The notes beneath the pieces were generated by a model. The model did no database searches. It was not told the DNA's origin and saw only the letters and a program-made list of their open reading frames with translations. A stretch of 64,000 nt of DNA from Haliotis rufescens (taxonomy: Eukaryota). Position 1 is the stretch's first letter; each line of letters begins with the position of its first letter. The translations under genes and the position numbers were made by a program. This document shows, one piece after another, positions 1 to 64,000 of the stretch. The DNA is taken from NCBI RefSeq assembly GCF_023055435.1, contig NW_025963979.1, positions 6,820,001 through 6,884,000 of the forward strand, written 5' to 3'.

Positions 1-235
1 GAATTTTGTTTTCACAATAGTGGTTACCATGCCGAAGTTGACAGATGATCGTGACCATTTTAAACACATGGAAATACTTATATTGTTCTTCTTATGTTTC
101 AGTTTTGTGATACATGCTGTACACCGGGAACTGTTATCTTTCAACATAATTTGATTAGTGTGTTGAGGAGATGATGAACATGATGTTCAGTATCGGTGGA
201 TGTTGGCCACGACATGAGCGCAAATAGTCCTGGGA

Positions 236-480
236 GTCAGATCAGAGTCAGGTCAGAGTCAGGTCAGAGTCAGGTCAGAGTCAGATCAGAGTCAGGTCAG
301 AGTCAGATCAGAGTCAGGTCAGAGTCAGGTCAGAGTCAGATCAGAGTCAGGTCAGAGTCAGATCAGAGTCAAGTCAGGTCAGAGTCAGATCAGAGTCAGG
401 TCAGAGTCAGATCAGAGTCAGATCAGAGTCAGGTCAGAGTCAGATCAGAGTCAGATCAGAGTCAGGTCAGAGTCAGGTCA
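236..480. repeat. Compound (GTCAGA/GTCAG/ATCAGA) microsatellite
   Basis: Tandem 5-6 bp units seen directly. Confidence 0.95.
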
Positions 481-660
481 CCTAACATTTCACAACAAAT
501 TCAACAATTTACAACTGGAAAGAGAAGTCAAGACCCTTTTCATATTCATAAGAAATGTCTGCCGAAAGTAGAGATGATTGGACGATACCGACTATATCAT
601 GAGCATGCGTCCATGAATCTCCATCAAGTAGTGATGATACCAGGGGTTCTCAAAGGGTCA

Positions 661-1147
661 ATCTCATTACAATCAGATCTTAGTCTCGCTACCGCTAACC
701 ACAAATCTGAGGACATCCCTTTACGGGTCACGTCAGAACGACCTTTCGCGAACATTGACCGACCAATGAAATGACTGACAAGAAATCGACATTTGCCAAT
801 CAGAAGGCAGCTATCTCGAACTTTGCGGCACCAGTTTCAAACTGGCGACTATGCTTCGAAACATATTTTGACGTATTCGCGATTAAAAAAATGGATGGAT
901 TATAGATGGCCTCGATTGTATGGATATACTAGTAATCATTAAAACCCGTAACTGTCTTTCGGAATATCCCGTGTTAAATATTTCGAGGTTGCATGATTAG
1001 AAAACACATTCCGACTGTCACTTTCAGGATCTGGTAAGCGACGCTCTGATTGGTTGGATGAAAGGTCGTGCCGACGTGACCCGTCATGGGATGTCCCCAG
1101 ATCTTTGTTAATCGGTAGCGAGAACTAAGATCTGATTTTAATGAGAT
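661..1147. mobile_element. MITE-like element with ~86-bp imperfect TIRs
   Basis: ATCTCATTACAATCAGATCTTAG...ACGACCTTTC (661-746) is the reverse complement of GAAAGGTCGT...CTAAGATCTGATTTTAATGAGAT (1060-1147). Confidence 0.75.
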
Positions 1148-4100
1148 AGTCGAAGGGTGAGCGTATCAAGTTTGGAAAAATACCAAGGGTATTTTTTCAA
1201 ATACAGTGCATGACATGAGAGTTTATTTTGTCATTCAACCAAGCTGACACATTACAGGAACGATAATGACCATGTTCAGTTATACATCCAGTGATAAACT
1301 ACTTCTTGCATCGTTGCCCATACACACCCACGTTTCTTCTGTTACTTATTTGAAACACAGTGGTGAAGATATATCTATTGTTCAACGTCGGGAGAGGGAT
1401 TATTTGGCGATCGCCGAATATTGTCACGTGAGCCTCGTTTATGTGGGTGGAAACCCAGGAATCGTTGGGTGATAGCGTTACACTCATGTGACCACTTCTA
1501 GCTATCACCCCATTCAAACCAACACGACTCATTGCCCCATACCATGAATCACCCTGCTCATCTCTCTGACAAGGACCTGGTCAAGTACCCCTCGAGACAA
1601 TTAGTACAGTGATGGACCGACATTGAAATTTGCTTGAGTCGGGAGGGGCTTACGTTAGAAACAGAATGTGGTTTTGATCACGGACTGCTTCAAAACATAA
1701 ATATTATTGACTCTGAAAGGAGGAGCCAAACAATTTTATGTTTTATTCTCCCTCGCAGGCCGGATACATAGTATTTTATCAAGATCACGTGGAAAATCAG
1801 ATCTCATCATTCTGACACGGAGGTATGATAATGACGTATATATTACCTTTGTCTTGTCACAGCGAATATAATTCAAATTACTTTCCCAAAAAATTCTCTC
1901 ATAATGAGTGGCGAGGTGAAATGGGGTTTAACGTCGTGTTCAAAATGACTGCACAAATATAATCTATCAGTAGACCATGAAGGAGGTACCTTAGAGTCGA
2001 ACTCGTCCCGTGAAGACCCGGGGTAGAATAGGTCTTCAGCAACCCATGTTTGCCGTAAAAGGCCACTTTGCTTGTCGTAAGAGGCGACTAGGGGGATTGG
2101 GTGGTCAGGCTCACTGTCCTGGTTGATGCACGTCAGCTATCTCAATTGCGTAGATCGATGCTCATAATGATCACTGGGTTTTCTGGTTCAGACTCGATTA
2201 TTGACAGACCGCCGTATAGCTGAAATATGGCTGAGTGCGGCGTTAAACAACAAACAAACAAGCAATGATCTGCAAGTAACTGGACTAGAGTAAGCCAAAT
2301 TGTGAAAGATGACACAAAAAACACAGGTCAATACTAATATAAAAGAAAGTATACACTTTAAAATTGGAAAGCGCATCCTATCACATTATCGAAACTATTT
2401 GTTCTCCAAACTGCTCGAAAAAGTTATTAAACACATTACTTTCATTACCAGGATGAAATACGCGTTGCCTACCTTCCCATCTAAAAGGAATCAAATATAT
2501 ACATTAATTCAGATAAACATTCGCATGGTATGGTTTTACGCCGCTTTTAGCAATATTCGAGCAATATCCCAGCAGGGGGACACCAGAAATGGGCCTCACA
2601 CATTGTACCCATGTGGGGAATCAAACCCAGGTCTTCGGTGTGACAAGCGAACGCTTTAACCACTAGGCTACCCTACCGCCCTTGTAGGATTGGTCATCAG
2701 CAACTGTATAGCAATACATCTGTCAGTGAGTTGATTGAAAAGTTTGATTGAACCGTTTGAAAGCGATCGCTGTCAGGGTGAAATAAGGGCTGCTTCCCCC
2801 TTTGTGAACCCCTTTGTGAACCCCTTTGTGAATCCCTTTAAAACTGCCCTGCGTCGTTACATTTTTTGGATATGTTCTACTGAAATAAATACCGGAATAA
2901 TTCACAAGGATCTAGGGTGATATGTTGACATACCTCCGTGTTTACACAACTGAGTCAGGAACATGTTATGTTAAATAGGTTAAGTGCAACGGTACTCCTC
3001 TCATGACGTTTTTTGTTAAACAGAGATATGCTCGTGATATTTCGGTTTTCGAAAGAACCTCATATCGGGTTTTCATAATATGCATAGCAGGTTAAACATG
3101 GGCATGCCTTCAGTCTATTCAAAGATCATGGTGTATGCATGCACCTTGAAAGGGTTAAGCACCGGTTACTACACAAACTGACACGGAGCAAACTGCCAAA
3201 GAAACTATACTCATGGACATTGGATTTGACCAAAAAAATACAAACGATACCATAACATTACAAGGCTGAGAACGGTTGCCGAAATACTGTATACTTAAGG
3301 TCCAAACACAGTTATATACCCGCCACCATCACCATTATATAACCATCCAATAACCATTTCTTGTTTGTTTCATTTTAGCCACCACCAAACATGGGTGTGT
3401 AGTTGTTTCTGCCCGGCAGTGTATTTCCTTACTAAACTGCCCATTGTGGTAACGCTTTTGTTCTTGTTCACAAACCTCATACTCATATTGAAATACAGAA
3501 ATCAAAATGTATTATTTCGAGACATGTTTCGTAACTGCCCCAGGGCAATAGCTTTTGACCACCCCTTCATCTTCTTCTTTGCATCATATATGTTCGTTTG
3601 TTGTTTAACGCCGCACTCAACCTTATCCAGCTATATGACGGCGGTCTGTAAATAATCGAGTCTGGACCAGACAATCCAGTGATTGACATCATGAACAACG
3701 ATCTACGCAATTGGGATACGAAGACATGCATCAACCAAGTCAGCGAACCTGACCACCCGATCCCGTTAGTCGCCTTTTACGACCAGCATAGTCGCTTTTT
3801 ATGGCAAGCATGGGTTACTGAAGACCTATTCTACCCCGGACCTTCACGGGTCATGAACAATAAGTAGCTTAATTTATCCTAAGTAGAAACACTCTTTGGA
3901 ACTTCCAAATTGTTTCCATGGAAACCCAAAAATATAAAAATTGAGCACGTGGTCATTGAATATGTATAGTTTCATTCAAATATATTTGTTAGTTTGAGAG
4001 TTATGGCTCGGAAACGAAGCCTAGAATTGCTACCTATTTTAGAATTAAGTGTCATCGGTCCAAAACGTTACTGTTAGGCCTTACAAGTCTAAAGGTAGAA

Positions 4101-7100
4101 CACCGTTTAAAACAAATACTAAATTTGCCATTGGAGTTTGTTCACTCCGCAATATGGCGATGGGGTTCAATGGAGTGTGTCTATATTGTACCAATGTAAA
4201 GAAAAGAACGGGTCTTCGGCGTCGTGCGAGAAAGCTTCAACAACATACCCCAATATACACGAAGTAGTTAAAACAAATTCACCTTGATATATACAACATC
4301 TTTGCGTTAAACAGTGACCTATTTAAAACCTACCTTCAACACCTTAACTCCGTCGGGTGTAGCGGCCCTGTGTGCACAAGTACCTAGCTAGCTGTTCAAA
4401 CGAGCTCGACCGACAAACTATGATTCACAGTCATTTCAAAATGACCCAGATAGTTCCATGGCGACATTATTGTGCAATACGTTTACATCTATTCATACGA
4501 AATGGTAAACATGTATTGAATTCCTTTTATTGTATATTTGTATTGGAACGTATTTGGTTGATAATAGTTGTAAATAGGTGTGAGAGGCGATTGCGCTTGC
4601 GCAACGCTCGTGGACCCATCCTGGGCGGTAATGGAGACTACCTTCATTTACACCCCTTGTAGGGTTGACTCACTATGGGAGGTGCAGGGAGAAAGGTCGC
4701 ATGACGGTGAGACGGGGTATGTTATCCCATGTGACCTCCTTATTACTGTACACTGGTACTGGGTGGTGCGCGGGATGCAAAGCCCATCCAGGTCGTTGGA
4801 CTGAGCCATATTACATTCGCTACTAGACTAACATCTAGTCTCTGAAATGAACACATCTTACATAAAAAAAACAGTTGTTCAGTTATCTTAATAAAAATAT
4901 AATCAAAAGGAGCCCAGTGACTCTCTTCATTTTCAGATAATGCAGTGATCTAGACTTGCCAAACATTATAGACTTGCATGGGCTGTATTTGATATATATT
5001 TGTATCAGGGTCTGTAAGACAGACTAATTCGCTACCAACCCGTGTAATTCCGTGACTAGCCGAATGTGGTCAATTTTGTAGGTTACGGAAACATGCGAAT
5101 GGTGACGAATGAGAACGTGCGCTTGATTATCAAAAATTGACTAAGCTGAGTCAACTAAGGTTACCCCATTTCTAAAAAAAATTAGCCTGTTTTGACAAGT
5201 GTTCTTCAAGGATAACATCGAACAGAACCTGAATTCAGAAGAGTTTATCGAGACCTGCTTGGAAGCCGATATTCGGCCCCAGGTCTGCAGTTAGGCTGTT
5301 TTACTGTTTGTTTGTTTGTTTGTTGTTTGGCGCAGCATTCAGCATATCCCAGCTATATGACGGCGGTCTGTAAATATACCAGTGATTGACATTATAAGCA
5401 TCGATCTACGCAATTGGGATAAGATGACATGCACTAAGCAAGTCAGCGAGCCTGAACACCCGATCCTGTTAGTCGCCTCTTAACCAAACATAGTCAGTCA
5501 CCTTCCACGGCAACAACACGACTGTTATGGTTTTGTGGGAGACTGATGACTTGCATGATAACATGACCAATACCGAAAAGGCTTTAATGCCTAATTTTAC
5601 ATTATTGTACTAAATACAATGTTAAAATTCAATGTTAGAATACCTCTAAATTTAGGAAAGTAAGAACTCGCAAATATCGCAATTCTGAGCAATTTTAAGG
5701 GCACTTTGTTTGGAATCCTCGATACATCTCTTTGAAAAAGAACAAATGGACTATAGGAGATGGCTGTCAGGGGTAGACACACTGTAGCCTTGTGAATTAA
5801 TATTATAAAACTATGAGGGGTTAATAAGAATAAAAGCGACAAAACACATTCATATGAGATCTCTCCTAAAAGTCAATCGTACGATTCCGACAATATCATT
5901 AATATGTTTTATGAATCATTATCAAATAGGATGATACCAGATTTCGCGAAAAGGTGTGCGTATCAACGAGTGTTTTATTGGCGGACAACGTTGACATTGT
6001 ACCTTTCCATATAATGCATGTAAAACGACAGGAAAGTTCACAATATTGAATAGGACACCAAATAGAGATTTAAAATCAACATCAAAGTTTCATATTGAGT
6101 CTGAAGTATCTATATCAACCATCCCGATAAATGTCCCTCGCGCATATCAAAATACATATATAATTTAAAGGTCTAGATAATTATGTTCGTTAGCATGCTT
6201 TCATTCGTGGTTGAATCAATCATTAGAACTAATTCGCTTTTACGATGACGTCACCTGGTGACTCCTAACCAGACAACCGCAACCAGGGGTTCAGTAGTTT
6301 AACTCTGGTTAACCGAAGTATGATGTCAATCAGTTAACATGTACTAACATTGGTCAACGAAAGTTTATTTCGGTCATTCGCTGGTCAACACGCGTCCACC
6401 AGGCTCGTCCAAGGTTTGACATCGAACCAAAACCACAGAAGTGGATCCATCCCAATGAGAGTTTAGCCTTAATTCGAATACGTTACCCTATAGAAAAAAC
6501 AGATATGATCTTTTCAACAGCTAGTCGACCATGTGCAATGAGATAAAACAAGCATATTTGCATGTTTTATTAAGTGTTATATATGACTTACCCATAGCCA
6601 GATCCATGTTTCCATTTGCCATGACACTAGTGCAGTATACCTATACTCTTTATTTGACCTCAGCATATATAATTGGCCATTCTAATGAGGGCGTGAACGG
6701 CATGGGTTTCAGGCTTCTGCAACTGACAATGTAACACAGCACGACATTGAAATGACAGCCGGACGTCAGACAACCTGGGCAAAATCCAATTAGGAAGAAA
6801 TATCCCCTAATAACGCTCCTAACAAGTGCCACATTGTTGTGTTTTTACATCCCAAACTTAAGTTCGAACGCTATACGAGATGTCACAAAGAAAGGGATAG
6901 CCAAAGAGACGAGAGCCAGGACTTTATGTAACGTACCTCAAGTTACCTCGGATATTAAACCAGACTATGTAAGCTGTCTGAAACAGGAGACAATACTTAA
7001 CATGTTACTTTGGTCAAACAAGTATCGATGCTTTCCATCTTGCTTATCAGACCGTGCAAACGTGAATTGAAAAGGGTTAGTGAGTGTGGTTTAATGCCCC

Positions 7101-7411
7101 TTTCAACTGTATTTCAGTAACGTGTCAGCTTGATGTGCGAGGAGTGAGTGAGTTGGGTTTTAACAGCGCTTTGAACAGTATTCCAGTTATAACACAATGT
7201 GTCAGCTTAATGTGGGAGGAAAGCCCCAGTGATGAAGCTCTCAGATGTTTAGCACGAGTATGGTGCTGACAACAAAATCAAAGCGAATCTTGAATTCGAA
7301 TCCACGATAAGGTTCCTGATTTGCAGCGCTTTAGACGACTGTTACTCGTTTGAATAAATTAAATAAATTAAACAGAACAATATGACTTAAACTACTTAAA
7401 CCCAATTCATA

Positions 7412-7492
7412 TACAGTCAAGTCTCGTTAATCCGACATCGTTTGTTGCACATGATTGTGTCGGTTTAACGAGTATGTCGGATTAACGAAATT
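7412..7492 (+). mobile_element. Fragment of a pogo/Tigger-like MITE end
   Basis: TA-CAGTCAAGTCTCGTTAATCCGACA with an internal inverted copy TGTCGGATTAACGA. No partner end was found. Confidence 0.45.
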
Positions 7493-7823
7493 AAATGATT
7501 TGTGATCGAAAATCGGACGTCTTCAACTTCGAGGATTCGGGGTCCGTAGCATAGCCGTACTCGAGGTTCACCAACGTGGAAGGACTTAACAACGACTTAA
7601 TATTTTGACCCTAGATCAGGTGTCATTTTGAAGTATTTATATATGTCTTTTGTATTTTTGTGACTGTTGTATTACCACGACGTCACAAACAGCACTGATA
7701 TTATTTGCATGGCCTGACATCTAAATAACAAGTTACACTGACCTCTGGACTTGCTCTCTGTTGAGATCCGAGTCTTGCTCCTAACCTAAGCGGCATGGGC
7801 CACTGATGGGGGTTTCTCATACA

Positions 7824-7974
7824 TGAGTGAGTGAGTATGGTTTTACGCCGCTTTAAGCAATATTCCAGCAATATCACGGCGGGGGACATCAGAAATGGGC
7901 TCCACAAATTGAGCCCATGTCGGGGCTTCGGCGTGACGAGCGAACGCTTTAACCACAAGGCTACCCCACCGCCC
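7824..7974 (-). mobile_element. tRNA-derived SINE family B (~160 bp, tRNA-Asp-like head)
   Basis: Head GGGCGGTGGGGTAGCCT.GTGGTTAAAGCGTTCGCTCGTCACGCC. TSD TTTCTCATACA at 7813-7823 and 7975-7985. Other copies: 2526-2682, 13026-13173, 18691-18822, 20023-20170, 20909-21070, 23025-23090, 46508-46556. Confidence 0.85.
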
Positions 7975-8998
7975 TTTCTCATACACGAGGAAAAGGTCAC
8001 TGTAAAAGGCTGTCACTGATGAGGGTTTCTCAAACATCAGGCACGCAGGTTCTTATTTAACTTCGGCATGCAGGTTACTGTTTCACCATCATATAATGAT
8101 AAGAATGCTGTCATATGTTCAATAGTACATTTGAAAGAGAAATTAGCATCCGACATTGCTTCCATCACAAATATCTTGGCACTGCACCTCTCGAAATGGT
8201 GGGGTGAAATTGGGTTTAACGTAGCGTCCAAGATTATTGCACTTCTATAACGACGTGCATGCACGTGTATGTGTGTGGCTGCTTGTACTCGTCCGGATAT
8301 ATGCCGATAGTGCTAGCCTACTGAGAAACCATGACGCAGTTTAACATGAATACCCCACTCAGACACAGTATACTGACTCCCAGCCGACCAGTCCATGTTT
8401 TAGCACCATAATGCCGAGCGCCAGACAGGGGAACAACAAGTACCATCTTTTAACGTCTTTTGGTATGAAACGGCCGGGTATCGAACCCCGGACCTTAAGC
8501 TCTCGGAGGCGGTCCCTCTCTTAATAACATAGAAAGTTTCCCCAAATGTGAAAACAATACATACCGTAGTTTTCAAGTTATATGTCGCACAATAAAAGTC
8601 GTCGGAAGGAAGGACGGACGGACGAATTCCTTGGTATAACTATATATTCCCGCGACTACGCAAAAACGTCTTTTACCAATTCACCTTCCAATATCTGCCA
8701 AGAGCATATTATCCGAAATAGAAGTCTTTTTTATGAGGATTAAAACCACGAGTAAGAAATTGATAGTTCGAATAAATAACGCAAGCAAAAGAGTGTTCTT
8801 TCCGATAAACCAAACGGTAGCAAGTATTGTATTGCCGCGTAAACAACCTCCAAAATTGTAACAACTAGGCCGTGACGACGACGAGGGCGCACGTACTACA
8901 TCCATTATTCATGCGCATGACACGTGAATACTCCTAACTGGGGGATGTCGCAATGCCCCAAACAGAAGAATGAGCACAATTAAGTCTGAGTCAGTAAG

Positions 8999-9535
8999 CA
9001 CAGCCCGAACACAATTGTACACGTGTTCCTAGCCCCGTATAGAAGGTAATAAAACAACGCAACTAGGTATCACCACAGCCCGAACGCAATTGTACACGTG
9101 TTCCTATTCCCGTATAGAAGGTAAAAAACAACGCAACTAGGTATCACCACAGCCAGAACACAGTTGTACACGTGTTCCTATCCCCGTATAGAAAGTAATA
9201 AAACAAAGCAACTAGGAATCACCACAGCCCGAACACAATTGTACACGTGTTCCTATCCCCATATAGAAAGTATTAAAAAAACGCAACTAGGTATCACCAC
9301 AGCCCGAACACAATTGTACACGTGTTCCTATCCCCATATAGAAAGTGTTAAAAAAACGCAACTAGGTATCACCACAGCCCGAACACAATTGTACACGTGT
9401 TCCTATCCCCGTATAGAAAGTATTAAAAAAACGCAACTAGGTATCACCACAGCCCGAACACAATTGTACACGTGTTCCTATTCCCGTATAGAAAGTAATA
9501 AAACAAAGCAACTAGGAATCACCACAGCACGAACA
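8999..9535. repeat. 75-bp minisatellite, ~7 copies
   Basis: CAGCCCGAAC-type starts at 9001, 9076, 9150, 9225, 9300, 9375, 9450 and 9525. Confidence 0.95.
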
Positions 9536-11170
9536 TATTCAGCACAAGGACAGACATTGAACCGAAATGAATTAAGTTCGATGTCATTTTCTCCCGATAT
9601 TTAAAACACACCCGACTATGACGTTCACTCCAGTGACATCAACCACTGTCTCCCAGGAGGATCCTATGTTACTGAATCATAAGAGCAGACCCACTGACCA
9701 AGAAATACCCGACTCTCCGGGCACCTCAGGCATGCTGATGACCACTGCACTAGCCTGGAGCCAAACTGTACTTTCTCGTAGATAAGACAGGTCAACGCAA
9801 TGGGCTCTGTTAATTTGCTTCAAATCATAGTATTGGTATGCGGAATTCTAGTACAAGTGTAAAACACGAGAAATATTTTGTTTGACTGGAACACACACTA
9901 GTGAATGCCTAGGTGTGAAGTGATTAATCATCCACCTGGGTGACGTATGTATCACTGCATATATAAGCCACCGGGGTCGAGTTTGTTGCGGATTTGGGAC
10001 AGGGTACACATTATGATGACTGTGTGCGTCTTCATTGTGAATATTCCACGGCATGTGCAGATCCAGAGGGAAAGGGGGCTTGATATCACCAACCACTCAA
10101 AATGATTATTATGGCCTAGAGTTCGGCATAAATATACATTCAAAATAACGAGCGAGACCTCGTTAAAGTTAGGGGGTTTACAACAAATCAAAACACTTTA
10201 ATAAATGACACTTTAGCGGGAAAGTACGTTTCCATTAGTATTAAATACAAAATGTCAATGCAAGAGAATAACCAGCCTTAATTATTCACCGAAATAGATT
10301 CCGTTTGGGATTAAGTGAAAAGAACTGTGAAAAATATATGAATGGAACACTGAAAATCAGTGATGACACCAGGTCTTCATTTATGCAGCCAGAAGTTCCC
10401 ATTTGTATCTGAGAGATACGACGAACAGAATACTAATGGTCTAAACTCATTAGAATCAAGGCCCAAATGAATGAAACGTTAATGTAACATTAACGTGTCA
10501 TTTAACCCAAAATAACTAATGTTCAATTAAATTCGGCTCTATCCACCTTTATATGACACAATCCGTACATAAACCTACGGATATACTAAATGGTGGTTTG
10601 GGGTACCATTAACTGACCACTAAATCAAACATCCCTTATAATAGACGATTGGACGGACAAAGATTGCTCTGTGTTCACCCTCCAATGGAGATGTCATATC
10701 TTCACGGAGAGAGTTATCGTATTGGTCGATTATATTGATACTGACTAGCGGTCATTCGTAACACGTGTCATTCTAGGATTCCATTTGGCGTATGAATATG
10801 TATTTAGAAAAACATCCAATATACATTTATTTTACAGCATGGCTTGTGAAAAAGTATATTTCTTTGATATCAACACTGACTAAGTTTCGGTATTTAAAGA
10901 TTTGTCATTAATACAAGTAGCTTCTAACAATTGTTTTGTAACATAGATTCGGATATAACGTTTATCATTACTAGATTAAACTCAAGACAATCTGACAATC
11001 TTATATTGTTTCGAGGTGAGTTCCAAATAGAAACGCAAAGGGGAACCCAGAAATCGGTTGGCACAGATCTAAATTCTGAAATCAGTGAAAATCCCACAAC
11101 TTCAATGAATAAACAATACATTATATTCAAACATATAGTTCAAAGCATACAATAAAAAAGGCAATACACA

Positions 11171-11467
11171 TTTCTCAGAAAATTGAATAAGGCAATCGAC
11201 GCCTTTTGCATCTTTCTGTAACGGAACACCAGCACAAATGTCATATGCATCCATTGCCAGCTTAAATGTTTTTTCATGTTTTCAAGACTGGTAAATTCAT
11301 GAGAATACTCTTTCAAAAGCTGCCTGGCAGTGGTTATCCCAAAGACATTTTGTCGGTTTGGACAACAAATTAATGTGAAGGGCCACTAGGAAATTTGTAA
11401 TAGCTTCTGCTTTTGTATTGACCAGATGTACCAGAGCAAATTCACACTTTGCAAGATTTACAGTCAA
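11171..11467 (-). pseudogene. Heavily deleted Gypsy pol fragment (RT end, connection, RNase H start)
   Basis: LTVNLAKCEFA; KAEAITNF; NLLSKPTKCLWDNHCQAAFE; FKLAMDAYDICAGVPLQKDAKGVDCLIQFSEK, matching FKLAVDASDxGAGAVLLQ..GVDHPV.YFSKK. Confidence 0.8.
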
Positions 11468-12182
11468 TTTACACGCACATACCTAGTTCCGAAACAAAAA
11501 CATGACATAGCGCTGCACGGAACTCTTTCGGTGAAGACGTTTTTCCTCATTAAGGTTCCGTCACAGTCTATATGTTCGCATGCACGCAGAAGGTAGTGCA
11601 ATACTATCTGCCCTGACATATGCCTGACGGTATTACCATACATCTACCTGGCATTGTAATTAACAATGGATTGAAAAGGCACTGGGTTGGGAACGGGCAG
11701 TCACAGCCCGCTTAATTCATATAAAGCATTCATTAAAACCCACATGGATTGCATAGTAAAATGTTATAATGTATATCGACCCAGCAGGCACACACAACTC
11801 TATTTAATATCCAGACCTAAAATGGGAATATATGGATATATCGTTGTCTCTAGGTTGCATCAGTAGCCACTTGTTTTTTATATACTGACACAAAATCAAT
11901 GAATACTGTAATATAATAAACGGTGTGCACTGTAATACCACTATCCTAACTTGTCTTGGGTACACGTGACGTGCAGCTAAAAGGCAGTGAGTATGGTTTA
12001 AGTTTGTTTGTTGGTTTGTTTGTTGTTTAACTCAGCAATATTTCATGCATCAACCATGTCGGCACAACTGACCATGCCTCTTACAAGCATAGTCGCCTCT
12101 TACGAGGAAGAAGACCTATTCCAACCCGGATCTTCACCAGTTTGAGGCCGTTTCAAGCAATGTTCCACCACTATCACAGCGG

Positions 12183-12444
12183 ACCCGTGAAGGTCCGGGG
12201 TAGAATAGGTCTTCAGCAACTCATGCTTGCCGTAAAAAGAGACTACGCTTGTCGTAAGAGGCGACTAACGGGATCGGTTGGTCAGCCTCGCTGACTTGGT
12301 TGATGCATGTCATCGAATCCCAATTGCGTGGATCGATGCTCATGATATAAATCACTGGATTGTCTGGTCCAGACTCGATTATTTTCAGCCCGCCGTCATA
12401 TAGCTGGAATAATGCTGAGTGCGGTGTAAAACAACAAACAAACA
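12183..12444 (+). mobile_element. SINE-like family A (~260 bp, no evident tRNA head), representative copy
   Basis: About 20 full or partial copies, e.g. 2007-2261(+), 3591-3851(-), 5304-5490(-), 15553-15778(-), 21086-21341(+), 23455-23737(-), 26968-27210(-), 47486-47696(-). Tail GGAATATTGCTGAGTGCGGCGTTAAACAAC(AAAC)n. Confidence 0.9.
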
Positions 12445-12480
12445 CTATCGCATCGGGTAACACTATTATGCGGTAACATA

Positions 12481-13004
12481 CGGTGGCCCATAAGGGACAT
12501 GGAGTCTGTTTTTCAATATTTTGATATTTTACTTACTGAAATACTGAATACTGAATACAAATATGTGATAAATCATGCAAAAAGAAGATATTGAATCGTT
12601 GAAAAAAATGAAGCGAAAATGTCAAAAACTAAGATGAAAATGTCAAAAACAAAAACGAAAAGGTCAAAAACTAAAATGAAAATACAGAAAACTATTTCCA
12701 CCGCGGTTAAAACTATTCCCACTGCGGTGGAAATAGTAATCTGTATTTTCATTTTCGTTTTGACATTTTCACTTTTGTTTTTGACATTTTCGTTTTTGAC
12801 ATTTTCGTTTTTGACATTTTCGCTTCACATTTCAGCGATTCAATAGCTACTTGAAAGTACATTTTCCATGTTTTCGGTTGTTTTTATACATGATTTATCA
12901 CATATTTGTATGACAAATTGTGTTAATTTGCAAAAGGTTACGATAAAAGTAAGTGAAATAGCAAAATATTGAAAAACAGACTCCATGTCCCTTATGGGCC
13001 ACCG
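12481..13004. mobile_element. TA-flanked foldback MITE, near-palindromic along its length
   Basis: Perfect ~43-bp TIR CGGTGGCCCATAAGGGACATGGAGTCTGTTTTTCAATATTTTG with TA on both sides. Internal AAAATGTCAAAAAC subrepeats are mirrored. Confidence 0.88.
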
Positions 13005-14353
13005 TAGAAACACATAAATTAATCAGTGGTTTTCGCTGCTTTTGATATTCCAGCAATGTCAAGGCGGGCGACACGAGAAAAAGGTGCCACAGGGCTTTCT
13101 CATGTGGGATATCGAACACAAGTCTTCAGCGTGAAGATCTAACGCTTGATCTGCGTGGCTACCCGACCGCCCCAAACGCCGATGGGGAGAATGGAACCAA
13201 GGGGCACGGTTCAACATCAAGGCCAACGCATAGATTTGAGTACAGACGTTACGACATATTACACTGACAGGTACGGAGTGCTCCTGTCTGCTGCATTGTT
13301 AGGTTGCCTGTTGGGTCACAACTAAGGGCGTTAGTAACGCTGTAGATCACGCATCCTTCCACGTGTACAGTTCCAGTTATAATGACCATCCACTGCAGAA
13401 CAGTTGTACGCGAGATCACCAAGTACATCTGATCAGCATGTCTGAGGGTTAAAGAGGGGTCGTGCAAATTGGGTCCGGGAAAACTAAAATGAGGCCGTTT
13501 ACCTGTTTGCTGAGACAAATGTCCTGATGTACATCAATCTCGGCTAATATGCCATTGATTATCCTAATCACACAGGCAATGTCTCAATGTCACACCTTGG
13601 CGGTTAGACTTACAATGAGAGAGGGTAAGCGAGGTTAAACGCCGCTTTGAACAGTATTCCAGTTATATCACGGCATTTCAGCTTGATGTGGGTCAAAGTC
13701 TGAAATGATGCAGGTCTCAGACGTTTATCCCTTTGGGGAAACCCACGAGCACGGTATTGTGCTGAAACACCTAGCAATATAATCGGGGCGAACAGGGATT
13801 TGAACCTGCAGTTATAGGTTTCTGGCATGCCCAAAGGACGAAACTCTGCACAGCAAATTGAGGTGCCTTGGACAACTGGGCCACCCGTGCCCCCTTTAAA
13901 ATGTATAAATAAGTGTACACTTACTTAACTGTACATGGTGCAACAATAAATTATTTCTTTAAAAAGCACATGACATGCCTAACAATATATCCCTTGGACC
14001 ATACATTATCTGTTTTTAGGCTTACGTATTGTTTTAAGAATTTAGGGTTGGTTGAAGAAAACTAAAAACAAAACATTAACCTGTTACATTTTTTTCTAAG
14101 CACATCCAGCAATGGGTATGTCTGAATAAAATCTTTTGGCATTGAAATTTGTTGGAGAATTGCTTGGCACTTGTCGGATTTAATCCCGTATTTTTGTTTA
14201 GTTTGCCAGAATATTTAATGTTTGGTTTGGTTTCTATGTATACACAACTTACTGTTTTTCATAGTTTCATAGTAACAATGAAGGATTGTTTGGGAAAACC
14301 AGAAACTTAATGTTAACTTAATGTTGTTCATAGTTTCATAGTAAAAATGAAGG

Positions 14354-14682
14354 TGAGGTGAAATTGTCCAGGATTATTGCACTTATATAGCGACGTGCAT
14401 GCACGTGTATGTGTGTGTGTGTGTGTGTGTGTACTAGTCCGGACTGATGCCGATTTATAGTGATAGCTCACTGAAATACCATGCCGAAGTTTAACATAAC
14501 TCAGACACAGTATACTGACTCTGAGCCGACCAGTCCTTGTTTTAGCCCCTAATGCCGAGCGCCAGACAGGGTAACAACAAGTACCATCTTTAAACGTCTT
14601 TTGGTATGACGCTGTCGGGGATCGAACCCCGGACCTTCCGCTCTCCGGGCGGACGCTCTACCATTAGACCACGGAGGCGGTC
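14354..14682 (-). mobile_element. tRNA-headed SINE family D, Meta-SINE-like, inserted in a short ~65-bp tandem repeat
   Basis: Head GACCGCCTCCGTGGTCTAATGGTAGAGCG..GGTTCGATCC; core GTCATACCAAAAGAC..GGACTGGTCGGCTCAGAGTCAG; TSD AAAAATGAAGG. Other copies: 8203-8515 and 45357-45957 (the latter with a nested family C copy). Confidence 0.78.
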
Positions 14683-16409
14683 GTAAAAAATGAAGGATTG
14701 TTTGAGAAAACCAGAGACTTAATGTTAACTTAATTTTTTTCATAATTTCATAGTAACAATGAATGATTGTTTGGGAAAACCAGAGACCATATAGTCTCTT
14801 GGAAAACGAAATATTTAATTGGTATTTTTTTCAAACGGTCTACAGTCTAAAAACCTAAAAAAATGTCGCCTTAGGCCCTAACACTGCAGGTAGCTTAACT
14901 CAGTCGGCAGGTCAACCAGTTTGCTTGGAATGCTGACAGAGAGAGGTTAAGACAAACAAAGAATTAGAATATTTACAAAGCAGGTGGTGACAAGACTTCC
15001 TCTCAACATACACTACACTGACAAGCGTGACCTAGATTCCTCAGTACTGTTCCCGTTAATCTAACACACACGTAACCAGGCCTCCGGCAACAAATGTGGC
15101 GCAATTAAAGGACTCAATGAACGCATTAATCATAGAAATATACATTAATGGGTATGTACAAACACTAATATTTCAAGGTTATAAAAAAAAGTTTAAAAAT
15201 CTGAACTTCTCATTACAATAATTAAATGTGTACTATCAAACACCACTTTCTCTATAATATTATACAAACGCCATGTGTGCGATGTCATCTCGCCAAATAT
15301 TACTCACGCATAACGTGCTGTATTTGAATGTATATATCAACAAGAAAACATTGATGCAGAGCATCAAAGTTCCCCGCCATATGTGATGCCTCACAAACGC
15401 ATAATTATGATGTTACTGAAAGGCATGATGGAGCATAATTATATTAACCACAAATAACACAACGCTGTTGTGGAAAAAAATATTATTTATTTTGAGTATT
15501 GGGCAATACAGTTGATACATTTGCATAGGGTAGGTCTATTTAAAAATAGTTTCTTGTTTAACGCCGCACTCAGCATTATTCCAGCCATATGACGGAGGTC
15601 TGTAAATAATCCAGTCTGGACCAGATCATCCAGTGATTGACACCAAGAGCATCGAAATACGCAATTTGAATATGATGTTATGCATCGACCAAATCGGCGA
15701 GCCTGACTACCCAATCCTGTTCGTCGCCTCTTACGGCAAGCATACAGGTTGCTGAAGACCTATTCTTACCTGGGTCTTTATTTAAAAAGTAGATCGAAGG
15801 AAATCGAAGCAATTTCTGGCACAAATGTAAACATGTGGAAATAGTATCAAAACTGCCAACAACATTGGCAGATGCACATACTCAAAAAATAGATCACATT
15901 CTCTTTACACTTAGCATTTGGTTATAATAATGTAAATGAAAATACTAAGGGCTCCATATGGCAAAAAAAGTCATACTAGATAAGGTCTTTTTGTCACAAC
16001 CTCAGATGCACATACTCAAAATATTATCACGTAGTTGGAGAACATTTCAATACCGGGACTAATCAATAACGGAGATTTTGGTCAGCTTTTTTGTGTATTT
16101 CTTTCTTTCAAAGAATAGTAATTGTGATCATGATGAGCTGAGTTACTTGGTTTTTTTCTATATACTGTTTTTTATCCAGTGTCAGTAACTGTTGTGGAAT
16201 GTGGTTTACTTGTAACAATGACTGGTTTGAGTTCATATGATGATGATTGATTGGTTTGTCGTTTAACGCCGCACTCAGTAATATCCCAGCTATATGACGG
16301 CGTTCTGTAAATAATCGAGTCTGGACCAGACAATCCAGTGCCTGTAATATCATGAGCATCGATCCACGCAATTGGGATCGACGCCTCTTAAGACAAGCAT
16401 CGTCGCCTG

Positions 16410-16954
16410 ATATATATACTGTTAAGATGTAACATGACAATTCATCCATACTACTAAACAGAAGTAAAACCGCTTGTCCATTCGGATCAATCTGACCAAG
16501 ACCATTCCGCTGATGACAGTCAAATAATGCATACGAATCGAAATCCGTAAAAACTGCAATGGAGACATCATTAAAAGTTACCAAAAGTGACGGGGATATC
16601 AATATTGCTTTTTGAAATGATTCTATGAAATTTGTTTTCCCTGCTTCAATATTTGGAGCACCTGTGACGGAGCCATAAAACTGATCTGTTATGTAGACAA
16701 TATCGCTTGAGGCAATGGCTGCTGGGAACTGATTATGACCTAAATACTCTTCATAGCCTTCGGTGTTAACTTTGTGGCTGTAGAGAGCTGTGCCTTCATC
16801 CAACAGATTATCGAGGTCAGTGGAACACGGTACAGATGCAAATAGATTTGAGCTATGGGACACAAAATATATGAGTGACCAGAGCTACGGCTGTACATTG
16901 AATTCCATTAAACGGTTGAAAAATACTACAGCCTTGATGCAAATTCGCTGACAC
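16410..16954 (-). pseudogene. Herpesvirus large-tegument-type deubiquitinase/deneddylase (peptidase C76) domain remnant, likely transposon-borne
   Basis: VSANLHQGCSIFQPFNGIQCTAVAL (frameshift near 16862), DLDNLLDEGTALY, YALFDCHQRNGLGQIDPNGQAVLLLFSSMDEL. Cut off by a SINE at 16250-16400. Confidence 0.72.
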
Positions 16955-18397
16955 ACTACTCCGATTTTGCTTTGACTTTGCTACCAAACGTTTCACATGT
17001 GGTTATGTGCGGTGCACTGATTAAAAAAAACACACGGGGCACTGGGTTAATTAAAAATACGGAATATAACTATTCCAAATATTTCCAGTGAACATGAGCA
17101 TCCAAACAATCAAAAGTGTGGTATGTAGAATATGGAATTCAGCCATATTACATTTAAATTGAGATGTCGTCGTTGTTCATGAATAAGCATATTCAGAACA
17201 TAATTTTTAATTATGCTGTTATTTACGATCTCCGGTGCACAGTTCTTCTTTTGTATGCACCGTGAAAATCAGAAAATTAGTCCTTGAGGAAAAAAGGACA
17301 TCGGATTACACATGAATGGTTTAATAATGTCAGCAAATGACCAGAAACGGTCAGATGCATCAATTAACTACATAAAGACGATTTTGAAGTATCTCTTATT
17401 GCTGGAAAAGAATAGCATCAACATTCGACGCACATGATTTGTATGTTTTGTTTCCGTTAATGCGTGGCTTGAAATTTCAAATAAACCAACATGTCGACAT
17501 ACATGCCACAAATTTAACGTTTCCCGTATACTTCCCCGCCTTAAGGGCGGGGAAGAATAAAAACGGCATACGGTCCCACAGTCTGTATTAATTTGACTTT
17601 GCAACCGCTACTATGAACACACTCCATACCTCCCCTACGTGTTCACTGCACGATGTTTCGCACGTTCTCCAACAATTTCTGTCTAGTCAAAGATTCTTGA
17701 TTGCGTCACAAAAATGACTGAACAGTGTTTAACTGAGTTGGATATATTTCGTTTGTAGCTTGACGTCGTAGTTACCAATATGATGTGTTTGGACCAGAAA
17801 ATCCAGTGATCGATATTGTGAGCAACGATTCACGCCGTCTGGGTACGATGACACGCAATCAAACCAAGTCACCGAACCTGAACCTCCGAGATTTGGGTGA
17901 GTGAGTGAGTGAGTGAGTGAGTGTGGTTTAACATCGCTTTTAACAGTATTCCAGTTATATCACTGCGTGTCAGCTTAATGTGGGAGGAAAGCCCGAAGTG
18001 ATGCAGGTATCAGACGTTTACCACATCGGTGAAGCTCACGAGCACGGGTATGGTGCTGACAAACTTAGAAACATAATCGGGTCGAACCGGGATTCGAACC
18101 CACATCCGAGATATGGATACAGAGTGGTACAAAGTGGCAACGGTCGTGATGTGAGAGGAGAACCCAGGCCGTAGACGTGTGTGACCTCTTTGGTGAAAAC
18201 CAACTATACAGGTAAGGAGCCGATAGACCAAGAATCAGATTTTGGGCGAATCTGAGACTCGAACTCACGACCACGGGATCCTTATTCGGATAATGGAGGT
18301 AACTCTGAACGATTCTAGCCATGTCCGTTTTCGTACCTCTTAACAAAAGCTAAGATGCATGATAGTAAATTAAAATTTTAAGGCATGAGCGAAATGA

Positions 18398-18668
18398 TTG
18401 GTTGGTTGGTTGGTTGGTTTGTTGTTTAACGCCGCACTCAGCAATATTCCAGCTATATGACAGCGGTCTGTAAATAATCGAGTCTGGACCAGACAATCCA
18501 GTGATTAATATCGTGAGCATCGATCCACGCAATTGGGATCAAAGACATGCATCAACCAGGTCAGCGAGCCTGACCACCCGATCCCGTTAGTCGCCTTTTA
18601 CGACAAGCATAGTCACCTTTTACGGCAAGCATGGGTTGCTGAAGACCTATTCTACCCTGGAATCTTCC
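18398..18668 (-). mobile_element. SINE family A copy with 11-bp TSD
   Basis: GAGCGAAATGA at 18387-18397 and 18669-18679. Confidence 0.9.
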
Positions 18669-21600
18669 GAGCGAAATGAGGTCACTTATAGTGAGCGAGT
18701 ATGATTTTCCGCAGCTTTTAGCAATATTCCAGCAATGTATTTCACGTATTGTACCATATGGGGAATGGAACCCGGACCTTCGCCTCAAAGAGCGACCGCT
18801 TCAACCTCTACCCCACTGCCCGTGTTGGCGGTAGCTTGTAATAGTGGACCCGACCCAAACAAAGAACAGTTGACCAACCGTTATACGACCGACAGTGGAA
18901 AGCGGAAAACACACTTGTTTGCGTATACATATGCGTATGCGTGTTGCGTATTCGTTGTCTCAACAAATAATATATACGAGCAATGCCCATGCTTACGATA
19001 ACGAATACGTCAACATTCTACGTAAAACATGCACAGTTGACTCCTTTCAACAAATTCCCATTTTGTATACGTACGCGTACGCGTCAAAATTAGCCCCCGG
19101 AAAGAATTCAATCGTATACGTATTCGTTAACACGCACCCCCAATACGCGAACGGAAACAAACGTGCCTTACCTTGTCATTATTTGTACCAAATAGATTTT
19201 GAAATACGCAAAGGCAAACTCGTGTGTTTCAGGCTTAAGACGAACATACAGTCCCCGAAATAACGTTGTGTATACTTAAATATATATAAGTCTATAAAGA
19301 AACCCTCGATTATAATGAACCGTCATGTCTATTAATATAGATTTGCAGGGGCATGACCAGAATGTTACATTAGAGGAAGGCCAGGGATAGGAAAGGGTGT
19401 AAACGTTTTATGTAATATGTGTTGTGAGGACTATATAAATGGCCCCCATCAAAATCCAGTTGACTTACTGCTGAGTCACCATTGACGTCATTTCTTTTCT
19501 CAGCGCCCTTACCTTACACGTCAACGTGATCCGTAACGTTTGCTACCGCCTTTCACAAGGTAACCACGTCAAATAATGTACGTTATGCTTCAAGAAATTA
19601 TACAAAGGTCAGTTGACTGCCTCTCCATTGTGAAACCTGTTATTACATTTCACGCGCTGTCTCCAGAACATGGGAAGGAAGGAGTCGTGGCTGGTTTACC
19701 TGGTAGTGATATATGCTATTTATTTGTACAGAAACCATACACTGGTTTGAAAAAAGCTGTTGTATGGCAAGTGATTCGCATACCATAATGTGTCGCATCA
19801 TCTGTGACGTGGCAATCGTATAAGAAGGTATCGCTTGAGTACTGTGTACTGGGACGCCCCATCTCTCTTTGTTAGAGCTCCAAAAACCTATGACTGGTGT
19901 TCTGCTTCAACAATTCCATGAGAGCAATGTGTACACAGTCCTCTACACAGTTATTCAAATACAGTCGGAACTCCACAACAGCTCCATGTTTCTTTATTAA
20001 ACGTCATCGGGAATATCCTATTAGTGAGTGAGTATGGCTTTTACGCCGCGTTTAGCAAAATTCTCCAGCAATATCACGGCGGGGGACACCAGAAATGGGC
20101 TTCACACATTGTACCCATGTCGGGAATCAAACCCGGGTCTTCGGCGTGACGAGCGAACGCTTTAACCACTTGTTGCCTGTTTGCTCTCCAGGGACCTTGA
20201 CCATTCAAAAATAACAACCATATTTAGTCTATTCAGCTGCAGACCTTTTCTGGGAGGGGTTCCAAATTCGGTGAATATCCTGTCATAAAAATTCAAGTTA
20301 TCAGATTATAAGCAGTTTGCATGCTTACTTAATAAGTATTGCCTTGCGCTGTAAAATCTACCAATCAAGTGCCAAACTAATAACCTAAGAATATAAAGGG
20401 TTTGTAAACGCCTTTTTGAATTTTTAAAATGAAAAGCGTAATTTGTCGTAAAAAAAGGACATGTAAAACAGGTAATTTGAAAATGATAACATTACGTTAT
20501 TAGTAATATAATAGCACAGGCCACTCACTTGGCCACTTGAAAAAGGTAAGTGTTTGTTGCCTGACGGTTGTAGTAGCGGAAGTGGCCGATTTCAAAGTAA
20601 GCTATTGGCACCACTGTCTCTGTATATGTTAGGTTTCCTTATTACACAAAGTTGTTTCTAAATGAACAAAGAAGCTTCGACATCGAGCTAATTTTATACC
20701 CACATTAAGATGTAAAATACACCGGGGATGTGGCAGCCCGGCCTTCCCCACGCAGTACCCTGGAACCCCAGTAACTCACTCTAAACTGCATCCATATCTG
20801 TTTTTAGGTGAGTGAGTACACAGTCCTCAACACAGTTATTCAAATACAATCGGAACTCTACAACAGCTCCATGTTTCTTTTTTAAACGTCATCGGGAATA
20901 TCTTACCAGTGAGTGAGTATGGTTTTACGACGCTTTTGCCAATATTCCAGCAATATCACGGCGGGGGACACCAGAAATGGGCTTCACACATTTTACCCAT
21001 GTCGGGAAGCGAACCCGGGACTTCGGCGTGACGAGCGAACGCTTTAACCACTAGGCTACCCGACCGCCCCCAGTGTTTTTAGGTGACCCGTGAACATTCG
21101 GGGTAGAATAGGTAATTCTTGACGAAAAAGGCGACTATGCTTGTCGTAAGAGGTGACTAACGGGATCGGGTGGTCAGGCTCACTGACTTGGCTGATGCAT
21201 GCCATCGTATTCCAATTGCGTGGATCGATGCTCATGATGTCAATCTATGGGTTGTCTCGTCCAGACTCGATTATTTACATACCGCCGTCGTATAGCTGGA
21301 ATATTGCTGAGTGCGGCGTTAAACAACAAACAAACAAACAAAATTTTAAGTAACTTTACAGAAATAACTTTAAACCTAAACAATATCTTTTTGTCCTATC
21401 GAAGGTTAAATGACAGCGACATCCTTTACGTCAGAAATTCGTTGAAGAATGAAAACACCCTTCTCAAGTGTCTGCATGTCATCGCGAGATATATCAGCAA
21501 CGACAAAAACCTTCGGATCCCCTCGATACGTCTGGGTAGACTAGTCATACAGCGACGCGGGGTGTAATTTATAGGTCGTGTTGACTTACTTGAATGGATA

Positions 21601-24323
21601 GTATGTGTGGATCGAGGACCCACGTACCTGGAACCTTCTAGCTGTATGAGTTCCTTTGTGGCAGACAAATAACACCGTTGGAAGTAGGTCGCGTACATCT
21701 TATTGCACAGTCCTTCTATCCAGCAAAACAAGTACAATCACAGGTAACAGGATTTCGATGTTTTAATGGCGGGTTGCCATAGAACATAATAGGATGGGAA
21801 TTAACAGGTTTGTGGTTTGAGTTACCAAAACTAGGAACAGAATTATTTATATTTTACATTTAAGGTCCACTCGATATTCACCCATAATGAATAAGAAGCT
21901 GAAACTCATGCTCGTGTGTTTCACCAAAAGGGGTAAACGTCTGAGACATGCGTCACTTCGGGCTCATATGCCATGATATATCTGAAATACTGTTCAAAGC
22001 GGCGTTAAACCCAACTCACTCACTCACACTGCAAACTGAGCCAGAAATAGTCACATAACAGCAAACACATGCTGTATTTGGATTGAGTGAGTGAGTATGA
22101 TATAGAGGTTATCACGCGAGTGTGTTTGGGGATGGTAAATATCCTGCATTAGGAATAAACATTGTATTTAGCGAGCCTTGGCGAGCTAAATACATAGTGT
22201 TTAAACATTACCGAAACATTGCGAGTTTTCCTGGAATGCGCGCATTAATATTTATTACGTCACAGGGTAAGTGATGTGTCAGTCGGACAGTGACAGTAGC
22301 CAATATAGTTCCAACTGAAATCTGTTTCTTATACAGTGGCGAAGCAACATATACGCAAAACAACAATTGTTTTTAATTGCCTTTCGCGGCAATCCATCGG
22401 TCTGTCCGCTAGAGTAACTGCCCTTTGTCAAAGGGAAGCTACTCTAACCCTAGTCTATGAGACGTCACGGCCACGGTCAGACGTTGTTGACAGTCGGTCT
22501 GTCCTATCATAACGATAAGAAGTGTACTCAGATGTACACACAGCGACAAAACGAAACAAGGTAACAATTCAAACATATTCCCGTCAAATCCAACTATTTT
22601 AATTTGTGGAGAAGGTTTCAAGCCGCAGAGGTCTACAAGCACAGATATGGCTACTGATCCCGCTTGGCTAGGCCTCGTGCCCTCGCCAAATTGTTTCGAA
22701 ATTTATATCTCCAAAGTTGCCAAAACTTATAAAATGCCTTAGCTGCGTCACAGAGAGACACAGATTTTCAGTATATTAGACTGTTCTTTTGATAATGATA
22801 GCAATTATCGCTGTAGTTAATCCAGATTCCCGATGGTTAATTCTGACTCGATCGCCGAATGACGAGTGCGACGCCATGTTTGTTTATAAACAGTGAAAGT
22901 AGTCCCTACTTGACCTTTGATATTTGCATCTCTATCCGCATATGACCCCAACGGATATCGTTTTTATCCGTTGGCTTTATCCTGCCGAGAAACCTACCCA
23001 TTATATGACAAAAAGTATTTAGGCCGCGTTTAGCAATATTCCAGCAATATCACGGCGAACGTTTTAACCACTAGGCTACCCGACCGCCCCGTATTTGGAT
23101 TGACAATCATGACATGCACCTGCTGCATATGGAAACTGTGCAGCACGTGTCAGTCAGCGTGGTGCACATGCGCAGAGTGATGTCATAGGGTGACAGGTAT
23201 GTTTTCACGTCTTCGTTTCACAAGGCCACATTGACAGAAGCAAGTGTCATTTAGAAACGAACTTGACGATTTTGCACACGGAAAGACCATAAAGCTGAAA
23301 TATACATCGAATTCGTACACACAAAGATCGGAGTATACTTCGAGTTCGCAGTCAAATCAACTTAATGCGTCCCTTATGAGACAACCAATCACTTGGAATA
23401 CTGACGACTTGCAGCCATTCCGACTTTTCCAAGAACATGGTCGTCTCGTAACGTTTTGTTTGTTTGTTTGTTGTTTAACGCCGCACTCAGCAATATTTCA
23501 GCTATATGACGGCAGTGTGTAAATAATCGAGTCTGGGTCAGAGAATCCTGTGATTGATATCATGAGCATCGATCAGCGCAATTGGGATCAATGACATGCA
23601 TCGACCACGTCATCAACCAAGTCATCCCGTTAGTCGCATCCTACGACAAGCATAGTCACCTTTTACGGCAAGCATAGTCGCCTTTTACGACAAGCATAGG
23701 TTGCTGAAGACCTATTCTACCGCTGATCTTCATGGGTCTGGGATATGATGACATGCATCAACCAAGTCAGCGAGTCGAATCACCCGATCATGTTAGTCGC
23801 CTCTTGCGACAAGCATGATCGCCCTTTCCAGCAAGCATGCTTCTCGTAACGGACGCAGTTGCTTGTATAGTGTAAATTCGGACAAATAACTTACACAGTC
23901 TTATTTTAACTTTTGGACACACAGAATTCTTCATTGTCAGGCCTGTTTGGCGTTTCCGACTGACTAGAAACACTATGATGGATTTCTGGTGAATTTTTCA
24001 AACAATTAAATCTTACAAAAAAAATACAGAGACAATTTCAATAATTTCTTTTACGTCATACCTATTCCAGTGGTCTTCTAAGATAGGATAAGTTGTTGGT
24101 ATAGTTCCGTATATATGAGGTTTTAACACCGCACTCAGCAATATATCAGCTAAAATTAGGGCAACCTGTAAATAATCGAGTCTGGACGAGACAATCCAGT
24201 GATTGATAATATGCGCAACGATCCACGCCGTCGGAGTTCGATGATACCAACCAACCAAGTCAGCGAGTCTGGCCACCCTACACATAAGTTCGGCTTACGG
24301 CCAGCATAGTGTGCTTGGTACCT

Positions 24324-24433
24324 TGGCCCCCTTCCACAAAAAAGGATCTTAGCGCAACGACTATCGTAAGCCTATGTTTAAGTATGGGCGTTACGACCAC
24401 CCGAGCGCTAAATCGCTCTGTGTAATGTACCCC
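24324..24433. mobile_element. Short palindromic MITE (related half copy at ~41690-41734)
   Basis: GGCCCC..CACAAA..GATCTTAGCGC is mirrored by GCGCTAAATCGCTCTGTG..CCCC. Confidence 0.45.
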
Positions 24434-24559
24434 TGAATCCCAGTGATGCGGTTCTCGGTATGAATGAGTTCAGTGCTACATATTGCAATTTGGAACGTTG
24501 CATAACAACATACCTCTGACAGACATACACTTTACCGTCACATGGTGGATGAGTCATCT

Positions 24560-25504
24560 GAATGTTCTTTACAGGCCTAGCGTAATTAATCACAAGATCT
24601 GTGTCAGCGTGCATGGTTGAATTCCACTTTTGTTGGGTGTGTTTCAGCCACAAGAAGACTCTCCCAAACTGAGATTGATATAGATTAATCTACCCTTTGG
24701 GTTTTTCCTCAATTAGCGCTATCATTCTGCGTTAGGGGATCCTGTTTTCGAAGAAATATTTGTGACCCGGCTAAGGATAGGTAATGTTTGTTTGTTTGTT
24801 TGTCATCTGTTAAACGCCGCACTCAGCAATATCCCAGCCTAAATATACATGTAAATAATCGAGTCTGGACCAGACAATCCAGTGATTAACATGAGCACCG
24901 TTCTACGCAAATGGAAGGAAAGCCCGAACTGATGCAGGTCTCAGACGGTTACCACTTCGGTGAAACCCACGAGCACGGGTATGGTGCTGACAAACCTAGA
25001 AACATAATCGGGGCGAACCGGGATTCGAACCCACAGTCAGAATGTTCTTTACATGCCTAGCGTAATTAATCACAAGATCTGTGTCAGCGTGCATGGTTGA
25101 ATTCCATTTTTGTTAGGTGTGTTTCAGCCACAAGAAGACTCTCCCAAACTGAGATTGATATAGATTAATCTACCCTTTGGGTTTTTCCTCAATTAGCGCT
25201 ATCATTCTGCGTTAGGGGATCCTGTTTTCGAAGAAATATTTGTGACCCGGCTAAGGATAGGTAATGTTTGTTTGTTTGTTTGTCATCTGTTAAACGCCGC
25301 ACTCAGCAATATCCCAGCCTAAATATACATGTAAATAATCGAGTCTGGACCAGACAATCCAGTGATTAACATGAGCACCGTTCTACGCAAATGGAAGGAA
25401 AGCCCGAACTGATGCAGGTCTCAGACGGTTACCACTTCGGTGAAACCCACGAACACGGGTATGGTGCTGACAAACATAGAAACATAATCGGGGCGAACCG
25501 GGAT
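24560..25504. repeat. 480-bp tandem duplication containing a nested SINE A / SINE C junction
   Basis: 24560-25024 is nearly identical to 25040-25504. Confidence 0.95.
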
Positions 25505-27522
25505 CATAGGTTTCTGGCGTGCCCAAGGGACACAACTCTGCACAGCGAATCGCGTCGGCTTAGACGACAGGGCCACCTGTGCCCCCTCTACGCAAATGAG
25601 ATACGATTACATGCATCAACTAAGTCAGCGAGACTAAAGACCAGATCCCGTTAGTTGCCTCTTCTTACGACAAGCACGGGTTGCTGAAGACAAATTTTAA
25701 CCCAGATCTTCACGGGTTTCGAAGGAATGAAAACGAAATATTGCTGCTATAGCATTCAACGACTTTGAAAGGATTAACATGTCTCCCATCTACCAACAAA
25801 CGGTGGCCCGGGGGACGAGTCGTCGCAGCAGCCGCAATTCGCTGTGCAGATCGAGAAGTGCTTCTTTTGAGTGTGCTAGAAACATAGTCGTGGGTTCGAG
25901 TCCCAGCTTCGCCCTTGTTAGGTTTGTCCGCACCATACCATGCTCGTAGGCTTTTTCAAAGTGGTAATGTCTGCATCATTTCGGGCTTTTCTCAAACATC
26001 AAGCTGACATGCCGTGATATAACGGAGCTTCTGTTCAAAGCGGCGTTAAAACCAACTCATTCGCTCATTCATTCTATCAAATAACGCAATTACTGCGGAA
26101 GCAAAATAAATGAGAAGAATCTTCTTTAAATTTGTTTTAAAAACGTAGATGTCTTTATTGTTTAGAGTTAGCCCATCAAAGAGTACATTAAACTGGTTAC
26201 AATTTTCTTCATTTTTGCAGATAGCTATTAAAACTACAACATTCACACTGTGTTAGTGACAATGGGAAAAGACTCGGTCTATGTGGCAGTCACAGCAAGT
26301 CCCACTCAAATTGCAAGTTAGGGACCGGCAATTTCATACTCCAGAAAGCAATGATCGGACCCACATTCAAAAGTTACTTTTTTGTTTGTTAACTGACATT
26401 CTATTATGTAGAAAACGCTTAACAAGTTAATCATAAGCCTCAGTGTATATACGTGTTTAACGGTGTGTCTGGGATTCGTGGTGTTGCAAGACAGTGTATG
26501 CGCGACCTCTCCCACACTCCTCAATGCTAGGGGCTACTGACGCATGACAAAAAGGCGGTACATATGTATAACATCAAATTGCCGCACTGGGAACGTTCCT
26601 CGGACACATACACCATAGCTAGCCAAGTTAATGTCTCATATCACAGTGTTCATAGTCCATCTTTGTTATATTCCGATGTATATATTATTCCTCGTCACTG
26701 GGAGTGTTAACAAAATTTGAAACAGAACTTTATTTTATGACTCTTTGGAAACAATGTATCACAATTATTTTGTTGTTGCTGGGTAATAAATGTCAAACAT
26801 TATGATATTGTATCAGTCACAAAATGATTACTGTTAAGTCAATGCGGCCTGATGATAATACAGGCTGGGCCAGGAAAACAAGTACTTGGTAGCAGTCAGG
26901 ACACACGATCAAACAGGTCTGACATAGTGACCACCCAATCATCATTTGTTGACTCTTACGACGAGCATTGTTTGTTTGTTTGTTTGCGTGTTGTTTTCGC
27001 CACATTCAGCAATATTCCAGCTATATGGCGGCGGTCTGTAATAATTGATTCTGGACCAGACAATCCCGTGATTGACATTATCAGCATCGATCCACGCAAT
27101 TGGGATACGATGACATGCATCAATCAAGACAGCGAGACTGGCCACCCGATCCCGTTAGTCGCCTCTTACGACAAACATAGGTTGATGAAGACCTATTCTC
27201 TACCCGGGTCTCAGGTAGGTCACAAATTGCAACACACAATCAACATTAGTGTAATATTTAACATAAGCCATCAAGTGCAGGGTAACAGTACTGGGTACAT
27301 CCGTACTCCGTGGAATAACTGTACGAAGTTCAGGTTCATGTGCAAGCCCTGGGGTGTTATTTAGAACTCGCCGTGTCGCTACCGAAATAGGAGACAGAGA
27401 GAGAGAGATATAGAGAGAGAGAGAGATATTAAATGTAACTATACGTTTGTATATGTATATTGTGTACTGAGCGTTGTAATACGGGATGTTGAAATAGCCA
27501 CTGTGATTCACATTGCGCAACA

Positions 27523-28650
27523 TAGAGAGAGAGGAATGTTTATTTATGTGTCACACACAGAAGCCGTCATGGTAAACACATTTGGCATAGTATGATTTAA
27601 GAACAAAAGCTTGTACATCCAGCCTTATTAGGCTTATGAGACACATAAAAATACAAGTGTATCCATTGTGAAATAATAATAATAATAATAACAATTATTA
27701 AATAAAATAATATATATGTACTATACTAATAACAATAAAAGTGGTGTTTAACTTTTTTAAAGTAACAATAATAATTGTAGTAATAATGATAATTAACTTT
27801 TATAGTTTTGTCTTCTTTTAAACATATAATATAGACATTTAGCTGAAATGTGTTGCAGTGATTCCATTTGCATAATAAAAATCAATTTGTCTGAGCTGCC
27901 TAAATTTAAAGAATCACTGTTAATAGCAAAAGCTTCTTGTAAAAGATCAAAACGTAAGTCATCATAAAAGTTACATTCGATTAAGAAATGGCATTCATCT
28001 TCAATATAAGTGGGGGGAGCATCGTGATCATGAGAGTATATACAATATTTACATATTCTTTGATATAAAGGAGTGGGAGTCTCGGAGTATCGGCCGGTCT
28101 CAATGGAAGTGGAAGATGGAAGTGGCAGTGGAAGATTACCGCATCTAAAAAAGGCTAAAATTCTTCTATGATCCTTGAACTTTACATTCTTGACATAAAA
28201 ATCGACATCCGGAAAACATTTATAAGTTCTATAAGTTCGTAATTTATTCCCGTTTGGTTTATTTCTGTCATCCCATACAGCGGCAAGCCATTTATCGTTA
28301 TCATCAGAAGTGAGAACATTTCTAACATGAGCGATGCATTGTTTCATAGTCAAACCCGATCTCAATAAGAAGTCCACATTAAAATGAGTTAAAACCTTAA
28401 GAAATCTTTTATCCCAGGACTGTAATTTCTTAGAAGACCATTTGTGAACAACATAGGGGATACACGAATGAGGCATATTATATAGTCTAAAATATAAACA
28501 ACATTCAGTAAGTTGTGTGACCTTCACAGAGCCCCATCCCATATCACCTCTCATAGCACTAACAGATGCATTCTTTTTTACTCCTAGAAATAGTCGACAG
28601 GCTTTATTTTGAACTACTTCAATCTCTTTATATGTATTTAAACTTAATAG
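27523..28650 (-). mobile_element. 5'-truncated CR1/L2-group LINE: ORF2 C-terminus (27793-28554) and 3' UTR
   Basis: VQNKACRLFLGV..AMRGDMGW, NKLRTY, FRCG..IETGRY, RICKYC..IEDECHFLIECNFYDDLR (CCHC knuckle). AATAAA and a (CT)n tail lie near 27525-27545. Confidence 0.88.
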
Positions 28651-31600
28651 GAGACCTCAAGCGATACATGGGTGACCAGCGGTGGTGACCATCCGTGGCG
28701 TGGGTGAAAGATGTTACGTAATACCTATGAACTCTATGGACCTTGGAGACTCCTGAAATAATGGTTACGAGACACGCCCACCTACGTCACGGTGTACAGA
28801 GTTAGCTTCTCTTTACCTGTTCATGATGAACTCAAAGCGCATGACGCTGTTCAGTCGCCAAATAAGCCCGTTACAATTACCTATGACATCGACGTCGAGA
28901 CGGTTCAAGAAGTACCAACGACATATCTCAGTTTAACATGAGCATTAGACCCGTGACGATCCGGGGAGGAAAAGGTCTTCAGCGCCCCATGGTTGCCGTG
29001 AAAGGCGACTGCTTGTCTTATGAGGCGATTAACGGGATCGGGTGGTCAGGCACGCTGACTTGATTGATGCATGGCATCATATCCCAAATGCGACAAACGA
29101 TTAGAAAATGTGTGACTTTATTCTAACACTGTACAAGACACCAGAGGCTACACTGGTGTATGGTCTCTGAAAACACTTCGAGGCGAACGTGGCTCGGGGG
29201 ACTTCAGGCCCGATGGCAAACCTGTTTTATCGATACTTATGGAAGCAAGTCGACTATGGTTATCTTCAATCTTCAAGGACAATTGTGAGCATTTTAATTT
29301 CTGCACAAAGAAAAAATAAAGTATCTGCTTGTCATGGATCAGTTATTGATTAATTATACGATTTTCTGTATGGTAAATTATTTACTGTTATTAAATACAG
29401 AGGACATTTAACACAAGATGGATAGACTCCACGTGTGCGAGCATAGTAAAATATATACCGTTACTCAATACCTAGGGGTATTAATCTTCAAACACAACTC
29501 TGACGAGAATTGTTTTGGAAACAGTGCACTGTTAAGTACTTTGTCCATTGTCTTTGCCCAAAAAACACACTTAAAACAACAAAAAGAAAAGATTCGCCTA
29601 TGGGGCCCACGTTGTCCAGCAACTGATAGTATTCTTTGACGTGACGAAATTGACAATGTGAACACTCTTTGACAGGCGTAGGGAGGGCTTAGAGACCATT
29701 AGAAGGACAGAGTTTGACAACGTGGGAACCGACGCCATAAATACGCTCTGCAATCAGAACGAGACGATGGAAGCTTCCCCACATCATTATATTGTTGTGA
29801 GTGACAACTTGTCGATCACAACTGATTAATGTGTGCACGGTCGCACGGCTGTTTCCAAGATGTAGCAACAGATATGTCTGTATGCTGTTGCAACGTAAAA
29901 AGCACGGGCCACGTATCGACAACGACACTCTAGTCCCAGCCAATTTAAATAGAATCACGAAAACTCGCGATGATTAATTGACGAAAATATCTGCATGTGT
30001 GCTAAGACTTAGAATGTGAAAACAAGCCACTCCGCCGATGAGGAGTATTACTTACAGACAAGACAAAAACGACAAAGGGCGCTTTTCAAGAAATGTCCAC
30101 TTGGCCATTTTTTTCATAACTGTTAGTAATAATCCTTACAGACGGAATAACTTGTTTTCACTTTATAAGTATTAGCAAACATTTAGCTATCTTCGTTAAT
30201 AAAGCATCGCCATATTTCGTGATTATATTTCAAGTGGCGAGGACTAAAGGCTTTGTTTTCATACAGTTCAATCAAGGGCGAGAAATCAATGTCCGCAGAA
30301 CTCACTGGCCCAAACTGTGACACTTAATAAATAAGGTATAATAATGTGATACCATAGCAATGAAATATCGCACCTATTATCGAAACTAAGCGATATGTTG
30401 TGTGGCCACACGTATTACAAAAATATGTTCCGTGTAAATATTACAAATAATTTAAAAACGCAATGTTTGACAAAACAAGATCTTATGACCGTTGGAAATG
30501 TTCATTGGATGTGCTTGAACGGGTATATAATTGGTGGTTTCGTCTTTGACATCAAAAACTGGCGTCACTCAAGTTACCTATATGAGGTTTGAACTCAGAT
30601 CATGCATAACAAGCGAACACAGAGTCCACATGGCCACCTGGGTAAAACTTAATCTTATAACACAAACATCGTGATTGATAAATGCGAGTCTCGTTCCATA
30701 GGCGAGGATAACGAGCAAAATATTCTCTAACACTATCATTGAATATAGATTACAATGCAAACCAACTTATAATAACAGGCAAACATTATTTATACGTTTC
30801 AGACGCTTCACTGTGACGACATTAAGGATAATTCACAACCGAATGGTAAACACAGACATGAATCTTTGAGCATGTAAAACTATTGTACAATGACGGGGCT
30901 GTTTTCATATATTCAGGGGGGGGGACTCTATACCACAATACGTCTGTATGGAAAGGCGCGTCGCACGGATAACCTCTTTCGGGTGCCCTCTTTCAAAACC
31001 ACACACACCTACACGGTACAATGGTTGTGAAAGTGTTCAAATGGCAGGACAATTTCGAAAGTCAATGACGTAGCACTCCATTCCAAGAATCGACTCTATC
31101 AAGACTTTTTCACACTTAAAAGTAAATCAAAGTACTATCTGATACCTGCAATTGTTTAAACATATTAATTGTCAAATTTGAATAATATAAGTACATATCA
31201 GTATAACACGACATGAAGGATATCATTGTACAAATTGTTACTATCATTTGCCAGTCTGAAACGTATAACCAAGACAAGAAAGTAGAAAAGATATCTCAGA
31301 AAATATAATAGCTCAGAAGAAAAATCCGGCACATCTGAAAGCGTGACAACAAAGCCAGTGGTCAGTCAGATGTTTACACACGCTATTACTGGGTATATAC
31401 CAACACTTCGTACGAAATATTAAGATGATGATTTAAAAGAGTTATGGACCATGACCTACCTGCGAGTTGAGGTTAGTTTCGCTTCGGGAAGCGCAGCAAG
31501 GTTAATATCCACCCGATCGCCACTGCAAGCACAGTCTAACTGGGGCATAACTATCACTGAAAGGTGAAGGCCAGCTCCTGTACGTGCTCACTCAACCGAC

Positions 31601-32432
31601 ACGGTGAGCCAGTAGAAAAGCATCGCGACTTCAGGTGTAAGCGTTCTTAAAGTACAGCTGGGCTACAGCAGAGTATTGTTATCGAGACATAGTTTCAGAC
31701 AAAAGATGGCCGAGTTTTACAGAACAATTAAGGGTTGGGTCTGATGTTTGACACGGGAATGCATTTTTGTGAAAAGTGTTGTAGGTTAAACTCTTCTTGT
31801 GACGCGGACATGGGTTGTCGGACGCCTATTGCAGTAGATGAACTGTTGTGAGATATTGGGACAGTTTTTACTACAATTACAAAGTAGTGTGTGATGTGAT
31901 GACTACAATGACTTCCTCGGGATCTCAGCAAACATGCCCTGAAGCGGTGCGACGTCACAGGTTTACTCGTCAGTCATTGCTTAGATTGAGTAGATGAGTA
32001 AGCTGAATATTGTCTGCTACGAAGTTACCATGATAACCCTTATGTCTCTTCAAACTTTTTGTATTTTTTATAAATAATGGTAAAGATCTTAATGGTGTGT
32101 TGATAATCTAACATTGTATCGATGTCAACTATAAATTGTCACGGGGCCACGTGCAATGCGTGTACAGTTCGACCGATCTTTATTGCCTTTAGTGGCTGTA
32201 ATTACAGATGCAGTACATGATCGACCATTGAAATAGTGAACCTTGATATTTGCAACACACCGTTATAACGATGTGAGGTGAACATGGTGGATACTGTCAG
32301 AGTATGAATGATGGAGTGACTGAGTCTACAGCGTAAGATCAGTGGAAGATAACAACACATATACCACGCAAAAGAAGTTAAACACACCTTTCTTTAACTT
32401 TAGCAGTGTTATCAATTACCCATAAACGATCG

Positions 32433-35400
32433 GTAACCACATAATCCTCACGCAGCGGCTCATGTAACACTAAACACGCAGTCGCCCCAAGCAGTGTCTC
32501 AGGGGACACTAAACACGCAGTCGCTCCATGCAGTGTCTCAGGTAACACTAAACATGCAGTCGCCCCATGCAGTGTCTTAGGTGACACTAAACACGCAGTC
32601 GCCCCATGCAGTGTCTCATGTAACACCAAACACGCAGTCGCCCCATGCAGTGTCTCAAGTGACACTAAACACGCAGTCGCCCCACGCAGTGTCTTAGGTA
32701 ACACTAAACATGCAGTCGCACCATGCAGTGTCTCAGGTAACACTTAACATGCAGTCGCCCCATGCAGTGTCTTAGGTGACACTTAACACGCAGTCGCCCC
32801 ATACAGTCTCAGGTAACACTAAACATGCAGTCGCCCCATGCAGTGTCTCAGGTAACACTAAACACGCAGTCGCACCATGCAGTGTCTCAAGTGACACTAA
32901 ACACGCATTCGCACCACGAAGTGTCTTAGGTAACACTAAACATGCAGTCGCCCCATGCAGTGTCTCAGGTGACACTAAACATGCAGTCGCCCCATGCAGT
33001 GTCTTAGGTAACACTAAACATGCAGTCGCCCCATGCAGTGTCTCAGGTGACACTAAACATGCAGTCGCCCCATGCAGTGTCTTAGGTGACACTAAACCTG
33101 CAATCGCCCCACGCAGTGTCTTAGGTAACACTAAACATGCAGTCGCGCAACGCAGTGTCTTAGGTAACACTAAACATGCAGTCGCCCCATGCAGTGTCTC
33201 ATGTAACACTTAACATGCAGTCGCCCCATGCAGTGTCTGAGGTAACACTAAACATGCAGTCGCCCAACGCAGTGTCTTAGGTAACACTAAACATGCAGTC
33301 GCCCCATGCAGTGTCTCAGGTGACACTAAACATGCAGTCGCCCCATGCAGTGTCTTAGGTGACACTAAACATGCAGTCGCCCCATGCAGTGTCTTAGGTA
33401 ACACTTAACATGCAGTCGCCCCATGCAGTGTCTTAGGTAACACTAAACATGCAGTCGCCCCATGCAGTGTCTCAGGTGACACTTAACATGCAGTCGCCCC
33501 ATGCAGTGTCTTAGGTAACACTTTACATGCAGTCGCCCCATGCAGTGTCTTAGGTAACACTAAACATGCAGTCGCCCCATGCAGTGTCTTAGGAAACACT
33601 AAACATGCAGTCGCCCCATGCAGTGTCTCAGGTGACACTAAACATGCAGTCGCCCTGTACAGTGTCTCAGGTAACACTTAACATGCAGTCGCCCCATGCA
33701 GTGTCTCAGGTGACACTAAACATGTTGTCGCCCTATGCAGTGTCTCAGGTAACACTTAACATGCAGTCGCCCCAAACAGTGTCTCAGGTAACACTAAACA
33801 TGCAGTCGCCCTATGCAGTGTCTTAGGTAACACTAAACATGCAGTCGCTCCACGTAGTGTCTTAGGTGACACTAAACCTGCAGTCGCCCTATGCAGTGTC
33901 TCAAGTGACACTAAACATGCAGTCGCCCCACGCAGTGTCTTAGGTAACACTAAACATGCAGTCGCCCTACACAGTGTCTTAGGTAACACTAAACATGCAG
34001 TCGCCCCATGCAGTGTCTCAGGTGACACTAAACATGCAGTCGCCCCATGCAGTGTCTTAGGTGACACTAAACATGCAGTCGCCCCATGCAGTGTCTCAGG
34101 TAACACTAAACATGCAGTCGCCCCATGCAGTGTCTCAAGTGACACTAAACACGCAGTCGCCCCACGCAGTGTCTTAGGTAACACTAAACATGCAGTCGCA
34201 CCATGCAGTGTCTCAGGTAACACTAAACATGCAGTCGCCCCATGCAGTGTCTTAGGTGACACTTAACACGCAGTCGCCCCAAACAGTGTCTCAGGTAACA
34301 CTAAACATGCAGTCGCCCTATGCAGTGTCTCAGGTAACACTAAACATGCAGTCGCCCCATGCAGTGTCTCAGGTGACACTAAACACGCAGTCGCCCCATG
34401 CAGTGTGTCAAGTGACACTAAACACGCAGTCGCCCCACGAAGTGTCTTAGGTAACACTAAACATGCAGTCGCCCCATGCAGTGTCTCAAGTGACACTAAA
34501 CATGCAGTCGCCCCACGCAGTGTCTTAGGTAACACTAAACATGCAGTCGCCCAACGCAGTGTCTTAGGTAACACTAAACACGCAGTCGCCCCATGCAGTG
34601 TCTCAGGTAACACTAAACATGCAGTCGCCCCATGCAGTGTCTTAGGTGACACTAAACACGCAGTCGCCCCATGCAGTGTCTCATGTAACACCAAACACGC
34701 AGTCGCCCCATGCAGTGTCTCAAGTGACACTAAACACGCAGTCGCCCCACGCAGTGTCTTAGGTAACACTAAACATGCAGTCGCACCATGCAGTGTCTCA
34801 GGTAACACTAAACATGCAGTCGCCCCATGCAGTGTCTTAGGTGACACTTAACACGCAGTCGCCCCAAACAGTGTCTCAGGTAACACTAAACATGCAGTCG
34901 CCCTATGCAGTGTCTCAGGTAACACTAAACATGCAGTCGCCCCATGCAGTGTCTCAGGTGACACTAAACACGCAGTCGCCCCATGCAGTGTGTCAAGTGA
35001 CACTAAACACGCAGTCGCCCCACGAAGTGTCTTAGGTAACACTAAACATGCAGTCGCCCCATGCAGTGTCTCAAGTGACACTAAACATGCAGTCGCCCCA
35101 CGCAGTGTCTTAGGTAACACTAAACATGCAGTCGCCCAACGCAGTGTCTTAGGTAACACTAAACACGCAGTCGCCCCATGCAGTGTCTCAGGTAACACTA
35201 AACATGCAGTCGCCCCATGCAGTGTCTTAGGTGACACTAAACACGCAGTCGCCCCATGCAGTGTCTCATGTAACACCAAACACGCAGTCGCCCCATGCAG
35301 TGTCTCAAGTGACACTAAACGCGCAGTCGCCCCACGCAGTGTCTTAGGTAACACTAAACATGCAGTCGCACCATGCAGTGTCTCAGGTAACACTAAACAT

Positions 35401-38400
35401 GCAGTCGCCCCATGCAGTGTCTTAGGTGACACTTAACACGCAGTCGCCCCATACAGTGTCTCAGGTAACACTAAACATGCAGTCGCCCTATGCAGTGTCT
35501 CAGGTAACACTAAACATGCAGTCGCCCCATGCAGTGTGTCAAGTGACACTAAACATGCAGTCGCCCCATGCAGTGTGTCAAGTGACACTAAACATGCAGT
35601 CGCCCCACGCAGTGTCTTAGGTAACACTAAACATGCAGTCGCCCAACGCAGTGTCTTAGGTAACAATAAACATGCAGTCGCCCCATGCAGTGTCTCAGGT
35701 AACACTAAACACGCAGTCGCCCCATGCAGTGTCTCAGGTAACACTAAACATGCAGTCGCCCCACGCAGTGTCTTAGGTAACACTAAACATGCAGTCGCCC
35801 AACGCAGTGTCTTAGGTAACACTAAACATGCAGTCGCCCAATGCAGTGTCTCATGTAACACTTAACATGCAGTCGCCCCAAGCAGTGTCTTAGGTGACAC
35901 TAAACATGCAGTCGCCCCATGCAGTGTCTCAGGTAACACTAAACACGCAGTCGCCCCATGCAGTGTCTCATGTAACACCAAACACGCAGTCGCCCCATGC
36001 AGTGTCTCAGGTGACACTAAACACGCAGTCGCCCCACGCAGTGTCTTAGGTAACACTTAACATGCAGTCGCACCATGCAGTGTCTCAGGTAACACTAAAC
36101 ATGCAGTTGCCCCATGCAGTGTCTTAGGTGACACTAAACCTGCAGTCGCCCCACGCAGTGTCTTAGGTGACACTAAACATGCAGTCGCCCAACGCAGTGT
36201 CTTAGGTAACACTAAACATGCAGTCGCCCCATGCAGTGTCTCATGTAACACTTAACATGCAGTCGCCCCACGCAGTGTCTTAAGTGACACTAAACATGCA
36301 GTCGCCCAACGCAGTGTCTTAGGTAACACTAAACATGCAGTCGCCCCATGCAGTGTCTTAGGTGACACTAAACATGCAGTCGCCCCATGCAGTGTCTTAA
36401 GTAACACTTAACATGCAGTCGCCCCATGCAGTGTCTTAGGTAACACTTAACATGCAGCCGCCCCATGCAGTGTCTTAAGTAACACTTAACATGTAGTCGC
36501 CCCATGCAGTGTCTTAGGTAACACTAAACATGCAGTCGCCCCATGCAGTAACCACATAATCCTCACGCAGCGGCTCATGTAACACTAAACACGCAGTCGC
36601 CCCATGCAGTGTCTCAGGTAACACTAAACATGCAGTCGCCCCACGCAGTGTCTTAGGTAACACTAAACATGCAGTCGCCCAACGCAGTGTCTTGGGTAAC
36701 ACCAAACACGCAGTCGCCCCATGCAGTGTCTCAAGTGACACTAAACACGCAGTCGCCCCACGCAGTGTCTTAGGTAACACTAAACATGCAGTCGCACCAT
36801 GCAGTGTCTCAGGTAACACTAAACATGCAGTCGCCCCATGCAGTGTCTTAGGTGACACTTAACACGCAGTCGCCCCATACAGTGTCTCAGGTAACACTAA
36901 ACATGCAGTCGCCCTATGCAGTGTCTCAGGTAACACTAAACATGCAGTCGCCCCATGCAGTGTCTCAGGTGACACTAAACATGCAGTCGCCCCATGCAGT
37001 GTGTCAAGTGACACTAAACATGCAGTCGCCCCACGCAGTGTCTTAGGTAACACTAAACATGCAGTCGCCCTATGCAGTGTCTCATGTAACACTAAACATG
37101 AAGTCGCCCCATGCAGCGGCTCATGTAACACTAAACACGCAGTCGCCACATGCAGTGTCTCAGGTAACACTAAACATGCAGTCGCCCCACGCAGTGTCTT
37201 AGGTAACACTAAACATGCAGTCGCCCAACGCAGTGTCTTAGGTAACACTAAACATGCAGTCGCCCCATGCAGTGTCTCATGTAACACTTAACATGCAGTC
37301 GCCCCAAGCAGTGTCTTAGGTGACACTAAACATGCAGTCGCCCCATGCAGTGTCTCAGGTAACACTAAACACGCAGTCGCACCATGCAGTGTCTCATGTA
37401 ACACCAAACACGCAGTCGCCCCATACAGTCTCAGGTAACACTAAACATGCAGTCGCCCCATGCAGTGTCTCAGGTAACACTAAACACGCAGTCGCCCCAT
37501 GCAGTGTCTCAGGTAACACTAAACATGCAGTCGCCCCATGCAGTGTCTTAGGTGACACTTAACACGCAGTCGCCCCATACAGTGTCTCAGGTAACACTAA
37601 ACATGCAGTCGCCCCATGCAGTGTCTGAGGTAACACTTAACATGCAGTCGCCCCATTCAGTGTCTCATGTAACACTAAACATGAAGTCGCCCCATGCATT
37701 GTCTCAGGTAACACTAAACATGCAGTCGCCCCATGCAGTGTCTCAGGTTACACTAAAGATGCAGTCGCCCAACGCAGTGTCTTAGGTAACATTCAACATG
37801 CAGTCGCCCCATGCAGCGGCTCATGTAACACTAAATATGCAGTCGCCCCATGCAGTGTCTCAGGTAACACTAAACATGCAGTCGCCCCATGCAGTGTCTC
37901 AGGTGACACTAAACACGCAGTCGCCCTATGCAGTGTCTCAGGTAACACTAAACATGCAGTCGCCCCATGCAGTGTCTCAGGTAACACTAAACATGCAGTC
38001 GCCCCACGAAGTGTCTTAGGTAACACTAAACATGCAGTCGCCCTACGCAGTGTCTTAGGTAACACTAAACATGCAGTCGCCCCATGCAGCGGCTCATGTA
38101 ACACTAAACACGCAGTCGCCCCATGCAGTGTCTTAGGTGACACTAAACCTGCAGACGCCCTATGCAGTGTCTCAAATGACACTAAACATGCAGTCGCCCC
38201 ACGAAGTGTCTTAGGTAACACTAAACATGCAGTCGCCCCATGCAGTGTCTCATGTAACACTAAACATGCAGTCGCCCCATGCAGCGGCTCATGTAACACT
38301 AAACACGCAGTCGCCCCATGCAGTGTCTCAGGTAACACTAAACATGCAGTCGCCCCATTCAGTGTCTTAGGTGACACTAAACATGCAGCCGCCCCACGCA

Positions 38401-39550
38401 GTGTCTTATGTGACATTAATCATGCAGTCGCCCCATGCAGTGTGTCATGTAACACCAAACATGCAGTCGCCCCATGCAGTGTCTCAAGTGACACTTAACA
38501 TGCAGTCGCCCCATGCAGTGTCTCAGGTGACACTAAACATGCAGTCGCTCCATGTAGTGTCTTAGGTAACACTAAACCTGCAGTCGCCCCATGCAGTGTC
38601 TCAAGTGACACTAAACATGCAGTCGCCCAACGCAGTGTCTTAGGTGACACTAAACATGCAGTCGCCCAACGCAGTGTCTTAGGTAACACTAAACATGCAG
38701 TCGCCCCACGCAGTGTCTCAGGTAACACTAAACATGCAGTCGCTCCACGTAGTGTCTTAGGTGACACTAAACCTGCAGTCGCCCTATGCAGTGTCTCAAG
38801 TGACACTAAACATGCAGTCGCCCCACGCAGTGTCTTAGGTAACACTAAACATGCAGTCGCCCAACGCAGTGTCTTAGGTAACACTAAACATGCAGTCGCC
38901 CCATGCAGCGGCTCATGTAACACTAAACACGCAGTCGCCCCATGCAGTGTCTTAGGTGACACTAAACCTGCAGTCGCCCTATGCAGTGTCTCAAGTGACA
39001 CTAAACATGCAGTCGCCCCACGCAGTGTCTTAGGTAACACTTAACATGCAGTCGCCCCATGCAGTGTCTCATGTAACACTAAACATGCAGTCGCCCCATG
39101 CAGTGTCTGAGGTAACACTTAACATGCAGTCGCCCCATTCAGTGTCTCATGTAACACTAAACACGCAGTCGCCCCATGCAGTGTCTCAAGTAACACTAAA
39201 CATGCAGTCGCCCCACGCAGTGTCTTAGGTGACACTAAACATGCAGCCGCCCCACGCAGTGTCTTATGTGACATTAATCATGCAGTCGCCCCATGCAGTG
39301 TGTCATGTAACACTAAACATGCAGTCGCCCCATGCAGTGTCTCAAGTGACACTAAACATGCAGTCGCCCCATGCAGTGTCTCAGGTGACACTAAACATGC
39401 AGTCGCCCCATGCAGTGTCTTAGGTGACACTAAACACGCAGTCGTCCCATACAGTGTCACAGGTGACCCGAAACACGCAGTCGCCCCACGCAGTGTCTCA
39501 GGTGCACTAAACATGCAGTCGCCCCATGCAGTGTTTTAGGTAACACTAAG
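32433..39550. repeat. 39-bp satellite array, ~7.1 kb (~180 monomers), with local 585-bp higher-order repeats
   Basis: Monomer AAACATGCAGTCGCCCCATGCAGTGTCTYAGGTRACACT. Blocks 34263-34847 and 34848-35432 are near identical (15 monomers each). Confidence 0.98.
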
Positions 39551-39551
39551 T

Positions 39552-40133
39552 TGATAAGTTCTGAGCCCCACACTGAAAGGGTTTACCTAAAGACGTTAAC
39601 ATTATTTATGCAGGCCTTCTTTTGGCTGTCCAAAATGTTCTCCACAGCTGCTATGGCGTCTTCGTTCGAGTCGAATCGGGTTCTGGATGGAGCTTTCTTC
39701 ATGTTCGGGAACTGATTGGAGTCAGGCGGAGCCAGATCATGAGAATAAGGTGGTTGATGAAGGTGTTCAAAGCTCCACGCGTTGACTGTAGCCAGAGTAA
39801 TGCCTAGTTTGTGTACTGGTCCATTATCCCTTGGAAGTGCACAGTCATTTCTCAGCTTCCCACATCTCTTAGTCTTAATTTCATCCTATAATTGTATTAA
39901 AATTGCAGCATAATATGTTCCGTTAATTGCCTCTCATTTTGTAAAGACAGTCCACAATGATGACGACATCGGCAGCCCAGAACACAGAGGACATAACCTA
40001 ACCTGTTGACGGCATAGTCTTTGCCTTCTTTGGGTGTGGTGATGCCAAATGCTGACTGTTTTGAATATTGGTTGGGCTCATGCTGGAAAAGGTGAACCAG
40101 ATACAAATCGTAGCAAGAAGCTTTCCGGGAATT
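39552..40133 (-). pseudogene. Decayed mariner (DD34D) transposase, 3' part, running into the gap
   Basis: Minus-strand translation gives SPHPKKAKTMPSTG, VMSSVFWAAD, DNGPVH and QPPYSHDLAPPDSNQFPNMKK..RFDSNEDAIAAVE, matching mariner HPPYSPDLAPSD. Stops and frameshifts are present. Confidence 0.88.
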
Positions 40134-40318
40134 NNNNNNNNNNNNNNNNNNNNNNNNNNNNNNNNNNNNNNNNNNNNNNNNNNNNNNNNNNNNNNNNNNN
40201 NNNNNNNNNNNNNNNNNNNNNNNNNNNNNNNNNNNNNNNNNNNNNNNNNNNNNNNNNNNNNNNNNNNNNNNNNNNNNNNNNNNNNNNNNNNNNNNNNNNN
40301 NNNNNNNNNNNNNNNNNN
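40134..40318. other. Assembly gap
   Basis: Run of N. Confidence 1.
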
Positions 40319-41032
40319 ATGGATCATCACTAACTCTGCCCATCACTGGCTTGTGTAGTCCAGGCTCGATTGTTTACAGGTCTCCGTCGCCGGAGTAATA
40401 CCGTGTGACGTCAGGCAACAAACAAACACTTACTTGTCAGGGAACCGTTCATAGAATTCCCATGACTATGTTGTCTATGGAATCTGTTTCGGCACATATT
40501 CGAGACTGATTATAATCTGGCGTTAACGTTTTGAGGTTGCTTCAAACGTGTACAGTGCGGCTTTTGGTGCGTTGTCACAAAGTGCAAGAAATCATATACA
40601 TATTAAGGTAGCATGGATAACTAAAGTTCCTAGGAAACACTTTTAACGGTTAAATGGTACTAATAGCCGTATAGCAGTTTATACTGATTCATCACTTGAA
40701 AAGATGGTTGTGTATATTTAATTACTTTAAACGTCATTAAGCACGCGTCTTAAGGTATAATGATGTATATCTGAAACCTAGTGTAACATTCTACAACTGC
40801 AAAATATAATAATTAAATTATCTGGTGTGACAGATTAACTGTAGTAATATGAAAGAATCGAGAGTTCTTTGACTTCTTTTGAGTAAGTATCAACGCATCA
40901 ACGAAAAACGAAAATCAACGGCATCAACGAAAAACACAAATCAAATACATGTATGGCATGGGGTTATCCATGAGTCACATGTGTGCCCTTAACATGACGG
41001 GCCACTAGCGGCAACACTGTACCATAACAACA

Positions 41033-41316
41033 GTGAGTGAGTGAGTTGGGTCTAACGCCGCTTTTTAACATTATTCCAGTTATATCACGACGTGTCAGCT
41101 TAATGTGGGAGGAAAGCCCGAAGTGATGCAAGTCTAAGACGTTTACCACTTCGGTGAAACCCACGAGCACGGGGATGGTACTGACAAACCTAGAAACATA
41201 ATCGGGGCGAACCGAGATTCGAATCCAGAATCATAGGTTTCTGGCGTGCCCAAGGGACGCAACTCTGCACAGCGAATCGCGGCGCCTTAGACGACTGGGC
41301 CACCCTTGCCCCCTCC
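41033..41316 (-). mobile_element. tRNA-headed SINE family C, V-SINE/RUDI-like
   Basis: A box GTGGCCCAGTCGTCTAAGGCG, B box G.TTCGAA, V-like core CGTGGGTTTCACCG...GGCTTTCCTCCCAC, (ACTC)n tail. Other copies: 7080-7320, 13621-13895, 17896-18105, 25393-25587, 25800-26068, 43490-43675, 45509-45788. Confidence 0.8.
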
Positions 41317-42624
41317 ATAACAAGAGTCACGGATAAATTGTTCTTCCCAATTGAGAATATGGTTAATGATGTTTCTGTCGGTTACCATTTTTAAAGACAA
41401 TTCCTTTTGGCTTTCGCAATAAAACTTTGCAGTACGCCGCGGCATTTCATCTTGGTGTGTGAGGACTGTTGCGGGATGTAAATATGTGTCTCTTCGTAAA
41501 ACACAAGTTATGTTATCTGTCAAAGTCTATATGGACTCCTGGTCAAACCAAGTATTGTAATCCGTGCGAATTTGGGATTCGAACCCACGACTAGGATCAG
41601 TACAACGCGATAGTATCAATACTGAAACTTGGCAAGATCTGTAACATACCTCTTCTACCTACACATATATCTTCTTTTAGACGCCACCTAGTTAAGATGA
41701 CCTTAGCGCTAAGATGGCTTTGTAGGACGGGCCCTTGCCTTATATAGATAAGTCCTCTTTAAGTAAATAGATCTTCAGAGGTAATGTAAACACAACATGT
41801 AAACTAAATATATGTCATGCATACATATAAGGTAAACAGGATAGTTTTATTGATTGTTTTCTCTCGTCGACATCATAATTCATAAATGTTGAATAAATCC
41901 ATTCACTTCAGAAGCAAACGTAACAAAAGTAACAAGTTTTCTTTCATTTGCTGTTAGCATGACCAACTAAATGATTGTTTCCGCAATTATATTTTTTTTC
42001 AAACCAATAAATCTATTACCATATTTTTTTAAAAAGAGGTACAATACTCTTGTTAGCAATGATATTGTACTGCCTGCTTGTTCGACTCCGAGGCCAGGAG
42101 TAGGAATGTGCTGGGGGTATAATGTAGTTGGGATTACACAATGACACTTTTGAAACATTTGATTGCATTTTAAGCAATTTCGTGCAGTTTGGACAACACT
42201 CACACAAGAAATGTTATAAGTCAATGGCAAAAGTCAATAAGTCAAAACAAACAAAGATGGCGGATGCAGTAAAATTTCAAAGTTAAATCAGTACTTTAAA
42301 AATTCGGGCATAGCTTCCGCGCACCCGCCAGGTATGGGTGCAATACTGCCATAAACTTCACCCCAATCCCCCAGACACAAGGACAACTGTCACAAGTGTG
42401 CAATGTCTGACCCTTTTCCACATGTTGAAGCATATTGAAAAGAAACTTACCTTTTGTAGTAAAAAAAACTCCAATGCAAACATAAGACATTAATACAACA
42501 TATATCCCCTTGTTATGGGTTTTCGGACGCTGAAGAAACATTCATAGCTTTCTCGCTAATCACATGAACAACTGTAAAATATCTCATTCACTAAAAGGCT
42601 AAAAGACAAATGTATCTTAAAAAC

Positions 42625-42783
42625 ACTCGGATGATGGCGTGTTTTTAAGATACATTTGTCTTTTAGCCTGTAGTGAGTGAGTGAGTTGGGTTTAACGCTG
42701 TTAAAAGCGGCGTTAAACCCAACTCACTCACTCACTACAGGTTAAAAGACAAATGTATCTTAAAAACACGCCATCATCTGAGT
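42625..42783. repeat. Near-perfect palindrome (74-bp arms, 11-bp spacer) built on a SINE tail
   Basis: 42625-42698 against 42710-42783 shows two mismatches. A third partial copy lies at 42583-42626. Confidence 0.92.
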
Positions 42784-45700
42784 ATTTACAATTTCTGCGT
42801 GACGCCACACCCCACGTTATAGTGCAAATATTCGTGATAGAACAAGTATTACATCCGAAACCCTATGATGCTGAAAGCTCTGATCGAAAACAGGACAATC
42901 CGCGACAGTTGTCCGATTTTCGATAACATTTTTCCGAGTGTTTTTTTTAAAAATCTTTGATTATATTTTTCCGCGGAAGATGATTTTTTGCCGAGGACTA
43001 CTATTTTAAAAAACGCAATTTCCCGCTGAGATTTCACATCCCTACAATGTATATACGGAGTGCACGATCTATACAGCACGTCTAATATGAGCCAGCTGGC
43101 AGGTTTAATTTCAACGAGTTGTCGATCATGAAACGTCTCATATTACGGGCGACATGTGGAATGCTGCAAGCAACATAAGGTGCACTCGACCTCATTTGTT
43201 GGTGTAAGAATGTATGGACGAAACAAGCCCCCTTGCCATCACTGTATGTAAGTTTGATGCAAGAATTTCTTTGTAAAAATTATTGAATTCAGTGTATAAA
43301 GGAAAATGAATAATATTTCGGTTTGGTTTTCGGTCAAAATAAATAATATATTATAATATCGGCCATTCCTGGTCTGTGAAGATATAGGGAAAATAAATGA
43401 AATGTTTCGTGATCACATCTCCAAATGGCATTTAATGGCCTGTCCTGTTTGGATAATGCCTCAAATAGCTATGCATCGTTGCATCCCAGTGATCGTAGGT
43501 TCGAAGCTCGGTTCTCCCCGATTATGTTTCTACGTGTCAGCACCATGCTCGTGCTTGTGGGTTTCATCAAAGTGGTAAACTTGCATCACTTCAGGCTTTC
43601 CTTCCGTTTCAAGCTTGCAAGCCGAGATATAACTGAAATACCGTTCAAAGCGGTGTTAAACCCAACTCACTCACTTGTGTCTCAATATATCTACACTTGA
43701 ACAAAAGGCCAATCCAAGTCTTCAAAATGATTATTATCAAATGCATTTCAAAAGCCCCTGTCTTACAGCTCCATCAAGGTGGCGCAAGGTAATTACTGCC
43801 TAGAGCCAGTATTTAATTCGTCTTCATTTGCAGCACATGACACATTCGTTATAATCACGATAAAACTCGTTCGCGTCGCCGCTTCTAGGTATGAGGATAG
43901 GTCGCCAAGTTATGGCTCTTGGCTCTTGAATAATGTGGTTATATTTAGTTTTGGATCTAACCATATTTCTCTGTGGTCCTAAAATTATGAAATAAAATTG
44001 ATCGTGTTGGGTTATTATTTTTCTCTACCAAAACACAGGTGACAGTAAAACAAAACCTGATCTTGCATCTTGAAGGCCCTATTCCTGAGTTGGACGAGGG
44101 TAAAAACAAGTGAAGTATCATTCCACAAGGGCAAAACTATTAATGCGTCCATTATGAGACGACCAATCACTTGGAAACTGAAGTCTTGCACCAATTCCGA
44201 CTTTTCCGAGAACATGGTCGTCTCGCAACGTTTTGTTTGTGTATTTTTTGTTTGTTGTTTAACACCACATTCAGCAATATTCAAGCTTTATGACGGCGGT
44301 CTGTAAATAATCGAGTCTGGACAATCGACCCAGGTTAGAATAGGTCTTCAGCGGCCCATGCTTGTCGTAAAAGGCGACTAAACGAATCGGGTGGTCAGGC
44401 TAGCTGACTTGTTCATGCATGTCAACGTATCCCAATTACGTAGATCGATGCTCATGATGTCAATCACTGAACATTTGGAGAAAAAAAAGGTTCATACGAT
44501 ATCCTACACCACGTTACAAGAGACGTGTCACATTTGGTATCACACTAACTTAGAAATGACATATGCTGTGTCATTATAATACCCTTGTATGTATACCCTT
44601 ACTTATCGTACTCACATATCAACCGGCATTACGCAAGCTTAAGTACAGGTGATGTACAGGTATCATAATATCATGGCTTCACTGAGATAAATATGATAGT
44701 ATCCTCGGCGTGAGAGTCAGTGATATTACGGAGTATTTCCAACTGAAATTGAATCCGCGTATTCCTTTGATCGTTTGTTTCTTTTGCACTTAAATTGATG
44801 AAACTTGACTCTTATTTCAAGGACATAAGATGAAAGTCATGCGTGCAGATATCCACGATGACGCAATGGTTATATATAAACATAAGGACAACAGGAAGCA
44901 GCTGAAAAAGTCGATGTGGAATTAAACACTTTTGAGACATCACGCATGCAAGGGGTGATATCGAACTGGAAGCTATTTTTTTTGTATTTCTTCTCGTTTG
45001 CCAAAGATACTGATGCTGTTCATTTCAGAGTAAACATATCATGATAAGATTAGATCTATTATTGTTATTTTAAATTTCAACAAACTGAAAAGTTGATTTT
45101 CGTGGGATGAGAAACGTGCAGAACATTACTGTTAATCCCCCACCCAAAAAGAATTAATATTTTATCCGACATCGAACATTCGAACGACTCCCTTAGAGGT
45201 TGGCATTTATTTTGATACAAATGAAATGGAATTTTGCATCTCACTTTTTTTAAATTGAATTTTCTTATTTTGGAACACAAACAAAAAGAAAGTTGTCCGC
45301 ATATTTTATTACAAATCAACATACCATTTTAGAATCATATTGTGGTCGATTGTGAATGAGGTGAGGTTAAACGTCGCGTTCAAGATGTATGCTTGTGTGT
45401 GTTTGTATGTGGTTGCTTGTACTAATCTAGACTAAAGCTGAGTTTATACCATTACTCAGATACCATGCCGCGGTTTAACATGAATCCTCCACTCAGACAC
45501 AGTGTACTGAGTGAGTGTGTGTGTTGGGTCGTAACGCCGCTTTTAACAATATTCCAGTTATATCGCGGCGTGTCAGCTTAATGTGGGATGAAAGCCCGAA
45601 GTGCAAGTCTCAGACGTTTACCACTTCGGTGAAACCCACGAGCACGGGTATGGTGCTGACAAACCTAGAAACATAATCGGGGCGAACCGGAATTCGAACC

Positions 45701-48700
45701 CACAATTATGGGTTTCTGGCGTGCCCAAGGGACGCAACTCTGCACAGCGAATTGCGGCGCCTTAGACGACTGGGCCACCCGTGCCCCCTTCATTTTTCTG
45801 ACTCCAAACTGACCAGTCCTTGTTTTAGCCCCTTAATGTCGAGCGCCAGACAGGGTAGCAACAAGTACCATCTTTCAACGTCTTTTGGTATGACGCAGCC
45901 GGGGACCATCCGCTCTCCGGGCAGACACTCCATCCGCTAGTCCAAGGAGGCGGTCCGTTTGTTGGTAATTATTCAAGGGACCTTAATAAAGAAAAGGTGT
46001 AATCCATTTGTCATACTGGCAATTTGGATATTCACAGTGGCCAAGGCATCCGAAATTTGTTCATATTGCCCCGGTGCATATGATTTTATGTGATAAGAAC
46101 ATATAACTGAGAGAGGGTAAAGTGTGAATGTTTAAGCTTTGTTTGTTGTTAAAGCCACCCTCAGCAATATCCCAGCTATGTAACGGCGGACCAGACACTC
46201 CACTTATTGATATTAAATTGCAACGATACACGCAGTCGCAGTATCAGCCATATCATCTGACCATTGGTCGCCTCTTACGACAGGAATAGGTTGCTGCGGA
46301 CCTATTCTGACCCGGAATCGCCACGGAGCGAACGTTTAAAACCAGTGCCTTCCACTTTCAAACTACATCTAGAGTCTGGGCCGGGAAGACCGATGGTTGT
46401 ATCATGATCAGCGAAGCACGAAAGACAAGCACGGATTCCTGAGGACCTATCCCGACCCGGAATTCTCACAGGGAGACAAGTATGAGACCTATTCTCATCC
46501 TTAATCAGGGGCGGTCGGGTAGCCTAGTGGTTAAACCGTTTGCTCGTCACGCAGAAGGGACATTTCATAGGGATTATCAGTTATGTCATTATGTTTAAAT
46601 ATACACTTGACATATTGTGAGAAACGTTTTATATATCATGGTATGATAAAAAAAAGTATCCCTATCAAAAATAGAGTAGTGTGTTTTGCGGCAGATACCT
46701 GACCGGCTTAGGGAGCATCGTGACAGTTCGTGTTTTGGAATTAGCACAGGTGGTCATTGTGTTCACAAAGCATACAAATCCCCACCCCGAACCGTGTTTA
46801 CAGACAGGCTTGTCGGTGAATGGCGGTGTTAACGGTTAGAGGAGCAACACTGAACTTAGGTTCAAAGTGGAGGGGTATGGTAAACGCAAACGTCTAACAT
46901 GGAGTGGAGACCGGAGTGATGAAATAACACATCCAACGGATTTTTGTTTCAATCCATCACTCCAGATGAACTCCCGAACGATATACCATGTGACTCGTAC
47001 GTGTCTTTAAATAGACTTTGATAAGTAAATGTTGCTCAACCCCATCTTGGTTGTTTACTTAACTCCTGGTATTAATGGAATAGAGTGCGACGTGTTCGCG
47101 CACTCATAGCCTTGAACACCACTGTCGTATAGTGAGATAAGGGAAGCTGATTACCCAGGCGTGGAAGATATTAGAGGAGAGGAGACAAACACATTCTTTC
47201 AAGGCATACAGCATGTCCAGTTTGTCTTATCACAAACCTATGGTCACATTATTTTTCCCCAGCATTTTCTGGAACATTGTGGTTGTAAAAAAATAATAAT
47301 TAATTTCACTCATAAGAAATTTGTACTTTTAGAGGTAATGTATTAAAATATCACTTCTAATGAGTATAATACCAACAATAATGAAATCAATGTCACTTCC
47401 TCTCGCTCCATAGGGAATATATAAGAGATATTGTAGATCCTAAACAATATTCGTGGGCGATGTCATTTCAGAACAAAATCAAACATTGTTTGTTTGTTGT
47501 TTAACGCTGCACTCAGCAATATTCCAGCTATATGACGGCGGTCTGTGAATAATCGAGTCTGGGCCAGACAGTCCAGTGATTGACATCATAACATCGATCC
47601 ACGTAATTGGGATACGATGACATGCATCAATCAAGTCAGCGAGCCTGACCACCCGATCCTGTTAGTCTCCTCATACGAAAGCATAGTCGCCTTTTACTTG
47701 TCAAAAGAATTCCGAACAAACAATATATTTGTTGGGCGGTGTGTATTTTTCGTTTTCATCCGTCAAAACGCATTTGCCGACGCCCATCGACCAGATCCAA
47801 ATACTTTCACGGGAACTTTACTATATGTGTAAGGATGTATTCAGATTAAAGTGTTTTATTTGATTTTTTAAGGCAATTGAAAACTGAATGAATACGCTTA
47901 CGAATTGAGTTAAGGGCCATCACATGATGACATCATTTTTTAAAAGGATTTCTATTCAACTGATCCTATCCCTGTTTACACTTCCGCAGCTATGCACATA
48001 AATCTGACACCCCAGAAACGCGTTTTCTTTTGTGAGTACTTTTGTGTAAATAGAGCTTATAATAAATCGGTTTTCGCTAAATAGGTGCTTCCTATTTTAC
48101 ATTTTAACCACGGGACGCCATCATATTGACCTGATTTACCATGCAACTAAAGTAGCCATGCCAATGCGGCCGACGAATAAAACGAAATCATCCGTGTGAG
48201 CAATGACCATTCCGATAAACGGCAAGCTGTTTAACAAGAGACACCACATGGTGAATGGACAGTTAGTGTAACTCAACTGGACATAACACTTTCTTAAACG
48301 TTTACCAGGGACTGAATGGAAAGTGGTTACCAATGTCGGTATATAAGCAATAGGTCGAAATATGCACGTTCTTAAACGTATTTGTCCCGTCTGACGTATT
48401 ATATTTTTCTTCTGTACATCACTTTTGAAAACACTAAACTTTGTCTACAAACATTTAAATTATAATAGAGGTTGTGTCACCATACTCGATCCTTTCGTGT
48501 TCTTGACTCGAACTCTCCTAATCTGGCTGCATTCAAAGGTAAATGGTTTGGTACAAGGACGAACATGCCCACGATATTCCTTTATATAAACTCAGAATGA
48601 GTTTGTGAAGGTCGGTGCAAAATCAGCATCGGACTTCAATAGTACGTTATCAAAGCGTGAATCGTAGCTATGTATTAGCGACCACTTAACTTCTTTTTCT

Positions 48701-51160
48701 TAATTTCTTAGATTTCTCGAGCTTTATGGCACAAGTTTCAAATTGACCGCTTTGAAATTTGAAAACTTAATAAAACAAAGCTCTGGAGAGGAGACGGGCT
48801 ATGTAGAGTTTCTTCCGCTTCAAATGTCGGAAACGTCCGTTCGTTCGGAATGACCCTTCTTTAACTCTTCGTCCCGTGAAGTTCCCGGTTAAAATTGGTC
48901 TTCAGCAACTCCAGCTTGTCGTAAGTGGCGACAAACGGGATCGAGTGGTCATATCCCAATTGCGTTGATCGACGCTCGTGTCAATCACTGGGTTTTGTAG
49001 CATACCTACATATTGATGCAAGTACCTATACTGTCATAGAGCGCACATGCGTAACCCGGAAGGTAAAACAAATTGTAATTTGCATGTGGCACACCAGAAT
49101 CATGAATGAGAATGTTTCACATTTCAAGTTAAATAAGTATTTTATATAAAAGTAGAAAACTAATATGAAAACAAAACTAGTAATATGTTGTCACAACAAT
49201 GACTACTTGAAATATTTGTTATACCTCGCTAAACGGAAACATGGTCAACCTTTTACGTATAGCGATATGCTGCATGCCTGTACCCGACCTTCTGAACAGA
49301 CAGTCCCACTACACGGAAATGGGTCAACGTTTCACTGCAGTGAAATGCTGTATTGGGAAAAAGGTAGGATAGAGCTAGGTTAGTACTCTGCCCTTCGCCT
49401 CCTCGCGGTTGCAGCCGAGGAGCGCAAACGCTCGGGGCAGCTCTTGGACAGAGAGTGCCTCCCTCTAATGGGTGTTTGTTTTGCAATCTTTGCAACTAGT
49501 ACTCATTCCCATGTAACTTTCTCAGGAAAACGGAGTCCCCGCTGGTCGCTTTGGACAATATGTTTTATATCACGATGAGTCAGTTTAATATGGGGATCAA
49601 CTCCATCTATGTGTGATCTACGAGTGTTTACATTTTTCGCGATATTCTCGCGCATGGGTATTTACTGACAAACCAAGAAACTAGTCAGGGCAGGTCTGGT
49701 GTTTAAACTCATGATCCCTCTGCACAGTAGTGCCATTGACGACTTGGTCATCCGTGCTCCGCTTGACGTGTTGAAGTACATTCATGATCAATTTATTGTG
49801 TTTCGTGCGAATGGGCATTTTAGAGTTGAGAAAAGTATATATGTTGGCCTAACAGTCTGATCAATGGGACAGTCATGGTGGAAAGGTGTCGAAGATAAAA
49901 CTGTAAAATGAAATGCAGCAGCATCTTTTCCCGAGAGATTCTCACGAAAAGCATAAACAATACGACACATTGAAAAAAAGTTAAAATATTGTATTTCATT
50001 CGCTTGCTTGTACATAATCATAGCAGTCTTTTACATTCAATATATACGCATGTTTAACGGCATAACATCCACGTTTTGTATGTCATGTACTGGAATTTCT
50101 TAAATTAGCACGCACACGCGCACGTACACACACATGATAATAATAAAAAATAATTGACAATGATGTAGCTTTAATACAAACCATCTCTTGGTATATAAAT
50201 AGCACGCGGAATTAAGCTCCATCAACTGAGAACACCGTTGCCTAAATGCCAAACAACATTTGTTTAACCAATGGCCATCAGTCTTCAATTGCCGTAAACC
50301 AATAAGATTCCGGGTCTGATTGTATCACTGCACATTTGAATATTCGCGCCTTGGGTGAGAAAAGTGGGTCCAAACAGTGCTACCAGCGATGTTCAGACGA
50401 TGGAGTGTGTGTCAGCTAAGAATAGCGGCTTGGATAACAACACTGCGAACCCATTTATTTCTGTCAAGTTTTGACACGAACATGCCAGGTAAACAAATAC
50501 TTTGGAGTAAGATGTGTCAGGGTTACGTAACATAAGTAGTACCTTCACATGGTTTTCAATGTTAGATTTAGTTCAGCGCACAGCTGGCGAAACAAAATAT
50601 AATGTTCGCAAGTTACTAGAATTTCTGTTGAATGTAGAATGCCCTGACGGTTATAATTTATCGGAAATCTCTTATTAACAAAATGACAGAGAAACATAAC
50701 ATTTTGCGAATTTAAAAGAAATCAGCACTTACTAAAACAGTTTTTATGTCCAATCAGATACATGAAAACAAACAATATTATGCACAGGATTAACATACAC
50801 CATCAGTAAAGTTGTTTGGTATTCCAACACTTGTTTCTGAGATTTCCATACAGGAATCAAGATAGTCGACGTTTGGGTTGGGGATAGCTGATAAACCGTA
50901 GAGCTAGCTCCTCTTTTCTATACATCAACATCGGTAATAGGAAATATGTACAGTGAATGGCCACATAATTACGTACATTTTGGAATGGCGATGGTGTAAT
51001 TTCAATGATCATTAATAAGACGGGCAGTACTTAAAAACTACATCACGTGTCTGTGGGATCACGTGACGATATATTCATTCATTTGTCGTCTGCTACTTAT
51101 CCATTTGTCAGACACCCCAGTTTAAAGACAGTTTAAAATCACACATGTCGTGGCTGATTC

Positions 51161-51505
51161 CAATAGCTTGCTCTGGTCCGTAAAAGCGGGGAAACCGGTA
51201 TACATTCCAGAACGACAACGTCCCGGTACATCGAGTCTGTGTCGTTCAAGACTATAAGTTGCAGAATGGTATTACTGGAATGGTTGGCCTGTCCAAAGTC
51301 CTGACACAAATATCATTGAAAATTGCTTGCTCCAACTGAAGAACACACTTCAGCAACGCCGAAATAATATTCATACCGCATCTGGCTTGGAACGTAAAGT
51401 ATTGGACATCTGGGAAAACCTGAAGATTGCATTAAAAACTTGTATCGATCAATTCCGAAGCGGATAGGGAAAATAATTAGAAACAAGGGAGAAAATATGG
51501 AGGTA
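51161..51505 (+). pseudogene. Decayed Tc1 (DD34E) transposase C-terminal fragment
   Basis: YTFQNDNVPVHR...WPVQSPDTNIIENC...IWENL..IKNLYRSIPKRIGKIIRNKG across frameshifts, matching Tc1 FQQDNAPxH / WPxQSPDLNPIENxW. Confidence 0.85.
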
Positions 51506-52940
51506 AGATACTTTATATTACTCTTTGAACTTTGCCCTCTGCCTAGTGACGTCAACACGTTCGGCCATGTGTGAACGTAACAATATGGCCAACCGCTATA
51601 TTGTATTGATCAAATGTAATGGCTGAGCCAACCTATATACTTTGAAACATTCACAATATAGCAACGACTCGATCGACGATGGCACAGCCTTCCCCTCTTT
51701 TGTATTTTGAAGGACACTAAACATTCATATGTTTGGAATTTTAAAGGTGATCGGGTATATTTAGTGTACGTGTAGCCGAATTACAACACTTGCTACAATG
51801 CATTACTACCTAAACTACCAAACTCAAATTGACATTTTTGTTATTTGCATTCAGGCAGCATGTTTTGTGTCTGTACCTTGTGACCACCAAAAGCACCCAT
51901 ACACCTCCAAAATGCTGTAATAGCGCTTAGTTTCCCCACGGACACGCCTATTCTTTAGGAAAGCTTAGGCAGCATGCTTCACCAGTCGCACAACTTTGGC
52001 GCCGTTTCAGAAGACGTGATAGGAAAGAAACAGTAATTAATTTAGTACAATCTCTAAGTTGGTGGATGAATGCTCATATGGTCAGAATTGTACAATTGAC
52101 TCTGCTTTTGGCAGATTTCTTATGAATATGGAAAGGGTTTTGTGGCTTTTATTGTAAAATGTAACAGTTTATACAATGTGTGTGACGTGAAAATACAGCT
52201 TAAACATGTGGAGGATATCCAGAATTTTCATCGGATCAGATGAAATTCGAAATACGGGTCGTGATATGTACAAATACTGACATTTGTATCTGTTAAATGT
52301 GTTTTGACAAGATCTACCAAGGAACACATAGAGGACTGTCTCATTTGTCATTAATCAACAATACCATTATATATATGTCACATCTTCCCAAGGCAAGGGA
52401 GTTAACTGACTATAAAAGTCTAGTTTCCACCCTTGCCGAACTAGGCTGGCATTATGGAGTTATATTTGGGCTGGACTAACGAGTCTATGCATCGCGTAAT
52501 GCAATCGACATCCGGTTCGTAAACTGTCATACAGATTTCGGTCACGTGCAGGATTTGCAAAGCACGTCTACCGCCAGCTCGGGATCAAAAAATATTTTCA
52601 AAATCATTTCATGTTTTAAATCAAAGTGCTTACGTGATTTGATGCACTTCGTGTGAAGTAAGACCCGTTTTATTACAATATACAGTTCATGGGCGGATAC
52701 AGCTTTTTTGAAAAGGGGGGTGCACAATTAAGATCTATTTATTGTCTTTGGTGGTAATTTATACAGAAATAAAGATTTTATTTCGAAATAAAAAGGGGGG
52801 GGGGGGGGGGGGGGGGGGGTTCGCGCACGGGAAGATGATATGTGAAAGCCATACACACCTTGGAAGCCACACTCTTACGCTGGCAATAATGGAAATATGT
52901 GGTCATTGCTTACAGAGTAACTCAGTGAGGACACCATGTA

Positions 52941-53191
52941 GGTTTTATTTGGTTTGTTTGTTGTTTAACGCCGCACTCAGCAATATTCCAGCTATATGGC
53001 GGCGGTCTGTAAATAACCGAGTCTGGACCAGACAATCCAGTGATTGACAGCATGAGCATCGATCCACGCATTTGGGATCGATGACATGTATCAACCAAGT
53101 CAGCGAGCCTGACCACCCGATCCCGTTAGTCGCCTTTTACGGCAAGTATGGGTTGCTGAAGACCTATTCTACCCCGGAATCTTCACACGTG
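52941..53191 (-). mobile_element. SINE family A copy with 14-bp TSD
   Basis: GAGGACACCATGTA at 52927-52940 and 53192-53205. Confidence 0.9.
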
Positions 53192-53415
53192 GAGGACACC
53201 ATGTACTGCAAAAATGTACAATTAATGTATTAAGAATGTATACATACAAATCATAAATACAAAACAACTTCTTAATTTAAACATTATCAATCATGCAATA
53301 TTAATGAACAATTTTATTCGTACTTAAATATATTGTTTAACGACGTACAATAATTAACATCAATCAGGACTTTACATAACTTACGGTATCTGATAATAAA
53401 TTATGAGTCATAATG

Positions 53416-54890
53416 AGTAGTATAGAGTCAGTAGGCAGGAACCTTTTTTGGTTGATCCGGTTGATCCAGGCGGATGCGAAGGTGATTGGCTGATCCAAGT
53501 CACGTGATCGGATAGGATGACTCATGCATCAACAGCGCGTCACAGGTGAGGGGGAATGAAAGGTGTGTGTTTATAAGACAGAAAAGAATTCATAATAAAA
53601 CAAAAGTAAAAGGTTATGAATAGAGCTATGTGTATAGCGTGCTGCCTTGAATAGACAGACCGTACCCGTCAGCCCAGTTTGAATTGAGCGCGCTTGACAA
53701 CTGACGTGGCCTCGTCGTTTAACCCACGCTCGCTAGAGCGTGCGATCTGGTTTGATGAATGAAGGGTGTGTGTTGAAAGTACAAGTACCACAATAGAGAC
53801 GGGTTATGTCAACACGATATACGCCGTGTAATGTAGGGAAAAAAAATTGTACGTCTAGCTGGATCAAATCCATCTTATACGGTCTACACGTTGTACACCA
53901 TGAACGTTCGACAACCTGTATGGAAAAAAAAAAATATAGACAAAATAGATAAGACTACGCAATCAGCAAGCTAGCAGTTTACGTTTAGCGCGCAAGAACG
54001 AGCTAATGTATAGCAGAGAGACTAAGCGACCGGCCGCCCATAACAATGTCAACATACACTACCTTACAATTAATGTTAATATAACAGCCTCGCCTGAAGC
54101 TTCCCATTCATAAATTGTGTGACCAGTGTCCCGTATTTATGATATGTTAGGGAAGATGTGTTGTACATTTGTTATTGTAAAAGGGAGTTATTTCAGAGAG
54201 GATATATATATGGGTATTCCCCTCATTAAACCTTTCTTTCGTTGGTGTCTATTAAACGTATCCGGTATTTAATACATTTGAATGATGTAGGAAAGTATGT
54301 GCGTGTAGATGTTGTACCTATATCCGAACACGAATGTATGACACCTTTCAATAGATCAATTACGGTTATAACCACGACACGCAACATGACTATGAGCGTG
54401 GTTAGCAGTTCATATTTTTTAAACACATCGTAAATGACAGATTTCTGATGAATGAACTCGCCCGCACACATGTCTATAGGGTTATGTTCGCCCGAACTGT
54501 AAACAGTGACACATTGATAACAGGAAGGGTGTGTGGAATGCACTCGTCCTTGTAAGGGTAAAATACGCGTTTAAACGCACCATTTAAATGATGACGACAT
54601 TACTTTTTAGATGTATTGGTATCAGTGAGTGAGTGAATTTAGTTTTACGCCACACTCGGCATTATTCAAGCTCTAGGACGGTGGTCTGTCAATAAACGAG
54701 CTTGGACCAGACAATCCAGTGATCAACAGCATGAGCAGCGATCTGTGCAACTAGGAACCGATGGCACGTGTCATCCGAGTCGGACCAACCGATCCCCGTC
54801 AGTCGCCGATAAGCATGGGTTACTGAAGGTCGATTTTTATAACCCGGGACCTTCACGGGTGTAGTATGACGAAGACTATATACTAATATG
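53416..54890 (+). repeat. Left terminal inverted repeat (~1475 bp)
   Basis: Reverse complement of 57583-59064. The match ends at GAAGACTATATACTAATATG / CATATGAGTATATAGTCTTC. Confidence 0.97.
54625..54860 (-). mobile_element. Diverged family A SINE inside the left TIR (mirror copy 57613-57848, + strand)
   Basis: Family A body with an (ACTC)n tail, at the same position in both TIRs. Confidence 0.9.
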
Positions 54891-55039
54891 ATCGCTTTTT
54901 TAACATACTCACAAGTGTGCTGTGAAGAAAAGAGTGTCTTCCAAGAATCCCTGCACGTGTAAGACAGTATAAACTCTACAGTAGTGTACCCCGACAAACA
55001 GTTTTACTCTCGCCAGCAAACGGATTGGACGTGAACAAC

Positions 55040-55336
55040 ATGAAGAAAGCATCAGAGATTAGACTTGACCCTAGAGATATATTTAGGAAGACTACGTTGA
55101 GAAAATCACAACAGAGAAAGAAACCACAAGCAGCCAAGAAGTCGACGCTGAAGACAAAGAAGAGACAGGTAACACCTAAAATGAAAACGATGACAACCCA
55201 ACAGGGATCGAAGACAACACCCCAACCCGTGAAAATACAACATGTGTCGGAGGTGAAGGCTGTGGTGGAACGGGCAATTGCTGCCTTGAAGCGTCAACAG
55301 AGTCAAGGGTATAAAAGAAAGCTTCATACCCTCTAA
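55040..55336 (+). CDS. Small Lys/Thr-rich basic protein (~98 aa) of the Polinton-like element, function unknown
   Basis: ATG at 55040 in AACAACATGA context, TATAAA at 54968, highly basic sequence, same strand as the neighbouring element genes. Confidence 0.55.
   Translation: MKKASEIRLDPRDIFRKTTLRKSQQRKKPQAAKKSTLKTKKRQVTPKMKTMTTQQGSKTTPQPVKIQHVSEVKAVVERAIAALKRQQSQGYKRKLHTL
55310..55316 (+). promoter_or_regulatory. TATA box for the ZnF-ATPase gene
   Basis: TATAAAA starts 49 nt upstream of a strong Kozak start (CACCATGG, ATG at 55359) and lies inside the end of the previous ORF. Confidence 0.55.
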
Positions 55337-55358
55337 TCGCACACCGTATTGGATCACC

Positions 55359-57109
55359 ATGGGGGTTGCCACCTGTCCGGACTGTGAAAAAATGTTTTCA
55401 AGGAGAGATGTCATGTTACGACACAGGAGAAATAAACATAGCATACCGCCGCCGCCGTTACAAGCCCATCCGCTACCGCCGCCGCCGCCGCAAATCCACC
55501 CGCCATTACAAGCCCACCCGCTAACGCCGCCGCCGCCGCAAGTCCACCCACCGCCGCCGCTGCGTCAAGCCAACCCGCCGTTCAGCCCATCCGCCGCCGC
55601 CGCCGCCGCCGCCGCCGCCATCGCAAGTCCACTCGTGGCTGCCTCATTTACCATGCATATCTGATCTTCGAGAACAATTCAAGTTCCTGATTCCCTCAAA
55701 TGCGCTCGTTGTGGGACCCAGTGGTTGTGGAAAGTCTGTGTTTACCTCTCATGTTCTCCGGCATGGCCTGATCCAACCCCAACCTACCCGCATCGTTTGG
55801 TGTTATACTCAATGGCAGCCATTATATAAGGACCTCGGTGAGCAGCTGCCTCAGCTGACCTTTGTCAAAGGAATTCCCTACGATATCTTGGACGAGGATT
55901 ACTTTGATGCTCGTCAACAGAACGTGTTGGTCCTGGATGATTTCCTGGCCGAAGCAAAGCACGACAAGCGTATTTCGCGGTTGTTTACTCAAACCTCACA
56001 TCACAAGAATGTATTGATCTTTCTCTTGATACAAAATCTGTTTCCGAGAGGTAAGGAATCGAGAGACATTGCTTTGAATGCGCATTATGTGACCCTGTTT
56101 CATTCCCCCATAGATAAACAGCAAATCAAACTCTTCGCTCGTAGAATTTTCCCCGAACATATGGATCACTTTATGGCTATGTATGAAAAGGTTACTGAAA
56201 CACCCTATGGACAACTCACCATCGATCTAAAACCTACCACCAAAGATAAGGATCGACTGCATGTTAACCTCATAAATGAGGAAAACAGGAGAACAACAGC
56301 ACAGTCTGAACCTGATCTGCGTAGGGAGAAGTTGACTACAACAGAATCTCTGGATCGTCCTCTGACACAAGAAGAGAGATTGCCCCAACATCAGCTCACG
56401 CCAATTGAAACCGATTCAGACACGAGTAGTGAGACATCATTGACTATGGCCACGGCTTGCGCAGATTGCGGGGTGCTGATAGATAACATGCACGATCTAC
56501 AGCGACATATCAAACACTGGTGTCCGGCCAATAGCCTTCAACCTAAGAGAAAGCGTGCCAGGCTCGAGAGTGATGACGATGACAGTGACTTTGACGACCT
56601 AGCCTCTTCCCAGAAAGGCAGTGGTCTTGCCGTCAAACCTCCACGTGGGAAGTCAACATTCACTAATATGGAAGCCGAGGAGTGGCAAAATGTAGGCTTA
56701 CAACGCATCTGGAAGCAGGTGTACGATACGTTTCATGTCAAGATGAAACTGCAGAAAAAAACAGTACGAGCGACAGGGACGAACGCAAGAATGGATTGAG
56801 AGACGATTGAAACTGAGGTGGGAGGATCTAGTGCGTAGTACTCTCAACTATGCGATGGAATATACCACGTACTTTAAAGAGGCACCTCTGTTTCAAAACA
56901 TGCTATACAACCTGGGAGACATGAATCCCTCCACGGAACAATCCGTTCTCAAAAATAAAATCAAACTCCTCCTAAAACCCAAGATGAAAGAGATCCTGCC
57001 TTTGATGGATATGCCGGAAATAGAAAGTGAGACTGAATCTGATAGCGTTGCAGAGGATAACGACGGTGATGACGAGGAGGAGGATGATGACCGTGAGCAG
57101 AACGATTAG
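55359..57109 (+). pseudogene. C2H2 zinc finger / Pro-rich / Polinton A32-like (FtsK-HerA) packaging ATPase / zinc finger / helical domain fusion, broken by two frameshifts
   Basis: CPDCEKMFSRRDVMLRHRRNKH; Walker A ALVVGPSGCGKS; IVWCYTQWQPLY; Walker B VLVLDD; SHHKNV..LIQNLF..GKESRDIALNAHY; CADCG..HDLQRHIKHWC. ORFs 55359-55664, 55711-56799 and 56807-57109 join into ~580 aa after restoring 2 bp near 55583 and removing one A from the A7 run at 56755-56761. Confidence 0.85.
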
Positions 57110-57155
57110 GCATAAATACCCATCACTACTATATCAGTCTAACAGTCTGAAGAGA

Positions 57156-57461
57156 ATGCCGAGTCAACGCCACGCGTCTAGTTTGATTCATATTTTGAAA
57201 ACACCTCGTAAACTGAGGCGTTTGAACGATAAGAAACGCCGAATTTCACTGTACGTGAGAGGAATGGTGAAACTGGGGCCTCCTGGACGGAAATCGTTAC
57301 AAGCAATGGATAAAGCATAGACTATAGACAACCATTCAACCTTAAAACAGCGTAGAAAAGGAAACATTCAACAGTGCGAAATGTGTTTCAAAACGTGGAC
57401 TCGCTGTTTAAACAATAGGGCCTTCGAGCAGCAGCAGCAGCATGTGTATATGAGTGACTAA
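57156..57461 (+). pseudogene. Small basic ORF of the element; probable premature TAG at 57318-57320, with the frame continuing through a CxxC motif
   Basis: ATG at 57156 follows CATAAATA (57111) and ATCAGT. The frame stays open after the TAG (TIDNHSTLKQRRKGNIQQCEMCFKTW...) to TAA at 57461. AATAAA lies near 57533, followed by a GT/T-rich tract. Confidence 0.4.
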
Positions 57462-57582
57462 ATAATGTTCCAGAGTGAATACTATTGTCCATTCGTATAT
57501 CACGGCTTTGTATGGAACCGATTGGCTCGAATCAATAAATGATACGAATGAATTGTTTGGGTTTTTTTTCTCAGTTTGTTTG

Positions 57583-59064
57583 CATATGAGTATATAGTCT
57601 TCGTCATACTACACCCGTGAAGGTCCCGGGGTATAAAAATCGACCTTCAGTAACCCATGCTTATCGGCGACTGACGGGGATCGGTTGGTCCGACTCGGAT
57701 GACACGTGCCATCGGTTCCTAGTTGCACAGATCGCTGCTGATGCTGTTGATCACTGGATTGTCTGGTCCAAGCTCGTTTATTGACAGACCACCGTCCTAG
57801 AGCTGGAATAAAGCCGAGTGGGGCGTAAAACTAAATTCACTCACTCACTGATACCAATTATACATCTAAAAAGTAATGTCATCATCATTTAAATGGTGAG
57901 TTTAAACGCGTATTTTACCCTTACAAGGACGAGTGCATTCCACACACCCTTCCTGTTATCAAATGTGTCACTGTTTACAGTTCGGGCGAACATAACCCCA
58001 TAGACATGTGTGCGGGCGAGTTCATTCATCAGAAATATGTCATTTACGATGTGTTTATAAATATAAACTGCTAAACCACGCTCATAGTCATGTTGCGTGT
58101 CGTGGTTAGAACCGTAATTGATCTATTGAAAGGTGTCATACATTCGTGTTCGGATATAGGTACAACATCTTCACGCATTTACTTTTCCTACATCATTCAA
58201 ATGTATTAAATACCGGATACGTTTAATAGACACCAACGAAAGAAAAGTTTAATGAGGGGGGGAATACCCATATATATCCTCTCTGAAATAACTCCCTTTT
58301 AAAATATCAAATGTACAACACATCTTCCCTAACGTATCATAAATACGGGACACTGCTCACACCATTTATGAATGGGAAGCTTCAGGCGAGGCTGTTATAT
58401 TAACATTAATTGTAAGGTAGTGTATGTTGACATTGTTATGGGCGGCCGGTCGCTTAGTCTCTCTGCTAAACATTAGCTCGTTCTTGCGCGCTAAACGTAA
58501 ACTGCTAGCTTGCTGATTGCGTAGTCTTATCTATTTTGTCTATATATATTTTTTTTTTCCATACAGGTTGTCGAACGTTCATGGTGTACAACGTGTAGAC
58601 CGTATAAGATGGATTTGATCCAGCTAGACGTACATTTTTTTCCCTACATTACACGGCGTATATCGTGTTGACATAACCCGTCTCTATTGTGGTACTTGTA
58701 CTTTCAACACACACCCTTCATTCATCAAACCAGATCGCACGCTCTAGCGAGCGCGGGTTAAACGACGAGGCCACGTCAGTTGTCAAGCGCGCTCAATTCA
58801 AACTGGGCTGACGGGTACGGTCTGTCTATTCAAGGCAGCACGCTATACACATAGCTCTATTCATAACCTTTTACTTTTGTTTTATTATGAATTCTTTTCT
58901 GTCTTATAAACACACACCTTTCATTCCCCCTCACCTGTGACGCGCTGTTGATGCATGAGTCATCCTATCCGATCACGTGACTTGGATCAGCCAATCACCT
59001 TCGCATCCGCCTGGATCAACCGGATCAACCAAAAAAGGTTCCTGCCTACTGACTCTATACTACT
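57583..59064 (-). repeat. Right terminal inverted repeat (~1482 bp)
   Basis: Reverse complement of 53416-54890, with about 30 differences by eye, mostly in the inner half. Confidence 0.97.
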
Positions 59065-60444
59065 ATAATGTTTTTCTAAGGAGTCATCACAACAAAACGA
59101 GACTCATGACGTCTTCATTGAAAAGTAAAAAGTAATTTTCAATCATTACACAAACAGTCCTCTACTGTTTAATATGAGCTGTTTGCGTACTAATGTAAGG
59201 TCAATGTATTGAAATATCTTTGCATTTAATTAATAATACGGTCGTTTTGGTGTTTTGAAGCGTTTTCAAGAAGCACAAGACACGATTTTCAGATCCGTAA
59301 TACAAAAACTGCACCATCAGTAATCAGCATGTGTTTGAAACATGCGTCAAAACCTGGGACCCTGCTCCTCTAAAATCGTGCAATGAATGCTATAAGTTAC
59401 CAGTGTTAGCAAGTACAAGGATTTTTAAATGATTATGATGGCCAATGCAAGAAATTATGTTGTGTTTTCAGAAGATAATGATATTACTGCCAAACAAGCT
59501 TAAGAAACACAGCACCTTGGCACAGCAGGCGTTCCACTGCAAGGGATGAATCTATTTCCACTGAACAGGGGACAGCGGTGGATTGTGTAATGCACGTGCT
59601 CAACTGTATTTGTCAATGCGCCACTTCGAAACGACTCAGTCGTTGACATCGCTGACCCACGAGCAAACCTTCCACCCCTGCTGTTGTTATGGACTGTACA
59701 GATTATGCTGATTAGCGGATTCTGAGCCTGGATTTATGTTTGTTTAGCAGTATCTCATGAAGAAATATGGCTCATTTACATTGCTTGGTTTCATGTTGAA
59801 TAAGCCTCCATGTTGACATGTACTGGTGCCTATATATTGCATTGGCTACCAGAAAAATAACATAAGGTGGCCGGTGGCTCCATTTGAAAAAGATTTTTTT
59901 CCGAAGACCTACTGAAACCATCTTGTCATAGTATTATAATCATAATATAATTATGGTTCTCCCTTTCATTAGACTCCTAGTCTGGTATGTATTAAGGTCA
60001 GCTAAGGGTCATTCTCAATCACCCAGGGTACCGCACACACAAGGTAGTGGAACTGGATATTTCAGACGGACACATTGGTTCATTAAGGATCTGCTGTTAC
60101 AGCCTTATTGTCATCCTTAATGAAATACGGGGTACATATATCATTCAATATAACATATTGACAAAGTTGTTTGCATGAACAATATGATTCGTCCTTCACT
60201 TTGCCTTTCTTGTTGATCATCTGCTGTTCCGATGTGTTTTAAGCTTCTAAATGCCAATTGAAGAAATAGATCATGTTTTTGTAAAAGTCATGATGGGTAC
60301 CCAGTTTGTGCTTTGTTCGTCCAACACATAACCAACTTGATCCTCCACACTGCCACAGAGTGCGAGGCACATTCTTGGTGGGTGTGAATTCCCACTTAAT
60401 ACACTCACTCAGCCTCTCTCTCTCTAGTCTCATCAGTTTCCCCA

Positions 60445-60482
60445 TCATTCCACAATGTAGCAAACCAGAGTACTAGGTGAAT
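60445..60482 (-). CDS. Host gene terminal coding exon (DSPSTLVCYIVE-stop), followed by 3' UTR
   Basis: Acceptor tttcattttcag in phase 1, TGA at 60447-60445. Supplies a plausible final RRM beta strand. Confidence 0.7.
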
Positions 60483-60519
60483 CTGAAAATGAAAGTAAAT
60501 AACAATTGAACAATACTCT

Positions 60520-61825
60520 ACCTAGATTTAATGTAACATACTGTAACAAGGTATATAATTAATGTAACATATTGTCACTAAGAATAGAATTAATGTAACA
60601 TACTGTAACCATGAACAAAATTAATGTAACATATTGTAACAAAGAATATATGTAAAACACTGTAACCATAAATAGAATTAATGTAACATACCAGTACTAT
60701 AACCATGAATAGAATTAATGTAACATACCAGTACTATAACCATGAATAGAATTAATGTAACATACCAGTACTATAACCATGAATAAAATTAATGTAACAT
60801 ACGAGTACTGTAACCATGAATAGAATTAATGTAACATACTGTAACCATGAACAAAATTAATGTAACATATTGTAACAAAGAATATATGTAAAACACTGTA
60901 ACCATAAAGAGAATTAATGTAACATACTGTTACCATGAATAGAATAAATGTAACATACCAGTACTATAACCATGAATAAAATTAATGTAACATACGAGTA
61001 CTGTAACCATGAATAGAATTAATGTAACATACTGTAACCATGAATAGAATTAATGTAACATACCAGTACTATAACCATGAATAAAATTAATGTAACATAC
61101 GAGTACTGTAACCATGAATAGAATTAATGTAACATACTGTAACCATGAATAAAATTAATGTAACATACTGTATCAAAGAATATAATTAATGTAACATACC
61201 AGTACTGTAACCATGAATAAAATTAATGTAACATACCAGTACTGTAACCATAAACAGAATTAATGTAACATACTGTTACCATGAATAGAATTAATGTAAC
61301 ATACCAGTACTGTAACCATGAATGGAATTAATGTAACATACGAGTACTGTAACCATGAATAGAATTAATGTAACATAATGTAACCATGAATAGAATTAAT
61401 GTAACATACTGTATCAAAGAATATAATTAATGTAACATACCAGTACTGTAACCATGAAAAGAATTAATGTAACATACTGTAACCATGAAAAGAATTAATG
61501 TAATATACTGTAGCAAAGAATAGAATTAATGTAACACACTGTAACCATGAATTAATTAACATACTGTAACCATGAATGGAATCAATGTAACATACTGCAA
61601 CAATGAATATATGTAACATATTGAATGTAACACTGTTACCATGAATAGAATTAATGTAACATACTGTAACAATGAATATATGTAACATACTGTAACCATG
61701 AATAGATTTAATGTAACATACTGTAACAATGAATATATGTAACATACTGTAACCATGAGCAGATTTAATGTAACATACTGTAACAATGAACAGAATTAAT
61801 GTAACATACTGTAACAAAGAATATC
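60520..61825. repeat. AT-rich intronic minisatellite, ~31-36 bp unit (GAATTAATGTAACATAC[CAGTA]CTGTAACCATGAATA)
   Basis: Roughly 40 degenerate tandem copies visible. Confidence 0.95.
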
Positions 61826-61921
61826 AAATCCAATTCAATTGAACAACTGATAAAGTAATGCATTCTTAATTCGCTAATATCCAACATGTTTAACACACTT
61901 TTAAACAGTTAAAATATTTAC

Positions 61922-61989
61922 CTGGGAAGACACAATCTGAGTCATGTAGACATGACACAGCCCACTCACAGAAATCTGAGTCACTGTAC
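61922..61989 (-). CDS. Host gene coding exon (68 bp), RRM-like helix 2
   Basis: Acceptor tttctgatag, donor gtaaat. Phases 2/1 fit both neighbours. Encodes RYSDSDFCEWAVSCLHDSDCVFP. Confidence 0.8.
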
Positions 61990-62387
61990 CTATCAGAAAT
62001 ACAGAACAGTAACATTATTATCAAACGAGAACAATTAATTCGAAAAACATACTCTATGAGATCATGAAAAAAAAGAATGTTTAATATATTTGGAGGGGTA
62101 AAATATGTGTGAGGTTTATTTTGCAAATTTGTTCTTTCATAAACTCCTTCAATCAGACAGACAGCATGGACAGATAATTCATTTCAGTAATCAGGCCACC
62201 GGCCCATAATATATAATATAGCATGATAAATCATGCATGCTCAAGTAAAATACACCCATTATTTATATACATGACAAAAAGGTATAAGGTATTTCTTAAA
62301 ATTTACCTCCATTCCAGTGGATCCCCATAAGTACACAAGAGTCAGACTCGGAAACTGTATTGAAACACCTCTTGTTTTAAGTCTTAC

Positions 62388-63142
62388 CTGAATCTCATAG
62401 CACCTCTCCCATCAGAAAGTGTCTTCTTCTGGGACTCCAAAACCACTCCATAAGCTGAAACCATTTCCTCTAATTCGGTAGTGTTTCCATCTTTAGGGAC
62501 ACCTTCAATCTGTATTACATTTGCACCAACAATTGTCCAAGAATCTGTGTGTTGTAAAGGAGGTCCCTTCATATGTTTCACATCACAGGAGTCTGATACA
62601 ACTGTTTTCTTTGAGTCTATCTTACCACCACTCATGTCTTTTACGTCTGCTTCCACTGGGAGAGGTTCCCTCAGGGGAGATAACTCTAACATAGGCTTCA
62701 CAGTAACATTTTCTTTACCAGGAATTCCCTCTGCATCACAAATCACATACTTGTCTCTCATAGTACCATCAGAATTCAAATCTATATCCATATGCTGAGA
62801 TTCTGTATCAACCATTCTGGTTTCGCTTCTGTTTTTATTTTCTGATTTTCGTTTCTTCTTTGACTTTTTGTCTTTCATTGGTTCGAAAATAATGTCTACA
62901 TTTGTTACTTTCTTGCTTAGTCTTGGTGGTAAAGGTGAGAACGTCCTCACCGATGTAGCTGCATTGTTGGTATTAGTGTTCACATCATTTTGAGGTGCTC
63001 CTCCAAGTGTTGGGAAATCATTTTTAGATTTGACATCAAAAGATTTAGTATGTTTCGGAGGTGGTAGAAAAGGGCGACTCACCATCCCTCTCTGTGATGG
63101 CAGCAGGATTTCTTCCTGATTCTCTTCATCAGACATGTAACA
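62388..63142 (-). CDS. Host gene coding exon (755 bp): low-complexity region, basic NLS-like patch and start of an RRM-like domain
   Basis: Acceptor ttttctag, donor gtaaga, 250-aa open frame ending VIQIEGVPKDGNTTELEEMVSAYGVV...AMRF, phase 2. Confidence 0.88.
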
Positions 63143-63576
63143 CTAGAAAATAGCACTGGTAATTTTATCATAATTATGACAATGAACAATTACACAATAG
63201 TACTATCAGGAGTTTAAGAATCATTCTGCCAGACACTTATGACAACAAAATGAAACGAGGGTATTGAATTTAACTCAATTTTCAAAACAAACAGGATAAA
63301 AAAATGTCCAAAGTTAATGTCTCAGTGTCAGTTCAAGTCATTGCTGTTCCTTGGCCTGGGCAGAAGCACTCAATGTGGTGGGAAGAGTAGGAGTATTTGA
63401 GAGACAAACATTATGTTTTCAGATTTTAAGAGTTCCTGAGTACATGGAGTATTCCATGTATGATATTTCATTTGAAACTGTCAGAGTTAGCCAGAGATTT
63501 CAAATGTTAAACTGTCCAGACATCAAATTAATATTTAATTACTTCCATAACAAAAATATTTAAACTCTTAACTTAC

Positions 63577-63807
63577 GTCAGAATCATCAAAAAGAGTTGT
63601 TCCAAAATCTGTTGAGCCTGTAGGATGCTTAAAAGGATGCTGAAACGGTGATTCTTTAGGTGTTCCCATGGAAACATGCCTAGCTGTACTTGTAGGGAAT
63701 TCTTTAACCTGTTCTGCTTGATTGGCTGCATGCTGGGACAGTATGCGAGCTCTCCCCCTCCCCATACGCTTCTTGGTTGGGAGTATGCTTCTCAATTCAA
63801 CGCTAGG
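63577..63807 (-). CDS. Host gene coding exon (231 bp, phase 0/0)
   Basis: Acceptor tttatctccag, donor gtaagt. Encodes PSVELRS...TLFDDSD and splices in frame to the next exon. Confidence 0.8.
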
Positions 63808-64000
63808 CTGGAGATAAATAGAACTATTAATAAAATAAAATATTAAACATCTCACTCCCAGCATAAAAAATATATTAAACATAAATTATACAAAAAGTTA
63901 ATCATGTAAACATGATTTCATTACCTGCACTTGATCTGTGGTTGAAAAGTTTGACAGACAATATTAAGTGAAAAACTAGCCTTAAGCACATAAACACATT

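Follow-up and report, generated by a model that had tools for sequence, protein, structure and literature searches.

A decaying copy of a probably helper-dependent mini-Polinton family with a candidate packaging cassette in the Haliotis rufescens genome

The analysed window (64,000 nucleotides of Haliotis rufescens contig NW_025963979.1) contains a 5.6-kb mini-Polinton at 53416-59064. It is a decaying member of a young, multi-copy, non-autonomous Polinton family (family A) that shares its ends with a full-length Polinton of the same genome. The core of the mini is free of this helper's DNA and holds a three-gene cassette, the ATPase of which groups apart from that of the helper. Our favoured interpretation, which we hold to be probable, is that the helper copies and integrates the minis and that the ATPase cassette loads their genome into helper capsids. 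Literature searches found no earlier description of such a Polinton satellite.

The element spans 5,649 bp, from AGTAGT at 53416 to the ACTACT end at 59064, and is flanked by a perfect 6-bp target-site duplication (TSD), ATAATG, at 53410-53415 and 59065-59070. The left terminal inverted repeat (53416-54890, + strand, 1,475 bp) begins with AGTAGT and the right one (57583-59064, - strand, 1,482 bp) ends with ACTACT. They are 97.2% identical and together constitute 52% of the element. The end features of autonomous Polintons, namely terminal inverted repeats, the (AGT)2 motif and a 6-bp TSD, are therefore present. The 2,692-bp core between the repeats contains three genes on the + strand: ORF1 (55040-55336), a long ATPase gene (55359-57109) and ORF3 (57156-57320). 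The first-pass annotation of this DNA had described intact ends, a perfect TSD, repeats exceeding half of the element and a 2.7-kb core with three same-strand genes, and all of this holds. Its description of a tidy cassette stands in part. Putative TATA-like boxes are located on the + strand 72, 49 and 45 bases upstream of the ORF1, ATPase and ORF3 starts (54968-54973, 55310-55316 and 57111-57117, respectively), the ATPase box having equal spacing in the family C mini and in a 9.1-kb element discussed below. A putative poly(A)-type signal, AATAAA, precedes the right repeat (57534-57539, + strand). The ATPase gene, however, is broken at two places in this copy. The 5.6-kb element contains no frame of polymerase length and does not match the helper core, and neither polymerase B nor an rve integrase was found in it. 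Capsid and protease genes are likewise absent, the core being taken up by the three genes.

The genome contains approximately 75 coding copies of the family A mini. The end pattern has 233 genome matches, compared with 5 for the reversed control, and ORF3 is matched in 78 of 102 candidates. Among the 150 ATPase matches listed, about 80 have at least 90% identity; about 25 of these lie outside the fetched set and may include a longer parent. Paired ends with a perfect TSD were found at 38 of the 58 loci read (30 of 38 and 8 of 20). The first 30 of these perfect-TSD loci have 28 distinct TSDs and a median length of 5.75 kb, and the median core divergence is 1.9%.

Of 11 fetched copies, 7 are full-length capsid-type Polintons of ~15-17 kb (14.9-17.2 kb) that have a TSD and ends of the mini type. 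They carry the same end variants as the minis, identity reaching 99% across 1 kb of repeat, and two minis (L016 and L021) are 98.8-99.1% identical to the repeat of one helper over 1,052 bp. In the copy studied here, the outer left repeat that is common to the full-length helpers (53416-54005, + strand) has 83-93% identity. This outer part likely comprises the origin and the integrase end. The helper is complete as a single piece, its own 221-aa ATPase included. Helper polymerase, integrase and protease are each supported by searches; the identity of the major capsid protein comes from one language-model search, with Pfam and PDB sequence searches blank. We take the label 'F54H12.2-like' to be tied to Polinton capsids; a literature search found no such link. 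The helper capsid gene occurs at 17 places with at least 91% identity. Family A minis very probably depend on this helper.

The mini ATPase has ~600 aa and comprises, in order, a C2H2 finger, a proline-rich repeat, an A32/FtsK-type ATPase domain (55663-56280, + strand; Walker A GPSGCGKS at 55714-55737), a second zinc finger, a helical domain and an acidic tail. At the locus, two breaks, one near 55.57 kb in the proline-rich repeat and one near 56.76 kb, spread it over three frames; of 57 copies, 20 have an unbroken frame of more than 560 aa. Fold comparison places the ATPase domain closest to STIV B204 (E 2.6e-4), adenovirus IVa2 (E 1.7e-7) and A32-like ATPases. The query ATPase itself has no match to Pfam Pox_A32 above the cut-off, and PF04665 is carried by 8 of 24 homologs. 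The C-terminal helical domain gives a confident structure model, to which no fold was convincingly similar (best VIA, Z 6.7; best Foldseek E 0.097; atlas scores at most 0.85). A scan of viral contigs for the ATPase returned 11 pattern matches, none of which was confirmed.

ATPase variants common to at least four copies comprise 11 synonymous and 4 non-synonymous changes (pN/pS 0.10), whereas singletons comprise 39 and 100 (pN/pS 0.73, near neutral; Fisher p 0.0008 for shared against singleton variants). The family A ATPase is under purifying selection, seen in the widely shared variants. Between families, synonymous sites are near or at saturation.

The mini A ATPase is 29% identical to that of the helper and 62% identical to that of one capsid-less element, and it groups with the ATPases of capsid-less integrase-ATPase-polymerase elements. 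The AU test rejects its grouping with the helper (p 4e-5) and likewise that of mini B with its own helper. On sequence grounds, the mini ATPase lineage is of non-helper origin. The first-pass annotation had assumed that the ATPase was kept from a full element, which these data contradict. It had also favoured a mobile non-autonomous family over a full Polinton that inserted at this locus and later lost its middle, leaving the ATPase as a neutral remnant. The two breaks in the present copy and the near-neutral singletons could be read in favour of such a deletion, but the short structure recurs at dozens of loci that have TSDs of their own, none of the 58 loci contains helper core DNA, the ATPase falls in another clade and its shared variants are not neutral. 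We therefore dismiss the deletion for practical purposes. The mobile family gains support from the further short copies with different TSDs and from the full-length Polinton with shared ends, both of which the annotation had proposed to look for.

The three-gene cassette also occurs in two further mini families: B, whose ends are those of a different Polinton, and C. The family B ends match a 21.4-kb Polinton with 94% identity over 1,333 bp and give no hit in the first helper. For family C, comparison with the virus-3 family did not establish it as the helper: the likeness of the ends covers only ~20 bases, and an unrelated control scored equally. We are highly confident that the helper polymerase and integrase work in trans on the ends common to both elements, copying and integrating the minis, and that the cassette would acquire fresh ends when it recombines with any helper replicating alongside.

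Besides the minis, the long ATPase type was met here only in capsid-less elements. Other capsid-type loci have ATPases of 221-239 aa in 9 of 10 cases and a split gene in one, and in the capsid-less elements of 9.1 kb and 8.7 kb the long ATPase adjoins the integrase. These observations favour a role within the cell, in which the ATPase of a helper-dependent family would act in copying, excision or integration, as a DNA pump or loading adaptor, and not in packaging, as may be the case in the capsid-less integrase-ATPase-polymerase elements. However, two insertions with different TSDs (L082 and L085, 98.5-99.8% identical) belong to a derivative that lacks the ATPase domain, so insertion does not require an ATPase in cis. 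Packaging motors are the closest matches by fold, and the nine capsid-less Polintons described in the accessible text of PMC4028283 also lack protease and ATPase, which argues that ATPase and capsid ordinarily go together. We consider a purely intracellular role rather unlikely. The long ATPase in capsid-less autonomous elements fits such a non-packaging role and a second tier of satellites equally well.

ORF1 encodes a 98-aa basic protein with homologs in families B and C. It weakly resembles the helper gene located between the minor and major capsid genes (PW position; hhalign E 0.0012, probability 19%), with a score equalled by none of 60 shuffles. Its alignment to a protein database gave 136 candidates, none with E up to 1, and the variants shared within family A indicate no purifying selection (4 synonymous, 21 other). 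ORF3, a 54-aa basic protein conserved in families B and C, has a weaker likeness to the tail of the helper PZ-position protein (E 0.043); homology to the PM-position protein was rejected (E 0.69). The ORF3 profile had no matches among 1.84 billion representatives, in which short genes are possibly uncalled, so absence is not implied.

The resemblance of ORF1 and ORF3 to shortened helper proteins could point to an interference module, in which a divergent ATPase and decoy proteins would sabotage helper packaging and leave the replication machinery to the mini, similarly to a defective-interfering genome. Coding minis outnumber helper copies ~4:1 (78 ORF3 matches against 17 capsid-gene places), and palindromic, snap-back-like copies are present, as would suit this explanation. 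The decoy homologies are weak, though, and the ATPases of families A, B and C retain Walker A, Walker B and downstream motifs that would be superfluous in a pure poison. We judge interference to be improbable.

In the packaging model that we favour, the zinc-fingered ATPase and the two small basic proteins would bind mini DNA and package it into helper particles, a step to which we assign slightly more than an even chance. Packaging of mini DNA would explain the upkeep of a gene that is redundant with the helper ATPase. Counted against it are the presence of that ATPase in the helper, the insertion of ATPase-less derivatives and the lack of purifying selection on ORF1; among genes distinct from the helper's, selection is seen for the ATPase but not for ORF1 within family A. 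Alternatively, the Polintons could form a multipartite community in which the mini is an optional segment and the members are packaged side by side. The ends are shared, the genome also contains polymerase-only elements and polymerase-less structural elements with related ends, and segmented relatives exist, for example Vesanto virus (PMC8363768, in the part available). Since the helper is complete with its own ATPase and the cassette moves between unrelated helpers, the mini supplies nothing that the helper seems to lack, making a multipartite arrangement very improbable. More generally, we regard it as an even call whether animal polintoviruses host their own class of satellites, with a three-gene packaging cassette, helper-switching by terminal-repeat capture, a zinc-fingered motor that hijacks capsids and capsid-less elements as a self-replicating second tier. 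The cassette would then have persisted long enough to saturate synonymous sites.

Short non-autonomous Polintons of zebrafish, multi-copy, with TSDs and with ends common to an autonomous partner, were reportedly described by Kapitonov and Jurka in 2006. The mini is like them in partner ends, copy number and TSDs. The zebrafish families are reportedly short derivatives of the partner, whereas the mini carries its own selected cassette, unrelated to partner core DNA, on the ends of different partners. The phage satellites P4 and PICIs have their own integrase and replication genes, and their redirection of packaging has been demonstrated. The mini shares with them the lack of a capsid gene, a small genome, a packaging-type gene and helper dependence, but it would borrow integration and replication via the shared ends, and packaging redirection is proposed for it by analogy to these satellites.

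Autonomous animal Polintons/Mavericks (polintoviruses, adintoviruses), whose surveyed end and gene features we take from the accessible part of PMC8097293, have in common with the mini (AGT)2//(ACT)2 ends, a 6-bp TSD, long inverted repeats, intronless genes and an FtsK/A32-type ATPase. The mini differs in size (5.6 kb compared with 12.7-24.6 kb), in lacking polymerase, integrase, capsid and protease, and in its ATPase, which has two zinc fingers and ~600 aa compared with 221 aa in the helper. The transpovirons of mimiviruses, according to excerpts of PMC11161782, are also small, linear, capsid-less DNA elements, related to Polintons, that need a larger virus. They keep a replication protein and have lost the structural module, whereas the mini has given up replication, retains a packaging-type ATPase and inserts into the host genome. 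The 3.3-5.8-kb units of Drosophila Vesanto virus have similar terminal inverted repeats, and some may be optional or satellite (PMC8363768, same part); the mini is alike in size and terminal repeats. Vesanto is a bidna-like ssDNA virus from pooled flies, whereas the mini is integrated with TSDs and its partner is a complete single-piece Polinton.

Polinton virions were unobserved as of a 2023 preprint (10.1101/2023.08.22.554363, as far as its accessible text goes). If the packaging model is true, the fact that elements lacking a capsid have a packaging motor under selection would point indirectly to Polinton virions in molluscs, and phage-style satellite biology would extend to endogenous animal DNA viruses. 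A motor without a capsid opens the virion question to a test: in particle fractions the 5.6-kb DNA would serve as a plentiful and distinctive marker, and the helper has been identified in the genome. Surveys overlook such elements when they demand capsid genes and a length of at least 10 kb (PMC11131425) or integrase and polymerase (PMC8097293), as the available portions of both describe their selection.

Contigs of two presumed-RNA runs cover the core of the element; their source may be DNA, and they are not counted as expression. The inner, mini-specific part of the repeat includes a fragment of an abundant host repeat (54642-54743, mirror copy at 57730-57831). In the outer part, a 30-nt, piRNA-like small RNA with a 5' U matches 53483-53512 on the - strand (105 and 922 reads). 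This small RNA has a further match in the right repeat and, with at most 2 mismatches, in 5 of 7 helper copies.

The capsid-less Polinton-type element in the window (the mini, family A) spans 5,649 bp (53416-59064), starts with AGTAGT, ends with ACTACT and is flanked on either side by the target-site duplication (TSD) ATAATG. Its inverted repeats (1,475 and 1,482 bp, mutual identity 97.2%) constitute 52% of its length, which bears out the intact ends, perfect 6-bp TSD and repeats exceeding half of the element described in the first-pass annotation. The 2,692-bp core carries three genes, ORF1 (98 aa), the ATPase and ORF3 (54 aa); a TATA-like box precedes each of them by 45-72 bases, and an AATAAA lies at 57534. 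The three-gene cassette, its TATA-like boxes and its poly(A)-type signal stand as first described; the tidy gene structure does not, since two breaks, near 55.57 and 56.76 kb, interrupt the ATPase gene of this copy. In sibling copies the ATPase is a single frame of 574-606 aa, with a C2H2 finger, a proline-rich repeat, the ATPase domain, a second zinc finger, a helical domain and an acidic tail. The nearest annotated proteins are from abalones, which makes an abalone the likely host. An abundant host repeat contributes about 100 bp to the inner repeat of the mini (54642-54743 and 57730-57831); the same sequence recurs many times in the window and reaches very high depth in two sequencing runs. 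The window also contains a 39-bp unit tandemly repeated over 7 kb (32459-39549) and a 1.3-kb AT-rich array with units of 31-37 bp (60523-61823).

Family A is large and young. Of 169 candidates in the ATPase DNA search, 40 are scored matches at 98-100%; the ORF3 search yielded 78 matches among 102. About 80 of the 150 matches listed in the ATPase protein search have at least 90% identity, some being fragments of one copy, and an end-pattern search found 233 matches versus 5 for the control. We fetched 58 family A loci. Paired ends with a perfect 6-bp TSD are present in 30 of the first 38 (4.7-8.4 kb, median 5.75 kb), with 28 distinct TSDs; two locus pairs with a common TSD were handled as segmental duplicates. 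Among the next 20, read in 8-10-kb windows that often cut off an end, 8 have both features. The short form thus occupies many sites, as expected of the mobile non-autonomous family proposed at first pass. Median core divergence is 1.9%, the outer left and right repeats are at least 99.5% identical in 10 of 24 measurable copies, and 20 of 57 copies retain an unbroken ATPase frame longer than 560 aa. Mini core DNA is present in 20 of 24 listed sequencing runs (6 organism labels, 7 studies). Short derivatives of 0.5-4 kb with mini-type ends were also observed (L078-L085), most with a TSD and without the ATPase domain; two of them, L082 and L085, are near-identical, lack this domain and lie at different sites.

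Pairing of end matches yielded a 14.9-kb element with mini-type ends, whose capsid-type gene occurs at 17 places at no less than 91% identity. Seven of the 11 places fetched hold elements of 14.9-17.2 kb that have a TSD and mini-type ends (helper 1), so a full-length Polinton sharing the terminal sequence of the mini, for which the first-pass annotation proposed to look, does exist in this genome. All core frames are unbroken in three of the seven. One of the remaining loci matches minis at a single end; the other three lack mini-type ends within 20 kb. Helper 1 encodes a polymerase (PF03175, over the cut-off), an integrase (rve) and a protease (ASFV S273R, E 2e-9). Its 435-aa capsid gene has no match in Pfam or among PDB sequences; the assignment is backed by gene position and by similarity (atlas score 0.98) to clusters with a double jelly-roll family in 15-30% of members.

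Helpers and minis have one set of end variants in common. In the window copy, similarity to helpers is confined to bases 1-590 and their mirror (83-93%). Identity to one helper is 98.7-99.1% over 1,052 bp in three minis (L016, L017, L021), and other minis match at about 84-98% across shorter or split stretches. The shared variants and varied repeat identity point to repeated exchange of ends. Two loci with helper-1-type capsid genes and no mini-type ends within 20 kb (L101+L102, L105+L106) adjoin pieces of a different type of polymerase, which suggests module swapping. In copies of another Polinton family, virus-3, a stretch of about 330 bp close to one end aligns with the mini A/helper 1 repeat at 90-97% (L151+L133+L134+L152:34273-34634; L157:4342-4703).

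The mini core is not that of the helper, and its ATPase is of foreign origin. The 221-aa helper 1 ATPase is 29% identical to the mini's domain. Nine of 10 further capsid-type loci carry an ATPase of 221-239 aa, the tenth has a split gene, and none has the long, zinc-finger type of about 600 aa found in minis. The long type occurs in capsid-less elements that combine it with an integrase and a polymerase (L111+L062+L112:10215-19339; L113+L066+L067; L194+L119+L069+L120:20327-29034). These comprise a 9.1-kb family with unusual TGATGA...TCATCA ends (37 end matches) and an element of 8.7 kb that has AGTAGT ends. Both have a 6-bp TSD, and neither has a capsid or protease match; identity to the mini in the ATPase domain is 62% for the former and 36% for the latter. 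Long-type homologs are also present in Mytilus, Pinctada and Mya. In an unrooted ATPase tree (39 rows, two short rows excluded), in which long branches meet and which gives no direction of descent, a branch with support of 96/100 sets the minis apart from the remaining rows, and their union with the 9.1-kb family has 100/100. The first-pass annotation had considered that a full element lost its middle. We reject a post-insertion or simple deletion derivative of the helper, as helper core DNA was found in none of the 58 mini loci, the ATPases are so dissimilar and grouping of mini A with helper 1 is rejected by the AU test (31 rows, p 4e-5).

To assess selection, codons were counted against the commonest codon per column in 57 copies, with two duplicates excluded. 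ATPase-domain variants common to at least four copies comprise 11 synonymous and 4 non-synonymous changes (pN/pS 0.10, p 4e-5), versus 39 and 100, including 6 stops, among singletons (pN/pS 0.73; Fisher p 0.0008 for shared versus singleton); the p values are approximate, since shared variants are non-independent events. This pattern is that of selection while copies amplified and of decay once they had inserted, and the neutral evolution raised earlier for the short copies does not hold among shared variants. The C-terminal domain shows a like trend (12 to 10 among shared variants), which is weak in ORF3 (6 to 9) and absent in ORF1 (4 to 21).

Two further mini families carry the same cassette. 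Family B, of which nine loci were read, is about 9-11 kb long, has AGTAGATA ends and shows clear TSDs at two loci; it encodes an ORF1 41% and a long ATPase 49% identical overall to those of family A, and ORF3 homologs. Its ends match a 21.4-kb full-length Polinton (helper 2) at 94% over 1,333 bp and a 19.0-kb Polinton copy at 90-91%, with no match to helper 1; grouping of mini B with helper 2 in the ATPase phylogeny is rejected (AU test, 31 rows, p 2e-56). Family C (5.7 kb, with a TSD) has the three genes, partly broken, and a NADAR gene (L070:7896-8309, minus strand) whose counterpart in a third full-length Polinton family is 60% identical to it. Between families, synonymous sites of the ATPase have reached or nearly reached saturation, with pN at 0.11-0.23. 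Together with the different helper ends, this indicates an old cassette that has become attached to the ends of at least two helpers unrelated to each other.

The mini has shared ends, new insertions and a foreign, conserved ATPase. It is neither an autonomous Polinton nor a simple deletion derivative and works like a helper-dependent satellite. It very probably depends on a helper, whose polymerase and integrase would act in trans on the mini ends; PMC8097293 ties the end motif to protein-primed replication. For the ATPase we lean slightly towards a role in packaging. Its predicted fold (mean pLDDT 66.6) best matches STIV B204, adenovirus IVa2 and A32-like packaging ATPases. According to PMC4028283, nine Polintons without capsid genes also lack protease and ATPase, suggesting that the motor retained by the mini acts on the capsid of another element. 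The mini ATPase has two zinc fingers and the helper ATPase none; these could favour mini DNA. ORF1 bears a resemblance to the helper gene located between those for the capsid proteins (E 0.0012 at 19% probability; none of 60 shuffles scored as high), and its next-best matches among the loci compared are the same between-capsid genes. A faint similarity links ORF3 to the PZ-position protein at its tail (E 0.043; PW, PM and PZ are positional names, PMC8097293). Against packaging, a derivative without the ATPase has inserted at two sites (L082, L085), the helper carries its own motor, and self-replicating capsid-less elements retain the long ATPase gene.

In the outer repeat, a match to a 30-nt RNA with U as its first base lies at 53483-53512 (minus strand; 105 reads in one small-RNA run and 922 in another). 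A minor species of 11 reads starting with U is antisense to the ATPase gene (56420, minus strand). This looks like piRNA targeting by the host.

Non-autonomous Polinton families were reportedly described by Kapitonov and Jurka in 2006. New here are the helper, the foreign origin of the ATPase, the selection on it and the presence of one cassette on different helper ends. In the literature searched we found no description of ATPase-carrying Polinton satellites; supplements and Repbase entries could contain them, and Table S1 of PMC4028283 may include capsid-less elements that have an ATPase.

A candidate two-segment Polinton was also observed. Polymerase-only elements of 11.4-11.9 kb (L197-L200, L209-L210), in which no integrase, ATPase or capsid gene was detected, share end sequence at 70-87% with a 10.5-kb structural element (L145+L146:6551-17064; single copy read, TSD with 2 mismatches) that carries an integrase, capsid-type genes, a protease and an ATPase and lacks a polymerase. 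Head-to-head palindromic copies of minis, capsid-less elements and one capsid-type element (L019, L025, L048, L059, L060, L064, L188, L109+L110) resemble snap-back replication products.

Follow-up and report, generated by a model that had tools for sequence, protein, structure and literature searches.

The window, meaning the whole stretch of 64,000 nucleotides analysed here, contains an element of 5,649 bp (53416-59064) that holds a gene for a putative DNA-packaging motor. The features of the element around this gene are as follows.

53410..53415, left target-site duplication ATAATG, identical to the six bases at 59065-59070
53416..54890, + strand, left terminal inverted repeat of 1,475 bp, which begins with AGTAGT and is 97.2% identical to the right arm over 1,487 columns
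54642..54864, short dispersed repeat within the inner end of the arm, with a mirror copy in the right arm and 10 further matches in the window (73-82% identity)
55040..55336, + strand, basic ORF of 98 aa, of which the first 43 aa are 97.7% identical to the start of the Haliotis cracherodii model P0003
55310..55317, + strand, TATA-box-like TATAAAAG, 49 nt upstream of the finger ATG (context ACCATGG)
57158..57320, + strand, doubtful short basic ORF (54 aa from ATG), with no homologue among 3,207 ORFs and varying among sequencing runs
57534..57539, + strand, AATAAA after the stop codon, a possible polyadenylation signal by its sequence motif
57583..59064, - strand, right terminal inverted repeat, which pairs with the left arm and closes with ACTACT
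59065..59070, right target-site duplication ATAATG, equal to 53410-53415

The element at 53416-59064 is a non-autonomous Polinton/Maverick. It shares with this group the (AGT)2//(ACT)2 ends, the 6-bp target-site duplication, the long inverted repeats, and a related packaging ATPase; a profile of the extended ATPase family retrieves compact ATPases adjoining pPolB and rve integrase. The genes that mark an autonomous Polinton, namely those for pPolB, retroviral-like integrase, major and minor capsid proteins, and protease, are lacking. A tblastn search with reference proteins (E 0.01) found no match to polymerase, integrase, capsid, or protease in the window, and the 2.7-kb interior, which contains only the 98-aa basic ORF, the packaging-motor gene, and the doubtful short ORF, is too small for pPolB and integrase together. 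Judged from its sequence, the element would be unable to copy, insert, or coat itself, and the motor gene is its only large gene. The original prediction was concerned with the gene and missed the more interesting fact that this gene is the cargo of a complete non-autonomous mini-Polinton.

Some smaller features of the element were also analysed. The dispersed repeat is present in both arms and therefore entered before the arms were last made alike. No homologue of the 98-aa ORF was found besides P0003, and a kinship with the small basic ORFs upstream of the ATPase in the related loci L016 and L032, noticed by eye, was unsupported on comparison. Of 27 related loci, which are not independent of one another, 11 have a TATA-like box 25-65 nt ahead of the finger ATG, versus 3% at random positions. 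The Rfam search gave nothing in 52000-60500.

The layout of this short element is real outside the assembly of the window, because pieces from the public runs X1 and X12 link the interior to the arms. Overlapping X1 pieces connect the two arms by way of the 98-aa ORF and the gene, with no single piece spanning the interior, and an X12 piece with a depth of 1,254 runs from the interior into the right arm. The depths of the X12 contigs along the interior (900-2,000, with no single-copy stretch as a reference) suggest that the element is present in many copies. Half or more of the sampled words are present in 20 of the 24 listed runs, which come from 10 studies and bear four organism labels, and one of them may be the source of the window. 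In a small-RNA run, 1 read of 21.6 million fell on the element, which has no bearing on expression.

The gene is distributed over three reading frames.

55359-55664, + strand, frame 1, with an ATG start: C2H2 finger and proline repeats, followed by a drift into poly-Ala
55525-56799, + strand, frame 2, open: poly-Pro, Walker A (GPSGCGKS), second finger, and the beginning of the helical tail
56747-57109, + strand, frame 3: remainder of the helical tail and acidic end

Joined, the frames give the following parts of the protein.

55359..55445, + strand, gene start and C2H2 zinc finger 1, with helix residues R(-1), D(+2), V(+3), and R(+6) (PF00096, E 2.7e-4, below cut-off)
55446..55620, + strand, proline-rich repeat linker with the first frame break at ~55575-55595, from sequence repeats
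55675..56274, + strand, FtsK/HerA (A32-like) packaging ATPase core with retained motifs (138/199 residues identical to the homologue P0005)
56275..56448, + strand, variable linker, predicted to be disordered (predicted model and alignment)
56449..56532, + strand, zinc finger 2 of the CCHC type, then a basic PKRKRAR stretch (22/26 identical to P0005)
56641..57022, + strand, conserved helical domain of ~110 aa with the second frame break at the A run 56755-56761 (homologue alignment)
57023..57109, + strand, acidic end and stop codon, from the translation

Sequence comparison indicates that the three ORFs together make up a single broken gene, which encodes a DNA-packaging motor of the virus type with zinc fingers. 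Intact single-ORF homologues include P0005 (560 aa), P0006 (516 aa), and Mytilus proteins of 531-565 aa. The original prediction had proposed tblastn for intact copies as a check; a tblastn search with the intact homologues showed that residues 1-66, 23-447, and 439-558 of P0005 and residues 1-46, 10-400, and 409-516 of P0006 match the three frames in order, with E values ranging from 9e-12 to 1e-148. The arrangement of the frames is not due to chance, because intact single-ORF homologues match them in this order. The unjoined middle frame, when used as the query, gave 37 matches among 6,244 candidates, including natural single-ORF proteins with the whole architecture. In the parts for which no identity is listed above, the window and P0005 share 15/27 residues in finger 1, 7/33 in the linker, and 19/40 and 42/88 in the two tail parts. 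The earlier proposals that the three ORFs are one gene and that its domains are ordered as ZnF, poly-Pro, packaging ATPase, ZnF, helical domain, and acidic end are both borne out by the intact homologues (516-560 aa), which are collinear with all three frames. A near-identical spliced copy, the RefSeq model XP_071107702.1 (P0003) of H. cracherodii, is continuous across the second break, with identities to the window of 37/40 and 86/88 on either side; it omits the region of the first break and is thus uninformative there. This match makes an abalone the probable host. The RefSeq name of this model, 'eIF5B-like', is a misnomer, and the model is chimeric, consisting of the ORFs of the window element and a lysine-rich repeat.

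In the window, the gene has two breaks, each in a low-complexity stretch. The proline run crosses from frame 1 into frame 2 at ~55575-55595, where, as had been proposed, the repeat near 55575 is a shorter version of the one at 55452. The switch from frame 2 to frame 3 is the A run at 56755-56761, and the earlier placement of the switch at this run was confirmed. Four public runs were compared with the window over 54860-57620. At the A run, the window is at odds with the contigs that have all the depth in X1 and X12 and 3,457 of 5,731 in X5. For the first break, the number of gaps in the spanning X1 contig, whose positions are not displayed, fits a break that is not shared, and presumably X1 does not share this break either. 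The window copy departs from the runs at many other positions, and each break may therefore be either a mutation or an assembly error. An inspection of raw reads at both indels had been suggested; the comparison established the absence of the second break from the dominant contigs of three runs.

It is highly improbable, and already largely refuted, that each ORF is a gene of its own or that an intron or a programmed frameshift connects the three. This reading could draw on the split forms in the relatives L012, L016, L037, and L040 and on the ability of the finger-plus-helical module to stand alone. However, P0005 and P0006, which are the nearest relatives of full length, each have a single ORF, the H. 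cracherodii model and the dominant contigs of the three runs lack the second break, and no donor- or acceptor-like site was found in 55441-55700. An intron at the first break was rejected for want of strong splice-like sites, and a programmed frameshift at the A run was rejected because the break is absent from the dominant contigs of other runs and from the H. cracherodii model. In L012:1809-2662 and L016:1288-1635, the finger frame stops right at Walker A and the ATPase goes on in another frame, possibly across an intron.

Structure prediction, which had been proposed for the reconstructed protein, was done on the intact P0005 (mean pLDDT 66.5, pTM 0.42) and gave four ordered units separated by low-confidence linkers; the packaging-ATPase fold was recovered, and the helical domain had no clear match. 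The best PDB match of the P0005 core was STIV2 B204 (E 2e-6), with RecA/Rad51 folds close behind, and its matches among viral models were A32-like ATPases, IVa2, an adintovirus FtsK-like protein, and Sputnik V3. Pox_A32 scored above the cut-off in the Mytilus homologues. The Walker A, Walker B, SHH, and QN motifs are similar in the extended and compact groups of ATPases and are kept in the window. Walker A, Walker B, the Q-sensor strand, and the fold (the last from the P0005 model) are those of the A32-like FtsK/HerA ATPases. The PDB sequence search found nothing significant for P0001 or the tail profile.

The two zinc fingers differ in character. Among 127 distinct sequences of finger 1, the last ligand is histidine in 123, R(-1) is present in 88, D(+2) in 61, and R(+6) in 113, and all three of the latter occur together in 56; such fingers contact bases through helix positions -1, +2, +3, and +6, and we take this pattern to be the signature of base-reading fingers. 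Finger 2 is of the CCHC type in 130 of 140 sequences, its helix positions are variable, and position -1 is occupied by T, S, N, or D. These patterns fit a putative base-reading role for the N-terminal finger only and not for finger 2. A single zinc finger reads only 3-4 bases, and finger 1 of the window would, by the recognition code as we understand it, read GCG. This triplet occurs 32 times in the window arm versus 22.3 (0 of 100 shuffles), a result that came from a series of 28 tests and did not recur in six other arms. Repeated 6-8-mers in the arms are above shuffles in L030, marginal in L020, and not above them in the other five, and no repeated site common to the seven inverted ends was found. 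The original prediction, that the flanking fingers could provide sequence-specific recognition of the element's own DNA, is thus supported in part, in that it fits finger 1 by its signature and does not fit the variable CCHC finger 2.

The helical domain alone has a confident predicted fold (pLDDT 92.8). It gave no Pfam family above the cut-off (16 members), no BFVD match (E 0.001), and no Atlas match, and its best VIA structural match (Z 6.5, rmsd 3.5, 62 aligned) is typical of unrelated helical pairs; these missing matches do not establish a new fold. The finger-2/helical/acidic module forms its own ORF in L023:2135-3022 and L034:1357-2055, and the helical domain alone is present in L085:10663-11229; two of these ORFs lie on the opposite strand.

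The profile search found 2,122 representatives at E ≤ 1e-30, compact forms among them. The best 150 of the 2,122 comprise 16 with both fingers and the tail, 43 with finger 2 and the tail, 59 with other partial sets, and 32 with none, many of the gene calls being cut. The named hosts are Haliotis, Mytilus, Pinctada, and the coral Oculina. The predicted finger-ATPase-tail architecture is thus widespread in marine invertebrate data and not unique. In the viral contig collection, two scans without a positive control confirmed 0 of 91 and 0 of 129 pattern matches as relatives.

For the comparison of gene content, we used 94 loci: the best 80 among 530 confirmed loci from metagenomes and, from the genome collection, the 14 of 57 matches that were confirmed. 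A fixed rule divided these into 49 extended and 45 compact loci, with L038, L066, and L067 counted as compact, though their DNA belongs to an extended family. A tree of 107 ATPase cores explains the extended label with 4 changes, versus 35 with shuffled labels, and places 56 extended and 2 compact-labelled rows on one branch (SH-aLRT 87; FastTree 0.94). The tree gives moderate support to the extended ATPases being one clade, found in molluscs and a coral, and the clustering is partly by design, because the search was seeded with extended proteins. The C-terminal extensions vary by subclade (L004:345-1544, L081:6469-7830, L086:822-2270, L029, and L030). Complete elements have an ORF downstream of the ATPase that is matched by the extensions of L004 (E 3e-7) and L086 (E 2e-7), suggesting that the ATPase acquired tails more than once. 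In L019:472-1971, one frame of 500 aa combines a finger, poly-Pro, the ATPase, a finger-like motif, and a Polinton maturation protease; the protease part matches stand-alone proteases (E 3e-23), and a minor-capsid-like ORF lies upstream. The contigs of L081-L094 carry animal-type Polinton genes and are filed in bacterial genome bins, probably through host contamination.

The two forms of the ATPase occur in different gene contexts. Among the 94 loci (best 80 of 530 plus 14), a replication/integration gene and a capsid-module gene are present together in 0 of 49 extended loci, many of them on short contigs, versus 15 of 45 compact loci. The corresponding numbers are 0/22 versus 14/25 on contigs of at least 3 kb and 0/12 versus 14/16 on contigs of at least 5 kb, a length reached by only 12 of the 49 extended loci. 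The Fisher values of ~1e-5 overstate independence, several loci being near-copies. Where 2 kb or more of upstream sequence exists, all 15 of 15 compact loci of the same sample carry pPolB, compared with 1 of 12 extended loci. The compact count agrees with the earlier statement that Polinton ATPases are normally compact, and a fusion that is standard in autonomous Polintons, which would have lowered the novelty, was not found among these loci. Labels of pPolB and integrase were assigned by Pfam and those of protease by weak Pfam matches. The major capsid label relies on similarity to a 439-450-aa ORF of complete elements and on an Atlas lead (PF21738 on 30% of members, below the recognition threshold). 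The minor capsid label was given by position and by a motif that we take to be characteristic. Among the relatives checked (best 80 of 530 plus 14), the long motor was found only in stripped-down or cut-off elements and never in one seen complete.

The reduced elements are of three kinds. The first carries only the ATPase and small ORFs and comprises the window element, L081, the L005/L015/L028/L031 family, and L016. L081 is a complete element of 5,384 bp (AGTAGT//ACTACT, target duplication ACTATG, 622-bp arms 99% identical) with an intact 454-aa ZnF-ATPase frame and no polymerase, integrase, or capsid match. The termini of the L005/L015/L028/L031 family lie on different contigs and give ~4.9 kb by addition; the right arm of L028 was not found within its contig. 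L016 is a 4.2-kb element with inverted arms and an extended ATPase, and it carries a CARD-RING ORF as cargo (L016:3211-3735, Pfam CARD E 2.4e-13). The second kind combines a capsid module with the ATPase (L030, L020, L021, L082, and L086); L030 extends from AGTAGT at 139 to ACTACT at 5254, and its target-site duplication is not clean. In L020:1005-5297, L021, L030:139-5254, and L082:277-3797, we observed the major capsid, protease, extended ATPase, and, except in L082, minor capsid genes, and no polymerase or integrase was seen. The third kind has integrase and/or pPolB beside the ATPase and no capsid gene in sight (L006, L009, L010, L012, L044, and L091). Some of these loci may belong to complete elements, because all of them are cut or degraded on at least one side.

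Comparison of related copies provided insight into whether the gene is in use. The ATPase core of L081 gave dN 0.015, dS 0.116, and dN/dS ~0.13 against L008 and dN 0.137, dS 1.18, and dN/dS 0.12 against L004, whereas the degraded L015/L028/L031 copies gave dN/dS ~0.4-0.55, indicating weak constraint. Between the window and the runs, 13 of 20 coding differences are synonymous (p 3e-4 versus an assumed 26%; among the differences listed, 40 of 47). The codon differences show the signature of purifying selection acting on the ATPase of relatives that have the same reduced layout. This pattern suggests that the gene is used, or was until recently, in the small-element lineages, with single copies decaying.

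We propose that the element is a packaging satellite, which uses its own DNA-reading motor to enter the capsids of a helper; we hold this reading tentatively, at slightly less than an even chance. The polymerase, integrase, and capsid would be borrowed from a full Polinton, and the element's own ATPase would be expressed from a host-polymerase-II promoter and assemble as a ring. The N-terminal finger, multiplied around the ring, would grip the element's own DNA, and the motor would dock on the helper capsid and load the small genome into it, competing with the compact motor of the helper. The CCHC finger, helical domain, and acidic end may be protein-contact modules. The analysis established the element ends, target duplication, missing core genes, one-gene structure, fold and motifs, selection, and association with reduced elements; we infer expression, a ring, DNA preference, and docking. 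PICI/SaPI phage satellites redirect helper packaging via the small terminase. The window element may work like these satellites, an analogy that we likewise rate as just short of evenly balanced. The proposed logic is alike, in that a small element encodes its own DNA-recognising packaging part. Unlike the phage satellites, with which there is no homology, the window element is eukaryotic, has a whole ATPase fused to the reader, and has a putative helper dependence, deduced from sequence.

A pure satellite role does not cover the whole clade, because extended ATPases also occur beside integrase/pPolB and in elements with capsid genes. A bolder scheme is a Polinton lineage of marine invertebrates with a divided (multipartite or cooperative) genome. 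In this scheme, polymerase/integrase segments (L010, L006, L009, and L012), capsid segments (L020, L030, and L082), and ATPase-only satellites (the window element, L081, the L028 family, and L016) would each carry their own cis-acting DNA-reading motor and be packaged separately into shared capsids; we consider it unlikely. The motor may instead have been repurposed for a nuclear job apart from capsids, as a DNA-tethered translocase or regulator that aids excision, copying, integration, or switching on. The finger, proline/glutamine linker, and acidic end do resemble a transcription factor, the PKRKRAR stretch after finger 2 is, as we take it, a possible nuclear signal, and the finger-plus-helical module occurs without the ATPase in L023 and L034 and the helical domain alone in L085. 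Extended ATPases also adjoin integrase and/or pPolB with no capsid gene seen in L006 (8.7 kb downstream without one), L009, L010, L012, and L044. However, in the capsid-module elements L020 and L030, no ATPase other than the long one was seen between the arms, where it adjoins capsid and protease genes, and the motifs of the packaging family are unchanged; we give a nuclear job only a modest chance.

The small elements could alternatively be passive deletion derivatives that carry, unused, the long ATPase of an unsampled full-length Polinton lineage. The loci L010, L044, and L091, which are cut short or degraded and have pPolB sequence beside the extended ATPase, would agree with such an origin, as would the two breaks of the window copy, the shortness of most contigs, and the sampling of the best 80 of 530 confirmed metagenome loci. 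On the other hand, the long extended loci are complete in 0 of 12 cases versus 14 of 16 for compact ones (best 80 of 530 plus 14), several unrelated small families all retain the gene, related small-element copies show purifying selection, and the window's family has an excess of synonymous differences. We consider a passive origin rather improbable. An interference factor appears more doubtful still: the long ATPase would poison or rival the motor of a large DNA virus, be it a helper Polinton or a different one, and limiting that virus would be why the element is kept. Extra domains on an oligomeric motor could act dominantly, and cargo such as the CARD-RING ORF of L016 hints at host-virus conflict. 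Nevertheless, the catalytic motifs, which a pure poison would not need, are retained, and the capsid-module elements have the long ATPase as the only ATPase seen.

The packaging satellite that we favour can be compared with known systems. Non-autonomous Polintons are reportedly listed in Repbase and by Kapitonov and Jurka (2006), and the class is therefore not new in itself. The window element resembles non-autonomous DNA transposons (MITE-like) in keeping the ends and needing the enzymes of a helper, and differs from them in keeping one large gene of a distinct ATPase clade, which is under purifying selection in related families. Its ATPase shares the fold, Walker A/B, and Q-sensor region with the A32/FtsK-HerA ATPases (STIV2 B204, giant-virus A32-like, virophage V3, and adenovirus IVa2), to which the window family adds a C2H2 finger, a proline/glutamine linker, a CCHC finger, an acidic end, and a helical domain without a clear Pfam, PDB, or BFVD match. 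The gene has ~580 codons, in contrast to frames of 210-240 aa in the complete elements compared. According to PMC8097293, intact vertebrate Polinton/Maverick elements (polintoviruses, adintoviruses) are 12.7-24.6 kb long; the inverted repeats given there measure 46-1,447 bp, and the group has end motifs (AGT)2//(ACT)2 or (AG)3//(CT)3 and a 6-bp target duplication. The window element is alike in its end motifs, 6-bp duplication, long inverted repeats, and FtsK/HerA packaging ATPase, and unlike in its length of 5.6 kb, its lack of pPolB, integrase, protease, and capsid genes, and its arms of 1,475 bp, slightly beyond that published range.

At the level of titles and the beginnings of abstracts, we found no description of a finger-fused Polinton ATPase or of ATPase-only small Polintons, and supplements may list small elements. 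Neither form is mentioned in the accessible portions of PMC11131425, bioRxiv 2023.08.22.554363, PMC8502044, PMC11161782, bioRxiv 2025.04.19.649669, PMC11296320, PMC6431247, PMC10294476, and PMC8097293. A figure legend names an H. rufescens pPolB, which is evidence only that abalone Polintons exist, and the same source states that Polinton virions have not been observed (bioRxiv 2023.08.22.554363). The abstract of PMC8097293 leaves open by what means Polintons select their DNA for packaging and if they spread as particles in the first place. A motor with its own candidate DNA reader would allow a direct test of packaging choice with one small finger and one short element, and selection on a packaging ATPase in capsid-less elements would indirectly indicate that helper capsids are made in these animals. 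A published screen, as described in PMC11131425, demands capsid, penton, and ATPase within 10-50 kb; it cannot see elements of 4-6 kb, and a layer of Polinton satellites or segments may thus be missing from the counts.

Elsewhere in the window, a 258-aa frame at 16108-16884 (-) has a weak Herpes_teg_N match (E 2.4e-4, below cut-off). Frames of 287 and 250 aa at 27793-28656 (-) and 62384-63136 (-) have no Pfam matches, and the former presumably resembles the C-terminal part of a LINE protein. A 39-bp unit is repeated 183 times at 32452-39549, with an assembly gap of N right after it (~39950-40140), and a 31-bp satellite occupies 60523-61823.
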